Shown: positions 1 to 64,000 of the stretch, one piece after another
Layout of the letters: every line of letters begins with the position of its first letter
Position numbering within the stretch: the stretch's first letter is position 1
Source of the DNA: a virus
Direction: 5' to 3' (one strand)
IMG/VR virus record: IMGVR_UViG_3300034107_000725
Span: 129,991 to 193,990 of that record
DNA length: 64,000 nt
Program-made: the position numbers and the translations under genes
Notes under the pieces: model-generated
The model's database searches: none
Seen by the model: only the letters and a program-made list of their open reading frames with translations
Told to the model about the DNA's origin: nothing

Positions 1-1
1 C

Positions 2-577
2 GTGCAATGCGGTTGGGATCAAGACGTGCCTACGATTCCAGAACCAGAGTATCAGGATAAAATTGCCTTCCTGCATTGCGTGTTAGGGCACAAAGTCTTC
101 AGCAAGAAGTACGCACTGTTTGGTAACAACCTAAAAGCCACATTCCGGACGCTGACGATTCGTGAAATCGACATGCTGTATCAGGAAACTTTTAAAGCCC
201 AGAAACTGGGTTTGATTCAAACTACCGCGGACTACTACGAATACTTAAACCGCCAAAGACTGTACTTGCAGTTGGTTGGTTTGGTGTCACAGCAGACTGC
301 CATGCATATCAGGTTGCCGGATGGTTTGGACCGCTCTACTCATCCCGATGCCGATCTCTACTGGGAAGACTTCTTGCGAAGCGAAAACGCGTACAAGGAA
401 GATGGCGGGTCTCTGCTGATGCAGATCCAAGACTACGTCATCGCAAAAGTCTTGCGTACAGAACATCTTCAGCGAGCCGTGACACACACCTGTAACAAGT
501 TCAATCGACTTGTTGCTAAGCTGGAATCATGTGTAGACGACCCAAATTTTTGGAACGAGACCGAGCCGCAGTCCTGA
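2..577 (+). CDS. Probable tail assembly chaperone (gpG-like), 5' end probably outside the window
   Basis: Two genes upstream of the tape measure gene. Ends just after an in-frame A-AAT-TTT slippery heptamer whose -1 frame is the next ORF, the classic G/GT arrangement. Confidence 0.6.
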   Translation: MQCGWDQDVPTIPEPEYQDKIAFLHCVLGHKVFSKKYALFGNNLKATFRTLTIREIDMLYQETFKAQKLGLIQTTADYYEYLNRQRLYLQLVGLVSQQTAMHIRLPDGLDRSTHPDADLYWEDFLRSENAYKEDGGSLLMQIQDYVIAKVLRTEHLQRAVTHTCNKFNRLVAKLESCVDDPNFWNETEPQS

Positions 578-1083
578 CACTGAGAGCGGCTGTGCAAGGA
601 GTGGTCGATTACCGCAAGGCCGACCCGCACAATCCGATCTGGTGGAAGCACTGGAGATACCTGGTTAAGGCTATGGACGAGAAAGCTCATGAAACGCTAC
701 TCCACCATGCCTTGGAATTCCAGCTGGCTTTGGTCTCCAATTCACGTATCTCATCTGATGATTTTACCAAAGTACAACGCGAGGCAAAGGAACTGTTCGG
801 CGACATCGAAGGCAGCTTGAGGCCTTGGCTTGGGCGAACCAAACAAGATCGCCAGACAAGGGATGTTGAAGATTTTCGAGCAATGTGGAAAGAAGCCGCT
901 GGATTTGATCTTGATGACGTCGAGGCACGGGAAGCCTGGGAAGATCAGGTCAGGGGCTTGGTAAACGACAGTACGGTAAAACGCGAGGCTAGAGAACACG
1001 AAGAGCAGGAAAAGGAACGCAAGTTCGCGGCTACGATTGAAGCTATACGACAGAAACGACTCCGACAGCAAGGACGCAAGTAA
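529..1083 (+). CDS. Tail assembly chaperone gpT-like portion (probably made as a G-T fusion)
   Basis: Overlaps the upstream ORF in the -1 frame, has a weak RBS of its own, and its stop overlaps the tape measure start (TAATG). Helical, charged C-terminus. Confidence 0.55.
   Translation: MCRRPKFLERDRAAVLTLRAAVQGVVDYRKADPHNPIWWKHWRYLVKAMDEKAHETLLHHALEFQLALVSNSRISSDDFTKVQREAKELFGDIEGSLRPWLGRTKQDRQTRDVEDFRAMWKEAAGFDLDDVEAREAWEDQVRGLVNDSTVKREAREHEEQEKERKFAATIEAIRQKRLRQQGRK
544..550 (+). other. -1 programmed ribosomal frameshift slippery site (A AAT TTT)
   Basis: X XXY YYZ heptamer in the frame of ORF 2..577 (CCA AAT TTT TGG). The -1 frame reads KFLERDRAAVLTLRAA, which is ORF 529..1083. AGCCGC (564-569) / GCGGCT (586-591) stem downstream. 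Confidence 0.65.
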
Positions 1084-4000
1084 TGGAAATGGATCCGAAT
1101 CAGCTATACATGATGCAGGACTTGGCCCCGGAGCTGATACACGCAGTTCCTGGCATGCTTTCAGCAGGCAGCCGGGGCGGAGCTCAACGCTTGTCGGCTC
1201 TTTCGGATCCCTCCAATCCGACTTATGCTTCACCTATGGCAGGAACCCCTGTTCCAGATTTGTCGCCCATGGCTCCGCTTGGGTTGCAGAATTTTGGTAT
1301 TGGCGGGCAGCTTGCGGGCATGGCTGGCAACCTATATCTGGCACAGACAATGACCCAGTCAGGGTCACTTCCGACTGGAAATTCCGGTTCCTATATGCAG
1401 GCGTACAGGAACCGTAACCTTCAAAACCAACAAGCTCAGTTAGCGTCAAAAGTGGCGTCGCAGGATGCGGAAAGCTATTACCGCACGCTGCGTGGTGCTG
1501 CGGCTATGGTGGGGTTACCGTTCAACCAGGCACAACAACAAGCTGCTCGAGGTTTTGCTCAAACTATCGCCAATGCAGGCCCTACACTGGCCGCTGTCGC
1601 TCCTGAACTTATGGACGCCATGACAGGAGAGCGTGGCAGCGTTCAGGCAATGGCCTCACAGATGATGGACGCGAATCGCTACAAGCTAGACCCTGTCTCT
1701 GGAAAAATGGGTTATGCGGTTTCAGCCAATGCAGATCTGGTCAACAACGTGTTTCAAAACATGTTCACTGAAGACTCCACAGCTCAACGTCAGGGTATAC
1801 GTGCCGGAGATATCGGTCAGCTTTACAAAGGCTTAGCTGCGGAGGGTTTGGCAGGACCTCGTGGCAGTATGCGAGATCGTACGATTCAGGCATTACAAGA
1901 GGCTCGACAGGAAGGCGTAGACCTGCAAAAGGTTGGAGCTGCTCAGGGTATTGGTGTGGGAGCCAATATGAACCTGGAGTCTCTGTCTAACATGGATTTG
2001 ACTTCTTTACGCCAAGATAAAGGAGTACAGGCTCGCTTATCAAAATCAGACGCTAAGCAGGTTTCAGATCAGTTGAGTGGTTATGTCAGTTCACTTTCCG
2101 CAATGCGTGAAGTGTTTGGGGAGAATGGTGATCCCAATGCCCCTGTTCCTAAACTGATCAACGCGTTGAAGGGCTTAACCTCAGGTCAGATGCAGCGGTT
2201 TGACCCAGCACAACTTAACACAATGGTGAGGGACATGCAGGCATTGTCCCAGGTATCTGGTAAAAGCGTTGACCAGCTGTTGGCCATGACGGAAACAGCC
2301 AACGCACTTAATACTCGGATGCTACGTGGTAACGGTGTCAGCTTTAACCCTACGTCAACGAACGTGGGCGTAACTACCGGAATGGCGTTTGCCCAAGAAG
2401 GCGGGGCTACTGGCTTTGGTGCTCTAAACCGAGAGCAAGCCGAACAGTCGGCTATGGGGCTATTCAGCCGCGGGTTGGCTTCTGAGATGGGCAATGCGAT
2501 GGGAACTTTGACCCGCATTGAAAAGGCAGGGGGTTTTGCCGACAACCAGGCCGGACGTCAGATGAAGGCGGCCATGGACGCAGCAGATGCCGGAGCTAAA
2601 ACATACGCGTTTAAAGCCGATGACGGACAAACTATTACGCGAAATGTCCCAACACGTGAGATGGAATTCATGTCGATGGCTCGTAACGGAGCTGTCAGCG
2701 GTATGGATGCCTCTGGGTTTAGTATGATGCTAGGTGATCGAACTTCAAATCTGCGGGCTCTTTCTACCAACCCAGAACGACAACAGGCAGCTATGCGGCA
2801 GCAAGGTTTTGAGATTGACCGCGAGATTGCTCGCGTTGCAGGCAATCGCCTTGGATCAGATCAGGCTCTGATGTCGGGGATTGCGGATCCTCGACTGCGA
2901 GCAGAGGCAGGTATGGCGATGGGACAAGCTGCAACCAACGCCTTAACCAGCTTGGATATGACTCAGCTACAGAGCGACCCGGCCCGTAATCGGGCAATTG
3001 CAGATGCTTTGAAGGTTGAAGCATCCAACCAGGGTGTCGTGCTGGATGACAAAGCCGCACTGACGATGGCCGCTGGAGTTTTTGGGCAAGCGGAAACAAC
3101 AGTACGACGTTTTGGTTTTGATGCTTTTACGGCAAAACAACAGGTCTTAGGTCAAGGGGTTTCGGAAAGCCGAGACTCACAACAAGCTGTAGCTTCTGCT
3201 CGTGCAGGACTAAACCAAGCCATGTCTGGCCTTGGCCCTAAGGGCAGTCCGCTGGCTCGTGTGTTGTCTGCGTTACAGAAACAAGGCGACCGGGGTGCCG
3301 ATGCAAACATCAGTACGATGCTTGGGGATATATTTGCAGGCAGTGCAGACATGGACGCCACCACACTGAGTGGCCCTATCAAAGAAGTTCAGGCACGTAA
3401 GGTGGCTGTTGAAGAGCTGACTGGTCGCTTAAACGGAGCTACGCCGGAGCAACGTCAACAGTTGCAGGCTCAAATCAAAGATCAGGTTGGGATGTTAGAC
3501 AAAGCCGTACAGGCAACGCTCAAAGCAGCAGAGCCCATGGGGCTGGTCGGACAGGAAGGCACGTTTAACAAAGAAGATTTAATTCGAGGGCAGCAGGCAA
3601 CAAGAGAGATGGGACACATTAACAGAATGTCTCAGGTACAGACTTTGGCACTCTCTAGTACCGTTACGGATGTTGATCGCCAAGCCGCGAGTGCTACAAC
3701 ATTAAATCAACGAGACTTGCAGGCGGTAGCCTCAAGGCTGGCTCAGCTTAAAGGTGACCAGATTGACGCAACGTCGTTTGACAAATTGCTGAAAGAAAAT
3801 GAAGATGCCCAGGAACATTACGATCAACTGGTTAAAGAGGTAGGTGTAGTCCCAGCAGAAGCAGAGAAGATAGTGCGACAAAACCTACGCAACGAGATGG
3901 ATACACCGGATGCCGAGGATTTGAAAGAACTTTACGGTGACCAGATGACGTTAGGTAAGCTGGATACAGCGACACAGGACGCGGTCATCCGAGCTCGTCG

Positions 4001-6086
4001 CACTGCCCTTGCTAAGTTGCCTGATGATCAAGCTGTCCTGGCTCGCCGAGACCTGATGCGAGGTAACGCCAAGTTAACAGTTGATCAGGATCGCAACCTA
4101 CTCAAGCAGGCTGAAGACCAGCTCATCGCAGAAAACCAATTAAAGGCAGTTGGGCAGCTTAAAGACAATCAGACATTGATGGCAGGAAAAACCGAGCTAG
4201 ACGGCTATACGTTGGACTCAGCTTTAAAGACAGAGCTGGCCGCTGCTGATCCAAAAGACCGGGCTCAAGTTGTCAACAAGTATTTGGATTCCCAATTAAG
4301 TTACAGCGATAATGCCCGTAAGACTGCGGTAGCTTACAGTCACACGGCAGAGGGGCGGCAGGCTGCGGCAGATGTAGAGCAAAACGTCGGAGCTATCTCA
4401 GATCTTCGTCGCGAATTTATGCAGGATACTGGTGCGTTTGCTCGCGGTGGCCTTCGAGGTCAGTTGGCCGTAAAACAAAGTCAAGCTGCAGAAGACACAC
4501 TTCAAACTTTGGCCAACGATTACTTTGAAGGTGATCGCGGTCGGATGATAAACTCTGCCGGATTGGCTATGAGTGATCGCGGACGTACAAAGGCAACAGC
4601 TCAACTTGCGGCTATGCCTGCTGAAGAGAAGGCGGCTATAGCTGCTCGACTTGGTATTGAAGTTAAAGCTCTCGACGTAAATCAATTTCAACGGTTCATA
4701 GGGCTACAAGCCAAAGACGCTGTTGGCACAATGGCCGGAGCCATGGACGCATTTACCGGTGCCGCCGATAAGACCTATGCAGATTTGATCAAACCAACAG
4801 AAGCGACTACAGCACTGGCCACGCAATTGCTAGGAACCGAGGCTACCAAAGAGCAGGCTGCGGGGATGCAGGCGTTAAGTTCTGCAGCAGCTCTAAAAGG
4901 TACAGACGTAGCCGGAATCACTAAGGGGTTGGATCTGGCAAATATTACAAAGCAGATCGCAGCCGGAGAACAGATCGATACCCAAGGTATGAGTGCTGAA
5001 CAAAAATCTCTAGTTGAGATGGCCAGTGGCATGAAGAGCCTAAGCAAACTGGACGAAGAAAAGCTAAAGGCTTTAGCCAGCGTGGCTGAAATCGGCACGG
5101 TTGATGCCAAAGCCAAAGCAAAAGAGTTAGGGATGACTGAAGCGGAGTATATGAAGATCCGTCAAGGCGGTAAGGCTGACCGCAATGTTGTAATGGACAA
5201 GCCTGCCGTGGATGCCGCTCTCGCCGACGAGGCTCAGCTACAAACTTTAACACGAAGACTGAACCGAACTGGCATGAGCGAAGAAGCTCGGTCAAACTTC
5301 ACAAGGCAGTCCGATGAAATCAAAACCCGCCGAAACGAACGAATGGTTGAGGCCGGGCTTAAGCCTGGCGACGCAGAAGACGAGTTGAAGTACAAAGCTC
5401 AGCTGACTCACCAAGGTGATATCAAAAAGTTGATGACTGAAGGCGAGCGGTATAAGAAAGATTCCGAGCAGCTATCCGTTTCAATGGGTACGGCAGATTT
5501 TGAATCCGCCAAATCTGCTTTGGTTTCTGTCAATAAGCAAGCCAAAGAAGACGCCGCAAAGTTGGCTGCCCGAGATCTAGGCAGTGAGTCGCTGAATACG
5601 TTGGCAGATGCTTTTGGGCAGGAAGATCCCGAAAAACGAACAGCGTTCCGGCAAATGGTCGGGTCTCGTGGTACAAATACGGAACGCAACAACCTGCTTG
5701 TCTCGAATGTGCTGAAAGATCTGAAGCTCACTTCAGACAAAGATGGCACGGCAATCAACAAGCTGGATACATTGGTGGATAAATATAAGGCAGCCACGGA
5801 CACAGAAAAGACAGACATAGCCAAAACTATGGGCATATCGCCAGAAGCCTTGGCAAAGGGCATGCGAAGTACTGAGTTTCTGGAGATGGACAAGATTGCA
5901 GGAAAGTACACAGAAGCCAACTACGAGTCTGCCTTGAAGCGAAAAGCTGGAGTCGATGTGGCTAAAGAAGTAGAGCAGTCAGAGCCCCGTTCGATGCGAA
6001 TTGATGGCGGGGTGATTGAAATCAAAGGTGACATCACGGGTACCGGTACTCCGCATAATGTCATCGTCACTGGTGGCCAACGCTAA
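1083..6086 (+). CDS. Tail tape measure protein
   Basis: 1667 aa, Ala/Gln/Gly/Leu-rich and helical, almost no Trp/Cys. Lies between the chaperone pair and the baseplate genes. Confidence 0.85.
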   Translation: MEMDPNQLYMMQDLAPELIHAVPGMLSAGSRGGAQRLSALSDPSNPTYASPMAGTPVPDLSPMAPLGLQNFGIGGQLAGMAGNLYLAQTMTQSGSLPTGNSGSYMQAYRNRNLQNQQAQLASKVASQDAESYYRTLRGAAAMVGLPFNQAQQQAARGFAQTIANAGPTLAAVAPELMDAMTGERGSVQAMASQMMDANRYKLDPVSGKMGYAVSANADLVNNVFQNMFTEDSTAQRQGIRAGDIGQLYKGLAAEGLAGPRGSMRDRTIQALQEARQEGVDLQKVGAAQGIGVGANMNLESLSNMDLTSLRQDKGVQARLSKSDAKQVSDQLSGYVSSLSAMREVFGENGDPNAPVPKLINALKGLTSGQMQRFDPAQLNTMVRDMQALSQVSGKSVDQLLAMTETANALNTRMLRGNGVSFNPTSTNVGVTTGMAFAQEGGATGFGALNREQAEQSAMGLFSRGLASEMGNAMGTLTRIEKAGGFADNQAGRQMKAAMDAADAGAKTYAFKADDGQTITRNVPTREMEFMSMARNGAVSGMDASGFSMMLGDRTSNLRALSTNPERQQAAMRQQGFEIDREIARVAGNRLGSDQALMSGIADPRLRAEAGMAMGQAATNALTSLDMTQLQSDPARNRAIADALKVEASNQGVVLDDKAALTMAAGVFGQAETTVRRFGFDAFTAKQQVLGQGVSESRDSQQAVASARAGLNQAMSGLGPKGSPLARVLSALQKQGDRGADANISTMLGDIFAGSADMDATTLSGPIKEVQARKVAVEELTGRLNGATPEQRQQLQAQIKDQVGMLDKAVQATLKAAEPMGLVGQEGTFNKEDLIRGQQATREMGHINRMSQVQTLALSSTVTDVDRQAASATTLNQRDLQAVASRLAQLKGDQIDATSFDKLLKENEDAQEHYDQLVKEVGVVPAEAEKIVRQNLRNEMDTPDAEDLKELYGDQMTLGKLDTATQDAVIRARRTALAKLPDDQAVLARRDLMRGNAKLTVDQDRNLLKQAEDQLIAENQLKAVGQLKDNQTLMAGKTELDGYTLDSALKTELAAADPKDRAQVVNKYLDSQLSYSDNARKTAVAYSHTAEGRQAAADVEQNVGAISDLRREFMQDTGAFARGGLRGQLAVKQSQAAEDTLQTLANDYFEGDRGRMINSAGLAMSDRGRTKATAQLAAMPAEEKAAIAARLGIEVKALDVNQFQRFIGLQAKDAVGTMAGAMDAFTGAADKTYADLIKPTEATTALATQLLGTEATKEQAAGMQALSSAAALKGTDVAGITKGLDLANITKQIAAGEQIDTQGMSAEQKSLVEMASGMKSLSKLDEEKLKALASVAEIGTVDAKAKAKELGMTEAEYMKIRQGGKADRNVVMDKPAVDAALADEAQLQTLTRRLNRTGMSEEARSNFTRQSDEIKTRRNERMVEAGLKPGDAEDELKYKAQLTHQGDIKKLMTEGERYKKDSEQLSVSMGTADFESAKSALVSVNKQAKEDAAKLAARDLGSESLNTLADAFGQEDPEKRTAFRQMVGSRGTNTERNNLLVSNVLKDLKLTSDKDGTAINKLDTLVDKYKAATDTEKTDIAKTMGISPEALAKGMRSTEFLEMDKIAGKYTEANYESALKRKAGVDVAKEVEQSEPRSMRIDGGVIEIKGDITGTGTPHNVIVTGGQR

Positions 6087-6097
6087 AGGACTATTCT

Positions 6098-6580
6098 ATG
6101 CCAGTTGTCTTTTCCACAAATACCGGACGTGTCTTAGCTGTTACAGACGAGGTTGCTGCGGGAGCAATTTCACTCGTAGGTGTAACCGGCGATACACAAA
6201 TCAGTTTTAATACCCACCGAACTATCATCACACGATTGGGTGTTTCTGCTGCAGGCAATTACCAATTCCTGCACACCATCGGCAATGATGTTTACGTCTA
6301 TGTCTTTGGCGATCGCATGGGGCAAATTGTGGTCCACGGTATAAGTTTCGCACAGGACTGCAACGGTAGCACTGATCACGGGTTTGAAAGGCTGTTGGGT
6401 TGGTATGAGCAAAATCGAATCGCAGTGCGTAAAGCTCCAGTCACTGTGACCATCGGAAGCAATAAAGCGTTTAAGGGGTTTTTGACCGCGTTATCTGGCG
6501 ACGTTCAAGACGCCCTACATCGTACAATTCAGTTTCAGCTAACGATTTCACTGCTGCCAGATACCCTGGCAACGCCGTAA
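6098..6580 (+). CDS. Probable tail tube initiator / tube-like baseplate protein
   Basis: 160-aa beta-rich protein directly after the tape measure gene (YVYVFGDRMGQIVVHG; TIQFQLTISL). Assigned by position. Confidence 0.45.
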   Translation: MPVVFSTNTGRVLAVTDEVAAGAISLVGVTGDTQISFNTHRTIITRLGVSAAGNYQFLHTIGNDVYVYVFGDRMGQIVVHGISFAQDCNGSTDHGFERLLGWYEQNRIAVRKAPVTVTIGSNKAFKGFLTALSGDVQDALHRTIQFQLTISLLPDTLATP

Positions 6581-6589
6581 GGGAACCTC

Positions 6590-7390
6590 ATGTTCAATCA
6601 CGCTCGAACTCTGCTGATGAACTTATCCGGAAATACCGGAGATCTCTACATATCCGATTATCCTGGGGATGAGATGATCCCTGCGGGTTATCGGGCTGTG
6701 GCGTTGCCAACTTACTTGCAGGTTGTGCGTTCGCGATTGTTTGGCGTAACACCTGATCGAGCCATGCTGAATTACAGAGTAGCTCAACTTTTGCAGCTGA
6801 TTGAGGCAACGGAGCTTCAGTCCCATATCTTGGCCTTAGACTCCAGGATTACTTACAGTAGTTATCCCAGACAGCTGGCTTTAGATTCAACCTTCCAACC
6901 AACGGTTCGAAGGTTTGGCGGTTTACCTACTGACATCTTATCTGTGATAGGTAACGCAACTCGCCCAGACTTTAGCGGCAAGGCTTACTACAACTATCAA
7001 GTCACTGTGGTGGATGAGTCTACGCTTGGTGTTCAACGGCTGACCTTCCCGCTGGCGTATGCGGAATACGAACTTACCTACTCACAAGAGTTAAGCCCGC
7101 AGTATGCTTTGCCGTTCTCTGACTACAAAGTGCAGATCACTCGGCCTTCAACAAATTTGACATGGAATGTTCGCGGCTGCATGCGACCTCAGTTAAGTCT
7201 GGATGCGATTGACACCAACTTGCGGTCTATCGGTGAGCCTTACTTGCTTCAGCTTTTTGGAGCAGCTCCTGTTGAACCTTTTACCACTTTTCGTAACTGC
7301 TGGAAAAATCATCCAGAATTTGCGTATCGACTTGGCGGTATAGTACTAGCTCTGATCTACCGCACCGAGGAGATATACCGTGGCAAATAA
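6590..7390 (+). CDS. Hypothetical baseplate-region structural protein
   Basis: 266-aa ORF with RBS (AAGGGA), co-oriented and overlapping the hub gene. No recognisable motif. Confidence 0.6.
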   Translation: MFNHARTLLMNLSGNTGDLYISDYPGDEMIPAGYRAVALPTYLQVVRSRLFGVTPDRAMLNYRVAQLLQLIEATELQSHILALDSRITYSSYPRQLALDSTFQPTVRRFGGLPTDILSVIGNATRPDFSGKAYYNYQVTVVDESTLGVQRLTFPLAYAEYELTYSQELSPQYALPFSDYKVQITRPSTNLTWNVRGCMRPQLSLDAIDTNLRSIGEPYLLQLFGAAPVEPFTTFRNCWKNHPEFAYRLGGIVLALIYRTEEIYRGK

Positions 7391-9077
7391 ATCAAAAAAC
7401 TGGGCTCTTGTCGATTTCTCTGGGGCGTTGCAATCCGCTAAACTGCGGCTGTACGTCGCAGGTGTTGAGCTGCCAGTGGCTCAATTTTCCATGACCTACG
7501 GGTTGAATGCCATACCATCGGCTACGGCTTTGATTGCGTTGGGCCGAAATGCTCAAACGCTAGAAGAGTCAACGGTTTATCAGGTAATCGATAAGATTAA
7601 GCAGATGGCTAAAGTGCGTGTGATAATTGAAGGGCCTTTAGGTGACTGGTCTACGGCAGCCGGTACGCAATTCCCAAGTGGCTACTCTGTAATATTTGTG
7701 GGGTACGTTGCAGGAATCAGCTATCGCAGATCCGCGGGTCGCGTCAGCATGGTGTTAAACATGCTCAACCGGCTGATTGACATGGACATGTCCGCAGGCG
7801 GTAGTAAGGATGTCGTGCCTGGGGCTCCGCATGAACTGCTATTGCCAACGCTGGTACAAGGGGCAGGCAGTGAATCAGCCGGGGCTGCGGGTACTAAGTT
7901 TGTGTTAGGTCTTAACTCTGACTTAACAACTGACTTCAGCCAGGGCATTTTGAATACACTTCTCCATCTGGGCAAAAATAACCAGATACAGCTCCACGAG
8001 GGTGGTATCTGGTGTCAGGGTGGGGAACCAAAACAACTCCAGCTGCGAGAAGCAAACACCCGTGTGCTGGAGACCATTGAAGGCGTAGGTGACTGGGAAG
8101 GAATCGCAAACAGCTCCGCAGTTGTCGCAAATGTCATGTCCGCCACGTACCCTTTAAAAGTACATGCAGCGGGAATAGAAAAAGCGGCCTACACGATTGG
8201 CGAGATCGTTGCGTCTTCTCTGACCGGTACGAGTATGTGGAACATGCTGATCGGTTCACTTCTACCTGTTTTTGGTTGCGGCGTAGTACCAACAGCCACC
8301 GGAGCAATCATTGCTCCAATTTTAAACAATGCCCGTGAACACCAAGTCGCAATCCTCCCTGATGAGTATGCTGACTTTGATATGACGACGTTGTCAAAAC
8401 GTCCGTTATATGGTGTGGGGGTTTCAGGTAATTACCAGTTTGGCTCTATCGGGGTTGGTGAAAATAAGATGTGCGTGGGAGCAACTTTTGATGCTTTTGC
8501 GGAAGGCGATATATCTGGACCTGATGGTATGTGGTTGTTTGTACCTGCCCCTAGTTGGATGGATGATTGGGTCAATCTGGATCCGCAGGCTCTGAAGGGG
8601 GAAGCGGCTATTAATCAAATGTTAAATAAACCTTCCCACGACAGCGTGGGAGTTAACGCGACTGCAACTAGCCGAAATCCAGATTCAGAGGTGTCGGGTT
8701 GGAACGATGTCATGCAGAAGTATGCTCGACTGGTTTACGCTAATAACGCTTTACACGGTCGACAAGGTACACTGGTAGGTAAACTCAGATTCGATATTGC
8801 TCCCGGGACAACAGTCAAGGTTGGGGTCAAAGATGATCTGATGTCTGCGGGTGTGGATCAGTTAGCCTGTGACATGTTTGGATTTGTGGCAAGAGTAACA
8901 ATCACAATCAACGCAGAGCAAGCGGCAGCCGCTACTACTTTGGAACTCACCAACTTAAGGACTAGCTCTGAGAATCAAATGACTCGCTTCTCCATGACTA
9001 CGCACCCATTCTTTGACTCAAATTATTTCAAGTACGCTTCCATCGTTCCCGGACTTTCACTACCTCCGAGCAAATAA
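7380..9077 (+). CDS. Baseplate hub protein (gp27/gpD-like)
   Basis: 565 aa. N-terminal beta strands (LYVAGVELPV...SMTYGLNAIPSATA) and C-terminal GKLRFDIAPGTTVKV...FVARVTITI pattern typical of hub proteins. Position fits. Confidence 0.65.
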   Translation: MANKSKNWALVDFSGALQSAKLRLYVAGVELPVAQFSMTYGLNAIPSATALIALGRNAQTLEESTVYQVIDKIKQMAKVRVIIEGPLGDWSTAAGTQFPSGYSVIFVGYVAGISYRRSAGRVSMVLNMLNRLIDMDMSAGGSKDVVPGAPHELLLPTLVQGAGSESAGAAGTKFVLGLNSDLTTDFSQGILNTLLHLGKNNQIQLHEGGIWCQGGEPKQLQLREANTRVLETIEGVGDWEGIANSSAVVANVMSATYPLKVHAAGIEKAAYTIGEIVASSLTGTSMWNMLIGSLLPVFGCGVVPTATGAIIAPILNNAREHQVAILPDEYADFDMTTLSKRPLYGVGVSGNYQFGSIGVGENKMCVGATFDAFAEGDISGPDGMWLFVPAPSWMDDWVNLDPQALKGEAAINQMLNKPSHDSVGVNATATSRNPDSEVSGWNDVMQKYARLVYANNALHGRQGTLVGKLRFDIAPGTTVKVGVKDDLMSAGVDQLACDMFGFVARVTITINAEQAAAATTLELTNLRTSSENQMTRFSMTTHPFFDSNYFKYASIVPGLSLPPSK

Positions 9078-9079
9078 AC

Positions 9080-9814
9080 ATGAACAGCTATCTTGAAGAA
9101 GAGTATAAGCCCGCATACGACGCCTGGAAGCTAGACCAGACACCACCCGGCAACGCTGCCTTCCTGGAAGCGATTCATCCAATCGTGCAGAAGGGTGTGC
9201 AGATGTACGGAGGCGACAGTCCGTTATCCGCAAGTCGCGGACGTTTGATGGCTTTGGATGCTGTACGGAAGTACGATCCCTCCCGTTCGCGTTTGCAGTC
9301 TCACCTGCTAAACCAGATGCAAGGCTTACGCCGAGTCACGCAGCAGCAAAGTCAGGTTATGCGGGTACCCGAGCGAGTGCTATTGGAAAACCAGCAACTG
9401 CATAGGCAAACGCAGGAACTTATGGATGACCTGGGTCGTGAACCTACGGATGCCGAGTTGGCTGACCGTATGGGCCTCTCCATGCCTCGCCTGACGCGTA
9501 TTCGTAAATTCCAGCCCGGTATGAGCTCTGGACAAATTGAAGAACAAAATCCAATGGCAGGTGGCGGTGCCGGGCAAATTCCTGGGCAAAGGGACGCCGC
9601 AGATCTGTGGGCTGAGGTTGTGTATCAGGATCTAAGCCCGATGGATCAAGCCATCATGGAACGTACACTAGGCATGCGTGGCCATAAAAAAATGTCCAAT
9701 CAAGATTTGGCTCGGCATTTGAGTCGCAGCCCTGGAGCAATCACTCAGCGTAAGATGAAAATCCAGCAGTTACTGGATCAGGAACGTGAGCTTTCCCCTT
9801 TTATTGCGGAGTAA
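9080..9814 (+). CDS. RNA polymerase sigma factor, sigma-70 family (FliA/SigF/SigB-like group)
   Basis: Region 2 (AVRKYDPSRSRLQSHL...RVPE), region 3 (ELMDDLGREPTDAELADRMGLS) and region 4 HTH (LSPMDQAIMERTLG...SNQDLARHLSRSPGAITQRKMKI). Confidence 0.88.
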   Translation: MNSYLEEEYKPAYDAWKLDQTPPGNAAFLEAIHPIVQKGVQMYGGDSPLSASRGRLMALDAVRKYDPSRSRLQSHLLNQMQGLRRVTQQQSQVMRVPERVLLENQQLHRQTQELMDDLGREPTDAELADRMGLSMPRLTRIRKFQPGMSSGQIEEQNPMAGGGAGQIPGQRDAADLWAEVVYQDLSPMDQAIMERTLGMRGHKKMSNQDLARHLSRSPGAITQRKMKIQQLLDQERELSPFIAE

Positions 9815-9817
9815 CCT

Positions 9818-10285
9818 ATGGCACAGAAGGGGCTAGTCGATCCTCACTTGGAAATTATGCTTCAGCATTTTACCAAGTCTAAGAAGGAATCGTATTCCAA
9901 GCGGACAACCAACGATGCAGTGCCCTGGTTTCGCCCACCCCTTGAAGGTTGGGACGGTGATCTGCAAACCGAAGAAGGTTTGATCACGATCCATGATGCC
10001 TTCAACACGGACAAAGCCGAAGCAGCTTTGATTGAAGCCTATCAGCCAGGCTCTCCGGGCAACACTTCAGATGGTGTCGTACTCAGCTTGCAGATCGATT
10101 ACGCGGCTCAGGCTGAGCGAGCTTTTCGAGCCCGTACAACTCAAACCTTTCCAAGGGCGTTGGCTCACTTGTCTACAAGAGAAAAAGGCCACGGCCAAGA
10201 CACAGGTGCGTTTACCGGGCAGGCGTTGAACTACTTCACCGCAATCATTAAACAAGGATCTGAAGGCAAGGGGGGAGCGATATGA
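9818..10285 (+). CDS. Hypothetical protein
   Basis: 155-aa ORF tightly packed between the sigma gene and the gp25-like gene, ATGA overlap downstream. Confidence 0.6.
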   Translation: MAQKGLVDPHLEIMLQHFTKSKKESYSKRTTNDAVPWFRPPLEGWDGDLQTEEGLITIHDAFNTDKAEAALIEAYQPGSPGNTSDGVVLSLQIDYAAQAERAFRARTTQTFPRALAHLSTREKGHGQDTGAFTGQALNYFTAIIKQGSEGKGGAI

Positions 10286-10770
10286 CCCAGCTATCAGGCA
10301 CACTACATCAGTACATTGGACGTACAGTGGACGTGCTGGCGTTTGACGACGCTAAAGCTACTGGGGATGCCTTGCTGACTCAAACTCTGGTTCAACCAGG
10401 GCAAAGTGGAGCACTCATTACCGGTATCGAAAAGCTGGTGCAGCGTTTCCTGCTTGAGCTACTGACCGAGCAAGGTTCCATGCCGTATGCTTTGGCTCGT
10501 GGTACGTTTTTCATGACGCAGATCCGTGCCGGAATGCTGAGTACATCTCAAGATCTGTTTGCAGCTTTTGGAGCCGCAGAGCTGGAAATCCGAACCAATC
10601 TGCGAACAGAAGAAGATGTTGCAACAAACCCCGCAGATGAGCGATACAAGTCAGCCTCTCTGCTTGCTGCGTCATTACAGGGAGATCTGGCGGTGCTTAC
10701 CATTCAGGTTATGAGCGTCGCTGACGTTTCGCGAACCGTGATCTACCCACTGAGAGTTTCTATATCTTGA
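10282..10770 (+). CDS. Baseplate wedge protein, gp25/gpW-like
   Basis: IEKLVQRFLLELLTEQGS motif and C-terminal LTIQVMS strand; directly upstream of the gpJ-like gene. Confidence 0.65.
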   Translation: MTQLSGTLHQYIGRTVDVLAFDDAKATGDALLTQTLVQPGQSGALITGIEKLVQRFLLELLTEQGSMPYALARGTFFMTQIRAGMLSTSQDLFAAFGAAELEIRTNLRTEEDVATNPADERYKSASLLAASLQGDLAVLTIQVMSVADVSRTVIYPLRVSIS

Positions 10771-10777
10771 GGATGCC

Positions 10778-12448
10778 ATGAGCCTGACCGTATCAAACTT
10801 TGAATTGTCCAACCTGACAGACCTCGACAACGCCGATGTCCAACAGGTGTTGGAACAGTTGACGACTCAGCTGCAGGAACTCAACCCTTCGTTAGATCTT
10901 AAACGAGGGGTTTTTAAAGATATCGTGGCGTACTATCACGCCGTGCTTGAGACGGCAATTCGTACAAATTTGGAACGCTACCAGTCTGCTCGCAGTCTAC
11001 AGCAGATTAACGCCAACGCCGTTGCCGCAGATTCCACAGTCGTAGATGAGGTTCTTTCTAATTGGGGCATAACCCGTAAGACAGGAACCAGAGCAATAGG
11101 TTCGGTCACTATCGAGATCAGTCAGGCTCGCTCAGTAACCATACCGGCTAACTTCACTTTCTCTGTAAACGGATTAACCTACGTCGCGACTCAGACCTTC
11201 ACCTCGAGAACAAGTGAAGGACAGATTTCTAATCCTGTCACTGACCGCTTACTGGTACAACTGAGTAACGGAAACTGGGCCTTCACTATTGAGGTGGAAG
11301 CTGAAGACGTAGGTTCAAAATATAAGCTAAACGCCGGGGATACGTTAAACCCGGATCGAACCGTCGTATCCTTTGTCGCCAGTTACGCGACCTCTACATT
11401 TAATGACGGTTTAGACGCAGAGACCAACGAACAATTAATCGCTGAACTACAGTTGGGCCTGGCGGCCAAGGCGTTGTCTAACCGCACTAACATGCGATCT
11501 TATCTGCGATCCATACCTGCTTTGAATCTTATAACAAATCAATCCATTGTCGGTTACGGTGACGCCGAGATGTTGCGGGATCAACATACCATTTTTCCGG
11601 TCAGCTACGGTGGCAGAGTGGATTGGTACATTCGCGGCCAAGAAACCCTACAGCGGTTGGCTGTCACGGTAACCGCAACTTGTATCAGCATCGCGGGCAG
11701 TACCAGCACATGGCAATTTGCACTAAACAAGAACGCATCGCCCGGATTTTACGAAGTCACTAAGATTCGACGACAACTTGACGCAAATTTAAATTCCGGA
11801 TTTGAAATCATTCTAGACAGTCGATCCAACGACCTGACAGGTGACGGGTTTATTCCGGACATTACTACAATAGCAGAAGGGGCGTACACCGCGTTTCAAA
11901 CTGCGATCATACAGTTCGTAGATACTGTGACGCTTGTATCCGGGCTGGCTGTAGGGCAGACTGCTCTATACACTTGCGAGCTGATCGGCACTCCACTGAT
12001 TCAAGAAATCCAAACACTGGTATCGAGCCGCGATGTCCGCAGTTATGCCGCAGATGCTTTGGTTAAAGCTCCGGTACCTTGTTTTGTACAGGTGACTCTT
12101 ACCCTAAACAAGACAACAGGAACTATGGTCGACGCGGATATGATTGACAAGATCAAGCTCGCCATCATCGGTGTAGTCAATCGCACAGACTTCGTAGGCA
12201 GGTTGGACGGTTCCTATATCATTGAAGCCGTGCACGGTCTGATTACAGATAACATAAGCATAACTCAATTGGATCTTCTGGGACGTATACGTAGACCAGA
12301 CGGTACATTACAATATTTACGAGACCCGGATTCAATTGTGATCCCGGAGCAACCGGTTAAGATGGTGACAGCAAAAACGGTTCAATTTTTTGCAGAGGTT
12401 GCAGATGTGTCCGTTAACGTAGCATCTACGATTCCTACGGCAAACTAA
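10778..12448 (+). CDS. Baseplate J-like wedge protein
   Basis: LDEVLSNWGITRK.GT.AIGSV motif, VTIPANFTF...Y, VEAEDVGSKY, GLDAETNEQL..L: the gpJ/gp47 pattern. Confidence 0.82.
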   Translation: MSLTVSNFELSNLTDLDNADVQQVLEQLTTQLQELNPSLDLKRGVFKDIVAYYHAVLETAIRTNLERYQSARSLQQINANAVAADSTVVDEVLSNWGITRKTGTRAIGSVTIEISQARSVTIPANFTFSVNGLTYVATQTFTSRTSEGQISNPVTDRLLVQLSNGNWAFTIEVEAEDVGSKYKLNAGDTLNPDRTVVSFVASYATSTFNDGLDAETNEQLIAELQLGLAAKALSNRTNMRSYLRSIPALNLITNQSIVGYGDAEMLRDQHTIFPVSYGGRVDWYIRGQETLQRLAVTVTATCISIAGSTSTWQFALNKNASPGFYEVTKIRRQLDANLNSGFEIILDSRSNDLTGDGFIPDITTIAEGAYTAFQTAIIQFVDTVTLVSGLAVGQTALYTCELIGTPLIQEIQTLVSSRDVRSYAADALVKAPVPCFVQVTLTLNKTTGTMVDADMIDKIKLAIIGVVNRTDFVGRLDGSYIIEAVHGLITDNISITQLDLLGRIRRPDGTLQYLRDPDSIVIPEQPVKMVTAKTVQFFAEVADVSVNVASTIPTAN

Positions 12449-12463
12449 CAGGAGGTTACTTGC

Positions 12464-13378
12464 GTGGCAAAACGAGCAAGCGGACGAGCAGAAGCTATTC
12501 GATTGTTGAAGCAAGACGGTGGTGAAGATCAACGCACCCCGCAACAGATGACGTTTGCCGTGAACTACTTGACGTTCTTTGGCTACATTGCAGTACACTT
12601 GCTGCAAAACCTGGAACTCAAAGATATCAAGGCAGCGATCAAGGCTTTTCAAAAAATCTTTGGCCTAAAAGAGGACGGCACACTCACGCCGCAAACTTTA
12701 CGTGCCATGGAAGGACCTCGATGTGGTTGTCCTGACCACATTGACGCGGACAATAAAAACCACCTTCAATTCATGCGGGCTCAAGAGATCTCAATCGAGA
12801 AACGAGATCGCTGGAACAAGCAAGGATTGAAGTACTTTATCGAGAAGTATCCGACGACCAAGATTCACAAAGACGAGCAGTCGCTTATCTTTGCGTCTGC
12901 CTTCCGGGCGTGGGATGACGTGTGTGGTCTAAATATTTTAGAGTGCAAGAAGGCTGCCGATGCGGATATCATTGTATCTGTAGGCAGTGGGCCTCAGCAC
13001 AACTTTGACGGTGTCGGTGGTACGCTAGCCTGGGCCTATCTACCCACGGGAACAGATCAGCAGCTTACGATGCGATTTGACCTCGAAGAAACTTGGGTAG
13101 CTAAACCAAAAGATCGTGGTGTCTTGCTGCACAACGTGGCCTGCCACGAGTTTGGACATCTTTTGGGACTAACCCATTCAAAGCGACCTAGTGCTTTGAT
13201 GGCTCCATACTACAACCCATTTGTCGCTGTCCCGCAAGAGGACGATGACATCACACGAATTGAAAAACTTTACGGCAAAAACAACCAAATTGCCGCAATT
13301 CATGAAGTCAGTAAAGTTGGCTCTAACCTGACAGTGGAACTGCAGCCGGGCCAAAAACTTACGGTTGTTTGCAAATAA
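12464..13378 (+). CDS. Matrixin (M10A, MMP-like) zinc metalloprotease zymogen
   Basis: PG-binding-like prodomain (IKAAIKAFQKIFGLKEDGTLTPQTLRAM), cysteine switch PRCGCPD (12716-12736), GTLAWAYLP, zinc motif HEFGHLLGLTH (13145-13177) and Met-turn SALMAPYY. GTG start with GGAGG RBS. Confidence 0.9.
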   Translation: MAKRASGRAEAIRLLKQDGGEDQRTPQQMTFAVNYLTFFGYIAVHLLQNLELKDIKAAIKAFQKIFGLKEDGTLTPQTLRAMEGPRCGCPDHIDADNKNHLQFMRAQEISIEKRDRWNKQGLKYFIEKYPTTKIHKDEQSLIFASAFRAWDDVCGLNILECKKAADADIIVSVGSGPQHNFDGVGGTLAWAYLPTGTDQQLTMRFDLEETWVAKPKDRGVLLHNVACHEFGHLLGLTHSKRPSALMAPYYNPFVAVPQEDDDITRIEKLYGKNNQIAAIHEVSKVGSNLTVELQPGQKLTVVCK

Positions 13379-13389
13379 GGAGATCGATC

Positions 13390-13791
13390 ATGCCGATGAC
13401 ACAGCTCACTTTGGATCTGGGTACTTTCGTGACTGCGATCAAGTACCTACTCGCTGCCTGTCTAGTAGCAGTCTGCGTGTTCACGTTTGTCATTCCCTGG
13501 ATACGTGACTTGCTAACCAAGGAAGCCGAAGTTGTTGCAAACCCACGAGCGTCAGGGTTGCCTCGCTTTCGGCGTCGTGACGAAAATCACTGTAGCGACA
13601 CCCCACCTCCATCCGGATTCGCTGACCACTTGAAGGTCATTGAAGCCACGGCTCCCAACGCAGATCCAAAAATCTGGTGGGAATACGCCAAGGCTGAAAT
13701 GACCGAGGCCGAAGTTGCAATCGCTGAAGCCAAGTTGGCTCGGGTTTGCAGCGATGTGACCGCAACTGTGGTGCCAGGGGGGACGATATGA
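13390..13791 (+). CDS. Membrane protein (one N-terminal TM helix), holin-like candidate
   Basis: Hydrophobic segment YLLAACLVAVCVFTFVIPWI; AGGAG RBS; ATGA-coupled to the next gene. Confidence 0.55.
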   Translation: MPMTQLTLDLGTFVTAIKYLLAACLVAVCVFTFVIPWIRDLLTKEAEVVANPRASGLPRFRRRDENHCSDTPPPSGFADHLKVIEATAPNADPKIWWEYAKAEMTEAEVAIAEAKLARVCSDVTATVVPGGTI

Positions 13792-14153
13792 AACCCAAAT
13801 ACACGGGGTTGTTCTGTGGTGTTGCGGGGGTCCTGCTTCTGCTTTGGCCTTCGCAACAGAGTTCACGGCCTACCCCGCCGCCCCCTCCACCGGTAGTTTT
13901 GGATTTGCCGGGTAAGGCTTTTGCCACATATGAAAAGCTGTGGCGAAAGCATACCCAAGATGCCGCTGATAAAATTGTCAGCGGTACGTTAAAAGACGAA
14001 AAATCTGTGTGGGACTTCTTGGCCGCTGGCCAAGAACCTGCACGTAAGGTTGCGTTTGACGAGCTGGCCAAATCTGAGCAGGACTATTTCATCAAGCAAG
14101 GTGGCTGGTCCGCTGCTGCTCATGAGAAGCTATTAAGGAGCTATGCGAAATGA
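13788..14153 (+). CDS. Membrane-anchored Pro-rich protein
   Basis: N-terminal hydrophobic helix (GLFCGVAGVLLLLW), then PTPPPPPPV linker and a helical domain. Confidence 0.6.
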   Translation: MKPKYTGLFCGVAGVLLLLWPSQQSSRPTPPPPPPVVLDLPGKAFATYEKLWRKHTQDAADKIVSGTLKDEKSVWDFLAAGQEPARKVAFDELAKSEQDYFIKQGGWSAAAHEKLLRSYAK

Positions 14154-14971
14154 GCGAATCGCAAACACCTTACGACTACAACTGGGAACTAGAAGATCAT
14201 GGTTACCTTCAGGCCTTGCCTGAGGCTCCCATGACTACTGATGCCTGGCAAGTCTTTTCGCGTCCGTCAGAGGTTGATGCCAGTTGGCACAACAACGAAA
14301 ACCAAGGTCAAATTGGAAGCTGTCAAGGTAACGGGCTGAGCTCGGTCCTGGAACGTCTTGCCTTTGTACAGGGCAAGACTGTTCAACTATCTCGGATCTT
14401 CGCTTACTTGGCAACTCAGAAAATTGACGGGCTGTTGGGAGCGGACAACGGATCTACTATCGCAGGTGGTTGCAAACTTGCAGTAGAGTCTGGTTGTCCG
14501 CTTGAGGCTGCCACAGGGTATCCTTCACGGTATCCGAATGCGACAGAGCGAATTCAAATTCTCAGCCAGGCCAATTACAGTGCCGGGGCTCCTTACAAAG
14601 CTAAATCTGCCTGGCAAGTACCTAAAGATCATAATCAACTTCTAGATTTTATCGGAGGCGGTGGCGGCATCACTTTCGGGGTCCGCTGGTACAATGGGCT
14701 TATCCCACAGGACCGGATTGTTCGCTCTTTCCGGCCTGCCCGTTGCAGTGGCGGGCATGCCATGTGCGTGCTTGGCTACGACACAGATGGAAACTTACGA
14801 GCTTACAATTCCTGGGGTGACGGTTTGTACACAATCACCCCGGAAGCCTGGGTTCAAATGCTGTCAGATAGTTCTACCGCGGCGATCGGGTTAATGGGCA
14901 ACGTAAACGCCGAGCCGATTGACTGGTATCGTAACTCTCCCTACTTCAAGCTAAGGATGAAACCAGAGTGA
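14150..14971 (+). CDS. Papain-like cysteine peptidase (C1 family)
   Basis: NQGQIGSCQG (oxyanion Gln, catalytic Cys), GGHAMCVLGYD (His) and YNSWG (Asn). Confidence 0.88.
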   Translation: MSESQTPYDYNWELEDHGYLQALPEAPMTTDAWQVFSRPSEVDASWHNNENQGQIGSCQGNGLSSVLERLAFVQGKTVQLSRIFAYLATQKIDGLLGADNGSTIAGGCKLAVESGCPLEAATGYPSRYPNATERIQILSQANYSAGAPYKAKSAWQVPKDHNQLLDFIGGGGGITFGVRWYNGLIPQDRIVRSFRPARCSGGHAMCVLGYDTDGNLRAYNSWGDGLYTITPEAWVQMLSDSSTAAIGLMGNVNAEPIDWYRNSPYFKLRMKPE

Positions 14972-15684
14972 ATCGTACTACGTTTAGTGTAAAACACCTG
15001 CAGTTCGTAGCTGCGGGTGTTGCCTGTGTAGGTTTACTGGGATTGGGCTTCATGCTATCCCTTGTCTCTGCCGAGGCAGTTGCAGCTCCTCCACAGATAG
15101 TCATGGCGACCGCGGATGATACTCTTGTCAGTAAGTTTGATGAGGAAGTCAAATCTGCGTTGGTAGACAACCATCAGAAGCAGATGGCTGCGTTGTCTGA
15201 CCAAAAAACCATGCTGCAGAAACTAGATCAATCCGTTCAGCAGTTGTTGGTAAAATCAAAAGAACAGCCAACGCCGCCTCCGGCTCCTCAAGCAGAGACC
15301 AAACCCAAAGTTCAGCCGACTCCAAAGCCTGAACCTGCAAAGGCAATAGCTCCAGCACCTGTAGCTACCACAACTTTGCCAAACCCTGTTCGTCGTTCCA
15401 GCATCATTTGGAATTTGAACAATCGTTGGGACTATTCCACGGAAGAGCTGACGGCCCACTTACTGGCCGAACACAATTTTGAGGCAGCTTCCTACGATCG
15501 AGAACAACTTCAAACGGTACACGACAACCTGCATAACGGGTACACCGCTCTAGGTGACACGGTCGTGCAAGCTCCTGTAGCTCAATCACCTGCGGTACAC
15601 TATCACTATACAGCACCTCAGCGACGTGGCTGGGGACTGCGAAGTGTTGCTTCTTGCCCTGGAGGGACTTGTCCAACGCCATGA
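14968..15684 (+). CDS. Membrane-anchored coiled-coil / Pro-rich protein
   Basis: N-terminal TM (FVAAGVACVGLLGLGFMLSLV), coiled coil (QKQMAALSDQKTMLQKLDQSVQQLL), Pro-rich linker, C-terminal CPGGTCP. GTG start. Confidence 0.65.
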   Translation: MNRTTFSVKHLQFVAAGVACVGLLGLGFMLSLVSAEAVAAPPQIVMATADDTLVSKFDEEVKSALVDNHQKQMAALSDQKTMLQKLDQSVQQLLVKSKEQPTPPPAPQAETKPKVQPTPKPEPAKAIAPAPVATTTLPNPVRRSSIIWNLNNRWDYSTEELTAHLLAEHNFEAASYDREQLQTVHDNLHNGYTALGDTVVQAPVAQSPAVHYHYTAPQRRGWGLRSVASCPGGTCPTP

Positions 15685-15995
15685 GTAACGAACCTAAGCC
15701 AGAAGCCATAAGCTACGACTATCCTGTTGTGATTCCAGCTTCAGTCTATGGACTGCTGGAAAGCCTGCTTAACACAGGTAAGATCTCGCAATCCGGTGTA
15801 GAGTTGGATTTTTCACCGGTGCAGGAGATTAAGATCTCCAACGGCACAGCTCGACTGAACCCGCCTGCCCGCGTATCTCTAGGGTATGGTGGTGTGGCAA
15901 TTCGCACAACTGTGTCTGCCTTAGTCGCTCAAGCAGGTGGGGTGAAGATAGAGATCGACAACTCGCCCATTAATGTTGAGGTACGTCCTGGATGA
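15681..15995 (+). CDS. Hypothetical beta-rich protein
   Basis: ATGA-coupled on both sides; start reassigned to ATG 15681. Confidence 0.55.
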   Translation: MSNEPKPEAISYDYPVVIPASVYGLLESLLNTGKISQSGVELDFSPVQEIKISNGTARLNPPARVSLGYGGVAIRTTVSALVAQAGGVKIEIDNSPINVEVRPG

Positions 15996-16351
15996 ACTGG
16001 GACGCCTTAACCTTAGAATGTTGCCGAGAGCATGGATGCTCTGACCAGCATATCGATATGGCAATGGCTGGTCCGTATTCTCGAACAATCGTTCAAGATA
16101 TGCGGCGAAAACAAATTGACGTACGCACTGCTTCAGATGCCGTACGCCGAGCCTATCTGGCTAATCCACAGGCTAGCCGAGAAGAGATGCGACGGCAGTC
16201 GTATAAATTCATTCTTGGTGGCATCCTTCTTACGATACTACTGCAAGCTCTATTATCCGCCGTAGCCAAGATGGCTATCGAGTGGTTTTTAGATCACGTC
16301 TTCAACAAGCAGGAAACCCGCAATGGCGGTATATCGCTACCCCCAGAATAA
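15992..16351 (+). CDS. Membrane protein (C-terminal TM helix)
   Basis: Hydrophobic segment FILGGILLTILLQALLSAVAKMAIEWFL. Confidence 0.55.
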   Translation: MNWDALTLECCREHGCSDQHIDMAMAGPYSRTIVQDMRRKQIDVRTASDAVRRAYLANPQASREEMRRQSYKFILGGILLTILLQALLSAVAKMAIEWFLDHVFNKQETRNGGISLPPE

Positions 16352-17897
16352 TTTCGACACACCGGAACTATTGCTGGACCTATTGGGCAGTTTCTGGGCT
16401 AACACCTACCAAGGCACTGCTTTGGTAGGTGATTTAACAAGTACTGCCGGGCAAATCGCCCAGCAGACTTATCTGCACCTGCTGGAATTGATAAACAGCG
16501 TATCTCGGTTTGATGTGCCCGTCTACCATCAGGACAATTGGTACGGATTAACCATACGTGAGTCTGAGTTAAACACGGACCCGTCTCTGCTGCCGCAACA
16601 TACAACACCGTCCAGCTATCAGTTCCTTAGTGACGCAACTCTGAGTTATAGCACAGATCCTCAAACAGTAAGACAAAGCCTACAACTATTTGTTGTCACC
16701 AAACCGACTGGCCTTGAGAACGTCAAACTGATTTTTAACCGGCTGACGTCACCGACAGTTGAGCTCCAGAATGGTTTGGACTACTGGATCACAGACTCTG
16801 TGATTGTCTTCCGAGACAATCCATTCAATAATCCGCTGATTGCCCGTCGAGATCTGCTCAATAACTCCGGGCAGATTGTTGACCGCGAGCTCGTCCTTTG
16901 GTTGTACCGTGGTTTATGGGACTGGAATACAGTTTATGAGCAGTTTGGTTACGCCTTACAGCTTCAGTTGAAGTCGAGTGAAGGTTATAAGTCATTTTTA
17001 AACGCCATTTTTGATGCACTTGTAGAAGGTACCAGCCTCCGCACCCAGCAGTTTGCGTTGGCTGCCGTCTACGGTGTGCCGCTAATTATCGAAGCGACTG
17101 AAACGGTCGAGACGATTGCAAAAGATGCGGATAAGCTGAACATCATTACAGATAGTCACGCTTACCAGTTCCCAGTGACTGCGATACCTCTCGTACAGGT
17201 CGGGGACGTTGTACGTGCTGGTGACTCGATAACGAACCTGTTGCAAGTATTTGAGCTCAACCGAGGAGCTGAGATCTCTCCAGCAGACATACAGGCATTA
17301 ACTATCGGTACAGGTGTGCTGGCCTGGGGCTTCTGGGGCGATTTGACGTTTGAAAATAAACAAGTACCCGTCATAGTCGAATCAGATACGGCTGGTCGCA
17401 CCAAAGTCTCATGGGCACTTGGTGGATTTCCGTTTGACGTGGAAAACTTCTGGGACGAAGTACACGCAGCAGGAGTTCAGAAAGGGCAGACGCTTGCCAA
17501 CTTACTGGACACACGGGAAAATCCTGTAGGGCAGCCCACCGCAGGTATGTTGCCAACCACCATAAATCCATTCCAGTTCCTGACAAATAACCTTTTACGG
17601 AATAACGCCTACCTGGTTAAAGTGCGGCCAGGCAGTGAACTTACCGATCGACTGGACTTCATGCCGGTAGAGCAGTTGCGTAAGATTCAACCGCCGCATA
17701 CTCTAATGTTGCTGATTGTTGAATTGGTTCACAGGGATAGTCCTGTTATCATGGAAAATCCAGGAACCGAGACCGATCCGGGCTACGTAGAAACCTTGAG
17801 CGGATTTCCTTGCATGGTCAACTCAGATGATATGGACCCTGCAGTGTACGTGGCCGAGCGGGTTAGAACCAGCGTCATTGGCGGTCGGTGCGTCTAA
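16323..17897 (+). CDS. Baseplate wedge protein (gpI/gp7-like)
   Basis: 524 aa. LLGSFW..TY N-terminus and EGTSLRTQQFALAAVYGVP motif resemble gpI-type wedge proteins. Lies between the gpJ-like gene and the fibre genes. Confidence 0.55.
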   Translation: MAVYRYPQNNFDTPELLLDLLGSFWANTYQGTALVGDLTSTAGQIAQQTYLHLLELINSVSRFDVPVYHQDNWYGLTIRESELNTDPSLLPQHTTPSSYQFLSDATLSYSTDPQTVRQSLQLFVVTKPTGLENVKLIFNRLTSPTVELQNGLDYWITDSVIVFRDNPFNNPLIARRDLLNNSGQIVDRELVLWLYRGLWDWNTVYEQFGYALQLQLKSSEGYKSFLNAIFDALVEGTSLRTQQFALAAVYGVPLIIEATETVETIAKDADKLNIITDSHAYQFPVTAIPLVQVGDVVRAGDSITNLLQVFELNRGAEISPADIQALTIGTGVLAWGFWGDLTFENKQVPVIVESDTAGRTKVSWALGGFPFDVENFWDEVHAAGVQKGQTLANLLDTRENPVGQPTAGMLPTTINPFQFLTNNLLRNNAYLVKVRPGSELTDRLDFMPVEQLRKIQPPHTLMLLIVELVHRDSPVIMENPGTETDPGYVETLSGFPCMVNSDDMDPAVYVAERVRTSVIGGRCV

Positions 17898-17912
17898 TAA
17901 GGACAGTACAAC

Positions 17913-18491
17913 ATGGATTTGATCGGACTCCAAAACATTCGCGGGCAGGTTCGGGCTTACCAGGTCGACGGTGAGCAGTGGACTCCTCGCACAGAGTTAA
18001 AATCCAACCTGGTGCTATATGACTGGGCAAACATCCTATCCAAGCTGCTGACAATTGGTGATGCCCGCTACCGGATTGGCGGCGTCTACTTGGAGTTCGA
18101 GAACACAACGAGCCCCGGTGATACGGTCAGCCCGCCGACTTTCGATCGCACTCGAAGTATCACATACTATGACGAACTCGTAGCCAACTCTAACCGAGAT
18201 TACTTGCGGGTGCCGCTTACAGCGAGCTCGGTTCAATCTACTGGCTCAGGTTTAACGAACAACGAGTTGTTGTTTTTCGCTCGTAGCAGTGGACTAACTG
18301 GAGTACACGGTAAAGATTTTTCCTACGCAGCAAACTCTGTTGTGTTTGGAGCTTCGCTTGTCGCCTTCATCGACTCGACAGATGCTACACAGGATATACT
18401 CTTTAGCAGTTTTTACTTCAACCTTGCTGACCAACAACAAAAGCTCGCGTCTAGCCAAGTTGGGTTGGAATGGCAGCTGACACTCCAGTGA
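17913..18491 (+). CDS. Tail fibre attachment / collar-like structural protein
   Basis: KSNLVLYDWANILSKLL...RIGGVYLEF N-terminus and C-terminal VGLEWQLTLQ resemble baseplate-proximal fibre proteins. Assigned by position. Confidence 0.45.
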   Translation: MDLIGLQNIRGQVRAYQVDGEQWTPRTELKSNLVLYDWANILSKLLTIGDARYRIGGVYLEFENTTSPGDTVSPPTFDRTRSITYYDELVANSNRDYLRVPLTASSVQSTGSGLTNNELLFFARSSGLTGVHGKDFSYAANSVVFGASLVAFIDSTDATQDILFSSFYFNLADQQQKLASSQVGLEWQLTLQ

Positions 18492-18541
18492 TATGCTGAA
18501 ACCCGGTTTGCACCACTCAACTCGTAGGGAGATGCTCAAGG

Positions 18542-20380
18542 ATGAGTCTGGAACGCTTTATCAAGTTCATCAAGGAAGGTGAGCCGGTTTCACCGGGTAC
18601 ACCTAACCGTCCGTTACAGCAACTCGACCAGAACATCCGCTATTTGTGGGATGTCATCCAGGCAGCAGAACTCGGATCTACCGTGTATGCCCGGTCACAG
18701 CCTGTGGCTTCTACGCTGCAAGTAGGCCAGCCAGTTTACTTCAATGCAACCACCGGTCAGTTTGAAGCGGCATATGCCGCAACTGCCACGGATACGCTTA
18801 CGGGCTATCTTGTGTTGCCGGATCAGGCACAAGTCTGGGGTATTGTAGCTACAAAGCTACATGCCACACTGGCAGATATCTTACTGTTCGGTTTCGCCCC
18901 AATTGATATCTCTGCCGCGGTTGGTACAGATTTAAACGGAGATGGCAGTGTGCCTGCAGGCACCTGGTATCTTTCAGGGGCCAGCGTAGGCAAGCTAACT
19001 CGACAAATGCCGCCAGTGTCTATTCCGGTTCTTAAAACAAACGCCAACGGCGGCGTATTTGTGAACCCATCGTTTGTAGACTTCCTGGAAAACCACCGTC
19101 ACTACGTGTTTGAGCTGACGATGCTGCCTGCGGGCGATGTCACTCCGCCGGATCAGGGTGATCCACATGTTATTACCAACGTCGATCCGGATAAACCTGG
19201 CTGGCTACCAGCCGACCACGTCAGCTTCGGTGGTCTTGCTCCTGCCAATGCCGTGTTCGGTTATAACTTCTCACAAGACTTATCACTTAAAAACGTCTAC
19301 CCTCCAATACCGTTACAGTCTGCGTGCATTCAGATGCAGCGACCTAACATTTGGAATACAGAGCTGGAACGCCGCTGGTACGGACAGCAGCTCATGGAAG
19401 ACATGGTGATTATCGACCGTAACGGCATTTGGTGGATGTCAGATCTGTATGACACCGTCCCGTGGCCAACACTGCTCGATACGACGATACCGCCGCCAAC
19501 GCCTGCCCCCTACACTCCAGGGCAAGAAGAATTCTTCCTGAAGTTCTACTTCACTAAAGTAGGGTTTGCTACGGACAACGCAGTCGTCAGTAGCTTACGA
19601 TCTACCGACAACCGCATTAATGTCTACTGTGCGGATACGACTACGCCTGCAACTACAGGTGCGTTGGATATCAGCCTCGATCTTTCGTTGATGCTTGGGG
19701 CCTCAAACCTGACAGGCTCTACAGTATTCAAAAACTTCAACGCGACAACCAGTACGTTCGACCGCGGTCCCGTGGCTGAAGGGCTGTATACCACCTCACC
19801 AAACGTACTGCTGTCTAGCAATATCACTACTCCATACGGTAGCGGTCTGCTGTACCACGGAGTTGTAGGTATAAACGTCTTGCCACAACCGACACAAGAA
19901 CTGGCAAGCCAGCTTGTGCGGTTGGATGGGGTTACGGAAGAAAATTATCCAGTGCTCTATCTGGGAATGCCTAACACCTCATCTACGAGTTATGTGGTTA
20001 AATTTGAAATACCTGCTGCTTTGGGTACGCCCCTAAGCCAATTTGACTTCAAATTTAGGGCTCGCGTATTGGCACGGGCCGCAGGCACTCTACCAAACCT
20101 GACTGTTTCCTACTACAAAACTGCAAGGCCTGTAGGTTTGACAGGACCCGTAACTGTGTCGCCGCCGGGCTACACAGCATTACCGATCGATCTTAACTCT
20201 ACTGAAGTGACGACGAGCTTCACAAATCAGGCCTTTGAGACGATTAGCAGTGCGATTAACGTCGTAGCAGGAGATATCGTTTACGTCAGGGTACAGCGGT
20301 TTCCGGGAACCTCAGACGATTCGTATGCCGGTGAACTTGGTATCATGCAGCAGTCAGGTGTCTTGACGGCACCGGAATAA
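18542..20380 (+). CDS. Tail fibre / baseplate-attached structural protein
   Basis: N-terminal GEPVSPGTPNRPLQQLDQNIRYL resembles fibre N-termini; VGQPVY...VWGIV decoration-like beta module; beta-sandwich-like C-terminus. Confidence 0.6.
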   Translation: MSLERFIKFIKEGEPVSPGTPNRPLQQLDQNIRYLWDVIQAAELGSTVYARSQPVASTLQVGQPVYFNATTGQFEAAYAATATDTLTGYLVLPDQAQVWGIVATKLHATLADILLFGFAPIDISAAVGTDLNGDGSVPAGTWYLSGASVGKLTRQMPPVSIPVLKTNANGGVFVNPSFVDFLENHRHYVFELTMLPAGDVTPPDQGDPHVITNVDPDKPGWLPADHVSFGGLAPANAVFGYNFSQDLSLKNVYPPIPLQSACIQMQRPNIWNTELERRWYGQQLMEDMVIIDRNGIWWMSDLYDTVPWPTLLDTTIPPPTPAPYTPGQEEFFLKFYFTKVGFATDNAVVSSLRSTDNRINVYCADTTTPATTGALDISLDLSLMLGASNLTGSTVFKNFNATTSTFDRGPVAEGLYTTSPNVLLSSNITTPYGSGLLYHGVVGINVLPQPTQELASQLVRLDGVTEENYPVLYLGMPNTSSTSYVVKFEIPAALGTPLSQFDFKFRARVLARAAGTLPNLTVSYYKTARPVGLTGPVTVSPPGYTALPIDLNSTEVTTSFTNQAFETISSAINVVAGDIVYVRVQRFPGTSDDSYAGELGIMQQSGVLTAPE

Positions 20381-20393
20381 GAGAGGACCAAGG

Positions 20394-21347
20394 ATGGCAC
20401 TGTCTCAATGGAACCTTGAGTTTCTAAATCATAACGCCCAGCGGAGCTATCCGCTGGTTGCGGAAGCGACTAAAACAGATACCACAGGATCATTCGTAAT
20501 CCCTACTGACTTCTTGGTGGGCATGGATATTCCTATCTCCACTACGATGAATATGGAGACTGGGCGATTCTTTATCCGTCAGCTTGGTGTGTTCGCTTCT
20601 GGCATTCAAATCATCGTAGCCTACGACACCGGGACTGAAATTAACGACGTTGGTGCTGCGTTGATTCCTTCGACCAGTACCGCACGTAACCGCGTGTTTG
20701 TGTTAGGTGGGCTGGCCCCTTACGACGACGTTGTTGGAAAAGTTGTGATCGGTCGCACGGACACAATTCAACAACAACCCAGCGGATTGTTTAACTTCAA
20801 TTTAAATGGCTCCGCAATTGAACCTCAAGTGGTTCGCCCGATGATTAAGGGCATCTCTTCTATTCGCATATCTAACGCGACTGGAACTGTAAGCGATCGG
20901 CTTTACGGTGATATTGAACTGGTAGCTGGTGCAAATATCCAGCTATCAACTGTACAGACACCCTCAGCCACTCAGATCGTTATCAGTGCTCTGGACGGAG
21001 CTGGGACTGTATCGCAGTGCGTTTGCGAAGGTGATGCCAGTATCCTGCCGTGTATCAAAACCATCAACGGTATCGCACCGGCAACAGATGGTAACTTCAA
21101 CTTTATCGGCGATGACTGCCTAGCTTTTACCGAGATCTCTAATGGGCTCAGAGTGACGGATTCTTGCTGTGCCCCGTGCTGTGGTTGTGCCGAGCTGGAA
21201 GCCATCACGCGAGACCTGGAACGCTTTGCAGCCCAAAGGTCGTACCTGGAGCTGTTCGTCAATCGATTGGCAGCTGAAACCGCAACTTTCGATACTACAG
21301 TGCTCGGAGCTCGCCTTGGCGACCGTCGCTGTTTAACATGCCAGTGA
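20394..21347 (+). CDS. Cys-rich tail protein, paralog 1 of 5
   Basis: FLNHNAQRSYPL start, GDIELVAGANIQL, IKTINGIAPATDGNF, CCAPCCGC plus helix, ends CLTCQ. Confidence 0.65.
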   Translation: MALSQWNLEFLNHNAQRSYPLVAEATKTDTTGSFVIPTDFLVGMDIPISTTMNMETGRFFIRQLGVFASGIQIIVAYDTGTEINDVGAALIPSTSTARNRVFVLGGLAPYDDVVGKVVIGRTDTIQQQPSGLFNFNLNGSAIEPQVVRPMIKGISSIRISNATGTVSDRLYGDIELVAGANIQLSTVQTPSATQIVISALDGAGTVSQCVCEGDASILPCIKTINGIAPATDGNFNFIGDDCLAFTEISNGLRVTDSCCAPCCGCAELEAITRDLERFAAQRSYLELFVNRLAAETATFDTTVLGARLGDRRCLTCQ

Positions 21348-21351
21348 CCCT

Positions 21352-23031
21352 ATGCCACCATTCCTAAGCGGTCCACAGCCTGAACAAAATCGACTAGCGG
21401 TTGGATTTAACCAACCACCGGGTAGCGGTGATCTATACCCGTTTGTTGCTCCGTCTTCAGATATTACACAGCTGTTAGGTGATCTTTTTGTTTCGTTTGA
21501 CGACGTGAAGGATGAAGTTGTTTATCCTTTGAGGGTTGCTTGGATGGCGGGTTTTGGCACTGTCGCTGTGTCCAGGCCAACCGACTGGCCTGTGCCAACG
21601 CATGATTACGACCTTGTCATAGTGGATGCCAACGATCTGGTAGTTTTTGATTCTACTACCGCCTCATTCAAGGCAACCACCTGGTGTGACCGACTCTTGA
21701 TCATGGAGTGGACCAACGGACACAATGTCTGTCGTTGTACAAAGTATTTGGTCTGGTCACCTGCGGATGTTGCCAACAGCCAGACACGAACATACGAGAG
21801 CTTCATCCTACCAGTTAACGGAGAATTGCAGGGGGATGCTTGGTATAAGTTACCTAGACGCGTCACCTCACTCTTGGTAGCCGGGACTACGATAGAGCAC
21901 ACGAATGTTGAACTGGTAGAGGGCTATAACATGGGTATAGCCAAGGCGACGGCTGCGGTTGCTCCTACGTTTCAACTGCCCAGCCTGGTAAGCACCAGCC
22001 CGCTAAAGATAGGGGCACGAGTTAACCACCGAATCGGGTTGAACGCAACACCCGGCTTGGGCTTGGGTGTATTTCCTGGCTGTGAGAACGCGAAAGCTGA
22101 ACAGGCAATTCGTACGATAAACCACATCGCAGGTAATAGTTATCAAAACTTTAACTACGACAGTGAAGGGTGCATCCGAACACAACGTCCGGTTGGATTG
22201 ACTCAACCTAGCCCACGCGAGTTTGAATATGCGGATTTTGTTTTGACCCAGGCTGAGTCTGCCGCAGCTCTTAAGCTCAGCAATGACTGTGTAAACTGCT
22301 GTGATTGCACGCGTTTTGCCCAGACTTATCAAGGGTTGAAACGACAGTGGTTTTTATTCCAAGACCTGGCTCACGCCGCTGAAGACGTCCGGGATACCTA
22401 CAGTAAAAATCGAGATCGCTGGTTAGTGCAAAAGCAAATTCGCGAAGAGGATATGCTGCGAGTCCGGCTAGTATCCGAGGGTAACTGCAAATACGCGTGG
22501 GGAATTTCTTTTTGTAACTCCAGCAAATGCTGTCTATCTCAGGTCGAAGTCTATCTGACATGGGTACAGTATTACAACGGTGTTCCACAGGCACCTACGC
22601 TCGCACAATATTCCTGTCCTCCTGCGTATCTGGAAGGCTCTGCTCAGTGTGATGGTAGTGCCGCGGTGATACCTTACAAGCTGGACGCCAAAGGGCAGTC
22701 ATTAAAATTTGCCTGGGACTACAGCGATCCGCAAAGCGTGACGACAGTATACGGACGGCACTGCCTTCCCGACTGTAAACAAGTTGCCGCCGGGTCGTTA
22801 AAAGTTAAACTACATGTATACATCCGCTGGGCGGGGGTAGCCCCTAATCCAGACACTGGACTTGAGTGTGAATTTCCACTTCTAGATCCTTTGGATATTC
22901 CGATAGAAGTTCGAAATGTCTGGACAACCAACGGTGTTGCAATTCCGGCAGATTTCTACGGGCAAAAGCTCACCTCGCTTTCGGTTGCCAGTGCAGCCAA
23001 TCCATTCTGCCAGACTTGTGCGTGCGATTAA
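21352..23031 (+). CDS. Cys-rich tail protein, paralog 2 of 5
   Basis: LYPF, NVELVEGYNMGI, IRTINHIAGNSYQNF, CVNCCDC plus helix, ends CQTCACD. Confidence 0.65.
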   Translation: MPPFLSGPQPEQNRLAVGFNQPPGSGDLYPFVAPSSDITQLLGDLFVSFDDVKDEVVYPLRVAWMAGFGTVAVSRPTDWPVPTHDYDLVIVDANDLVVFDSTTASFKATTWCDRLLIMEWTNGHNVCRCTKYLVWSPADVANSQTRTYESFILPVNGELQGDAWYKLPRRVTSLLVAGTTIEHTNVELVEGYNMGIAKATAAVAPTFQLPSLVSTSPLKIGARVNHRIGLNATPGLGLGVFPGCENAKAEQAIRTINHIAGNSYQNFNYDSEGCIRTQRPVGLTQPSPREFEYADFVLTQAESAAALKLSNDCVNCCDCTRFAQTYQGLKRQWFLFQDLAHAAEDVRDTYSKNRDRWLVQKQIREEDMLRVRLVSEGNCKYAWGISFCNSSKCCLSQVEVYLTWVQYYNGVPQAPTLAQYSCPPAYLEGSAQCDGSAAVIPYKLDAKGQSLKFAWDYSDPQSVTTVYGRHCLPDCKQVAAGSLKVKLHVYIRWAGVAPNPDTGLECEFPLLDPLDIPIEVRNVWTTNGVAIPADFYGQKLTSLSVASAANPFCQTCACD

Positions 23032-23060
23032 GGGTTGCTCCCTAGACAGGCTCCTGATTC

Positions 23061-24815
23061 ATGGCCATACGTAATAACCACTGGTACAACCTCAACGAAC
23101 AACATTACTACCCGCTGGACGATACCGCATCTGCCATATCTGATGCGGGAGAGCTGTTACCCTCAGCTCTGATAGCCGATCTAAGACTACGATGGCCTAT
23201 CACCTACGGAAAGTACGCGTTCATCAGTGCTGCTGCGGTTACGCCTTACCTGGTAACCGTGTTGATTGAGGCCACTGACGATCTGGATAACAACCCAAGC
23301 AGCTCAACGCTGATCGCGGGTGTTACCCTGCCCAAGACCAACCTAACTGTGGGACGTACCTACACGCTAACCCCGTTTCAACCGGGAGTGGGTGGTTATA
23401 TCGTTATCGGATCTGGGATAGCTCAGATCTATAGTGGAAAGTTCAGCACACCACGCCAAGGATTGTTGACACCCCGTGCTGCCCGTGCCAGCCGCCGTCC
23501 GCCTGTGCCTACAATCGCAATTGAAAATGCGGCCAACTCGCTGAAGAACCTGGTAAACCTGGTTGCAGTACCTCCTCTGTACTTAACTACAGAGACGCGA
23601 GTAATCGACGGTGTCACGTACGACAACGTCATCGTATTTCGACTGTCGCAGGACGATACGAGTCCACTTACGACCGCCACAACTGACTCTATATTTGCTC
23701 AGTTTGCCGGACCCTGTGGTCGCAGAGTTGGTTCAAACTCATGTCCTGATCCGCAGCCTATTCAGACAATAAATGGTGTGGCAGCCGACTGCGAGGGTGT
23801 CATTACTTTAGACTTCCGCGGTTGTGCTTTGGTGGGGCGTAATACGATAGACTGCGGCGTAGTTATTGACTGTGAGCTTGGGTTATCCGCCAGCTGTGAG
23901 CCACCTTATCTACCTAACCTGACCACTGGCGAGTTGCCAAGTGAATCGCCTCCCGTTGTTATAACTCCTCCGGTGCCGCCGCAACCACCAATTTTTCCCG
24001 ACTTCAGCATCAGCGAGTCTGTGACTACGCTGTTAGCCCTGCCTTACTGTGATACGTTTGATGACGCGACAGCCCACGGCTTCTCTCCTCTTGGTGATTC
24101 TCTGTTTGCGTTCATTTCGGATGATAGTCCTGCCGAACTGTTTTGCTGTGACGGGCCACCGCCTGCCTCTTTGGAATTTCAGTACGGGTGTCAGGATGTT
24201 TCGATATCCGTAAGTGAGTCCGTAAGCATGTCTAACAGTATGGTTGTAGACCACTACTTAGTTAAATATAAAGTCAAAGTGCCGGAGGTCGCCAGCAGCT
24301 ACGGCACGATCGTCCCGGATGCTCAGTCACGTACAAACATATCTCTATTCACGTCAGACGCTCAGTCTTTATATCGAGTGTTTACAACTGACGTTAAGAT
24401 CGTAGCAGGGCAGACCGGCAGCTACAAAAACGCTGGGCTGATCATGAACTATCAGCTCAATAACTTTGGGGCTCCTAACTACGTGTTGGCGTTACTGGAT
24501 CTCGATACCAGCATCTTTGGCGTTTACTTCTTTAACGGACTGAATTTATTGTCGCTGTCCTCGATTGCGGTAACTGGTGTAAAAGCTGATGATTGGTATC
24601 GCATTCAACTTTCAGCCGTGCCAGATCCGACAACATATACCAGCGTTAAGCTGACTGCGGTTTTGACTGGTGTCACCAACCCAGGCATTTCAGCAACTAT
24701 AAATACGTATCTAGCGTCTAGTCTTTGGAATACCGATGCGGCAAATTCTGGATTTTACGCTCGTAGATCTAAGAGCTACTTCTCTTACTGGCGAATTGAT
24801 GAGGTGACACCGTGA
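23061..24815 (+). CDS. Cys-rich tail protein, paralog 3 of 5, with C-terminal lectin-like beta-sandwich
   Basis: WYNLNEQHYYPL start, IQTINGVAADCEG, Pro linker, then AGLIMNY...VLALLD...WYRIQLS...SGFYARRSKSYFSYWRI (ConA-like layout). Confidence 0.6.
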   Translation: MAIRNNHWYNLNEQHYYPLDDTASAISDAGELLPSALIADLRLRWPITYGKYAFISAAAVTPYLVTVLIEATDDLDNNPSSSTLIAGVTLPKTNLTVGRTYTLTPFQPGVGGYIVIGSGIAQIYSGKFSTPRQGLLTPRAARASRRPPVPTIAIENAANSLKNLVNLVAVPPLYLTTETRVIDGVTYDNVIVFRLSQDDTSPLTTATTDSIFAQFAGPCGRRVGSNSCPDPQPIQTINGVAADCEGVITLDFRGCALVGRNTIDCGVVIDCELGLSASCEPPYLPNLTTGELPSESPPVVITPPVPPQPPIFPDFSISESVTTLLALPYCDTFDDATAHGFSPLGDSLFAFISDDSPAELFCCDGPPPASLEFQYGCQDVSISVSESVSMSNSMVVDHYLVKYKVKVPEVASSYGTIVPDAQSRTNISLFTSDAQSLYRVFTTDVKIVAGQTGSYKNAGLIMNYQLNNFGAPNYVLALLDLDTSIFGVYFFNGLNLLSLSSIAVTGVKADDWYRIQLSAVPDPTTYTSVKLTAVLTGVTNPGISATINTYLASSLWNTDAANSGFYARRSKSYFSYWRIDEVTP

Positions 24816-25615
24816 GTGAAATTCGTTTTGCTGAGTTTCTCCCCTCGCTGGAGAACACGCCTTATCCGTTCACTCCAGCCTCCTCGCTTTCTAACGGACA
24901 AGTAGCATTCCTTGAAGGTACTTTTCTGGATGCTCATATCTATGCGATCGAAGGCACAAATCGCTACTACATTTCTAAAGTGGAAGTCACCTCCAGCCAG
25001 TTTAATATCATAATTGGAGACGCCACAACGGCCTCTCGGTTGACCGGTACTATCTCACTGCCTATCGAAGATTCAGTTGTCCGGCTGGTTGACAATACGG
25101 GTCGATCGGGTGGAGTACTGGTTTCCGAACCGTCTCGTCTGGCCTTGATGGCTGCATGGGGCGTCGGAACCTATACCTTTGAGCGGACTCAAGCAGAGTT
25201 TTGTGTCACCTGTCAGATGCCTGTTCCAGACCCGGGTGTAACAAGTTTCCGCCTGGAGTCCGGTAATGTGTTTAGCGGGCAGGTTTGGTGGGTTGGTGAA
25301 GACGGCGTCGTGCTGTCGGTAGAGACTGCGACAGACAAGCAAGGCGACCCCTATGACGTGGTCCGCGTTGACGTGGTAGGTGACCCACTCTTTCTTCAAC
25401 GGCTATGCTTCCCTCGAGATCTGTTCAAACCGATTCTACCTATCCGAAAGATTCGTGTAGTTAACGGTTCAAACATTCGAGACTGTACTCCAGACGAGCA
25501 GGGTAACTTCAGTCTGCAAATGAACGACGCCCTGGCCGCTGATGCGGCTTTGCGAGTACGCACTACGACTGAAGGTATTGTGATTGAAGTCGCAGGATCT
25601 ACGCCCACTATCTGA
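24812..25615 (+). CDS. Tail protein, paralog 4 of 5
   Basis: FLPSLENTPYPF start, GVTSFRL...GQVWWVGEDGVVL, IRKIRVVNG...PDEQGNFSL. GTG start. Confidence 0.6.
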   Translation: MSEIRFAEFLPSLENTPYPFTPASSLSNGQVAFLEGTFLDAHIYAIEGTNRYYISKVEVTSSQFNIIIGDATTASRLTGTISLPIEDSVVRLVDNTGRSGGVLVSEPSRLALMAAWGVGTYTFERTQAEFCVTCQMPVPDPGVTSFRLESGNVFSGQVWWVGEDGVVLSVETATDKQGDPYDVVRVDVVGDPLFLQRLCFPRDLFKPILPIRKIRVVNGSNIRDCTPDEQGNFSLQMNDALAADAALRVRTTTEGIVIEVAGSTPTI

Positions 25616-25630
25616 TTTTGAAGGATTGCT

Positions 25631-26596
25631 ATGCCACGTCCAGATTTCTTCAACGATAACATCAACCGATCATTCCCGTTTCGCGTCGGTACGGTTGGAA
25701 TAAATGTACCGGATGTCGCTACTGATGCTGTGACAATGCTGCAGTTGCCCGATCAATTCATAGCTGACTGCGGATTTATTATGGGACCAGAATCCGGATT
25801 TGACGAAAGCCTACACCACGTTTTTCTGTATGAGATCACAGCATTAGGTGGGGGTTTGATTACTTTTGAATTCCGGTCTGATGTGGATCGCACCCCTCCG
25901 TTAAGTTTGACATTTACACGGACACTGGAAGACCCACTCTATACAACTGAATTTGTTGAAGCAGAGCCCGAGTTTGAGTGCGATGAACCACCTTGGTCTG
26001 GGTATCTGGTGACTGGAGATATGTTAAAGGTGGCGGACAGGCTCTTCTCGGTCAGTTACATTCGAAGATCTGCAGACACTCAAACAATTGTCGAACCTGC
26101 TTTGATTCAAAATTTGAATGAAAATCAAGTCGTGTCGCTGAATCTTGCAAACGCGGATCGAACAAGGGCAACAACTCCCGAAGACTGTCCCGATTATGCT
26201 TGGTCTTTTACTCCACAACCAATCTACGTATACCGTAAATGTCTGCAAGGCGATCTACGCTTACGTGCAGGCTATAACGTGTCCATCAGCCAAAACACTT
26301 TGAGTAACACCATCCAGTTTTCAGCAATTTTACGGGCTGGGTTGGGCGAGCCTTGTGAAGAAGTTAAACTGTTTCCAGAAGAAACATCTCCAATCGGGTC
26401 TACGAATGGATTGTTGGAGGGTGACTTTTACTGCAATGAAGTGTTGCGTTCGATCAACGGTGTTCAAGGCCCTGCACTGACTATCTTTGCCGGTTCAGGA
26501 GTTACGATCACGCCGGACTTCGGCTACGGTATAATTATCGTAGACGTTGACTTGGCCGATTTGTCCCTATGCACATATTCTGCGGTGTCAGTCTAA
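25631..26596 (+). CDS. Cys-rich tail protein, paralog 5 of 5
   Basis: FFNDNINRSFPF start, GDLRLRAGYNVSI, AGLGEPC, LRSINGVQG. Confidence 0.6.
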   Translation: MPRPDFFNDNINRSFPFRVGTVGINVPDVATDAVTMLQLPDQFIADCGFIMGPESGFDESLHHVFLYEITALGGGLITFEFRSDVDRTPPLSLTFTRTLEDPLYTTEFVEAEPEFECDEPPWSGYLVTGDMLKVADRLFSVSYIRRSADTQTIVEPALIQNLNENQVVSLNLANADRTRATTPEDCPDYAWSFTPQPIYVYRKCLQGDLRLRAGYNVSISQNTLSNTIQFSAILRAGLGEPCEEVKLFPEETSPIGSTNGLLEGDFYCNEVLRSINGVQGPALTIFAGSGVTITPDFGYGIIIVDVDLADLSLCTYSAVSV

Positions 26597-29140
<2,544 letters not shown>

Positions 29141-29165
29141 CTGCCATACCTGAAGAAGGCTAGCG

Positions 29166-29528
29166 ATGTCCGGTAACGACTATATCTCGTTTTATGTGGC
29201 TATGGAAGATCCGGAGAACACGGAACCCGTCATCTCGGCGTACTGTGTTCTCACGGAAACTCATATGAATTACGAAACCCAAGCACTGATTATCGTGTAT
29301 CAATGCTGGCGTACCAAAGAAGCCTACCTGGCCAAGCGTAAACCGTTTAACAAAATTCAAGTCAACCTGGCTCCAGATGAAGGGGGTAAAGAATTTTTCA
29401 ACGGCACGGATACACGCGAGGCCAGTCACAAGTTTGGCAATCTTCTGCGTAATTGGTGTCTCAGTGTGAGCAAAGATTTGAGACAGGCAGTCTGTGCTAA
29501 CACAGAAGAGCTGAACACCGATGGCTAA
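29166..29528 (+). CDS. Hypothetical protein (possible fibre chaperone)
   Basis: 120-aa ORF directly after the fibre gene, overlapping the glycosyltransferase start. Confidence 0.55.
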   Translation: MSGNDYISFYVAMEDPENTEPVISAYCVLTETHMNYETQALIIVYQCWRTKEAYLAKRKPFNKIQVNLAPDEGGKEFFNGTDTREASHKFGNLLRNWCLSVSKDLRQAVCANTEELNTDG

Positions 29529-31518
29529 GACTCGATTAATACTCCGGCATAAGTGGGCACTGGGTGACACGATCCTGCTGACCGCACTGGTTCGTGATAT
29601 TCACAGAGCTTACCCTGATCAATATGAAATCATGGTAGACACCCACTGGACCAATGTCTGGTGGAATAACCCATACGTCACCAAGTTTGATCCGGCTAGC
29701 CTGCCTAAACCGATACAAGTAGAGGTTGGCTGGGGTGACGCCATTCGCTGGAACAGCTATGCTCGCTATGGTGAGCGGCGTGAGATGAAACACATTCTGG
29801 CGTGGTACCACTACAACTTTGGACTTAAGACTGGGATCGACGTTCCAGTTACAGATCCTCGCCCTGACCTGCACATGGACGAGCAGGAGAAAGTTCGTAG
29901 AGTTGAAGGCCGCTATTGGGTGATTATGTCTGGCGGTAAGTTAGACATGACAGTAAAGCACTGGCATGCCCACAGAGCTCAAGAGGTTGTCGATAAACTC
30001 GCAGCTCGTGGTATTGTCTGCGTTCAGGTAGGTGCAGCCCATACCAGCCACGTACACCCGCCGCTACAGAACACACTTAACCTGCTGGGCAAGACTGAGA
30101 ATGTTCGCGACCTTTGGAATATTATCATGTATTCTGACGGTGTGATCTGTGGTGTGACTGGGCCTATGCACATTGCCGCCGCGTTTGAAAAGCCTTGCGT
30201 GGTTTACGCGGGCGGACGCGAAGAGCCTTGGTTTGAAGCCTATACAAATTCGTTTAACGCATTTGGTCCGGAAGCTCGGCCAGTCAGAGTCGAGCACAAG
30301 TTTTTGCATACGATAGGGCTGCTTGAATGTTGTGATAAGCAGGGATGCTGGAAAAAACGGATCATACCGTTAGACCCGCAGGATCTAACAAGGCAAGCTC
30401 ATACACTTTGTCGCCAGCCTATCCGCCCTGAACACTCTCACCCGGTAGCTCGATGTCAGGACCTGATTACCTCGGACCATGTTGTGGAGGCTGTGATGGA
30501 CTACTACGATAAACGAATCCTTCCCCCGATCTCAGTCAAACCAAATGATCTGCAAAATCCGGAATTGAACAACGGTATTCAGATACCTACGGTGGAATTG
30601 ATTCAGGTCGGCCCTGAGTTTATCTCCGAGCTACCTAAGGTTGTGCGTGAACCTTCCACGGAAATACGGGAACAGAAACCGTTTCAGAAGGTACACCCAC
30701 AGGAGTTGGTCGAATCTCGAATTGCTACCCTGATTAAACCTGCAGACATATTTGACAATCCAATCATCGGTGGAAAACTTACGGTCTGCGTCCTGTGCTA
30801 CGGCGAGTATACAGATCTGGCCCGCAGGTGCTTGTCAGGTATCCTGAAAACCATACCAGAAGATCGCTTGGATCTCCGCATCGCTACTAACGAGGTATCA
30901 TCAAACACGTTGGCTTACCTTCGCAAGTTGCCTGCAACCAAGATCTACGTTAATACCACCAATCGCTACAAGTACCCGGTCATGCGAGAAATGCTTTGGG
31001 ACGAACAACGCCCAATTACGTCTAACTACATGGTCTGGTTTGATGACGATACCTGGGTTGCAGATCCTAGCTGGGCCGTCAATCTGTGTCACACCATCGT
31101 AGATAATCATTCTCAGAATTTCCGTATGTACGGCGACATCCTTTACCACGACTTGTCTATTTATAGCAGTCAAGGTGGGCGACCAGACACGTGGTTCCGG
31201 CAAGCTGACTGGTGGCAGGGTCGAAACTTTAAGTCACGCCACCAGGGACAAGAAACCCCTAATGGCAGTGTCATAGACTTTGCGGTAGGTTGGTGCTGGG
31301 CCGCGTCGATGGAAGCTATCAGGGTTGCAAACATCCCGGACGTTCGCCTCCGGCATAACGGTGGTGACTGTACGATTGGAGAACAGATCCATCAGGCGGG
31401 GTTTGAGATTAAACAATGGAACAGGAAAAAAAGTCTTATCGCATGTCCCACTCGCCAAAACGGTGGTCGCCGCGGTTACTCTGAAAAATTTCCCTGGGAT
31501 CCCAACCGCCCAGCGTAA
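29521..31518 (+). CDS. Two-domain glycosyltransferase (GT9 heptosyltransferase-like + GT2/GT-A-like)
   Basis: N-domain ALGDTILLTALVRDIHRAYP and VICGVTGPMHIAAAFEKPCVVYAGG (GT9). C-domain TVCVLCYG...RCLSGIL...YMVWFDDD (GT-A DxD). Confidence 0.82.
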   Translation: MAKTRLILRHKWALGDTILLTALVRDIHRAYPDQYEIMVDTHWTNVWWNNPYVTKFDPASLPKPIQVEVGWGDAIRWNSYARYGERREMKHILAWYHYNFGLKTGIDVPVTDPRPDLHMDEQEKVRRVEGRYWVIMSGGKLDMTVKHWHAHRAQEVVDKLAARGIVCVQVGAAHTSHVHPPLQNTLNLLGKTENVRDLWNIIMYSDGVICGVTGPMHIAAAFEKPCVVYAGGREEPWFEAYTNSFNAFGPEARPVRVEHKFLHTIGLLECCDKQGCWKKRIIPLDPQDLTRQAHTLCRQPIRPEHSHPVARCQDLITSDHVVEAVMDYYDKRILPPISVKPNDLQNPELNNGIQIPTVELIQVGPEFISELPKVVREPSTEIREQKPFQKVHPQELVESRIATLIKPADIFDNPIIGGKLTVCVLCYGEYTDLARRCLSGILKTIPEDRLDLRIATNEVSSNTLAYLRKLPATKIYVNTTNRYKYPVMREMLWDEQRPITSNYMVWFDDDTWVADPSWAVNLCHTIVDNHSQNFRMYGDILYHDLSIYSSQGGRPDTWFRQADWWQGRNFKSRHQGQETPNGSVIDFAVGWCWAASMEAIRVANIPDVRLRHNGGDCTIGEQIHQAGFEIKQWNRKKSLIACPTRQNGGRRGYSEKFPWDPNRPA

Positions 31519-31557
31519 TACAGCACGGTATAATGAGCCTAACCCTGAGGACCTACT

Positions 31558-32007
31558 ATGTCTCGACGCATCCGTCTAACCCGCTATGCCGCTACGATTG
31601 TCACTTCCAATAATTACGGGGCCTACCGGCTTCGAATCGAAGTTACTGCTGTGGAAGGTCCGGATCTTGACGAAAACATTTTCATCTATCGTCGTAATCC
31701 TCCCAGTGCTTACACAACACAAAGTTGTGATGTCTTTGAAGCTGTCGCCGGACCGCCTCAATTGGCCGCAACACCTGCCGGGGAACCCGACCCGGATATG
31801 AACTGGCCGTACTACAGGCTTAACTATGTTGAACTGGACGTAGCTTCAGTCGCTCAGGCCGATGCTATCTGGCAAGAGATACTGGACGAAGTCAACGCTC
31901 TTGTATTTGCCATGGATCGGTTGTCCGCGTTGCAAGCCATCCAGGACGTTTGGTGTCCCGACCCGCCCGGTTCATTATCTGTATCTGTGTCGCAGTCTCA
32001 AAACTAA
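31558..32007 (+). CDS. Hypothetical (probably structural) protein
   Basis: 149 aa with GAGGA RBS; ends in the alternating-Ser tail SLSVSVSQSQN. Confidence 0.6.
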   Translation: MSRRIRLTRYAATIVTSNNYGAYRLRIEVTAVEGPDLDENIFIYRRNPPSAYTTQSCDVFEAVAGPPQLAATPAGEPDPDMNWPYYRLNYVELDVASVAQADAIWQEILDEVNALVFAMDRLSALQAIQDVWCPDPPGSLSVSVSQSQN

Positions 32008-32016
32008 GGAGCAGTC

Positions 32017-32331
32017 ATGGCCGACTTATCTAAGCTGGTAATTCTGGAAGAATCTGTCATCCTCAACTTGGCAGCCAACCCAAACTTCGTACAAGAGTTT
32101 CCTTTCCTGAGCAGTATGTTAAACAACATACCAACCGGGGGTACTGCGGGTTCTGGTTGTAGCCGGTGTAATCGCACAGCGGCTCGACGTATCAACGCAA
32201 TCAACGGTGTGAAGCAGTCTTTCCTGTCTATGGGTGCCGAGAAGAAGCAACGACTCAAACAGTTGCTTAATACAGAAAAGATTCGGTTACGTTTGGTAGC
32301 TGGTGGCAAGGTTATGGAGTATACCTTCTGA
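32017..32331 (+). CDS. Small CxxC protein
   Basis: AGGAG RBS; GCSRCNR motif; last gene of the structural block. Confidence 0.6.
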   Translation: MADLSKLVILEESVILNLAANPNFVQEFPFLSSMLNNIPTGGTAGSGCSRCNRTAARRINAINGVKQSFLSMGAEKKQRLKQLLNTEKIRLRLVAGGKVMEYTF

Positions 32332-32478
32332 CCTAAATAAATGCCCATTTGGTGTCATTATTACTTGAGGAAACCTTAGCGTTTCCATGCCTTACCTGTC
32401 TTCTGGTTGTCGCAACCAAAGACCTAAATAATCCACGATTCCGTGGCATTATTACTTGAGGAAACCTTAGCGTTTCCA
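32330..32478. repeat. Direct repeat, 2 x 58 nt, period 91 nt, structured
   Basis: GACCTAAATAA-N15-CATTATTACTTGAGGAAACCTTAGCGTTTCCA at 32330-32387 and 32421-32478; only the N15 differs. Confidence 0.9.
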
Positions 32479-32489
32479 CCACTCACTTA

Positions 32490-32525
32490 CCCCTGGGGTT
32501 GCCGGTATCGGCCCCAGGGGTTTTT
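32490..32525 (+). terminator. Rho-independent terminator
   Basis: CCCCTGGG...GCCG-GTAT-CGGC-CCCAGGGG stem followed by TTTTT. Confidence 0.8.
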
Positions 32526-32552
32526 CCATAGATACCAAGGAGATAGAGTTCG

Positions 32553-32867
32553 ATGTATATGAATCGTCAGCCAGAAAATACCCTGCGTCAAATCGTGTCC
32601 AAGTATTTGATGATCGGGTTCATGGTAGGATCTTCAGCCCATCTGGTGCTGTGTTCTTATCAAGACTGTAAAACCCAACAAGCCGCGGCTCAGGCAAGCA
32701 CGGCATTGGGTGATCGTTATGCCTTGGATGGGTTCAAGCCTCACGTTCGGCAGTTGATTGCCGTAGAAGATGTGGCAACATACTTGAACGCCGCACAAAA
32801 CAAACCAAAAACCAAGCTGCAACAGCTTGAGGAAAACATTCAGGTGATGAACCGTTTGTTTGATTGA
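32553..32867 (+). CDS. Hypothetical protein with N-terminal hydrophobic segment
   Basis: AAGGAG RBS; YLMIGFMVGSSAHLVLC. Confidence 0.6.
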   Translation: MYMNRQPENTLRQIVSKYLMIGFMVGSSAHLVLCSYQDCKTQQAAAQASTALGDRYALDGFKPHVRQLIAVEDVATYLNAAQNKPKTKLQQLEENIQVMNRLFD

Positions 32868-32927
32868 TGACAGTTGCGGTGAGTTGACATCTATTCGGAT
32901 GGATCCATACGTACAGAAGGAACTACA

Positions 32928-33113
32928 ATGCGTACGATTTTGATTGCTCTGTTGGTTTTTGGTTGCGTTGGTTGTAAGCACACAAACAAACGCAACCAGC
33001 AGGCGGTGTATGTGCCAGTGGTCAAGGAGGAAAAGGTGGATGAGAAGGAGCGTACGCGTTCAATCTCAATCCAAATTATGCCTATCAACAACTTGACCAT
33101 AAAGGCCATATAA
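32928..33113 (+). CDS. Small predicted lipoprotein
   Basis: MRTILIALLVFG-C / CVG-C lipobox-like signal; GAAGGA RBS. Confidence 0.55.
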   Translation: MRTILIALLVFGCVGCKHTNKRNQQAVYVPVVKEEKVDEKERTRSISIQIMPINNLTIKAI

Positions 33114-33197
33114 ATCGGGCTCCGGCAACGTCGTCGCGGCCCAGTCAGTATTCCGGTAGCGGCATTGTGCCACTATCACAACTTGGAGGGATCCCCC

Positions 33198-33455
33198 ATG
33201 TCTTGGAATCAAGCTGCGTTTACCACTGACCACGAAGCCCGCCGAGCAATTCGGCAGTGGACTGAGAAGAGTCAACAGTTAAAACAAGAACTGAAAACAC
33301 TTAAAGATAGTTTTCAGCCTGAGCCCCTCCGTCCCGAGCTTGTCGGGATGGATGCGGCCACCGACGAATACAGTCCAGAAGAGCTTATCGCTCTGTACAC
33401 CTGTCGCCGTCCGCCCCGTGTGGTGGACTGGGACACCGTTGATCAATACAGATAA
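33198..33455 (+). CDS. Hypothetical protein
   Basis: GGAGG RBS upstream of ATG 33198; short coiled coil. Confidence 0.55.
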   Translation: MSWNQAAFTTDHEARRAIRQWTEKSQQLKQELKTLKDSFQPEPLRPELVGMDAATDEYSPEELIALYTCRRPPRVVDWDTVDQYR

Positions 33456-33480
33456 GTCACACATTCAAGGATAGAATTCC

Positions 33481-33678
33481 ATGCTAGCAATTACACGCAA
33501 GTGCCAAGAAAAAGTTACGCTCACACTTCCAAACGGTGAGACAATCGTGGTTATGCTGATTGAAGTACACCGCGGTAACGTACGATTGGGGATTGATGCC
33601 CCTCGTAATGTTGTCATTTCCCGCAACTCGTTGCTGGAAAACAGATCCCGGGATATGGGATCTTATCAGGCTCGTTAA
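33481..33678 (+). CDS. csrA: Carbon storage regulator CsrA/RsmA homolog
   Basis: MLAITRK..EKV...IVVMLIEVHRGNVRLGIDAPRNVVISRN matches the CsrA consensus, including VRLGIDAP and the RNA-binding Arg (R44 equivalent). Confidence 0.88.
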   Translation: MLAITRKCQEKVTLTLPNGETIVVMLIEVHRGNVRLGIDAPRNVVISRNSLLENRSRDMGSYQAR

Positions 33679-33683
33679 CGAGC

Positions 33684-33747
33684 CGGTCACATTATGTGGC
33701 TAGTTACTATGTCTAATTGACAAAGTAACTACCGCATAATGTGACTG
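33684..33747. other. Long intergenic hairpin after csrA
   Basis: GTCACATTATG/CATAATGTGAC, TAGTTACT/AGTAACTA and TGTC/GACA nested stems around a TAATT loop. Confidence 0.75.
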
Positions 33748-33825
33748 TATTCTCTTTGCTTAGTCCTTGGTACAATACGCTTCTCTTTAGCTATTGAAGA
33801 ATAACTCCCAGCAGAAGGACAACAA

Positions 33826-34155
33826 ATGGCTGTTGCATCGTTGAAAGTCGAGTTGTACGGAGACGGTAGTCGGGGCAGTGTACTGATCGAAAGCGATCTG
33901 CCTCAGTTCAGCTTTCAAATCGAAGAGCTGACTTCCGCCAAAGCCCGTGAGTTCGTACTGGCTTCTACGGTAAAAGCCGGAATTAAAGGTTTGCCCGGGA
34001 TCAGTCGAATGATTGATTCTCCATACCCAGTCAATTCCAAAGGCGAGACCATCGAAAACCTGAAAGACGAAGCCGGTAATCCGATACCTCCGCAAAGTCC
34101 TCGAGCACAACCGGTAGCTTACCGAGCCTGCTACGAGGTGACAGCGAGGCAGTGA
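33826..34155 (+). CDS. Hypothetical protein
   Basis: GAAGGA RBS; 109 aa. Confidence 0.6.
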   Translation: MAVASLKVELYGDGSRGSVLIESDLPQFSFQIEELTSAKAREFVLASTVKAGIKGLPGISRMIDSPYPVNSKGETIENLKDEAGNPIPPQSPRAQPVAYRACYEVTARQ

Positions 34156-34574
34156 TGTCATCAGGCTTAATCCTGTTGGATGAGCCAGCTACCAAGCGAT
34201 TGATCAAGGCGATCGAAACCGATCTCGATCTCTTGATCCATCTCGGTGACTGGTTGCTGCATCTGAATATGTTCTCGGATGCTCAGATTTATGATATTCT
34301 GAGATTTGCTCGTTCGGAGATTGAATTGTTTGCTGGAATGGCAAATAAAGGGTTCATACCTGAGATGACACTCTGTGTGAGCGACTCTCGCTGGGTATCC
34401 ATATACAAAAAACCCAGATTTCTGGACACTCAGATTTCCGAAGAAGTTGAAGAGTTACCGCAACCAGCAGTCACTCATATCTTCTGCAATCTATCGGCCC
34501 TTTGGGACCGAATGAAGTTACGTCAAAACCGAGGACGGCCAATTGACACGGGCGGTGTCGTTGAACCTGCCTAG
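34152..34574 (+). CDS. Hypothetical protein
   Basis: Stop/start overlap with the upstream ORF; 140 aa. Confidence 0.55.
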   Translation: MMSSGLILLDEPATKRLIKAIETDLDLLIHLGDWLLHLNMFSDAQIYDILRFARSEIELFAGMANKGFIPEMTLCVSDSRWVSIYKKPRFLDTQISEEVEELPQPAVTHIFCNLSALWDRMKLRQNRGRPIDTGGVVEPA

Positions 34575-34592
34575 CGTTTCACGGAGAGATCC

Positions 34593-35372
34593 ATGCAAAC
34601 TGAACAAGCGGCAAAGCAGCTGCTCCAGTTGTATATAAAGCAGGCCAGCTCGGGGCAGCTCTCGCACGCTATTGCCCCAAAGGCAATTCAGCGAACGCTG
34701 CTGCTTACAGATGAGGCCTATGCTACGCCTTTGCTGTTACTGGTCTTGGACCGGTATGGCATGGAAGCCCTGCAATGGGCACCCGAAACAATACGAATGG
34801 AGCTGGAGCAAGACTTCCAGCTCAGATTGTCAAAGACTACGCTCGACAAGATCATGGCAGCAATTACCGTGGTTACTACGAATTACTTCTACAAAGACGT
34901 AACTCGATTTATTGAGCTGTGTAACATCTTGTCTGGAGATGATTTTCAACCAGATGAGTTTGAACCGGCAGATGCTGAAGAGATGCTTATTGCCATCACG
35001 GAAGCCATGCTACTCTGGCCGCCAAACGACGATCCAGAAGACACTGAGTTCTCTCTTGAGATTCGGGAATACATCAGTCAAATACTTGGGGAGCAAGGTA
35101 TCCTCAAACCGTTTGACGTGCTTCGCCTGGCTTTCAGCGGAGACCAGTCGTCTCGTGTAGATGTTGAGTACGCGGATGATCCAGAGATGTACTCTGCGAT
35201 CTACGCGAATCAACAAAGTAAAACAGATGAATTGCGTGAGATTTATCTGGAAAATGTTGCTGCATTGGAGCAGCAACTGAATCTGCTCCCGCTGGAGCAC
35301 GGTTCAACTGCCGCTGCTGTTCAACAGTTGCAGAGTCTACTTCACCGTACGGGTATCACCCCGTCCTCTTGA
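34593..35372 (+). CDS. Hypothetical helical, acidic protein
   Basis: 259-aa ORF with GGAG RBS; no recognisable family. Confidence 0.65.
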   Translation: MQTEQAAKQLLQLYIKQASSGQLSHAIAPKAIQRTLLLTDEAYATPLLLLVLDRYGMEALQWAPETIRMELEQDFQLRLSKTTLDKIMAAITVVTTNYFYKDVTRFIELCNILSGDDFQPDEFEPADAEEMLIAITEAMLLWPPNDDPEDTEFSLEIREYISQILGEQGILKPFDVLRLAFSGDQSSRVDVEYADDPEMYSAIYANQQSKTDELREIYLENVAALEQQLNLLPLEHGSTAAAVQQLQSLLHRTGITPSS

Positions 35373-35383
35373 AAGTCCCTACC

Positions 35384-35818
35384 ATGCGTAATCTAATCCT
35401 CGCTGCCTTTGCTTTCGCCAGCCTCTGTAGTGGCGTTACATTCAGCAAAGTTGTAGCCGAAGAACAGACTGCTTCCACTGTCCTGTGGGTCAGCCCGGCT
35501 TGTATCGAAGGTACTTGCTTCTGCCTGTTCCACAATCGTGGCGGTGTCCACAAACCTTTGTCTGTTATCTCAGGCGGGCAATCCACGATTGTCATTTCTA
35601 CACTGCCCAAAACCAAAGTGCAGTTTGTAGAAGTTCCTGTGCTTAAGCCGCTGGCTCCAGCTCCCTTGGTGTTCACAGAAGTGCAACCACTCGGCAAGTC
35701 AGAGTGCACCTGCCAGTCGCCTCAGTACGTGGTCGAGCATACTCACAAGCGTGGGTTGTTTGGTCCCAAGTCCGTGACTAAGGTCTTCGGCGTCAACGGA
35801 TGCACATGCGGTAAGTAA
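35384..35818 (+). CDS. Predicted secreted Cys-containing protein
   Basis: Signal-peptide-like MRNLILAAFAFASLCSG...VVA; several Cys pairs (CIEGTCFC, CTC, GCTCGK). Confidence 0.55.
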   Translation: MRNLILAAFAFASLCSGVTFSKVVAEEQTASTVLWVSPACIEGTCFCLFHNRGGVHKPLSVISGGQSTIVISTLPKTKVQFVEVPVLKPLAPAPLVFTEVQPLGKSECTCQSPQYVVEHTHKRGLFGPKSVTKVFGVNGCTCGK

Positions 35819-35844
35819 GGCTATAACGTCTTCTGTATTTCTTG

Positions 35845-35875
35845 AAAGACCGACACGCAAGTGCCGGTCTTTTTT
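35845..35875 (+). terminator. Rho-independent terminator
   Basis: AAAGACCG-A-CAC-GCAA-GTG-C-CGGTCTTT with GNRA tetraloop and T run. Confidence 0.8.
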
Positions 35876-35894
35876 CGTTCTCGAAAGGAACAAA

Positions 35895-36596
35895 ATGTCT
35901 CACTTAGAATCCGGATTTTGCGTGACTGACGTCGAGGCTCTGGCTCAGATTGTCAAAGAGAATTGTCCTACCCTTGAGCTCGTTAAGCGATCTACTTATC
36001 GGACCTGGGCTACAGATCACGGTACGCTAGCTGGCGACTACCCGTTGCCCGCAGTCTATCAGCTGAAGATGCTGGGGTGGATGGTCACTCAGAATCATAA
36101 GGTGTTTGACTTGGCCCAAGAAGCCGGTGTGTTTCTTCCTAAAGATTTAAGGAAGTTGGAAACAGAACCCTGGACTCTTGATATGCAGCACAGGCTCTTG
36201 AAGGTTCCCGAGTTCAACCAAGCCTACCAGCATATTTGCAGTAAGGTAATTGGTAACGACGCAGAGTTCGTTATCAAACCCAAAGACGATCAGCCCGAGA
36301 TAGGTTACGCCTATCAGATCGGAGTTGTGCCACACCCGTGGCGTGCGGGTGAGTATCAACTGATGTGTGATTTCTACTCTCAAGGCAAGGGACTGTTACT
36401 AGCCAAAGGCGTAGGGCAACACAAGGCGGTAGGAGAGACCAACAGCTGGGGTGGTGAACTCAAGCAGGCTTACGCTGTGCGAGCTGCTGAGCGAGCTATC
36501 GTAACTCAGATGCGGGCCGGTAACCCTGAGTATGGCGGATACAACAAAGTCGTCTTACCCGACGGTCGCATCAAGTTAGAAGTTTTTCCTCGCTGA
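35895..36596 (+). CDS. DUF1257 / Ycf35-like protein with a large insertion
   Basis: MSHLESG...VTDVEAL, YQIGVV...GEYQLMCDFY, GELKQAYA..AA, C-terminal VLPDGRIKLEV; adjacent to DUF2997-like and AAA genes. Confidence 0.7.
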   Translation: MSHLESGFCVTDVEALAQIVKENCPTLELVKRSTYRTWATDHGTLAGDYPLPAVYQLKMLGWMVTQNHKVFDLAQEAGVFLPKDLRKLETEPWTLDMQHRLLKVPEFNQAYQHICSKVIGNDAEFVIKPKDDQPEIGYAYQIGVVPHPWRAGEYQLMCDFYSQGKGLLLAKGVGQHKAVGETNSWGGELKQAYAVRAAERAIVTQMRAGNPEYGGYNKVVLPDGRIKLEVFPR

Positions 36597-36623
36597 CATT
36601 TCGTATCCAGATAAGGACCAGTC

Positions 36624-36824
36624 ATGAGCCAGAAAAAGATCGTTGTCACTGTAGATCTATCCGGTGAAGTCCAGGTAGAAGCTATCGGCCACCGCGGTGG
36701 CACTTGTGTTAAAGCCACAGCTCCACTTACCAAAACCCTGGTAGGTGGAACTCCGACGTCCAGCGTCAAAAAACCTGAATTCTTTCAGGGAGATATTGCT
36801 CCCAGAGTTCAACAGTCAGAGTAA
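36624..36824 (+). CDS. DUF2997-like protein
   Basis: KIVVTVDLSGEVQVEAIGHRGGTCVKATAPL...KKPEFFQ pattern. Confidence 0.75.
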   Translation: MSQKKIVVTVDLSGEVQVEAIGHRGGTCVKATAPLTKTLVGGTPTSSVKKPEFFQGDIAPRVQQSE

Positions 36825-36859
36825 CCTGTTCCAGTTTCCCACTTAACGAAGGAAGACAC

Positions 36860-38713
36860 ATGAGCGTCATTGAAAAGCTGTCCGGCTATTTTGCAGCAGG
36901 TCAGGCGGGCTTGATCCTCACCAGCGTCGAGCCTGAAGAATGCCTACGCGAGCTTGCTGAATTTTCCCGAGACTCACAGCAAACAGACTTCCCTATGGAG
37001 GTCATGTTCTGGGATGCAGCTGACGGATTAACCGACATCTATGGAGCGGCGGTATCAGATTCTGAGGCATCCAACGATGCTCTGGGTCTAGGGTTTGCTC
37101 CTAAAAAATCTCAGATTGGACTGCACGACACCTTCAATCTGGTGTTGGCTACGTGCCGTGACCGCAGGTTCCGCGAGGAATCAGAAACACCGGGGGCTGA
37201 TGACGACAAGATGCGAATCCTGTGCGTTCGTAACTTTGATCGGCATCTTTATCCCGCTGGAGTACAAGGCCCTGTGGATGGTGTTCTCCTGATGCAGGCA
37301 CAGAAGATCATCAACGAGGGTCAAACTGCTAAGGTATACTTAATACTTCAAACGACCCCAGAATTTGAATTGCCTACTGAGCTCACAGTGCACTGTGAGT
37401 ATGTAAACCACGACTTGCCAAACAGTGATGAGCGTACCACGCTTATCGTGGACATTGGTGTAGACGAGGCAGCAGTCACACCGCAAGTGCTCAACGCAAC
37501 TGCGGGGTTGTCTCGAGCCAAGACTGCTCAGTACACCGCGGAAGCTATCTCTGCTTATGGCTATCTAAACCCGGTGGCTATTTTCCAGAAGAAGGCCAGT
37601 CACCTGGCTCGAAGTAGCAAACTCGATGTCTGGTCTCCTGAGTTTGTTTCCCAGGTCAAGCTCTGGCCTGTGCCAACACTGGAGCAACTACGAGACGCCA
37701 GTGACGTCACGATGTTGCAGGAAGAAACTCATGTCAACAACAAGCAACTGGGTCCGGATGAGGTACGGGTGAGAATCCGATACGTGCAGCCTGGCCTAAA
37801 CAAGAAGCTGGAAAAATGGCTTGACCCCATGCCAAAAGACCAGTTTGAAAAGGAGTATCGCCCTGAACGCGACTTCTATTCACTCAAGTCAGTCGTCGGA
37901 CTTTCCGGTCTTAAGGAATTTCTTCGTAAGGGTTTTCGTCCGGATGTTCCGGACCGTGCTCGTATGAAGCATGTTCTGATGCTTGGCATGCCAGGTACTG
38001 GAAAGTCATTCACCATGCAGTGCTGCTCTGGTGAGTTCAACACACCACTCAGTTCCATGCAAGCCAGTAATCTGTATTCAAAATGGTTGGGTGACACCGA
38101 CAAGATCCTGGCTCGTATGCTCCAGACGGTTGAGGCTATCGGTGGCATCCTTGCGATTGATGAGTTTCAACGCTTCCTGCCCCAGGGTGGGAGCGGCGGT
38201 GAGAGTGGTGGTGTCGAGAGCCGACTGCTTGGTACGTTGCTGACCTGGTTTAACAATCAGCAAAGCAACCTGGTGCTGTCTGCCGCAAACAACATCAGCA
38301 ATCTACCTGACGAGATCACGCGATCTGGTCGTGTCGATGCTCTGATGTTCGTTGGCTTCCCCAGTCGTGCGTCTAAGGACGCAGCCTGGCAGATGTACCT
38401 GAAGCGGCATGAGCTGGAAAAGCAAGAGCTACCTAAGGACGAACACTGGGTGCCAGCGGACATCATGTCCTGCTGCCGCTTGGCTGAACTTCAGCAAGTC
38501 TCGATCCAGCACGCCAGTCGTTGGATTACACCGTCGTATGAGAAGAGTCAGAAGCAAATGGATGACTTGATGCAGTGGGCAGAGTCCGCTGGCTGCATCT
38601 GTGCGGAAACCGGCGAACGGTTCCAGCACCCCCGCAATCAACAATCAGCTCCCGTGGCAGCTAAAGTCACTCGTAAGATCCGAACACGTTCAGAATCAGG
38701 AGATATAGTATGA
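36860..38713 (+). CDS. AAA+ ATPase, Ycf46-like
   Basis: Walker A GMPGTGKS, pore loop YSKWLGDTD, Walker B ILAIDE, sensor/Arg finger AANN...ITRSGRVD; Ycf46-type N-domain (SVEPEECL...FWDAADG). Confidence 0.88.
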   Translation: MSVIEKLSGYFAAGQAGLILTSVEPEECLRELAEFSRDSQQTDFPMEVMFWDAADGLTDIYGAAVSDSEASNDALGLGFAPKKSQIGLHDTFNLVLATCRDRRFREESETPGADDDKMRILCVRNFDRHLYPAGVQGPVDGVLLMQAQKIINEGQTAKVYLILQTTPEFELPTELTVHCEYVNHDLPNSDERTTLIVDIGVDEAAVTPQVLNATAGLSRAKTAQYTAEAISAYGYLNPVAIFQKKASHLARSSKLDVWSPEFVSQVKLWPVPTLEQLRDASDVTMLQEETHVNNKQLGPDEVRVRIRYVQPGLNKKLEKWLDPMPKDQFEKEYRPERDFYSLKSVVGLSGLKEFLRKGFRPDVPDRARMKHVLMLGMPGTGKSFTMQCCSGEFNTPLSSMQASNLYSKWLGDTDKILARMLQTVEAIGGILAIDEFQRFLPQGGSGGESGGVESRLLGTLLTWFNNQQSNLVLSAANNISNLPDEITRSGRVDALMFVGFPSRASKDAAWQMYLKRHELEKQELPKDEHWVPADIMSCCRLAELQQVSIQHASRWITPSYEKSQKQMDDLMQWAESAGCICAETGERFQHPRNQQSAPVAAKVTRKIRTRSESGDIV

Positions 38714-39252
38714 GAATTGAAATCAAAACCGCCGCCGCTGCTTGGCACCTGAATAGGCTACGCAACGAACTGACAGACCTGTGGGACACTCTGCGAACGG
38801 AGCTGCAAATCAGTATCCTCGACTCAGATGCGGTCAGCCAGTTGATTGGCGATACCAACGCCATTGCCTGGAAGATCGACGTGTTTGAAACCGACGTGAT
38901 GGTTTTGCTTGTGGAGGAAGCTGGGGTTAAGTACCGGTTCCAATTCCAAGCCTCAGGCGAGCAGGACGAGGAAAAGATGATGTATGGCGATAAGATCAAA
39001 GGGGAAGGGACTGTGATCGTGTACAACAACAGGCTGGTGATGTTAAACCTGACGGCGACATTGGTGGAACCTCCAGATGAGCGTGACGGCGAAGAGGAAG
39101 CCATCAACAATTGTGAGCCTGAAGACGATCACGAGCCTGAAGACGGACCAGACGAAGACGAATATGAGCGTGACGGCGAAGAGGAAGCCATCAACAATTG
39201 TGAGCCTGAAGACGATCACGAGCCTGAAGACGGACCAGACGAAGATGAGTAA
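38710..39252 (+). CDS. Hypothetical protein with duplicated acidic C-terminal tail
   Basis: ATGA-coupled to the ATPase; tail ERDGEEEAINNCEPEDDHEPEDGPDEDE present twice. Confidence 0.65.
   Translation: MRIEIKTAAAAWHLNRLRNELTDLWDTLRTELQISILDSDAVSQLIGDTNAIAWKIDVFETDVMVLLVEEAGVKYRFQFQASGEQDEEKMMYGDKIKGEGTVIVYNNRLVMLNLTATLVEPPDERDGEEEAINNCEPEDDHEPEDGPDEDEYERDGEEEAINNCEPEDDHEPEDGPDEDE
39077..39245. repeat. Tandem duplication, 82-nt identical copies, period 87 nt
   Basis: 39077-39158 is identical to 39164-39245. Confidence 0.95.
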
Positions 39253-39469
39253 AGCGAAACAGCCGCCGCTCAACCCTCGTCGTGTTTTGAAAACCGCAGC
39301 AGCAGCCGTCAAATGGCATCGACTCAATTGTCCTTGTGACGAGTGGAACGATTACATCGACATCGAGCTGACGTTGGAAGCTCTGGCCGGAAAGGTCAGA
39401 GCTTATGAGCTGAAAAGTCAACCCAAGAAGGAACCAACAGATGATCACTGCAGCACAAGGACAACTTGA
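39245..39469 (+). CDS. Hypothetical protein
   Basis: ATG 39245 overlaps the upstream stop; MSKAKQPPLNPRRVLKTAAAAVKWH. Confidence 0.5.
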   Translation: MSKAKQPPLNPRRVLKTAAAAVKWHRLNCPCDEWNDYIDIELTLEALAGKVRAYELKSQPKKEPTDDHCSTRTT

Positions 39470-40760
39470 ATTGTTTAACGAAACCACACCAGACTATGGA
39501 ACTGTGGACGCTCCGAAAGTTACCTACTGTACGGTGAAGTTCACTGTCGGCTGGTTACCAGGAGCTCTAGGCTTTACCGAGCAGGCCAAGATGGCACTGG
39601 CAGATACGCTTGGCGTCGATAAGAAAATCATCCGAGGATCTTATGCAATTCTCGGAGCCGGTCGTGATCCATTGATTCAGGAAGGAGCAGCTCTCAAGCG
39701 ACTGCTTCTTTCGGTACGCGATGCGTTCACAATCCCTGAGTATACACTGCTGTCTTCTGCTGCCGACGATAACAACCTGAAACCAGATAAGGTCAAAGGT
39801 AGTTATCTGATCGAGGCCTGTAAGGTGGAGGAGTTCTTGACGCGGTTTAACCAGATCCGCGAACAGTATCTCCAGTGGGGTAAGCGTGTCGCCGATCCGG
39901 ATAACTATTTCCGAATCCGTGAAGCCGATCGGCTTGGGCTGGCTCAGGACTGGCACGTGGTCGCCAGTAAGTATCCAACTGCGGAAGCGTTGGCAGACAG
40001 CGTTACCTGTGACATCCCACGTATCGAGCCTTTTGATGCCAGCTTTACGCTGTCGGATGTGGCTCCAGCTACAGCCAAGATGCTGCGAGAGCAAGCTGAG
40101 GCTCGGTTGGCTGCTTCAATTGGTGGTGCTACGGATGAGCTTGTCCTCGAGTTCAAGTCCATGGTGGAAGCCGTGGCCAGGAATTGTGGCAAGCGTATTC
40201 GACTGATGCCACCCGAAGATCACGCTCGTGCTGATTTGCGGAATGCCGAGGTTCAGCAAATCCAGGTGCCTTCTGCCAACGAAGACATCCCCGTCGACAA
40301 GTTCCTGATCACCGTGCAGCGTTACCGCACTGCCGCTAACGATAAGCTGGTGCAGCACGGAAAGTCAGAAGATATCCTACTGCTAAAATCAGAGTACATG
40401 GAACTGCGACCGTATGAGACTGACGAGTATCGTTCGCTCATGCAAAGCTCGTTCGAGAATCTGATGTGGCTGGCAGAGAAGATCAACTCTGTAAAGTCCA
40501 TGCTGGGCAGTAGCGAAACCGCGGACAGCCTGACAAATCTGGCTACGCAGGTTTCCAATACTCTAAGTAATCTTGGTGGTTCTGCTTCTGAGATTACGAA
40601 ACAACTGCGGAATTCAAATTACGCTCGAACTATGGCTCGGGCGTCGTTTGATGATCTCCTGCATAAGATCACAACGCAGGAAATGGAAGTCCGATTGAAG
40701 TCTAAAACGCCACGGCGAAAGATCCGTTTTGCTGGAGCCGTGAGCGAAGAACAAGCGTAA
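39441..40760 (+). CDS. DUF3150-like helical protein
   Basis: 439 aa: N-terminal beta strand (YCTVKFTVGW), then a long helical region with YPTAEALAD. Co-located with an AAA ATPase as DUF3150 genes often are. Confidence 0.45.
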   Translation: MITAAQGQLELFNETTPDYGTVDAPKVTYCTVKFTVGWLPGALGFTEQAKMALADTLGVDKKIIRGSYAILGAGRDPLIQEGAALKRLLLSVRDAFTIPEYTLLSSAADDNNLKPDKVKGSYLIEACKVEEFLTRFNQIREQYLQWGKRVADPDNYFRIREADRLGLAQDWHVVASKYPTAEALADSVTCDIPRIEPFDASFTLSDVAPATAKMLREQAEARLAASIGGATDELVLEFKSMVEAVARNCGKRIRLMPPEDHARADLRNAEVQQIQVPSANEDIPVDKFLITVQRYRTAANDKLVQHGKSEDILLLKSEYMELRPYETDEYRSLMQSSFENLMWLAEKINSVKSMLGSSETADSLTNLATQVSNTLSNLGGSASEITKQLRNSNYARTMARASFDDLLHKITTQEMEVRLKSKTPRRKIRFAGAVSEEQA

Positions 40761-40773
40761 TACGGAGTTCACA

Positions 40774-41103
40774 ATGCCAACTATCTTCATCGACGAAGAT
40801 GGTTTGACTGAGGGCATCGCCAGTTCGTTGACTCAACTTTTGAGGATGAGTAAACGACGGCGAGCCAGTCACATCGAACCAGTTAATCCAACCCTTCGTC
40901 GAATCTTTCACTTCATCCGCCACCGTGTGTCGGATGAATCTCGGCTTGCCTGCTGGACCCGCAGTTGGCGGTGTCAGTGGCAAGCTCGTATTGTGGGTGG
41001 TCCTGTGTTAGGACCATTCCATCGGCGGCACAACGCAGTTGCCGCTGAAGTTTTCTGGATCAATGCCTGGCTCGAAAAAGAAAGAAAGAATCAAAATGTC
41101 TAA
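40774..41103 (+). CDS. Hypothetical basic protein
   Basis: GGAG RBS; Arg/Trp-rich. Confidence 0.55.
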   Translation: MPTIFIDEDGLTEGIASSLTQLLRMSKRRRASHIEPVNPTLRRIFHFIRHRVSDESRLACWTRSWRCQWQARIVGGPVLGPFHRRHNAVAAEVFWINAWLEKERKNQNV

Positions 41104-41599
41104 GTCTCTCACAATCGTAGAAGCTACTGGACTCGCTAAGTTAGCTGAAAAAGAGCTCAAGCGGCTCAAAGAAGACGGTGCTAACCTGGACCCCGGCAGC
41201 TACAAGTTTGACTTCACTGTCACCGTAGACGGTGGGTTGGGTCGTGGTGACGACACTAAGGTCACACCATCCTTCAGCCTGGACAAGTTTCTGAAACCGA
41301 TGCTGCTTCGGTATATCAGTAAGCTCAGCAAAAAAGAACAGACCGAATGGATGCAAAATCTGATGTCCAGTAAGGGGGCTTTAGGTGCTGTCATCGAATT
41401 AGGTGCAGACAAAGTGCTACGCTCTGTCGATCCCGGCTTAACTTCTTTGTGGGATAAGGCCGAGGCAGAAGCCAAGACAAAATTTCAATCAGTTACTCCA
41501 AAGACTGATCGTACGGGTAACACCACCGTATTCGGTGTTTTAGAGAAGCAGTCGGCTACGTCTGTAGTCTCTGCCAAAAAGAAACCAGGGCTAAAGTAA
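41096..41599 (+). CDS. Hypothetical protein
   Basis: ATG 41096 after an AGAAAG-rich RBS; Lys-rich C-terminus. Confidence 0.6.
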   Translation: MSKSLTIVEATGLAKLAEKELKRLKEDGANLDPGSYKFDFTVTVDGGLGRGDDTKVTPSFSLDKFLKPMLLRYISKLSKKEQTEWMQNLMSSKGALGAVIELGADKVLRSVDPGLTSLWDKAEAEAKTKFQSVTPKTDRTGNTTVFGVLEKQSATSVVSAKKKPGLK

Positions 41600-41603
41600 T
41601 TCC

Positions 41604-41867
41604 ATGTTACCAGCCGATGTGGCTCGCTGCACCGGAACGGATTGTCCGTTCCGGGAGCACTGTCAACGCTTCACCTGTCCGCCTGTACCGAACCATCCAC
41701 GTCAAGTGATGATGGCTCCACCAGAGGGCGTTTCCTCTGGTGAAAAATGCGACTACTTTTTCAGTGGGACTAACTATGGTACGTCCTGTTACATGCCCAG
41801 AAGAGATACTGAGCCGTCTGACCCGGCGATACAAGCAAACAAAGATGATGCAGCTGGCTGTTTATGA
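41604..41867 (+). CDS. Small Cys-rich (zinc-binding-like) phage protein
   Basis: DVARCTGTDCPFREHCQRF...CDYF pattern. Confidence 0.55.
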   Translation: MLPADVARCTGTDCPFREHCQRFTCPPVPNHPRQVMMAPPEGVSSGEKCDYFFSGTNYGTSCYMPRRDTEPSDPAIQANKDDAAGCL

Positions 41868-42000
41868 CAGCATGTATGAATCCAGGGATGACCCGGCTAG
41901 CTACCGGGTGCTTTCTCGAGATGAATACAGTATTTTACAACGCTGTACCGGGTACGATCCTACGCGATACGAGGTTGTTGCCTCGTCAGGCGTACAGTAA
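41776..42000 (+). CDS. Hypothetical protein
   Basis: 74-aa ORF overlapping the previous ORF by ~90 nt. Confidence 0.4.
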   Translation: MVRPVTCPEEILSRLTRRYKQTKMMQLAVYDSMYESRDDPASYRVLSRDEYSILQRCTGYDPTRYEVVASSGVQ

Positions 42001-42018
42001 ACAAGAAAGTGACTGAGT

Positions 42019-42363
42019 ATGGATAATTCAGCAAGTCTTGAATTCCGGATTTTACAGCTGGAAAAAGCCGCACAAGCCGCCTCTGGTGGCTTGTGGGTTT
42101 ACGACAAACGCTGGGGTTGTATCTCTCAAAACTCCACAAACGGTAAGCTAATCGCTGACGTGTTTGAAGGTGAGTTTGAACACGAAAAAAATGATGCCAA
42201 CGGCAAATACATTGTCGAGGCTCGCCCTGCTGTGATCTTAAATTTGATACAGCAGTTACGACAGGTGCTGAAACAACTAAAGGAAACCGGATTACAACCA
42301 GTGGAGGTTGTGCTTCCGGTGGAAGAAGTCATAGAAGACGATTCGACATCGGAAGAGGAATAA
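42019..42363 (+). CDS. Ead/Ea22-like protein
   Basis: KAAQAASGGLW...IADV...DANGKYIVEARPAVILNLIQQL matches the Ea22-like A.FIAAA.PA.VLALL pattern. Confidence 0.6.
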   Translation: MDNSASLEFRILQLEKAAQAASGGLWVYDKRWGCISQNSTNGKLIADVFEGEFEHEKNDANGKYIVEARPAVILNLIQQLRQVLKQLKETGLQPVEVVLPVEEVIEDDSTSEEE

Positions 42364-42364
42364 C

Positions 42365-42841
42365 ATGGCTGTCTATCTTCACCTGTTTCACGGGCGTGAT
42401 GCTATCGACGAGCAGCTGAGTGATTGGGGACAAGACGGACCTGTATTGGGTCCGTTGCCGTACGTGCACGTCACGTATCACTCTGAAATCAAAATTGGAG
42501 ATGACTACGAACCGTTGAGGATCATCAGAGATCTGGTGGTTTACAAAGGCAAGTACTACGGTGACTGGTCCATTTTTGACGAAGCTACTTTGCGTACAGA
42601 CGGCTTCACGCCAGAAAAACCAGAGCCTCGCGATACTGGCTACATCGTGAAGTACACAACAGCAGAAGGTGTTCAAATCACAATTCGCGATCAAGCCGTT
42701 GTGAACATGATTTCATGCCTGAAGAAGTTGATCCACGAAAACACTGGGGGCTATATCGCATCAGATAAGACCATCCAGGAGGCTCAGGCCATCATCGAAA
42801 AAACCAGACCACTACCACAAATGTCACAGGAGATTTCATGA
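42365..42841 (+). CDS. Hypothetical phage protein
   Basis: YLHLFHGR...EQLSDWG.DGP..GPL..VHVTY; GAGGA RBS. Confidence 0.65.
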   Translation: MAVYLHLFHGRDAIDEQLSDWGQDGPVLGPLPYVHVTYHSEIKIGDDYEPLRIIRDLVVYKGKYYGDWSIFDEATLRTDGFTPEKPEPRDTGYIVKYTTAEGVQITIRDQAVVNMISCLKKLIHENTGGYIASDKTIQEAQAIIEKTRPLPQMSQEIS

Positions 42842-43074
42842 GTCAGCAACTAACTAAAGAGCAACTAGGCTGGCTGTGTTTGGCTGTCAGTCAACTCCAA
42901 GTCAATCTGGATGACACGCTCGCAACATTTGACGATTGTAGTATGGAAGACTACTACCCTTCCTCTGACAATCAAGTTGTAGCTCTGCCGACTGAAGCTC
43001 AGTTGGCAGAGCTACACGCCCAGCTGGTAAACCTGTTCGTAACGGCTTTGCCTTTGGAGTTACCCAATGAGTGA
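42838..43074 (+). CDS. Hypothetical protein
   Basis: AGGAG RBS; ATGA overlap. Confidence 0.55.
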   Translation: MSQQLTKEQLGWLCLAVSQLQVNLDDTLATFDDCSMEDYYPSSDNQVVALPTEAQLAELHAQLVNLFVTALPLELPNE

Positions 43075-43339
43075 AGCCAAGCAAATCTTACCGATGCGAC
43101 CGCCTTCAACTGACGTGAAATTTCATATCACGCAGTCGGAAAATATCATCATGATTGAGGCGGAAGGTTACGGTAACTGCTACTCGGAAGGTCCGGCTGG
43201 CGGCGGATCACAGACTATCCTGCTGTTGGAATACTACGAAGGCAAGTTACAAGCACTTGCTTGGACTGATATCAACGAGCAAGATCCAACCCATATCCTC
43301 AATTTTGAAGATGCAAAGGAGGACAAACGACGTGACTGA
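43067..43339 (+). CDS. Hypothetical protein
   Basis: GGAG RBS; overlapping neighbours. Confidence 0.55.
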   Translation: MSEAKQILPMRPPSTDVKFHITQSENIIMIEAEGYGNCYSEGPAGGGSQTILLLEYYEGKLQALAWTDINEQDPTHILNFEDAKEDKRRD

Positions 43340-43544
43340 TAACCCGTCAGCTCAAAGAAGAGAGTTAGATTCCCCGTTCGCTCAAAAACTTACTGAGCTT
43401 GCTCAGGAGACCTATCAATCTGACGACTGTGCCGTAGACCCGGTCAAGTATGAATCGGACATCTCGGTAGCAGACGGCGGGATCTGGGTTTCGGCCTGGG
43501 TCTGGATATCTCGAGAGCGTTTGGAGTCGGAGGAACAGAAGTGA
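43332..43544 (+). CDS. Hypothetical protein
   Basis: GTG start after GGAGG; DGGIWVSAWVWI. Confidence 0.55.
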   Translation: MTDNPSAQRRELDSPFAQKLTELAQETYQSDDCAVDPVKYESDISVADGGIWVSAWVWISRERLESEEQK

Positions 43545-43765
43545 GCACAAAACAAATAGTCGAGATTAATGTCGAAGTACGGCAAATCACAGAAAAGGCT
43601 TACCTTGTTGTGATTACTGGCCCAAACGCTAAACCCGTGAAGACCTGGCTACCTAAGAGCCAGGTCAAAGAAACAGATTGCTTCGCAGAAGGCGATGAAG
43701 GCACGATGACTATCACTTACTGGATTGCCAAACAAAAAGGCCTAATTGAGGAGGAAGATGAATGA
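43541..43765 (+). CDS. Hypothetical small beta-barrel-like protein
   Basis: TEKAYLV...WLPKSQV...TITYWIAKQKGL, a common phage pattern. Confidence 0.6.
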   Translation: MSTKQIVEINVEVRQITEKAYLVVITGPNAKPVKTWLPKSQVKETDCFAEGDEGTMTITYWIAKQKGLIEEEDE

Positions 43766-44049
43766 CTGAATTTGATGCAAAGCTCGCAGAGATTCGCAAA
43801 CGTGCTGAACGTGCTTCCCCGCTTTACACGCTAAGTCGGGATGTCTGCCAGCAGGATCCGCTGAAAGACGGAGCAATACGTGCGGAGATGGTACCTTACC
43901 TGCAAGAAGTCAGTGATCCGGTATTCATGCTGCAGTTTATAAAGTTCCATTACGAAACAGTCCGCAAGCTAGAGCGAACGGATTCTGTTTTGCAAAAGCT
44001 CTTAGATGTGACAACGGAGTATAAAAGAGATGCCGCTACGTCCAGGTAA
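43762..44049 (+). CDS. Hypothetical protein
   Basis: GAGGAGG RBS; ATGA overlap. Confidence 0.55.
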   Translation: MTEFDAKLAEIRKRAERASPLYTLSRDVCQQDPLKDGAIRAEMVPYLQEVSDPVFMLQFIKFHYETVRKLERTDSVLQKLLDVTTEYKRDAATSR

Positions 44050-44725
44050 CACCAAACTTGGACCACTGGTGCACCAGTGGTCCATTCCATCCGGATTACA
44101 GCATATTTGCGTCGGGGCCACGGCACTTTGCCTGGCCCTTTGTTATGCCATGCGGCAACACTACTGCCGCAGCACTGTCAAAAACGCCATGGAGGTCAAC
44201 TACGACCTTTCACTCCGCTTAGACTTTGCAATACCGATGGGCAAGTGGATTCGCTCTGTATTTGCCCGTGTAGTCCGTGTACACGCCAGCGGAGAATTCT
44301 ATGACGTAGACTATGTCCAAAAGTGGATTGAGATTTCAACACGAAATCCCAATGTTATGTTCTATGCCTACACCCGGAGCTGGCGTAGCAAGGCTCTTCT
44401 GCCCGCTCTCAAAGAGCTGGCCCGTCAACCCAACTTCCTGCTCTGGTTCAGCTGTGACAAGGAGTCCGGTGCTCCGCCGGTGTATAAACACGTCCGTCGG
44501 GCTTACCTGATGGTGGACGATACCGATCTACCCAGTTACCGGGTCGACCTGATCTTTCGCCACCGGACCTCCACGGTACGTAAGTGGGTCAAGAATACGC
44601 TGGTGTGTCCTGCGGAGAACGGAGTGACCTCTGTGACCTGCAGCAAATGCCAGCTCTGCTTCAAGTACAAACCTATTCCACAAAGGAAACAAAATGTCCA
44701 ATATCCCGAGCTCAGTCGAGCATGA
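44030..44725 (+). CDS. GP88-like protein (Cys-cluster, radical-SAM-like fold)
   Basis: GNTKLG..VHQWSIPSG...CVGATALCLALCYA, RVHASGEF, FYAYTRSW, C-terminal CPA...CSKCQLC. Confidence 0.7.
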   Translation: MPLRPGNTKLGPLVHQWSIPSGLQHICVGATALCLALCYAMRQHYCRSTVKNAMEVNYDLSLRLDFAIPMGKWIRSVFARVVRVHASGEFYDVDYVQKWIEISTRNPNVMFYAYTRSWRSKALLPALKELARQPNFLLWFSCDKESGAPPVYKHVRRAYLMVDDTDLPSYRVDLIFRHRTSTVRKWVKNTLVCPAENGVTSVTCSKCQLCFKYKPIPQRKQNVQYPELSRA

Positions 44726-45149
44726 CCGCAAAATGATTTGTCAGTGCCGCATGTGTCAGCAGTACCACGTAATCTTAGTAGCAGAGAACGATTTTACGGC
44801 CTGGAGAGATGGTAAATTCGTTCAAGACGCTTTCCCTTATCTTTCAAAAGAAGATCGCGAATTGCTGGTTTCCCAGACCTGCAACGAGTGTTGGTATGAG
44901 ATGTTTGGTGACTGCTGCAAACAAGAAGAATCAGATGAAGAGCTGGAGGAGTATGCCACGGTCAGCTGGACCCGTAACGATGTAACAGGTCTTGCCGAGT
45001 GGAATCCTGCTTGGTCTCCAGAAGTGGCTGATCGGTTTCTAGAGCAACACGCCAAAGTGCTTCGAGATCAACTTCTTTATCAGGGTAATCTTGTGCTGCT
45101 GGAGTTGCTCAGCACTTGGGAAGACTTTGAAGATAAACCAAATAAGTAA
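44694..45149 (+). CDS. Hypothetical zinc-ribbon protein
   Basis: CRMC...VQDAFPYLSKEDRELLVSQTCNECW. Confidence 0.6.
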   Translation: MSNIPSSVEHDRKMICQCRMCQQYHVILVAENDFTAWRDGKFVQDAFPYLSKEDRELLVSQTCNECWYEMFGDCCKQEESDEELEEYATVSWTRNDVTGLAEWNPAWSPEVADRFLEQHAKVLRDQLLYQGNLVLLELLSTWEDFEDKPNK

Positions 45150-45154
45150 AACAA

Positions 45155-45184
45155 AAAGCCACCCAGCATGACTTAGGTGGCTTT
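45155..45184. terminator. Bidirectional terminator between convergent genes
   Basis: AAAGCCACC...GGTGGCTTT stem with A run upstream and T run downstream. Confidence 0.7.
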
Positions 45185-45222
45185 CTGCTAGCTTGACCGA
45201 ACCAATGAGCTGACAATATACC

Positions 45223-46395
45223 TTAACGATAGGCGGCTGACAAGGCCTCTAAAGTTTTATTGTCAATTGGTTCAAACTCGGCAGCCTTACTCATCTGCGG
45301 ACGTTGACCTGCTTCGCCCAGCAGATGCTCCAACAGTTCCGCATCTGGTCGAGGTAGTGTGTGAGCTACCTCGGCAATTTTCTCTGGGTCAATTTCTAGC
45401 CCAGTACAGACTTCGTTTGCGAAGTCGTTACCAAACAGCCCGGCAACATCTTCACGAGCGAGCTTGGCAAGCTGAGCTTTCTCGTAGATGTTACCTGTCG
45501 TGAATGCACAAAGTTTCCCGTGGTCGGAAGCGGCCTTGGTGTAACTCACTTTAAAGATCACGTCTTCTGGTCGTGGCAAGATGTCCGTGTACTTGCCTTT
45601 GAGTCCGATTGAGTGATCAATCAGGTCAACGGTTGCGGCCAACTTGATCAGCTCGTTTGGTTGCAGAGCAACGCGAGGCGTAGTTTTGATGGCACTGGCC
45701 AGTTTCAGAATCGCTTCGCGATGCTCTGATTTGTGGGCCAAAGCTGCTCTGCGTTCCAGCATCGTGTATAATTCAGGAGGATCGGGTATGCCGCGTCCTG
45801 CCTGCTTCTCGATAAAGTCAGTCAGATTTTCGCCGAGTCCGGCTCCGTATCTGGCAGCCTTTTCAAGAATCTTGGTACCGATAACATTACGATCCGCAAA
45901 AGGAATTCGATCCTGGTTGTCACGTAACCACTCAGCAGCGGTTTTGACTTCCAGAGCATTCGTCATCGGATAGTAGCGTTCTTTTTGACCGTCTTTGGCC
46001 TGCCATACATAAGCATAACTGCTGTCTGGTAACTGATCAGAACCTCGAAGAGTTTCAGCTCGTTTAACCAGAGTGTCGTAGGCTGGGCGAATGCCAAAGT
46101 AGTTGGCAAACTTTTCAAAGCGTTCACAAATACGTTCACGCTGTTTAGGATGGTACTCTGCAGACTTCTCGTGGAAGTAGGCGGCAGACAACCAAGTAGC
46201 AGCCGCAGAGTGACATGCGTACTTCTTTTGCGTCGGATCTGCGTACGCTGTGACTGCGATACGGTCAGGGTCCATGGTAGCGTCAATATCAGCAGCACGG
46301 ACAAAAGTTGGGAAGTCATACCGTTGAGCAAGTTTGGTAAGCTCTGTACGGTTCTTGTCAGCTGCGGGATCTATTACAACGGAAGGTGAAGGCAT
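45223..46395 (-). CDS. Hypothetical protein (possible head-morphogenesis factor)
   Basis: 390-aa helical ORF with AGGAG RBS before ATG 46395; same strand as and near the terminase gene. Function is positional inference only. Confidence 0.65.
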   Translation of the reverse strand: MPSPSVVIDPAADKNRTELTKLAQRYDFPTFVRAADIDATMDPDRIAVTAYADPTQKKYACHSAAATWLSAAYFHEKSAEYHPKQRERICERFEKFANYFGIRPAYDTLVKRAETLRGSDQLPDSSYAYVWQAKDGQKERYYPMTNALEVKTAAEWLRDNQDRIPFADRNVIGTKILEKAARYGAGLGENLTDFIEKQAGRGIPDPPELYTMLERRAALAHKSEHREAILKLASAIKTTPRVALQPNELIKLAATVDLIDHSIGLKGKYTDILPRPEDVIFKVSYTKAASDHGKLCAFTTGNIYEKAQLAKLAREDVAGLFGNDFANEVCTGLEIDPEKIAEVAHTLPRPDAELLEHLLGEAGQRPQMSKAAEFEPIDNKTLEALSAAYR

Positions 46396-46396
46396 T

Positions 46397-48649
46397 GTGA
46401 GTCTCCTAGACATCCATGCAGGGTTAACATTTTCGGCCATAGCTCCTTACATCGGACTTGAACCGACTGCAAAGCATACGGTGGCAGCGAAGTGTCCATA
46501 CTGCGGGGCACACGCGTGGGCCATTCATCAGGATAGCAGAAATCTGGAAGAGTGGCACTATTGTTCCCAGTGTAAGGCAACTGGCAGTATTCTGGCAATG
46601 GCAGCTGACCGTCTTGAAATGCCTCAACACGAGGCAATGCAGTATCTTGCAGAACGCCTAAATCAGACGTTGTTGGATTCTGATTTAGAGATCTATGCCC
46701 GGTCAAAGAAATACGATTCTTTCTTTACGATGTTGTGGCAAGCGGCTCAGCATAATATGCTACGGCCTTCCGCTGATCAGCTGCAACTCATACAGCAGTT
46801 AGGTTGGCAGTGCACACATCAAATGAGTCCGGAACGTAAGATGGCTGGCCCTGATCAATTATACGGTGTCGTGCCTAATAAAATAGCACAGACCTACATT
46901 CACCACGACCTCCAGTCACGAGAGAAACAGATCGTTACGGTTCCGTTCTACAAATCACCGACCCAGATTGGATCGTTTGTTTGTGTGACGAATCGTCGAG
47001 AGATGTTTGTAAGTCCACCGTGTGAAGGAATTTACTCTTTTCATGCTGGTGATCTTGGGTTTGCTGGTTTGCCTTTCCTCTGGAAGAGTCAATCAAATAC
47101 CGTTGTTGTGACATCTATGTTGAGCAACATGATTCAAATGCAGATGCACAATTTTTCCTCAAGCGATTTACCACTGCCTTTGCTTTCCTGGCGTCAACCT
47201 TTGACACCTGGACCGCAGAAGCAGTGGTCAATTCTTTCAGGGCGACAAATTGTGCTGTGGGAACGTGGGCCCACCGCAGCCCTGCTACATCAAGCCATAA
47301 TGATAAACGCTTCTCTGTCGTTCGTTGGTCCTGACATCACACGACAGCAGGCTCAAGAGATCAGTGGGCCGCGTTGGCGTTCGTGGATACACCACGACCC
47401 GTCGATTGATGTCTGGCAGCGAATTGTAAGATCGTCTCGTCCGTACGAACAGGCGTTGCAGAATTGGGCTCGGTCTGCCGACTCGCTGGCTAAGATCAAA
47501 TTGATGCAGGATGCTGAGCAGTACAACACAGAGGTAGCAACCCTGGTTCGTTCGGTTGTGAGTCCAGCACTTCGTACAGATCTAGGACGGCGTGTTAACG
47601 TCGCTACCAAAGGACAAGGCAGCACCAGTGGCAGCCACGGTCACACCGTAGTGATTGAGCGTAACGGTAAGTGGTACAACCTGTCAGGCAACGTGCGGTT
47701 CCCTGGAATTGTGCGGGTTACGCATCTGGTTGTGCGACCAGACAAAACGAAAGAGTACGTTGGATATTTGCAGGCAGCTGACCAGAAGATACCGTTTCAT
47801 GTGCCAACCACAAAAGCCAACATGGCTTGGCTGCGGGACTTTGGATTAGCGAACGGTGTCTTTATGCAGACCGAGCCGTTCGTTAACATACATCGCAACC
47901 ACAAAACCGAAGGGTTTGATCCGTTTGAAGCTGCCTGTCGTTTTGAACAACCTGAGGTTGTGACTGGGCTGGAACGCATCGGCTGGGATGGTGGAGGATT
48001 CCAGTTCCGGGGAGCTCGATTGGCCAATGGAATGTTTCAGCAAAATCCAGAATTTAAACTTCCAATCGATGCCCCTGGACCTCGTCAAGGGTATTGTCGT
48101 TTGCGAGATGAGGTCAAATCCGCCTTGCAAAAAGACGGTCCAGAGATGGAAGTAACCTGGGCAGTAGCGATTGCGTTGTGTGCTCAGGTCACGGCACCTG
48201 TTGTTGGGTTACAACCCTGCGGCATTTGGCTTCACCGTGCTGAGCATGATTCCTTCCTTCAGACAATCTACAACCGGTTTGAGATCCGTAAAGGACCTTA
48301 TACCGGCTGGGTTCATCGCTGGCCTCGCCGACTGGAGTGTTGGAGAACAGCCAGTACAAAAGATGAGACCGGGTTCTTTATGATACGAGCTTCTGAAGCT
48401 CAGATCACTCGGCTGAGTGACGTGATCCAGATAGAAATGGCGGAAGCAGACCTCGAACCCCGCATGGTAACTCACAGTGCGGACAAGATTGTGCTGAACT
48501 ACTTACGCCACTTCACCCAACACAAACACAAAACCCCAAAAGACTGGGAAACGTGGCTGGAGTATACGGTAACCCAAATGAAACTGCCGTTTGATTTTGT
48601 GTCAACGGCTGCGTTTCAAAACAGCTCCCGCCGCGTATTGGTACATTAA
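46397..48649 (+). CDS. Degenerate primase-like protein: Zn finger + TOPRIM-like + DUF927-like region
   Basis: CPYC-x18-CSQC zinc finger followed by GSILAMA; IVTVPFY strand; TOPRIM-like VVVTSMLSNMIQ lacking the catalytic E/D; GLERIGWDGGGF (DUF927-like). No Walker A seen. Confidence 0.55.
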   Translation: MSLLDIHAGLTFSAIAPYIGLEPTAKHTVAAKCPYCGAHAWAIHQDSRNLEEWHYCSQCKATGSILAMAADRLEMPQHEAMQYLAERLNQTLLDSDLEIYARSKKYDSFFTMLWQAAQHNMLRPSADQLQLIQQLGWQCTHQMSPERKMAGPDQLYGVVPNKIAQTYIHHDLQSREKQIVTVPFYKSPTQIGSFVCVTNRREMFVSPPCEGIYSFHAGDLGFAGLPFLWKSQSNTVVVTSMLSNMIQMQMHNFSSSDLPLPLLSWRQPLTPGPQKQWSILSGRQIVLWERGPTAALLHQAIMINASLSFVGPDITRQQAQEISGPRWRSWIHHDPSIDVWQRIVRSSRPYEQALQNWARSADSLAKIKLMQDAEQYNTEVATLVRSVVSPALRTDLGRRVNVATKGQGSTSGSHGHTVVIERNGKWYNLSGNVRFPGIVRVTHLVVRPDKTKEYVGYLQAADQKIPFHVPTTKANMAWLRDFGLANGVFMQTEPFVNIHRNHKTEGFDPFEAACRFEQPEVVTGLERIGWDGGGFQFRGARLANGMFQQNPEFKLPIDAPGPRQGYCRLRDEVKSALQKDGPEMEVTWAVAIALCAQVTAPVVGLQPCGIWLHRAEHDSFLQTIYNRFEIRKGPYTGWVHRWPRRLECWRTASTKDETGFFMIRASEAQITRLSDVIQIEMAEADLEPRMVTHSADKIVLNYLRHFTQHKHKTPKDWETWLEYTVTQMKLPFDFVSTAAFQNSSRRVLVH

Positions 48650-50610
48650 TCCCAGTCCAGTACGGTGTGCCCCCGCGTGGATGCCGCCACATCTTTGCTG
48701 ATGTGAACATCTTCGTAGGCTGAGAGATCCGGCCACTGCCCTCGCATTTGGAAAAGCATCATCGTGCCCATGGTTACGGCTTGAGCAAAATCGTCCGGAC
48801 CCGATGGGTCTCGCAGGATCTTGTAACTGTCTCGACCGGAACCTGATGCAGCTTTATCTTCGATCAAGTTCAAAAAGTCATGCAAGAGCCCGACATCTTC
48901 AGTCCCCTTGTAGTCGTACTGAAAGAACCGGATTACGTTGGACTTGATGAACTGGCAGCAGTAATTCAACGCCCTGTTCCTGTCCATAGCGTAGTAGTTA
49001 CGCGGGTGATCTTCCGTAGCGGGCTTAAACACAATCAAACCACTCTTGGCTGGGCCGGTATAGGCCACTGGCAAGATGTTGTTCGGGTCTAGGCCTGCTT
49101 GTACCAGGATCGTTTCACGTACAGTTCCAGCCCCTGTGTAGTCGTGAACGACGTGGCTACAGCGAAAGGTATGCATGATTCCAAGGATTAAGCGGGCTTC
49201 TCTTACGTGGTCGTGCGGGTTCAAACTGCGGAACCCGTAGATAACATCTACGTGACCATCCGGAGCTAAACCCAACACGGCGATTGACGTGTAAGACTGT
49301 AGAGCCAGATCGCTCTTACTCTTGCTGACACCACCGCCGCCCCAGTCAACTGCTACAAATCGATACAAATACTGATCAATGTGCAGTTTGGCTTCCTCGG
49401 CCCTACAAGGCCAAGGCAGGCAGGCAGCTTTCTTGATGTCAGTCACGGTAACCAGCTTGGATCCTGAGTCCCAACTTTCACCACAGACTTCGTTGTAGAA
49501 AATGTGTATAGGCACATTACCTTTACCCTTAAACTTGTCCACCAGCTTCTGCCACTTTTCAGAACTGGCGTAGTGCATAGGCATGATGATCTGTGGCACA
49601 TGATAACCAGCGAACGACCAGCGACGTTCTGGAATCCTGTGAATCCATCGTCCGGTACCGCCTTGATACGCCGGGCGTGGATTGATTGGTTTCATACACT
49701 TGGCACAGATGACTCCGGGACAACTCTCGCTGACATTGGCATGGGCCGGGCCAATCATCTGAAGTAAATCACGGTCCAGGGACGGAATGTTCCAGTGACC
49801 GCAGCCGCCGTGATGACATTTGATCACCCATTCCGCCATAGAGGAATCACTCCACAGGCGTTCAATTGTGTTGTCAAGTGTTTTGGGTGTGCCTGCATAT
49901 TGAATCAAACCCCAGTCTTTCGATGCCGAAATGGTTTCGTGGATGATAGGCAGAAACGAGATATCCATATCCTGGATTTCGTCGATTACGTTTTTGTCTG
50001 CACTGATACCCCGAGTACGTTCCGCATCCAGATAAGCAAATGAGAACACCATTTGACTGCGATTCTTAAACGACCGCTGCAACACGTTGTTGACGGTAGA
50101 CTCGCCAGAGAACAGGCGACCGACCGGGCTGGTTTCGATGAATGGTGCTACGTAGTTTTGAGAAAAACGGCGTACCTGTTCAAACAAAGGTGTGAGAAAC
50201 AGCGTCGAGAAGTATGGAATGCAGTTACTGAACAACACCCCTTGAGCTGCCAACGACGTAGACTTGGAAACCTGGCGACCGGTTTTCAACAGCGTCTTTG
50301 TCGGCATCCTTGTACGGAAGAAAGGAGCAAACGGGAAGTGGTCGTGAAGGTGATACGGTTTACCCCGTATCGAAAGCAACAATGGCAGTAACGGTTTCAA
50401 AGTCAGGTAGCCTGACTGAGCCATAACGTACTTAGCCATGTGTAATCGTTGGATTACAGGATCTTCGCTGTCCGTGGGGCGATAGCCCCGCATGATCGGC
50501 GATTCCAACATTGACCGGATATCAATGTCATACGGATCGTTGTCCTGTTGTTCGGCCAGAACCTCCGCGGAGGTTTGTCTGGCCTTTCTGATTTCGTCGT
50601 AAACACTCAT
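48646..50610 (-). CDS. terL: Terminase large subunit (GpA-like)
   Basis: KTGRQVSKST Walker A variant, RGISAD..VIDEIQD Walker B, AGTP coupling motif, Zn-finger insert (CHHGGC...CAKC), RNase H-like nuclease AVDWG...DDFAQA. Confidence 0.9.
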   Translation of the reverse strand: MSVYDEIRKARQTSAEVLAEQQDNDPYDIDIRSMLESPIMRGYRPTDSEDPVIQRLHMAKYVMAQSGYLTLKPLLPLLLSIRGKPYHLHDHFPFAPFFRTRMPTKTLLKTGRQVSKSTSLAAQGVLFSNCIPYFSTLFLTPLFEQVRRFSQNYVAPFIETSPVGRLFSGESTVNNVLQRSFKNRSQMVFSFAYLDAERTRGISADKNVIDEIQDMDISFLPIIHETISASKDWGLIQYAGTPKTLDNTIERLWSDSSMAEWVIKCHHGGCGHWNIPSLDRDLLQMIGPAHANVSESCPGVICAKCMKPINPRPAYQGGTGRWIHRIPERRWSFAGYHVPQIIMPMHYASSEKWQKLVDKFKGKGNVPIHIFYNEVCGESWDSGSKLVTVTDIKKAACLPWPCRAEEAKLHIDQYLYRFVAVDWGGGGVSKSKSDLALQSYTSIAVLGLAPDGHVDVIYGFRSLNPHDHVREARLILGIMHTFRCSHVVHDYTGAGTVRETILVQAGLDPNNILPVAYTGPAKSGLIVFKPATEDHPRNYYAMDRNRALNYCCQFIKSNVIRFFQYDYKGTEDVGLLHDFLNLIEDKAASGSGRDSYKILRDPSGPDDFAQAVTMGTMMLFQMRGQWPDLSAYEDVHISKDVAASTRGHTVLDWD

Positions 50611-50812
50611 ATGGAGATTTCCGTGTCCTTGGAGAAACCCAGCAATATACCGCTAGCTATTCTACTGGGCGTTGCACTAGCTTGCAGCAACCTGTTTAAG
50701 TTTGCGGGGAGCTTACTCTGGCTCGTCGGTGACGGCATAGCTAGAATAGTATCCAGCATTGTGCGGTCAGATCGCGATACGGAATAACACTTTAACCAGG
50801 GGGAGGCCTTAG

Positions 50813-51025
50813 ATGCCATCTCGAAGCCCTTACGCCTACCAGCGGAGAAAACAAATGCGACCGCTCAACTGGCCGTCGTCGACGTTTTCTCCTGGGCAGA
50901 TGCTTGTTCACCAATATCCGGATCCGTCTGGAAAATCTTTGAGCGAGCTTATTGCCGGTGAAGGTGCACCCCCTGCCGATCGTGTCATTCTGAATTCGTG
51001 GTCTCCCCCGGAGACTGCGGGGTAA
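50813..51025 (+). CDS. Hypothetical protein
   Basis: Strong GGGGAGG RBS; 70 aa. Competing antisense ORFs overlap it. Confidence 0.4.
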   Translation: MPSRSPYAYQRRKQMRPLNWPSSTFSPGQMLVHQYPDPSGKSLSELIAGEGAPPADRVILNSWSPPETAG

Positions 51026-51078
51026 GCTGGTGGGCACTACCATAGCTCAGTTCATATTGTGTACATTAATTGCCACCC

Positions 51079-51106
51079 TGGCCGCCTTCATTGGCGGCCA
51101 TTTTTT
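51079..51106 (+). terminator. Rho-independent terminator
   Basis: TGGCCGCC-TTCATT-GGCGGCCA followed by TTTTTT. Confidence 0.85.
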
Positions 51107-51175
51107 GATAGGATTGTTTGGACTATTTCTAGTCTACGTCCAACTCAAGATTGTCGGGGAATAAGGGCAAGTAAC

Positions 51176-51568
51176 ATGGAATTGATCGTTGCCGCGTTAG
51201 CCACTTGGCAAATTGTAGAGATCTGGCATCACTCATTGTTGATGGCACCTCTGCGTTCCCGTACTGAGATGTGGGATAACAAGCTGGGAGAACTCCTGGT
51301 TTGTCCGTTCTGCCTGTCTGTGTGGGTCGGGTTGTTTTGTACCGCGGGATTATACTGTGCTTACCTCGGTACGCCAGCACAAGTCCTCAGTGTCGTGATT
51401 CATGCTTTTGCCGTTTCCCGGCTGGCTAATCTCGGCAACGACTATTTCAAACCGTGCTGCCTCACTCCTAAAGCCGGTGCAGACTTTGGGGAGTGGGTAG
51501 ATTCAATGTTTACCGAACAGTTTGAACAAACTGATTCGTCTTCCTTACCAGGAGAACTTGATGACTGA
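51176..51568 (+). CDS. DUF1360-like membrane protein
   Basis: LATWQIVEIW...APLRS...GELLVCPFCLSVWV...FAVSRLA. Confidence 0.65.
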   Translation: MELIVAALATWQIVEIWHHSLLMAPLRSRTEMWDNKLGELLVCPFCLSVWVGLFCTAGLYCAYLGTPAQVLSVVIHAFAVSRLANLGNDYFKPCCLTPKAGADFGEWVDSMFTEQFEQTDSSSLPGELDD

Positions 51569-51938
51569 AGAAGATCAGAAGTCTCTCATGTTTGATGAGA
51601 AACTCAATCAACGGTTTCGCGATGCCGCTCATGTGGCATTTCTGGAAGTTCCAGAATTGCGGAGTGTGGTCGTGGTGTACGACTACTATCGCAACTTAAA
51701 CGATATGCCCGATATCAGTAAAGGGCTATGGCTTACTGCTGACGGTGGAGCAGCCAAGCCTATTGACTCAGTTGTAGGTTCTTTGGGATCGTTGCTGCAA
51801 AGCTCGGCCCACGTGCTGGACGAACTGTTCCAACAGCATCAGCAGATTCAAACACAGTTGGTTGAGCTCTCCAAGCAGCTCTTGGCAAAACGGCGTGAGT
51901 TTGATCAACTCACGGAAACACTTAACCCTTCTGAGTAA
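51561..51938 (+). CDS. Hypothetical coiled-coil protein
   Basis: AGGAG RBS; C-terminal heptads. Confidence 0.6.
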   Translation: MTEEDQKSLMFDEKLNQRFRDAAHVAFLEVPELRSVVVVYDYYRNLNDMPDISKGLWLTADGGAAKPIDSVVGSLGSLLQSSAHVLDELFQQHQQIQTQLVELSKQLLAKRREFDQLTETLNPSE

Positions 51939-51941
51939 CTC

Positions 51942-52520
51942 ATGACGCAGTGGTGGCAATACTGGCCTAGGCATTTCAGTGACGCGGAGTGCGACAAAAT
52001 TGTATCCTTGGCTGAAACGATTCCACCTACTGAGGGGAAGATCGGCCACGGTGGCGGCAATATCAAAGACGATGTGATCCGACGAAGTACCATTCGCTGG
52101 ATCAATCGATACGATGGGCGTTTCTTCTCGTTCTTGGGCAACATGGAGCTGCTGCTCCACCAAGGCAATAAAAACGCTTTCGGGTTTGATCTGACGATGT
52201 TTCATGAGATTCAGTTCACTGAATACCATGCAACCAATGAAGGTCACTACGCCTGGCACCACGATACGCACTGGGAAGGCCCTCAGTTGATTCAACGTAA
52301 GTTGAGTATGGTAATTCAACTGAGCAACCCTGCGGATTACGAAGGTGGACGTTTTGAATTAAGCAAAGACGTCTGCAGAGAAGTACCCAATCCCGATGCT
52401 ATTCTGCCTCGCGGTACTGTCATCATATTCCCGTCGTTTCTACTTCACCGCGTAACCCCTGTTACAAGTGGAATTAGAAGATCGCTAGTTACATGGATGG
52501 AAGGCCCTTGCTTCAGATAA
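51942..52520 (+). CDS. 2OG-Fe(II) oxygenase, prolyl-4-hydroxylase / PKHD-type
   Basis: IQFTEY...GHYAWHHDT (HxD), RKLSMVIQLS...YEGGRF, FPSFLLHRVTPVTSGIRRSLVTW (distal His, 2OG-binding Arg). Confidence 0.92.
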   Translation: MTQWWQYWPRHFSDAECDKIVSLAETIPPTEGKIGHGGGNIKDDVIRRSTIRWINRYDGRFFSFLGNMELLLHQGNKNAFGFDLTMFHEIQFTEYHATNEGHYAWHHDTHWEGPQLIQRKLSMVIQLSNPADYEGGRFELSKDVCREVPNPDAILPRGTVIIFPSFLLHRVTPVTSGIRRSLVTWMEGPCFR

Positions 52521-52529
52521 GAGGAATTC

Positions 52530-52958
52530 GTGAGCAACTGTAACATCGATCTGTCGACTGGCATTCACTACGGCGTAATTCGTTGGAATGACGCTGCTGG
52601 CTTGCTTTTTAACTGGTGTGATCGTTCCACTGCATACGCCAAAAATTGCAAGTGTCGTAAAAACTGCCGTTGTGAAAACGACGGCAGTTACTATCAAGAT
52701 CACGAGTATCTTTGCCATGCAAACAATTGTGGCGAGATACTTGTATTGAAGAGTCCGTACTACACTTTGTGTGGCCCGTGCTCTCCTTGTGTGCCCAACG
52801 CAGGCGACTTGACATCTACCAACGGTGTTCTTCCGTCGTACTGTCTTGGGCCGGAGTGGTTTGATATGGATGAAACACCTTACGCTGTTCTTGCTGTCGC
52901 AAACAAACAACTTGGTGTTCCTTACAAACGTAAAAGACAGAACCCAGTTAGACGCTAG
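52530..52958 (+). CDS. Hypothetical Cys-rich phage protein
   Basis: NIDLSTGIHYGVI; KSPYYTLCGPCSPCVPNAGDL; GTG start with GAGGA RBS. Confidence 0.65.
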   Translation: MSNCNIDLSTGIHYGVIRWNDAAGLLFNWCDRSTAYAKNCKCRKNCRCENDGSYYQDHEYLCHANNCGEILVLKSPYYTLCGPCSPCVPNAGDLTSTNGVLPSYCLGPEWFDMDETPYAVLAVANKQLGVPYKRKRQNPVRR

Positions 52959-52973
52959 CCGGAGGTCTACGCT

Positions 52974-53282
52974 ATGCCAGATCTTGATGATCTAATTAAC
53001 GAAATCTTGAAACCCCCCAAGCAACCTCGGCCCAAAAAAGCTGGGGTTGCTTTGTCTACGAAGCATCCAGTGGAAGAAATACTGGATCTCCACTACAAAC
53101 CCGTGACTCCCAGAAAAACCCTACCGACGTGTACCGCCTGTCTTCGCAAGCTCGAAGCCGGGCAAAAGCATTGGTACTACCACGACAACAGTTCGCTGTA
53201 TTGGTGGTGTGTAACCTGTATGCAAACACAGTGCGGTCTCTATCCTCCAGAGGAACGCAAGTATGTCAAAGCAAATCCCTGA
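52974..53282 (+). CDS. Hypothetical zinc-finger protein
   Basis: CTAC...CVTC; GGAGG RBS. Confidence 0.6.
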   Translation: MPDLDDLINEILKPPKQPRPKKAGVALSTKHPVEEILDLHYKPVTPRKTLPTCTACLRKLEAGQKHWYYHDNSSLYWWCVTCMQTQCGLYPPEERKYVKANP

Positions 53283-53475
53283 CTTTATCGTTCGCAACGA
53301 AGTGAACGATACAAGTACACAGCTTCGAATTCAAAAGATTGGCAACGGCTTTGTTGTAAAAGCCGGAATTGAACCAATCTTTTACCCAACCATTGAAGAC
53401 GCTGCGGACGCCATATATCACGGCGTTCTGGCTATTGAATGGGAAGTGCCCTCTAAGACAAGGAAACCAAGATGA
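53263..53475 (+). CDS. Hypothetical protein
   Basis: GAGGA RBS; IQKIGNGFVV. Confidence 0.55.
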   Translation: MSKQIPDFIVRNEVNDTSTQLRIQKIGNGFVVKAGIEPIFYPTIEDAADAIYHGVLAIEWEVPSKTRKPR

Positions 53476-53990
53476 CAGACGAAACAAGCATTCCAAACAT
53501 GCCAAATGATGATGCTGAACGTGCCGAAATATTCCTCAGGTACCGGCAAAAAGAGGCAGAGGATAGAATCGCTGCCAAGAAAAAGCTGCAGAAAATTCTC
53601 GTCTTTCTGCGAGAACACCAAGTAGTGTCTTTCGGGATGACCTATAAAGGCGAAAGCGATAGCGGTTGTATAGAAAAAGCCAATCTCTACGATAGAACAT
53701 TTTCAGCCGATGATCTGAGTGAAGTGGAATACGAGGAGGTTGACGGTGAGAAAGAAAAAGAAATTCAGAAAGCTCTCATCAATCGTATGAGTCAGTCACT
53801 CTTGGATGATCTGGCAGATATCTTGATAGATCTGCTTGTACCTTTAGGGTATGAGATTAACGATGGTGGTCAGGGTGTCATTGTTTTGAATGTGGCTTCC
53901 GGCGAAGTGATCGGTGAGCACGGTTCAAACTATGTAGAGTTTACTTCACTCGAAATCAATCTTGATACGGAGGCTTCAGATGAAGTTTGA
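53472..53990 (+). CDS. DUF6878-like protein
   Basis: YKGESDSGCIE...GYEINDGGQGVIVLNV pattern; linked to a DUF6915-like gene. Confidence 0.6.
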   Translation: MTDETSIPNMPNDDAERAEIFLRYRQKEAEDRIAAKKKLQKILVFLREHQVVSFGMTYKGESDSGCIEKANLYDRTFSADDLSEVEYEEVDGEKEKEIQKALINRMSQSLLDDLADILIDLLVPLGYEINDGGQGVIVLNVASGEVIGEHGSNYVEFTSLEINLDTEASDEV

Positions 53991-54249
53991 AAGAACGATG
54001 TACATAGCCAGCGTGCCAGTGCTTGACCCAGATTCAAAACTCTGGGTTCACGTGGAGATTCGTAAGTGTCAAGACTCAGGTGCGATGGTGGGGATTGATG
54101 AATCTTTTCTGGAAGATACAGACAAGCTAGTTCGCAATCCCTACAAACGCGGCTACCTCACGACCGAATTTGATTACAAAAGCCGGGAAGACTGCGACAA
54201 GCCTGGCGACAACCAGCCGCCCGGGGACTTGACATGTTCTACGTCGTGA
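53980..54249 (+). CDS. Hypothetical protein
   Basis: GGAGG RBS; VHVEIRKCQDSGAMVGIDESFL. Confidence 0.55.
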   Translation: MKFERTMYIASVPVLDPDSKLWVHVEIRKCQDSGAMVGIDESFLEDTDKLVRNPYKRGYLTTEFDYKSREDCDKPGDNQPPGDLTCSTS

Positions 54250-54377
54250 TCGACAGCGAGGACGGCACACCCTATCTCACCTGCGAACCCGGTCCGGACG
54301 ATACGGTCGTGTTCCAGTCGGAATCGCAGGCAGAGGCCGAGCGATGGTTGTGTGGTGAGTGCCAACGTGGAGACTAA
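54234..54377 (+). CDS. Small hypothetical protein (47 aa, below the ORF-track cutoff)
   Basis: MFYVVIDSEDGTPYLTCEPGPDDTVVFQSESQAEAERWLCGECQRGD; GGGGA RBS; fills the gap between neighbours. Confidence 0.45.
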   Translation: MFYVVIDSEDGTPYLTCEPGPDDTVVFQSESQAEAERWLCGECQRGD

Positions 54378-54401
54378 CCCTAACAAGATCAGGAGTAAGT
54401 A

Positions 54402-54815
54402 ATGCCGACATTCAAGATTGAATACGGGATGGATGTGCCTGCCTACGGTCAAACCTTGATTCATGCTCGTAGCGTGAAACAAGCTGAAGCTCAGGCTCGT
54501 AAGCTACATAGGGAAGGCAATTTGATTGACGCCTGGAAGCCAATCGGCGAGATAAGCAAAAACCACGAAGTCCTTGCCATCTCTCGTGATTGCGACAAGG
54601 AATGGAAGCGAGTCTCTGACGGCTTTCCGCTTGACGAAGTTGAAGTCAAAGAAGTTGAAGCATCTCCCGGTTTATCGATCTGGATTGCCTATGACCCAGA
54701 TCAAGGTCGGATTGTTGGCCACTCCGACAACGCAGCAGGAGCCGTTTTGCTGCGTGGCCGATACCCGTATTTGCTAATGGGCCAAGTTCGCCTACCGTTG
54801 AACACCGAGGAATAA
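54402..54815 (+). CDS. Hypothetical protein
   Basis: AGGAG RBS; 137 aa. Confidence 0.6.
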   Translation: MPTFKIEYGMDVPAYGQTLIHARSVKQAEAQARKLHREGNLIDAWKPIGEISKNHEVLAISRDCDKEWKRVSDGFPLDEVEVKEVEASPGLSIWIAYDPDQGRIVGHSDNAAGAVLLRGRYPYLLMGQVRLPLNTEE

Positions 54816-54816
54816 C

Positions 54817-55230
54817 ATGGCTCACCCTTATCACCACGCTTTGAGTAGCGTCAAGAAATATGGTGGATCTGCCCAGGACTACCTGGCAATCCATGAGTTC
54901 TTCGACGAAAGCAAATCCCACTTTGCCGACTTCCGGCATCGAGCCCTTCGACATCACTCGGAGGGTATCTTTATGGCTGAACGCCTGTTTGGTAGCACGA
55001 TTACCAACAGCGACGGTCGTGTTGTCCCTGTGCGGTTCATTGCAGAACAGCACGTAATAGAAGATTGTGGGTTTATTCCAACCCTTGCGGACTGGCTAAA
55101 AACCATTCAGGCAGAACCGTGGATGCGGCGTGTAGGGAAAAAACTTGGGATAAGTTCTTTTGAATCCCCATCCAGTGAACCCGTACCGCCTTTTGACCCG
55201 ACCCCTGTAGACTTCGTACTTACTCAGTGA
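54817..55230 (+). CDS. DUF6915-like His-rich protein
   Basis: MAHPYHHALSSVKKYGG...DYLAIHEFFDESK...DFRHRALRHHSEGIF..E..FG...AEQHVIED. Confidence 0.75.
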   Translation: MAHPYHHALSSVKKYGGSAQDYLAIHEFFDESKSHFADFRHRALRHHSEGIFMAERLFGSTITNSDGRVVPVRFIAEQHVIEDCGFIPTLADWLKTIQAEPWMRRVGKKLGISSFESPSSEPVPPFDPTPVDFVLTQ

Positions 55231-55254
55231 TTCTCAAACCGAAGGAAACTTTCC

Positions 55255-55731
55255 ATGTCCGGATACGAAACCCCAATTGATATCATGCCGTCGGTTCGTC
55301 CAAGTAGCGGCAATCTGGATAAGTCGCACTACATGCGACGTTTAATCCTGGACAACCCAAATATCACCGCAGAAGAGGCATCTGCCGCTTTTGCGTTTTA
55401 CGATGAAACCGTATCTCGCTGCACGTACAATCTCGTGCGTGCTCAGATTTACGGACCAAAGTTCACTAAAAGGAAGTCTCGCAAGAGAAAGGCTGCAAAA
55501 ATTGTAATCGCCTCTGTTGAACCCAAGCCAGCACCGGCTAAATCAAATCTGGAGCAATCAAAGCCAGCAGCCGTGCAGCTGATAGGCATAGACGCAGCTC
55601 CTGTTCTACTGGGATCGGCTAGAGTGATCATAGCTCGATTAATACAGTTAGTCCAAAGCAGAGACATGGCTAGCTTATCGGATATTTCATCCGAGCTGCA
55701 TGTTCTCGCGACGAAGCTAGCCTATCAGTGA
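55255..55731 (+). CDS. Hypothetical basic (possibly DNA-binding) protein
   Basis: GAAGGA RBS; KRKSRKRK tract. Confidence 0.6.
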   Translation: MSGYETPIDIMPSVRPSSGNLDKSHYMRRLILDNPNITAEEASAAFAFYDETVSRCTYNLVRAQIYGPKFTKRKSRKRKAAKIVIASVEPKPAPAKSNLEQSKPAAVQLIGIDAAPVLLGSARVIIARLIQLVQSRDMASLSDISSELHVLATKLAYQ

Positions 55732-55840
55732 CCGTGTAGAAGTAGACCAAGTCCTGGTTGAGTGTTGGTGTAACACCGGTTTCCGTGTATTCTTTTGCTG
55801 TTACTCACTCACGTGTAATGGCAAGCAAAAAGGTACAAAC

Positions 55841-56380
55841 GTGATTCTCACTGGAAGCAAGATACTTCAAGCGGTTTTAGAAGGCAAGATTCAAATCTCG
55901 CCGTTTGTCGCCGCTCAACTGAATCCTAACAGCTACGACTTAAGGTTGTCGCCGCATGTTATGGAATATACCGACACTGTGCTGGACGCTGCTCGTGAAC
56001 CCACTGTTCACGCCTATCAAATTCCAGCGGAAGGTTTGGTGCTACAGCCAGGCCGCCTCTACTTGATGGCAACTATTGAGCAGACCGGTACAAAACACTA
56101 TGTCCCAGGAATTGAAGGCCGCTCTTCAGTAGGTCGACTGGGTATCAGTGTGCACGCAACCGCGGGGTTTGGTGACGTCGGATTTGACGGCACCTGGACT
56201 CTGGAGGTTTCTGTTATCAAACCAGTCCGCGTCTATGCCCAGATGCGGATTTGCCAGGTCTATTTTATGTCCTGTGCAGAACCTACTGCTGACGATCTAT
56301 ACGTTGGTAAGTACCTGCACCAAGAACTACCCAAACCAACCCGGATTTGGACCGAAAAAGAAGAATGGCTGCGTAGCTAA
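55841..56380 (+). CDS. dcd: dCTP deaminase
   Basis: LNPNSYDLRL, EGRSSVGRLGISVHATAGFGDVGFDGTWTLE, MRICQV..., Y.GKY. Confidence 0.93.
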   Translation: MILTGSKILQAVLEGKIQISPFVAAQLNPNSYDLRLSPHVMEYTDTVLDAAREPTVHAYQIPAEGLVLQPGRLYLMATIEQTGTKHYVPGIEGRSSVGRLGISVHATAGFGDVGFDGTWTLEVSVIKPVRVYAQMRICQVYFMSCAEPTADDLYVGKYLHQELPKPTRIWTEKEEWLRS

Positions 56381-56431
56381 CTTCTTAAAATCCGGAATTA
56401 TGCAGGCGACAATGTGTTTCCTGCACCCACT

Positions 56432-56463
56432 AAACCCGTAGCCAATGTGGTTGCGGGTTTTTT
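56432..56463 (+). terminator. Rho-independent terminator
   Basis: AAACCCG-TAGCCA-ATG-TGGTTG-CGGGTTT followed by TTT. Confidence 0.75.
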
Positions 56464-56481
56464 CATAGATGGAGTGATTCG

Positions 56482-57465
56482 ATGTCCAAGAAAATCGCAA
56501 ACCTGCACACACCAATGGAACAATATGCCCTTGATTCGGGAATTCATGTAGAGTCTAACTACATGGATTGCTTGCAGGGTAAGGTTATAAACTTGGCACT
56601 GGAGTGGCTGATCCCGCACCCAGAGCAACAACGTAAAATCATACCTACTCTAGTGAACGCCATTAGGTTGAATTTTACGTGGTCTCTGTTTGGTATGCCT
56701 ACCGTCATAGTTAGTGAGTGTGCACCCTATCACTACGTAGTAGATGGAAACCATAGAGTCACAACGGCCAAAACAATCTATCCGCAAGGTATAGACGAAA
56801 ATGGTAACCCCATCATAATTGGCTGTATCGTACCAACTGGAGCCACGCTTCTTAATGCGTGGCAGCAATTTGTCGGACTCAATGGCGGTATAGACGGCAG
56901 GACTCGGAAGTCCGTAAATAGGGATCAGGTGTTTGAAGCCATGTACCGAGCCCAGCAACCTGTGCAGGTTAGAGTGACTACACTCATACGCAGTATAGGT
57001 CTGGACATACACTGGCCTAGCCAAGGTACTCCCAGGATAAGATCTGACACTGTGTCTACACCTTCGACCTTTGGCGAATGGTATAGGCTGATGCAGGATA
57101 AACGATTCCGTGAAGCATTACGCATTCTGCGTATGTTCTTGCGTGCGGATGACGCCGCAGCGGACTGCCTGTGGACAAAAACACTTACGCGAGATTTTCT
57201 TGTGCCCCTAGGCAAGGCGGTCCACAGCTGCCCATATCCCGTTGAAGTCATAATGGGAAATGTAGATTTCTACGCAAAAAGGGCTCATGAAATCATAGCC
57301 TACGCAGGCACTCAAGAAGCTAGAGAAAAGTACGGACAAGATGCCCGTTCTGGCTATGGCTTTAGAGAAATTGTCAAGTGCTTACTTCTAGAGATCTTTA
57401 ACCGCACCGCGGTAAAAGAAGTCAAGACGTTTACTGTTCGCAGTGCCAAGTCAAAAAGCAAGTAA
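56482..57465 (+). CDS. ParB/sulfiredoxin-like domain protein
   Basis: FGMPTV...YHYVVDGNHRVTTA (DGxHR) followed by a helical C-domain. Confidence 0.7.
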   Translation: MSKKIANLHTPMEQYALDSGIHVESNYMDCLQGKVINLALEWLIPHPEQQRKIIPTLVNAIRLNFTWSLFGMPTVIVSECAPYHYVVDGNHRVTTAKTIYPQGIDENGNPIIIGCIVPTGATLLNAWQQFVGLNGGIDGRTRKSVNRDQVFEAMYRAQQPVQVRVTTLIRSIGLDIHWPSQGTPRIRSDTVSTPSTFGEWYRLMQDKRFREALRILRMFLRADDAAADCLWTKTLTRDFLVPLGKAVHSCPYPVEVIMGNVDFYAKRAHEIIAYAGTQEAREKYGQDARSGYGFREIVKCLLLEIFNRTAVKEVKTFTVRSAKSKSK

Positions 57466-57492
57466 TAACCCTTGCAAAAGGATGGAACCTGC

Positions 57493-57606
57493 ATGAGTCA
57501 AGATGAAGACGAAACACTGCACACAATTGTTGCAGTGTTTGTCTTACTGTGCGTAAGCGTATGTGGTATTGAACTTCTTGCCACATACTGGTTTCAAGTT
57601 CCGTAA
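57493..57606 (+). CDS. Small single-pass membrane protein (37 aa, below the ORF-track cutoff)
   Basis: MSQDEDETLHTIVAVFVLLCVSVCGIELLATYWFQVP; GGATGGA RBS. Confidence 0.45.
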   Translation: MSQDEDETLHTIVAVFVLLCVSVCGIELLATYWFQVP

Positions 57607-57623
57607 TCTAAAAGGAAAACACA

Positions 57624-58337
57624 ATGAGTGATTCACCCGTCGTAAAAGAAGCCCGCTCAATGGACTTCATTGAAGAGTGTCTGTACCAGCATATCGGGGC
57701 CTGGCCACAACGCTGGAAGTATCGGCTATATCTTTCGGAGACTGGGGCTAGTCGTATAGCCTCTATCGCCGGGTATATCGTCGGACTTAAACACGGTGGA
57801 AATGACAAGCTGGCAGAAGCTCTGTCTTTGGATTTTACCCGCTGTCTGGAATACCTTTGCCCTCCAGACAATGTAAAAATCATTGATTTGAGCACAGGCC
57901 TGTTTCAAGACTCCGAAGTAGAACTGAACCCAAATTCACAAGTGATAAAGGTTCCGGCAACCAAGGTCATCTTGTTTGATGACGGTTGTCTGCACAGCTT
58001 CGGTTTTAAGATATACCGCCCATTGGCTCCTGTAGTCTATGAAAAGGTATTGAATCGTCACGCCAAGGGAATCGAGGGAGAGAAATCTGAAGGCAACCAG
58101 GTGTGGGATACAGCTCATGGCCGCACGGTAAAAGAGCTGATGATTGTGGAGCGTATGAATCCGCGAGACCCATATTCGGAAGAGCTTACGGAGCAAAAAT
58201 ACAACCTGGAAACCGGGTTCAAAAAGATCTACTATGTCCCAGGTTACCACGGTGGATTAATCTACCAAGGACCCGGGGCCGGACAAACCTTTAGTGTGAA
58301 TCTGGATCGTTCTACCTTCTGGGGCATCCATACTTGA
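57624..58337 (+). CDS. Hypothetical protein, DUF4120-like C-terminus
   Basis: FDDGCLHSFGF...HGGLIYQG...WGIHT pattern; AAAGGA RBS. Confidence 0.55.
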   Translation: MSDSPVVKEARSMDFIEECLYQHIGAWPQRWKYRLYLSETGASRIASIAGYIVGLKHGGNDKLAEALSLDFTRCLEYLCPPDNVKIIDLSTGLFQDSEVELNPNSQVIKVPATKVILFDDGCLHSFGFKIYRPLAPVVYEKVLNRHAKGIEGEKSEGNQVWDTAHGRTVKELMIVERMNPRDPYSEELTEQKYNLETGFKKIYYVPGYHGGLIYQGPGAGQTFSVNLDRSTFWGIHT

Positions 58338-58442
58338 CACTAAAGTTGGCAGAGTCATGCTGAGTAGGGCTTTCCTACCGGGTGCTAGTTGGTATCATGC
58401 TCGGTATGGTTACTGACTAGCATCCCGCTTTTGGAGATCGCG

Positions 58443-58751
58443 ATGGAGTTGTATGGAGGCCCAGGCAAACGCAAGAAGCGTAATCCACCCGATCCGTATT
58501 GGGTAAAATTCATAACACCAGAAGAGAAAGAGAAAAAACGGATTGAACGCTGGCAGTCCGTGGCTATTGCCGATAGTGGTTTACCCGTTCGCGTAGCGAA
58601 CATCATGGAAAAACACGGCATATTAACGGTGGGAGACCTGTTGCAGCATACCCTGGAAGATTTGCAGCAGATTGCCAATCTAGGCGATATCACCATCCGC
58701 CGGTGTGGTTTACTACTCGATAAACTCGACTTACCCCATCATCTCAAATGA
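58443..58751 (+). CDS. Stand-alone RNA polymerase alpha-subunit C-terminal domain (alpha-CTD) protein
   Basis: IADSGLPVRVANIMEKHGILTVGDLL...LQQIANLG matches the RpoA CTD HhH pattern (LELTVRSANCL...IGDLV...NLG). Confidence 0.82.
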   Translation: MELYGGPGKRKKRNPPDPYWVKFITPEEKEKKRIERWQSVAIADSGLPVRVANIMEKHGILTVGDLLQHTLEDLQQIANLGDITIRRCGLLLDKLDLPHHLK

Positions 58752-59518
58752 GTGAAGTACTTGTTGTCATACCGACAATTGTTGAACATCCGCATAAGTA
58801 CTACCTGCTTAGCCAGCTTTATCACGAAAAGTTGGTCAAGCGTGTACTCATAGTTGACAACGGCGATTGTTTCCCCGGTGGGGTAAAAGACAAACGACTT
58901 ACCCCGGCCTGGAGTAAGATTCAAAGGATCAGGCCCAAGTGTAATCTGAACTGGCTACACTCCTGTAACCTTGGAGCGGCTATCGCTCTGGAGAAAAGAA
59001 TTCCTTATGTCTGTTTCCTGAACGATGACGTAAGTATTTCTCGTAACTTTTTTGAAAATCTTCTGGTCGCGTTTGATCACAATCCAGACGCAGCCGTCGT
59101 TGTACCAAGCTACAATGGCGAATTCAGTCCAGCCGGTCACGACGATCGTCACCAAAAAGACTGGACCCCGACACCTGAAGACATTTCTGTACCCTACACG
59201 GACGGTACCTGCATGGTACTTGCCCTCAAGACAATTGAAACTGTCGGGTTTCTGGATCCGACGTTCCGACACCCTGGATGGGGAGCTGATGTAGATTATG
59301 CCTACCGCACCATCGCTGCCGGTAGCAAAGTTTATATCACGCGGAGAGCCATGCTATGGCACAGATCAAAGATAGGGGGCACCTCAGCGGCACAAATCTA
59401 CGGAAGTAGAGACAAGTGGACCGCCAGAGGCTGTCAACAAGCTCGAGAAGACCTGGAAGACAAATACGGTACTGAGTGGCGAGAGTTATTATCACTTCCG
59501 CCAAACAGTTATGCATAA
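58748..59518 (+). CDS. Glycosyltransferase family 2 (GT-A)
   Basis: VVIPT...LIVDNG, CNLG, YVCFLNDDV, DGTCMVL...VGFLDPTF...WGADVDYAYR. Confidence 0.9.
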   Translation: MSEVLVVIPTIVEHPHKYYLLSQLYHEKLVKRVLIVDNGDCFPGGVKDKRLTPAWSKIQRIRPKCNLNWLHSCNLGAAIALEKRIPYVCFLNDDVSISRNFFENLLVAFDHNPDAAVVVPSYNGEFSPAGHDDRHQKDWTPTPEDISVPYTDGTCMVLALKTIETVGFLDPTFRHPGWGADVDYAYRTIAAGSKVYITRRAMLWHRSKIGGTSAAQIYGSRDKWTARGCQQAREDLEDKYGTEWRELLSLPPNSYA

Positions 59519-59522
59519 CCCT

Positions 59523-59552
59523 AAAACCCCCGGCAAATTGCTGGGGGTTTTT
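59523..59552 (+). terminator. Rho-independent terminator
   Basis: AAAACCCCCGGC-AAATT-GCTGGGGGTTTT followed by T. Confidence 0.8.
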
Positions 59553-59568
59553 CTTTGGAGCCAGACTC

Positions 59569-59877
59569 ATGGCAGACACAGAAAAGAAACTTTATTATGT
59601 GGAGCGATTTGGGCTTTGTCGCTACTGTGGCGACGTAGCTACAGATCCTTTGTTGTTGCAGATGTGCTACGTCCGAAACAACCGAACTGCTGTTCAGTTT
59701 TTTGAGGCTGAAGCTCTTTGGAAAAACGCGTGCCTGGAATGTGTAAAAGAGTTGGCATTTAACAAATTGCCAAATCTGCAACCCACTCACGCACCTCCGA
59801 TAACCAGTGCTAAAAGAGCCAAAGAAGAAAATGGCCCTTGGCTAGATAACGCCATCCGTGCGATGGAAGATAACTGA
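59569..59877 (+). CDS. Hypothetical zinc-binding protein
   Basis: GGAG RBS; CRYC...CLEC. Confidence 0.6.
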   Translation: MADTEKKLYYVERFGLCRYCGDVATDPLLLQMCYVRNNRTAVQFFEAEALWKNACLECVKELAFNKLPNLQPTHAPPITSAKRAKEENGPWLDNAIRAMEDN

Positions 59878-59896
59878 TCTAAGAAAGAAGGCTTTG

Positions 59897-60139
59897 ATGA
59901 GTGCAACGCCGCAGAGCAAACTTACGCCCGCACGGGCAAAAAAGATATTGATCGAAGAGATGAACCGGCTCGAGATTCCCTACTCAAAGTTGACTGCTCA
60001 GACAGTTTGCTTTGGAGATCTGGTTCGAGCAAATTGTCTGTTCGTCAAAATCTATGAATTCAACACGCCGCAACATGCGGAAAAACTAGAAGCAATAGCA
60101 CGCAAACACGGGTTTCGCGTTCAACTGAAGAAAGGCTAG
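59897..60139 (+). CDS. Hypothetical protein
   Basis: Preceded by the AAGAAAGAAGG junction motif. Confidence 0.6.
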   Translation: MSATPQSKLTPARAKKILIEEMNRLEIPYSKLTAQTVCFGDLVRANCLFVKIYEFNTPQHAEKLEAIARKHGFRVQLKKG

Positions 60140-60142
60140 AAC

Positions 60143-60391
60143 ATGACACCGGTTGAACGATGGTACGTGACTGGATGTGGCAATGAATGGCGGCTGACGT
60201 CCGGCAACGCCAAAGTCGTCGTTTGGCTGGACAACGATGAGGAAACTTACCTGGCAAGGATTCTCAAGCACGGTGGGAAGTGGCTTAAGGCCGGTAAGTT
60301 TAGCGACCTCAAAGAGGCTAAAGTCTTTTGCATGGCAGAACTAGGAAAACTTGGCTCATGCTTGGAGGTGAGTGATGACAGCTTTGCGTGA
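60143..60391 (+). CDS. Hypothetical protein
   Basis: 82 aa; AGAAAGG RBS. Confidence 0.6.
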   Translation: MTPVERWYVTGCGNEWRLTSGNAKVVVWLDNDEETYLARILKHGGKWLKAGKFSDLKEAKVFCMAELGKLGSCLEVSDDSFA

Positions 60392-60956
60392 CATGACGAT
60401 TGAGGAGTTCTGCAACAAAAATGAAGCCTGTCAAGAGGGTCGAGAATGGGCTTTGACGAACTGCAAAACCATGCAGGAGGTGTGGCATACCGTTAGTGAA
60501 CACAGTTGGCTCATGTGGATCGCTATTCAGACTGGTGCGGTAACCGACAAAAATCTACGGCGTTTTGCTGTGTTTTGTTGTCGAGATGTCTGGCATCTTT
60601 TAACGGACGAACGTAGCCGTAATGCTGTCGAAGTTGCGGAGCGATACATTGTCAACCCTCGCAACAACAGCACAAACAACACAGAGCTAGCCAGAGCGTG
60701 TCTATCTGCGGAATCTGTACTCTCTGGGCTGCCTGTTGGCAAACATCGGGCAGCCGCAAATGCTGCAGTTGCGGTAACCTACAGTCCAAGATATGCGGTA
60801 GCACACACGGAATTTCTTACAACACAAGCTGCCGCTGCGGACGGTCCGAGGGGCGTTGAAAATATTGTAAGAGGCGATATGGCTCGCAAACGTAAGGCAG
60901 ATTGGCTCAGGGCCAATGTAACACCCGACTTTACCGAGAAAAGAAGGTCCAAATGA
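60375..60956 (+). CDS. Imm5-like helical protein, paralog A
   Basis: LRRFAVFCCRDVWHLLTDERSRNAVEVAERY followed by Ala-rich helices. Confidence 0.5.
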   Translation: MTALRDMTIEEFCNKNEACQEGREWALTNCKTMQEVWHTVSEHSWLMWIAIQTGAVTDKNLRRFAVFCCRDVWHLLTDERSRNAVEVAERYIVNPRNNSTNNTELARACLSAESVLSGLPVGKHRAAANAAVAVTYSPRYAVAHTEFLTTQAAAADGPRGVENIVRGDMARKRKADWLRANVTPDFTEKRRSK

Positions 60957-61534
60957 GTGACATGACAGTAAAAGAGTTTTTTGACTTTCACCGCCTCCCG
61001 GATGAAGTGCCTGAACATGACAAAGATAGCTACCTTGAGACAAAGGAAAGTTACGACAAATTCCGCAAATGGGCCTTGGACCGCGACAAGACCATGCAGG
61101 AGTGCTGGCTAAACGTATCTAACTTTGGATGGCTTCTCTGTATGGCTGTTCATCCTGGCGTGCTCACTGCCAAAGAGAAGGCACAGTTTGGGCTGTATTG
61201 CTGCGAGATGGTCCGACACCACTTGACCGATTTTCGAGCCATCGCGGCCATCTCGTTATATCGTCGGTGGGTCGAGAGCGGGATCAGCGAGGAGGAACTG
61301 GAGCTGGCCGGGTGGGCGGCAGGTAATTTTTGGGAGGAAGAAGATAATCATGCGGCGACCTGGGCTGGCTGCACCGTGGCAGCGGCTGTTAACTACTCCC
61401 ACCGCAGTAAGGACGCTGCTCCCGATATTCTGGAGGTGGCCGATGCTGCCACCAAAGCAGGCGTAAACCCGGTTCGGCTGATTCACTGGTTTCGCGTCCG
61501 CACTAAACCCAATTTCACCAAGAAAGAAGGCTGA
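60953..61534 (+). CDS. Imm5-like helical protein, paralog B
   Basis: DMTVKEF..., KTMQECW...WLL.MA, AQFGLYCCEMVRHHLTDFRAIAAI: aligns with the upstream gene. Confidence 0.5.
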   Translation: MSDMTVKEFFDFHRLPDEVPEHDKDSYLETKESYDKFRKWALDRDKTMQECWLNVSNFGWLLCMAVHPGVLTAKEKAQFGLYCCEMVRHHLTDFRAIAAISLYRRWVESGISEEELELAGWAAGNFWEEEDNHAATWAGCTVAAAVNYSHRSKDAAPDILEVADAATKAGVNPVRLIHWFRVRTKPNFTKKEG

Positions 61535-61535
61535 T

Positions 61536-62372
61536 ATGAGTTCTCAAGGTTCCAACGCGATTCAGGCGTTTGTCTTCCCACAGACAAAGCAGAAGGTTCG
61601 AGTATTCGTTGACCCAGACGGCACATTGTGGTTTGTGGCCGCCGATGTCTGTCGGGAGTTGGGGTATGCAAAAGTTTGGAATGCCATCGAGCGGCACTGT
61701 AAACCAGAGGGTACTGCGAAACGCAGTATCCTTACAGATGGAGGCACGCAAGAGGTTACGGTCATCAACGAGGCCAACCTCTACCGTTTGATTATTCGGT
61801 CAAATGCTCCCAACGCCGAGCCGTTTCAAGATTGGGTGAGCGAAGAAGTTTTGCCGTCGATCCGCAAAACTGGATCATACGGGCACAAACCCCAGCAACA
61901 GCTTGATCTGACCAACCTGGATCCTGACGTGATGCTTGATGCGTTGATCAACGTCCAGCAGCTTCGGAAAGAGGAAAAGGCCAAACTGCTTGAGCTTCAG
62001 GAAGAAAAGGCAAAGCTGGAAGTCAGGCTCGAAGCCCAGACACCCGTGGTCAATGCTATCAAGCGGCTGGCAGCCGCTGAGGGTTCAATCTGCATTCAAC
62101 AAGCAGCCAAGGCACTGAAGATGCGACCAACGGACCTGACAGACCACATGCTCAATTGCGGTTGGCTTTACATGCGACCACCATCCACCCGCAAGATTGC
62201 CTACCAGGAAAAAATCAAACAGAAATGGATGGTCTGCCACCAGGACACGAAGTCCTTATCTGGCGGTCGCGAACTGCTCTATGTTCAGTACAAAATCACA
62301 GGTCTGGGTTTGCTGCGACTGGCACGCGAACTCGACTTCGAAATTGACAAGATTGAAAGTAACGACGACTAA
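61536..62372 (+). CDS. Phage antirepressor, BRO-N + KilAC/ANT C-terminal domain
   Basis: WFVAADVCRELGY...INEANLYRLIIRS..PNAEPFQDWVSEEVLPSIRKTGSY (BRO-N), coiled coil, EGSICIQQAAKAL...GWLY...KITGLG (KilAC). Confidence 0.92.
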   Translation: MSSQGSNAIQAFVFPQTKQKVRVFVDPDGTLWFVAADVCRELGYAKVWNAIERHCKPEGTAKRSILTDGGTQEVTVINEANLYRLIIRSNAPNAEPFQDWVSEEVLPSIRKTGSYGHKPQQQLDLTNLDPDVMLDALINVQQLRKEEKAKLLELQEEKAKLEVRLEAQTPVVNAIKRLAAAEGSICIQQAAKALKMRPTDLTDHMLNCGWLYMRPPSTRKIAYQEKIKQKWMVCHQDTKSLSGGRELLYVQYKITGLGLLRLARELDFEIDKIESNDD

Positions 62373-62392
62373 CCCAAAGAAAGAAGGTTGAG

Positions 62393-62749
62393 ATGAGAAC
62401 CCTTGAACATGCGGCAAAGCGACTGGCACTTGTCGCGGCAAACACAACTGCGGATCTGATTGGCTTTGACGGTGCCGAAGAGTTAGACGAGGCAATCGAC
62501 CATGTCAAACGACTGCTGATGCCTGAGACCGACCATGGCTGGGAGGTGTTGGTCCTGGTGGATGCGGACAACCACCTGAACATCTACATCACCAACACGA
62601 ACAGCTCCGAGATCTATGAGTGTGACACCGGGCAAGGTGATCGCGGGTCCGGCGAAGAGCTGGCTCTGCGATACACCACCGACGTGATAGAGGATGAAGC
62701 GGACAACAACCCGTATTTTGAAGACGACGACTCCCAGGAAGAAGGCTGA
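62393..62749 (+). CDS. Hypothetical acidic protein
   Basis: Flanked by junction motifs on both sides. Confidence 0.6.
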   Translation: MRTLEHAAKRLALVAANTTADLIGFDGAEELDEAIDHVKRLLMPETDHGWEVLVLVDADNHLNIYITNTNSSEIYECDTGQGDRGSGEELALRYTTDVIEDEADNNPYFEDDDSQEEG

Positions 62750-62750
62750 G

Positions 62751-62990
62751 ATGAACCTACAAGATCTTGCAAATAAGTATGCCTACGCAATTTTGACATG
62801 TGACGGCAGCACGAGTGATATCAACTCTGTGTTGCAATCATGGTCAGAAGGCAAGGAACGCGACGACGTCATGGTGTGGAACAGGTTTGAAGACTGTGAT
62901 CCGGAAGAACTTGAGTGCGAGCACACGGCTCTTGCTGATGCCTTTCTTAGGTTCCACGAAGAGGCAACTAACTCCAAGAAAGAAGGTTGA
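62751..62990 (+). CDS. Hypothetical protein
   Basis: ATG 62751 right after a junction motif. Confidence 0.6.
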   Translation: MNLQDLANKYAYAILTCDGSTSDINSVLQSWSEGKERDDVMVWNRFEDCDPEELECEHTALADAFLRFHEEATNSKKEG

Positions 62991-62991
62991 G

Positions 62992-63270
62992 ATGAGAACA
63001 AAATCAGAGTTCATAAACCGTGTCAAAGAATACGGCTTTCTACCCTACGAGAAACCATGCAAGTCAGTCGGGAACAATCACGATTTCTGTGCCTTCTCTG
63101 CGATCACTGTTATGAAAGATGGACTAGACGCCATCATCCTATGGCAGAATCGCGAAGTACTCACATCAGGTGATGTCGAGAACGATGATCTTGTAACAAT
63201 CATCGGCGGTTTTGAGAAACACACACAGTTGCTGATTCAAATCCTATGGGGGATCGATAGCGACGACTAA
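62992..63270 (+). CDS. Hypothetical protein
   Basis: ATG 62992 right after a junction motif; its stop lies inside the left 82-bp arm. Confidence 0.6.
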   Translation: MRTKSEFINRVKEYGFLPYEKPCKSVGNNHDFCAFSAITVMKDGLDAIILWQNREVLTSGDVENDDLVTIIGGFEKHTQLLIQILWGIDSDD

Positions 63271-63645
63271 AATCTACAACATAAAGTTCCTAATTTTAGG
63301 AACTTTATGTTATTATATCTCTTACAGAGATATATAAAGCAGGGGATAGATCCCCCTGCTGTTTGGTAAGCAAGGTAAGTTGGGCAAGATCAAGGCCTAG
63401 TCAAAAAGATTGGTTCAGCCGTGGCTTTGACTGTGTTAGTAATAGCCGCCGCGGTGGGTATTACTAACATCGTCAAGGTCACAAAACAACAGCGATAACC
63501 ACAAGTTTTACTAGCTGCCTATCTTGCCCTGTATATCTAAAATCAAGGGCTTTATGGCCCTGATTTATATATCTCTGTAAGAGATATAATAACATAAAGT
63601 TCCTAAAATTAGGAACTTTATGTTGTAGGTTTTAGTCGTCGCTAT
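63257..63645. repeat. Large fold-back element: 82-bp inverted arms (1 mismatch) with nested palindromes
   Basis: 63257-63338 is the reverse complement of 63564-63645 except at 63273/63629. Each arm holds AACATAAAGTTCCTAA-TT-TTAGGAACTTTATGTT (63278-63311). Central stem TGTTAGTAATA/TATTACTAACA lies on the same axis. Confidence 0.95.
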
Positions 63646-63686
63646 GAACTCTGATTTTGTTCTCATCTCAACCTTCTTTCTTTGGG

Positions 63687-64000
63687 TTAGTCGTCGTTAC
63701 TTTCAATCTCGTCGATCTCGACTTTGAGTTCACTGGCCAGTCGCAGCAAACCCGAGCCTGTGATTTTGTACTGGACATAGAGCAGTTCGCGACCGCCAGA
63801 TAAGGACTTCGTGTCCTGGTGGCAGACCATCCATTTCTGTTTGATTTTTTTCCTGGTAGGCAATCTTGCGGGTGGACGGTGGACGCATGTAAAGCCAACT
63901 GGTCCTGAACATGTGGTTCGTCAGGTCCGTTGGTCGCATCTTCAGTGCCTTGGCTGCTTGTTGAATGTTAACCGCGCCCTCGGAGGCTGCCAGCCGTTTG
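63687..64000 (-). pseudogene. Second, diverged antirepressor (KilAC) copy, frameshifted; runs off the window
   Basis: Reverse complement aligns to 62060-62372 with scattered substitutions. T7 at 63845-63851 versus A6 at 62209-62214 shifts the frame to a stop at 63730. Confidence 0.75.

Follow-up and report, generated by a model that had tools for sequence, protein, structure and literature searches.

A seven-gene cassette between two baseplate genes

Positions 12464-16351 of the analysed window (the whole stretch of 64,000 nucleotides) hold seven coupled genes on the + strand, flanked by a Baseplate_J gene on one side and by the gene that usually adjoins it on the other, in the 194-kb genome (94% complete) of a large uncultured phage. 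Two of the products are proteases, one an MMP-type zymogen and the other a papain-like cysteine protease; four more are membrane proteins with a single span, and the last is small and soluble. The genes are arranged as follows:

10778..12448, + strand: baseplate wedge protein (gpJ/gp6-like, here J), the upstream flank; Pfam Baseplate_J, 7.5e-12
12464..13378, + strand: M10, MMP-type zymogen of 304 aa; Pfam Peptidase_M10, 2.9e-33
13390..13791, + strand: TM2, about 133 aa, one membrane span by hydropathy; start ATG at 13390
13788..14153, + strand: TM3, 121 aa, N-terminal anchor; start ATG at 13788, ATGA overlap with TM2
14150..14971, + strand: C1, papain-like cysteine protease of 273 aa; match to PDB 3OIS
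14968..15684, + strand: TM5, 238 aa, N-terminal anchor or signal plus coiled coil; hydropathy and structure model
15681..15995, + strand: sol6, 104 aa, soluble; ATGA overlap, structure model
15992..16351, + strand: TM7, 119 aa, C-terminal membrane span; hydropathy
16323..17897, + strand: gpI-like baseplate protein, the downstream flank; synteny

ATGA or GTGA overlaps were found at five junctions, and M10 and TM2 have ribosome sites of their own (AGGAGG, 7 nt 5' of a GTG start, and AAGGAG, respectively), while promoter- or terminator-like signals showed no excess within positions 9000-21500. Four of the approximately 13 membrane-span ORFs in the 194 kb fall in the cassette, which is their sole cluster in the genome. 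J shares 33-69% identity with its counterparts in six relatives, where the next gene is always M10 or the I-like gene itself. The preliminary description of this DNA had proposed seven mostly coupled ORFs between gpJ-like and gpI-like genes; all seven exist on the + strand and the coupling holds at the five junctions, and the J flank is secured by its Pfam match. For the gpI-like gene the Pfam scan gave no match, yet this gene is kept in synteny across all relatives and directly adjoins J in L014. The view that two intact proteases and several envelope-targeted proteins are conserved together and co-transcribed as one unit is supported.

Proteases and membrane proteins of the cassette

The Peptidase_M10 match of the zymogen (115.4 bits, cut-off 24) spans profile positions 1-159 of 159, and residues 31-271 align to pro-MMP-9 with the prodomain covered. 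This prodomain consists of three helices and carries the cysteine switch PRCGCPD at residues 85-91, followed in the catalytic domain by the zinc motif HEFGHLLGLTHS and the Met-turn ALMAPYY. A second match, to Pfam PG_binding_1 (1.2e-7), corresponds to the MMP prodomain and is therefore no evidence of wall binding. Over 120 clusters with identities of at least 45% make up the family. H228, E229, H232, G235 and H238 of the HExxHxxGxxH site are invariant in 42 members, the switch reads PRCGCPD in 102 of 120 homologues and PRCGxPD in 110, and 97 of 120 carry A-L-M-A-P-Y-Y, M246 showing no variation in alignment A4. By profile, zinc site with Met-turn, and prodomain switch the enzyme belongs to MEROPS M10 (Pfam matrixin), but the structural-zinc His of the MMP motif L-A-H-A-F is replaced by Trp190, invariant in the family (L-A-W-A-Y). 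M10 resembles the MMPs of MEROPS M10A (pro-MMP-9, PDB 5UE3; bacterial karilysin, PDB 2XS3) in P-R-C-G-x-P-D, in HExxHxxGxxH with the Met-turn, and in the size of the catalytic domain (about 160 aa), and differs from them in being phage-encoded, in its C-G-C switch and L-A-W-A-Y, and in the absence of both a signal peptide and a hemopexin domain. No homologue was found in cultured phages among 50,697 GenBank phage records.

Among relatives, M10 identity (45-76%) is comparable with that of J (41-69%), indicative of about equal rates of divergence, and the M10 gene is the conserved core of the cassette. Its place between two baseplate genes, the lack of an export signal and this J-like divergence speak against a role in lysis and also fit a virion component.

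C1 matches xylellain of Xylella fastidiosa (C1A, PDB 3OIS), both when its sequence is searched singly (2.5e-12) and when the family profile is used (1.1e-20), with an alignment over about 190 residues in which the catalytic Gln, Cys, His and Asn stand in papain order. None of these residues (Q52, C58, H203 and N220) varies among 34 family members, and at least 95% of 121 sequences possess them. Unlike xylellain, C1 lies below detection by Pfam Peptidase_C1, the Pfam scan having given no match above the cut-off, and it has no signal peptide and belongs to a phage-specific family of about 265-275 aa; a match to phrog_16701 'peptidase' (1.3e-6) and a precomputed PF00112 match on two family members were also found. 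This family too exceeds 120 clusters, at 53% identity or above. Judged by the alignments, the active sites of M10 and C1 are under purifying selection in large families, and the survey of M10, C1 and membrane-protein synteny that had been suggested earlier showed cassette genes shared by several relatives.

Hydropathy analysis gave single spans for TM2, TM5 and TM7. In TM2, a basic region precedes a strongly conserved C-terminal domain that is predicted to be cytoplasmic (conservation of 42-52% in L009-L011, L017 and L063-L067), whereas TM7 has a charged N-terminal region of 70 aa and is tail-anchored by its C-terminal span, with the soluble part predicted to be cytoplasmic (35-44% in L009-L011 and L063-L070; 38-39% in L068-L070). 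TM3 combines an N-terminal hydrophobic anchor, N-in by charge, with a P7 linker and a helical domain of 80 aa, predicted to be periplasmic; alignment A8 contains 34 invariant residues. The TM5 model consists of a TM helix, a 48-residue coiled coil (51-98), a proline-rich linker and a mini-domain with near-invariant H164, H169, H185, D186 and H189, and the protein has a C-terminal pair C230-x4-C235. A lipoprotein box, L-x-G-C, is present in at least 19 of 65 TM5 family representatives, including the syntenic homologues of L067, L068 and L070, and in TM5 of the studied phage the N-terminal anchor or signal lacks a clear lipobox. The soluble part of TM5, like that of TM3, is predicted to be periplasmic. 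The sol6 protein is modelled as one helix plus a beta sheet (AF2 pLDDT 68), with 16 invariant residues in alignment A5 and no Foldseek or Atlas match for the fold.

The inventory drawn up from the letters alone (an MMP-like zymogen, a papain-like protease, four membrane-anchored proteins, two of them with proline-rich or coiled-coil stalks, and one soluble beta-rich protein) therefore stands. The term "holin-like" applied to TM2 and TM7 fits as far as both are small single-span proteins; neither gave a Pfam or PHROG match, but holins are too diverse for such an absence to count. TM2 is a candidate holin-type protein. Across all cassette proteins, no holin, spanin or endolysin family was matched.

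M10 loci in related and unrelated phages

The genes 3' of M10 vary between lineages, and nearly all of their products are exported or membrane proteins; in M10-only lineages, the genes after M10 all carry signal peptides. The slot contains one secreted protein of 114 aa in L015, secreted proteins of CxxCH and PSCyt1 type in L012 and L016, and nothing in L014. In L009/L063, of TM3 only the anchor is kept, and its C-terminal domain, C1 and TM5 are all swapped together for three others: a different protein built of anchor and domain, a Cys/His protein of 374 aa, and a protein with a thioredoxin motif that resembles a lipoprotein. This suggests that the three replaced parts form a functional unit. 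The PSCyt1 domains occur in relatives with 41-49% M10 identity and indicate a planctomycete host for these, but not for the studied genome. The premise of proteinaceous planctomycete walls is outdated, since planctomycetes reportedly do possess peptidoglycan.

Short M10 ORFs are also encoded by unrelated, smaller phages, and 26 of 35 distinct ones bear a Tat signal of the RR-x-F-L type (25 detected by regular expression, and L092 read by eye). At 20 of 28 loci of this kind, a small membrane ORF lies no more than two genes from M10, an enrichment with an odds ratio of 2.8 (p 5e-4, an optimistic value because the loci are related), and one such neighbour matches a holin PHROG at 0.0019. In addition, a trypsin-like protease with a Sec signal lies beside M10 in L077 and L079, and the same S1 domain is found two genes from the Tat-M10 in L096, L106 and L116. 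In L084 and its kin, M10 and a secreted partner are located away from recognisable J and I genes. As Tat signals on short M10 are incompatible with a virion or head-maturation role, the comparison points to phage M10 enzymes acting in the envelope, and not as capsid or tail parts.

An intermediate group, L072-L084, has small membrane ORFs flanking M10 at just 3 of 12 loci; this rarity, and the lack of a holin, spanin or endolysin family match, speak against lysis.

Wall hydrolases and the function of the cassette

To our knowledge, every well-studied tailed phage of wall-bearing bacteria exits by cutting peptidoglycan. A six-frame search of the 94%-complete genome with 11 peptidoglycan-hydrolase Pfam families gave nothing above the curated cut-offs, and a Pfam scan of 210 of the 211 called ORFs revealed no lysin family. 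The preliminary description had recognised no muramidase, amidase or transglycosylase in the window and had called for a full-genome endolysin search; its observation is borne out and now extends to the whole genome, in which no canonical endolysin was recognised by these searches. In this respect the cassette differs from a canonical phage lysis cassette, as a peptidoglycan hydrolase is absent by Pfam searches from the cassette, the window and the genome. Similarly, SLT, Phage_lysozyme and Amidase_2 were not found above cut-off in 28 M10 phage records (the studied genome and 27 others, 10 of the 28 being at least 90% complete), and NlpC_P60 and M15_4 were absent from 15 records. The same pipeline detected SLT in Burkholderia phage FLC9 at 1e-14. 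Only about a quarter of the ORFs of the studied genome have any Pfam match, which leaves room for a highly divergent wall hydrolase that escapes such searches.

The anatomy of the cassette recalls the holin-endolysin-spanin cassettes known from phages that infect Gram-negative bacteria (lambda S-R-Rz/Rz1 and P2 Y-K-lysABC) in its tight, coupled late cluster and in its enzymes without export signals beside small single-span proteins; TM3 (type II by charge) and the coiled-coil TM5 (a lipoprotein in sister phages) are candidate counterparts of the i- and o-spanins. Unlike those cassettes, however, it is embedded among baseplate genes, with J and I of the operon on either side, lacks holin and spanin family matches, and has MMP-type and papain-type proteases in place of a glycosidase, amidase or LAS/CHAP peptidase. 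Exported endolysins such as fOg44 Lys44 and P1 Lyz carry Sec or SAR signals, and P1 Lyz is activated by cysteine rearrangement. Tat-signal M10 enzymes, likewise exported before lysis, must also stay latent, but they use Tat instead of Sec or SAR, are proteases and not muramidases, and would owe their latency to a zinc-cysteine switch. Baculoviruses use a papain-like V-CATH, and granuloviruses an MMP, late in infection to break down host barriers for release. The parallel of virus-encoded papain-family and MMP-family proteases is one of analogy only, with no homology beyond the family level, and those eukaryotic viruses secrete the enzymes through the ER.

As the leading interpretation, with a confidence somewhat short of even, we tentatively propose that a late-expressed module for egress (lysis) has been inserted into the baseplate operon, and that its latent proteases replace or supplement an endolysin. 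This proposal draws on the anatomy and coupling of the cassette, the conserved M10 and C1 active sites, the failure to find a lysin family in the studied genome or the M10 phage records, and the clustering of membrane ORFs at this site alone. It also draws on the Tat signals and small membrane neighbours of short M10 genes, the recurrence of a second protease next to M10 (C1 here, trypsin-like in other phages), the signal peptides on genes after M10 in M10-only lineages, and the block replacement in L009/L063. As infection ends, TM2 and/or TM7 would make the inner membrane permeable, and M10 and C1 would then gain access to the periplasm, where the M10 switch would open, perhaps by oxidation of the adjacent Cys pair of C-G-C, perhaps by C1 cleavage. 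Both proteases may cut envelope proteins, for instance tethers between wall and outer membrane or a surface layer made of protein, or else the peptides of the wall, and TM3 and TM5 might act on the outer layers as a spanin-like pair. Against this reading, no M10 enzyme is known to act on peptidoglycan. Of the lysis-or-entry module with two proteases suggested at the outset, the conserved unit, the lack of recognised hydrolases and the export signals elsewhere hold up; lysis and entry look alike at the level of sequence, and no holin or spanin family was matched.

Large myoviruses usually bear an SLT or lysozyme domain on tail parts for entry, and the studied genome has neither, so something else may serve. 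M10, and perhaps C1, could be virion-associated entry enzymes, mounted on the baseplate or packed close to it, that digest a protein surface layer or envelope protein, with the membrane proteins as unrelated passengers or assembly helpers; wherever J-M10 synteny is kept among relatives, M10 lies directly 3' of Baseplate_J, it has no signal peptide, and a latent zymogen is suited to storage in the particle. We consider this unlikely, as M10 homologues are Tat-exported and their trypsin-like neighbours Sec-exported, and exported proteins are not assembled into cytoplasmic virions; moreover, L084 and its kin encode M10 and its secreted partner away from J and I, and of the seven proteins encoded, four are anchored in the membrane and so not virion parts. 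An equally improbable option is a late envelope function other than lysis, such as the removal of receptors or surface proteins, which would keep progeny from re-adsorbing or shut out superinfecting phages, or the breakdown of envelope or periplasmic proteins as a nutrient source, the slot being an accessory (moron) hot spot. The wide differences in content between lineages, from seven genes to none in L014, are typical of accessory islands, but the occurrence of M10 and C1 in more than 120 clusters each, with tight lengths, argues for a core role, and lysis is the simpler fit to a cassette that is fully coupled to structural genes in a genome without another lysis candidate.

MMPs are collagenases, and the phage encodes candidate collagen-like fibres (a 3030-aa collagen-repeat protein and an 842-aa fibre), which raises the idea of a morphogenetic protease that trims the phage's own fibres in assembly. 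Collagen repeats exceed the cut-off in 8 of 9 J-M10 clade records searched (G000, G002-G005 and G007-G009; 30 matches in G000), a co-occurrence within one clade that counts as a single event. G010 has none although it retains J-M10-I, nor do the tested Tat-M10 phages G016, G018, G021, G023 and G025, and exported homologues would be unable to process cytoplasmic fibres, which makes this explanation highly improbable.

Beyond the studied phage, the proposed lysis module may represent an undescribed, widespread means of egress among uncultured phages of aquatic origin, including some that infect Planctomycetota or relatives, in which MMP-type proteases take the place of peptidoglycan hydrolases, are released through a membrane lesion (the studied phage) or exported by Tat (smaller phages), are kept latent by the cysteine switch and are usually accompanied by a second, papain- or trypsin-like protease; this extension is possible but rather doubtful. 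The lysis module itself, if true for this lineage and possibly for several, would constitute a protease-based variant of phage lysis and imply that the weak point of the host envelope differs, lying for example in tethers or layers made of protein. Lysis would be timed in a new manner, by a zinc-cysteine switch that redox change or cleavage opens, and its proteases would form a new enzyme class acting on bacteria whose envelopes are unusual. MMP-type zymogens would gain a role in prokaryotic viruses, and annotators would have a marker of lysis modules for the many metagenomic phages without recognised ones.

The cassette and its genomic setting

The source genome (G000) is recorded in IMG/VR as one viral contig of 193,990 bp, rated 94% complete by CheckV; the window is its final 64 kb, and nearly all genes lie on the + strand. 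The preliminary description of a seven-gene block of proteases and membrane proteins between two baseplate genes, J and I, proved correct, with all seven open reading frames (ORFs) on the + strand. ATGA or GTGA overlaps were found at five cassette junctions and good Shine-Dalgarno sites at the other two, and promoter- or terminator-like sites around the cassette occur at chance level only. A sigma-70-type factor gene within the baseplate operon holds the same position in all six relatives (31-68% identity).

Features of the genome (window positions unless G000 is stated)
9080-9814: sigma-70-type factor gene (Pfam Sigma70_r3, 7.1e-7)
10778-12448, + strand: Baseplate_J gene, J, upstream flank of the cassette (Pfam 7.5e-12)
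12464-13378, + strand: gene 1, M10 (Peptidase_M10, 2.9e-33 over the full profile; PG_binding_1, 1.2e-7)
14150-14971, + strand: gene 4, C1 (xylellain, 3OIS, 2.5e-12; family profile 1.1e-20)
14968-15684, + strand: gene 5, TM5, confidently modeled as an anchor, a 48-residue coiled coil, a proline linker and a two-helix mini-domain
16323-17897, + strand: gpI-like gene, I, 524 aa, downstream flank of the cassette
26612-29140: collagen-bearing fibre, 842 aa
G000 105906-114998: collagen-repeat protein, 3030 aa, mostly collagen repeats (Pfam 1.2e-169)

The M10 protein is a complete MMP-type zymogen, in which residues 31 to 271 align to pro-MMP-9 and the motifs P-R-C-G-C-P-D, H-E-F-G-H-L-L-G-L-T-H-S and A-L-M-A-P-Y-Y are present; its PG_binding_1 match, being to the MMP prodomain, is uninformative on wall binding. 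C1 has no Pfam match, and its family invariably carries the Gln, Cys, His and Asn residues.

Genes 2, 3, 5 and 7 each encode one membrane span, and these four form the sole such cluster among the roughly thirteen membrane-span ORFs of the genome. The positive-inside rule predicts that TM2 and TM7 have their soluble portions in the cytoplasm, and TM3 and TM5 theirs in the periplasm. PHROGs and Pfam returned nothing for TM2, TM3, TM5, TM7 or the small helix-plus-sheet protein sol6 (gene 6). The gene descriptions given earlier hold, with "holin-like" a putative label for genes 2 and 7. The TM5 family (P0246-P0310, 65 representatives at 50% identity) is characterized by a lipoprotein or anchored N-terminus, a coiled coil and the mini-domain; at least 19 of the 65 are lipoproteins, including the syntenic genes of loci L067-L070. 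The near-invariant H-x4-H and H-D-x2-H positions, together with a C-terminal C-x4-C, suggest a putative small metal site, and the mini-domain appears to be a small periplasmic domain of a metal-binding kind not described before. Fold searches with the TM5 model matched coiled coils only (Z about 5), the family profile had no match among PDB sequences, the sol6 model matched nothing at E <= 0.001, and the ESM Atlas held no usable look-alike for either protein.

Elsewhere in the genome, a coiled-coil protein of 163 aa that ends in a membrane span (G000 72240-72731; L005:240-731), unrelated to TM7 by BLASTP, could be a further lysis-timing candidate. Pfam matches in ORFs of the first 59 kb (members of alignment A1) include Tubulin/FtsZ (1.4e-8), Ferritin, a DUF5672 protein and two TOD1/MUCI70 glycosyltransferase-like proteins.

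Distribution of the proteases among phages

Both protease families are large, with more than 120 sequence clusters each (at least 45% identity for M10 and at least 53% for C1). Members of the M10 family are all about 300 aa and all metagenomic, many on contigs of 170-236 kb. A tblastn search of 50,697 GenBank phage records gave no match to M10, and only two weak matches to C1 were found in such records; by these searches, both families lack known members in cultured phages. The sole cultured-phage relative of C1 is gp163 of the jumbo Burkholderia phage FLC9 (L146, LC667451.1 151538-152329; 27% identity), with an SLT-domain gene (157600-157902) about 5 kb away.

The complete cassette was observed in phages with J 60-69% identical (L010, L011, L017/18, L064-L070). 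In L009/L063, C1, TM5 and the C-terminal domain of TM3 give way together to three different genes; for the 374-aa protein in the place of C1 in L009, a papain-like identity found no support, as no PDB sequence matched and hhalign aligned no more than 13 columns, around the His motif (E 0.23). At 41-46% J identity, M10 alone stays beside J and is followed by secreted proteins (520-590-aa CxxCH, PSCyt1-like, Q/V/P-rich, or one 114-aa protein), and in L014 (33%) J adjoins I directly. M10 is therefore the conserved core of a slot that is otherwise variable yet envelope-directed. In six divergent phages, the gene after M10 encodes a secreted protein of 520-640 aa with one CxxCH motif, and a PSCyt1-like protein often comes next. 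Profiles of J and I found no relatives adjoining M10 in L072-L084.

Features of homologous loci
L012:12620-14194, L016:7996-9765, L077:10159-12072 and L079:3807-5639: secreted CxxCH proteins, no Pfam family
L077:8247-9044 and L079:1862-2548: trypsin-like (S1) proteases with a Sec signal, directly upstream of M10 (2.8e-12)
L092:549-1193 and L096:8857-9483: short M10 genes with a twin-arginine signal (examples within L085-L124)
L096:5329-7668: protein of about 780 aa with an embedded S1 domain

An IMG/VR profile scan for M10 yielded 79 loci, which, beyond the clade with adjacent J and M10, comprise a large set of smaller phages with M10 genes of 195-233 aa. A twin-arginine signal (R-R-x-F-L, then a hydrophobic stretch) was found at the start of 26 of 35 distinct short M10 ORFs (25 via a regular expression and L092 by eye); a Cys motif often comes after it, and some of these proteins, such as that in L096, have a lipobox there. 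Since Tat export brings proteins into the periplasm already folded and loaded with metal, these short enzymes cannot belong to the virion or prohead. Small membrane ORFs are enriched within two genes of the short M10, with an odds ratio of 2.8 for the 20 of 28 loci that have them (Fisher p 5e-4, which is optimistic since the loci are related to each other), and one of these neighbors weakly matches a holin PHROG. L087 has two short M10 copies with two small membrane ORFs between them. The S1 domain of the L077/L079 protease also lies two genes from Tat-exported M10 in L096, L106 and L116. These loci therefore indicate that M10, a second protease and exported or membrane proteins recur together in at least three phage groups.

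Wall hydrolases and the host

The reported lack of muramidase, amidase and transglycosylase genes now extends to the whole genome and to M10-bearing relatives, with none above cut-off. Six-frame whole-genome searches for 11 families (Phage_lysozyme, Amidase_2, SLT, M23, NlpC_P60, CHAP, Amidase_3, GH25, GH19, M15_4 and GH108) gave a single weak Peptidase_M23 match in G000 (E 0.015), which was rejected as a lysin as it sits in the C-terminal piece of an RNA polymerase beta' subunit encoded by the phage; sub-threshold M23-like matches in relatives were likewise discarded, being located in ORFs of more than 1000 aa. Pfam scans, which covered 210 of 211 called ORFs, revealed no lysin family among the families listed, which for alignments A1 and A2 are the top 25 of 38 and of 29, with the weakest matches beyond; outside these, the six-frame searches compensate for the 11 named families only. 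SLT, Phage_lysozyme and Amidase_2 were not above cut-off in any of 28 M10-bearing phage records (ten at least 90% complete, among them 354- and 408-kb genomes), and NlpC_P60 and M15_4 were absent from the 15 records searched. The same pipeline recovered the SLT domain of FLC9 at 1e-14. As negative evidence in very divergent genomes, the absence is suggestive, not conclusive.

The domain PSCyt1, which is characteristic of Planctomycetota and relatives, exceeded the curated cut-off in 5 of 18 M10 phages and had no match in 14 control bacteria. The five phages are all more distant relatives and G000 has no PSCyt1 match, so that the planctomycete link suggested previously is indicated for the former only. 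A search of 185,579 species genomes for M10 yielded no host assignment: the single close match is a 25.6-kb contig that was probably mis-binned into a Nanopelagicales MAG, and all others are distant M10 genes of cellular origin, spread over many phyla. Because PSCyt1 is confined to distant relatives and the close match is probably mis-binned, a planctomycete host for G000 is plausible but unproven.

A proposed lysis role and the alternative explanations

There is partial support for the proposal of a lysis or entry module, which the comparative data on homologous M10 loci have strengthened. Our best explanation, which we hold at slightly below even chances, is a late lysis (egress) module with latent proteases in place of or alongside an endolysin. 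Expression of the cassette would come late, alongside that of the baseplate genes. In the simplest reading of what follows, TM2 and/or TM7 would breach the membrane and set latent M10 and C1 free into the periplasm, where the cysteine switch of M10 would open and both enzymes would digest envelope proteins or peptides, possibly with spanin-like help from TM3 and TM5.

The position of the M10 gene and its missing signal peptide would also suit a baseplate-mounted entry enzyme, which we consider unlikely in view of the exported M10 homologues and the membrane-protein company in the cassette. We regard an accessory envelope function as similarly improbable: the deep conservation of both proteases is at odds with it, although the variability of the slot is what such a function would predict. 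Since MMPs are collagenases, it is attractive to suppose that M10 trims the phage's own collagen-like fibres, and collagen repeats were found in 8 of 9 searched records of the clade with adjacent J and M10. However, G010 keeps J-M10-I without collagen repeats and no Tat-M10 phage tested has them, which makes fibre trimming the least probable of these explanations.

No paper on M10 proteases of phages or on lysis by planctomycete phages turned up in the literature searches. If the egress explanation is correct, the cassette, undescribed in the literature searched, would represent a new variant of phage lysis.

Follow-up and report, generated by a model that had tools for sequence, protein, structure and literature searches.

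The DNA analysed here (the window, 64,000 nt) makes up the final 64 kb of one virus contig of 193,990 bp, which is classed as linear in IMG/VR, has a CheckV completeness of 94%, and is one for which IMG/VR found no end repeats. Close to the right end of the window, a train of rightward genes closes with an open reading frame of 92 amino acids (aa; 62992-63270, + strand, taken from the ORF list) that has no Pfam or PHROG match and whose stop codon stands 7 nt ahead of a 34-bp palindromic site. This site lies in a 353-bp element (63275-63627) that is built of two inverted arms and a core and has a GC content of 37.7%, compared to 50.1% for the genome. The arms (63275-63338 and 63564-63627) are perfect inverted copies of 64 bp, each made up of the trinucleotide TAC, the 34-bp site (termed S here), and 27 further nt, and they enclose an asymmetric core of 225 bp. 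Neither the element nor any of the palindromes within it is assigned to a strand.

Each arm combines two hairpins. S is a hairpin site of 34 bp with perfect 16-nt arms around a centre that reads TT in the left copy (63278-63311) and, in the window, AA in the right copy (63591-63624); a preliminary description of this DNA had instead read the sites as 13-8-13 with an asymmetric 8-nt spacer, and their actual layout is 16-2-16. The second hairpin is a 21-bp AT-rich palindrome, present at 63314-63334 on the left, where its layout is 9-3-9 and is kept in relatives according to a unit alignment of five lineages, and at 63568-63588 on the right. Side hairpins that differ at the inner ends of the arms had also been described, and both were recovered: hp1 (63338-63360) has a GC-rich stem and, on the minus strand, a tail rich in T/A, and hp2 (63540-63566) is unlike it, a difference that reveals which way the core is oriented. 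The central stem reported on a shared axis was likewise found, as a near-palindrome at 63421-63482 that lies on the axis of the element and contains a 16-bp stem.

A repeat search of the window returned an inverted repeat of 130 nt at 85% identity (63257-63386 and 63516-63645), and folding of the DNA as a single strand gave −126.9 kcal/mol, compared to −34.7 ± 4.2 kcal/mol in shuffles (z −22). In a whole-genome scan, the S motif was confined to the element, and its exact pattern had no matches in IMG/VR. A blastn search of 61000-64000 against GenBank phages yielded short antirepressor matches only, and a scan of the element against Rfam gave nothing at the gathering score, the best candidate being the rimP leader (40 versus 47 bits). 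None of the small ORFs in the core has a convincing start, and no direct repeat was found in the flanks of the element. A MITE-like mobile element was considered and rejected, as the element occupies a single locus in the genome, is syntenic in relatives, and shows no target-site duplication.

The right-hand surroundings of the element proved to be an artefact of assembly. A 127-nt stretch (63480-63606, + strand) is an exact copy of the first 127 nt of the contig, and past it the two sequences part inside the centre of the 34-bp site. From the behaviour of assemblers, we infer that this exact repeat is a node of a k=127 de Bruijn graph with two exits, one leading to the contig start with the first gene of the early block and the other to a 394-nt tail (63607-64000). 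The tail carries, on the − strand, the 3′ end of a frameshifted copy of a BRO-N/KilAC antirepressor, and it matches the antirepressor end in the window, read as reverse complement, at 88.1% identity and a JGI contig, L004, at 93.0%; the genes at 62393-62990 have no counterpart in the tail copy. With an identity of only 88% between tail and left flank, a simple fold-back artefact was rejected.

Positive evidence for the true junction came from other assemblies. L002, a contig of an ENA assembly filed under "marine metagenome" and independent of the window contig, holds at 98-99% identity the order antirepressor, three small ORFs, element, and contig-start genes. Logan contigs were examined from four lake-water runs of four studies (X1, X5, X8, and X11). 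Contigs leading from the left flank into the left site were present in the four runs; an unbranched unitig of 285 nt (63309-63593) spanned the axis in the four, as seen at contig level; and the right 34-bp site was joined to the contig start in 4/4, in contigs of 10,126 nt (X1), 8,393 nt (X11), and 914 nt (X8), with a joining contig also found in X5. In the 24 runs found, the share of sampled words was at most 0.85, about what the stretch without its tail would give. Positions 63684-64000 were uncovered in the four runs, a weak observation given that the 95% threshold also excludes a 93%-identical, L004-like copy; the call of a chimera therefore rests on the positive junctions and not on the missing cover of the tail.

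These data demonstrate that the last 394 nt of the window contig are chimeric and foreign to the map of this genome, which forms a closed circle of 193,469 bp because L002, the four runs, and the gene order of relatives all join the seam to the contig start. The tail-type junction is real DNA in another lineage: in L004, the element is followed by an inverted antirepressor end, the one 93.0% identical to the tail, and on its other side by about 22 nt resembling the reverse complement of the contig-start flank and then by a reverse-transcriptase gene. The window contig was thus joined to an L004-like phage through the shared element. The two convergent antirepressor genes previously described on either side are, for the window genome, an assembly chimera, since the antirepressor junction belongs to the L004-like phage; the right-hand copy is the foreign tail, and the true flanking genes both point rightward. 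The large palindrome of the preliminary description is real, as the 130-nt repeat and the folding energy indicate, and its setting was misread, the right flank being foreign. Its arms, put at 82 bp with one mismatch, shrink accordingly to the perfect 64 bp, the outer 21 nt belonging to the tail. More generally, this case illustrates how an assembler can be led by a highly conserved palindrome common to two related phages to fuse their genomes at the end of a contig.

With the junction placed in this way, a genome end or hairpin telomere, as earlier proposed for this site, has become scarcely tenable. The palindrome is large and imperfect with a near-perfect 46-bp centre, and the core lies in opposite orientations in different lineages in a manner resembling flip-flop, both of which would suit a hairpin telomere, a concatemer junction, or a fold-back genome end. 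The genome encodes no ResT/TelK domain, though (PF16684, no match in the own genome; the control worked), the 285-nt unitig crosses the axis unbranched in four runs, L002 continues through the element and reaches unrelated flanks, the chimeric tail accounts for the inverted right flank, and relatives hold the seam inside long contigs; this reading is therefore largely refuted. The likeness to N15 telRL and to poxvirus concatemer junctions is confined to the large size of the palindrome and the imperfect pairing of its interior. Unlike N15, this phage has no protelomerase and its DNA is continuous and unbranched across the axis, and unlike at a poxvirus junction, the true right flank is contig-start sequence unrelated to the left flank.

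On the closed map, the element marks a sharp transition. About 200 of the 220 ORFs lie on the + strand, and the cumulative GC skew rises along the contig, being lowest at the start and highest at the end. The genome is tightly packed, with 7.7 kb of non-coding DNA in total and 56 non-coding gaps of at least 40 nt, the largest of which, about 396 nt, consists of the element plus 39 nt of the contig start. Strand bias, skew, and gap therefore place the element at a seam, where the gene train ends and the early/replication block begins; the first gene of this block has its ATG at genome position 188. The seam joins a variable accessory array, which includes the antirepressor, to this first gene. 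No 8-mer was shared by five or more intergenic gaps.

The physical ends of one-directional phage genomes (T7-, T5-, and N4-type) usually lie at such a seam, and the element might accordingly be a pac site or terminal-repeat boundary at which terminase makes its first cut of concatemers. That the seam holds the largest non-coding gap and that the sequence is unique in the genome would agree with such a role. We nevertheless consider it improbable, in view of the absence of end repeats in the IMG/VR record and of a spacing between paired units that varies from 313 to 1274 nt among relatives.

The seams of relatives were fetched through a conserved gene for a 264-aa protein (contig positions 804-1598), located two genes downstream of the element; the lineages obtained are 35-43% identical to the window phage in this protein. 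Four other lineages have homologous S units at this seam, three of them as an inverted pair and one as a single unit. In L025, two near-palindromes of 30 bp, each marked by one internal asymmetry and together exact reverse complements, stand 331 nt apart in arms of 64 nt (97%) with 253 nt of non-coding DNA between them. In L006, two 32-bp palindromes, both with CT centres, lie 435 nt apart in arms of 46 nt (93%) that enclose a hairpin and a 67-aa ORF, and in L005/L011, two perfect 32-bp palindromes are separated by 1274 nt, with arms of 76 nt (98.7%) and genes (about 1.2 kb) between. L007-L010 carry one unit. Gene order around the seam, which lies inside the contigs, is kept in L005, L006, L007, and L012: upstream, these four relatives have homologues of the genes at about 58.4-59.5 kb of the window, and downstream, homologues of the contig-start genes at 804-1598 and 1600-2133, of Mre11, of Rad50, and of others.

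Alignment of nine units from the five lineages showed AC|A before the palindrome and T|ATT.TA after it to be invariant, while the stems vary between lineages yet stay paired, i.e., they covary. The second small palindrome is always on the inner side of the unit. This pattern points to a hairpin or cruciform whose base is read in a sequence-specific manner, and to an S unit that is old and under selection. Within the window's own group, the element is identical at 353/353 positions between L002 and L004, compared to an identity of 91.5% (a difference of about 8.5%) in the flanks; the 16-bp central stem is perfect in both and has two substitutions in the window. Searches with site patterns of the L005 type and the L006 type gave no contigs beyond those already known, and locus searches using the Mre11 homologue alone or the L004 reverse transcriptase alone returned nothing. 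Single look-alike hairpins in L003, L027, and L028 lie in unrelated AT-rich DNA and were taken as chance.

The orientation of the core was compared between lineages by reference to the antirepressor-type flank, which abuts the hp1 side in the window and L002 and the hp2 side in L004 and the tail. Both orientations were thus seen between lineages; Logan contigs, assembled at k=31, cannot cross the perfect 64-bp arms. L005 and L011 share one orientation, and a second example of a flip was not found. The right S centre reads AA in the window, L002, L004, and run X1 and TT at the contig start and in runs X5, X8, and X11, so that in the window, L002, and L004 the left TT and right AA constitute asymmetric 2-bp centres in inverted order, 313 bp apart.

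A programmed switch, in which the S sites would serve as hix/gix-like crossover sites for a site-specific invertase that flips the core at high frequency, is suggested by these 16-2-16 sites with inverted TT/AA centres 313 bp apart, by the opposite core of L004 and the tail relative to the antirepressor flank, and by the exact reverse complementarity of the L025 sites with their single internal asymmetry. As in the Hin, Gin, and Cin systems, a short segment found both ways lies between two palindromic sites that are inverted and have an asymmetric dinucleotide at their centre. The sites of those systems (hix and gix) are 12-2-12, in contrast to 16-2-16 here, and in this phage no invertase gene or evident switched gene or promoter accompanies them, the difference in orientation being one seen between lineages. 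Resolvase (PF00239; the control worked) and Phage_integrase (PF00589, at E ≤ 0.1; control positive in 14/14 genomes) had no match in the own genome. Moreover, the window, L002, and L004 were each assembled in one orientation at k=127; flipping of so nearly symmetric an element would switch nothing evident; the right centre reads TT, in direct order, in the other runs and at the contig start, and both centres read CT in L006; and arms of 64-82 bp suffice for homologous recombination. We regard an invertase switch as highly improbable.

A loxP/FRT-type site had been proposed as well, and S shares with such sites a length of 34 bp and inverted arms. It differs from them in that its spacer is palindromic except for 2 nt, the only asymmetric positions, where tyrosine-recombinase targets have an asymmetric crossover spacer of 6-8 bp, and in that no tyrosine recombinase is encoded in the genome, although an enzyme of the host is conceivable. 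The identification is not supported. The partial likeness to FRT is most likely a product of chance, because similar hairpins occur in unrelated bacteria (L003, L027, and L028).

The flip-flop inversion raised in the preliminary description fared better in part: the core does occur in both orientations between lineages, while an invertase gene is lacking. The arms are nearly identical within each lineage and differ in sequence between lineages, which indicates concerted evolution, presumably by recombination between the arms. Since no invertase is encoded and each lineage shows one orientation at k=127, occasional homologous recombination offers an economical explanation. Under this explanation, the two arms would occasionally recombine by the ordinary homologous route and thereby invert the core, and the opposite core of the L004/tail lineage would be accounted for with no dedicated recombinase.

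Signals for transcription were found at the right arm. A TATAAT box (63585-63590, + strand), a candidate −10 element, lies immediately upstream of the right S and 82 nt upstream of the first early-block gene, and relatives have TAGAAT at the position matching it. Eight of the 31 occurrences of TA[GT]AAT on the + strand fall in non-coding DNA, where 1.2 would be expected, an enrichment of about six-fold, and five of these eight lie 14 to 82 nt before a gene (the two copies within the element counted once). In three lineages, a gene starts 22-48 nt past the right S site. A sigma70 promoter scan of the element gave 0 sites, and no sigma70-type −35 box was seen.

A terminator consensus scan returned 10 sites, compared to 0.9 expected, and the left unit always follows a + strand gene, with a GC hairpin coming next in the window, L006, and L007. 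The main rival to a DNA-level role is a purely transcriptional boundary, in which the hairpins would stop or insulate the long rightward transcription, so that on a circular or concatemeric template it would not run on into the early genes, would form stabilising 3′ or 5′ RNA hairpins, and would hold the early promoter inside the right arm, with no role in replication. Its place at the seam of a one-directional genome, the −10-like box ahead of the right S with a gene start soon after, and the covarying stems, which would equally fit RNA hairpins, all agree with this possibility. The ordinary terminators of the genome, however, consist of GC stems followed by runs of 6-11 T, and none of the 10 sites of the element has such a run. 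Perfect palindromes of 15-16 bp in long, near-identical inverted arms exceed what a terminator needs, all 353 bp are conserved above the neighbouring coding DNA, and the −10 box of the left arm would fire antisense. On balance, we hold a purely transcriptional boundary to be doubtful.

A candidate for a protein that acts on the element is the 264-aa product used above to fetch the relatives, whose gene lies 0.6 to 2.6 kb downstream of the element in every lineage. Its AlphaFold model (pLDDT 78) had the Rep protein ORF119 of SIRV1 as its best fold match (Z 7.5, rmsd 4.7 Å, 111 aligned residues); several further Rep domains of the HUH type scored Z 5.3-6.4, among generic ferredoxin-like folds. 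Look-alike clusters in the ESM Atlas were annotated as Rep_1 and Zn_Tnp_IS91. Among 59 relatives of the protein, only four Cys and one Arg are invariant, and no family-wide HUH or catalytic Tyr motif was found. The protein itself has no Pfam match, while 1/50 remote relatives touched Rep_1 (E 0.0015); searches with the protein and a remote relative gave no match in phage or plasmid collections, nor in the PDB by sequence. The protein would be at most a divergent or domesticated Rep-like DNA binder.

Enzymes of the IS91 family act at CTTG/GTTC next to subterminal palindromes (PMC13181058), and CTTG and/or GTTC are present in every S site, which we treat as a weak lead. The element resembles rolling-circle origins and the oriIS and terIS ends of the IS91 family (HUH enzymes; PMC13181058) in having hairpin-forming subterminal palindromes with CTTG/GTTC and, in all lineages, a nearby gene for a Rep/IS91-like zinc module with an HUH-Rep-like fold. 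It departs from them in that the protein has no conserved HUH or catalytic Tyr motif and no Pfam match, the genome is 193 kb in size, and the units here are paired and inverted.

Overall, the reading we prefer is that the element serves as a DNA-level, cis-acting replication origin coupled to the first early promoter, to which we assign a probability of about 40% on indirect evidence; of the options raised in the preliminary description, it is the cruciform replication origin that corresponds to it. In this model, a conserved phage protein, for which the 264-aa Rep/IS91-like zinc protein is the best candidate, would bind the S sites as hairpins or cruciforms; the AT-rich palindromes and the core would supply easily melted DNA; transcription of the replication block would begin from the TATAAT box ahead of the right S; and the core would be inverted occasionally by ordinary recombination.

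Several observations bear on an origin from either side. Speaking for it are the location at the head of the replication block, the AT-rich and easily melted DNA, and hairpin sites that are unique in the genome. Speaking against it, the DNA between the units is not conserved across lineages and one lineage has a single unit, a poor fit to a fixed geometry; the closeness of the 264-aa gene to the element is inseparable from general synteny; the skew is equally explained by one-directional transcription; a fold score of Z 7.5 is within the range of common ferredoxin-like arrangements; CTTG and GTTC are only 4-mers, and the lineages are not independent; and a −35 box of the sigma70 type was not found.

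Palindromic origins with inverted initiator sites beside replication genes are found in herpes simplex virus (oriL and oriS). The architecture here resembles these in its palindromic form, inverted sites, and adjacent replication genes, as a resemblance only; a homologous initiator is absent here, and the centre is GC-rich instead of AT-rich. In phage T4, oriF and oriG each combine an A+T-rich unwinding element with a promoter that has a −10 box of the sigma70 type (PMC3016281), so that promoter and origin can be one and the same region. Like this type of origin, the element is short, non-coding, and AT-rich, has a candidate −10 box of the sigma70 type, and adjoins replication and recombination genes in a phage with Mre11/Rad50 homologues. 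Unlike the T4 origins, the region is framed by two long inverted hairpin units, occurs at one site per genome, at the seam, instead of as several origins, and has no known MotA-type box or R-loop.

Together, these results close the map of this phage at 193,469 bp and remove a false lead, as neither a telomere nor a lox-like site is supported here and the element is not flanked by a convergent pair of antirepressors. Extended to large (about 170-195 kb) uncultured lake phages, it is conceivable, though unlikely, that replication starts at an inverted hairpin pair read by a domesticated Rep/IS91-type zinc protein that lacks the usual HUH centre, and that the same pair would also act as a recombination-prone, flippable boundary for the exchange of accessory cassettes. 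A conserved, lineage-wide seam element with covarying hairpins is now the best candidate for an origin and early-control region in this large uncultured phage group, and it is paired with a concrete candidate for the protein that may bind it.

Three phrog_18326 paralogues, each of about 200 amino acids, lie around the seam at which the circular gene map closes. They are found on both sides of it, two to the left (window 60372-60956 and 60902-61534) and one to the right (L001:188-811, numbered from the start of the phage's own contig), an arrangement that fits circular closure of the map.

A 33-nt direct repeat (94%) lies across gene ends and starts at window 62368-62400 and 62967-62999. The two genes between its copies (62393-62749 and 62751-62990) are absent from the lineages of L004, a related contig carrying the same hairpin-rich element, and of the tail, the chimeric contig end derived from an L004-like relative, as if the DNA between the repeats had been lost there by recombination between them. 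The inverted antirepressor copy of these lineages, on the minus strand, is frameshifted in both the tail (window 63687-63999) and L004 (3617-4127). The tail copy has a run of seven T, and the phage's own copy in the window has six T at the same spot. The antirepressor gene of the tail/L004 lineage is probably a pseudogene, or else requires a frameshift.

In L004, a 435-amino-acid reverse transcriptase (1590-2897, plus strand) adjoins the element, with the 3' end of the gene facing it, and occupies the spot of the phage's own first early genes. The protein matches RVT_1 (E 2e-26), and its top PADLOC matches are generic RT, Cas1-associated RT, and UG17. Among more distant relatives with paired hairpin units at the seam, about 1.2 kb of genes fill the segment between the units in L005, and L006 has there a 67-amino-acid ORF (8591-8794) without known family that is preceded by a good ribosome-binding site. 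The central palindrome of the element can itself be read on both strands (window 63421-63498, plus; 63390-63482, minus) as mirrored hydrophobic peptides of 25 to 30 amino acids. As neither has a convincing ribosome-binding site, both are probably by-products of the palindrome.

In L025, another such relative, an extended −10-like box (TGGTACAAT, within 5440-5620) stands directly past the right hairpin site. The next 170 nt or so are structured non-coding DNA that closes with a GC stem and T run, and make up a candidate small RNA or leader. Across the phage's own genome, TA[GT]AAT on the plus strand is about six-fold enriched in non-coding DNA, mainly close upstream of genes, and CTTTTTT and TTTTTTC mark canonical terminators. 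Together, the box and these marks help to annotate the transcription units of the phage.
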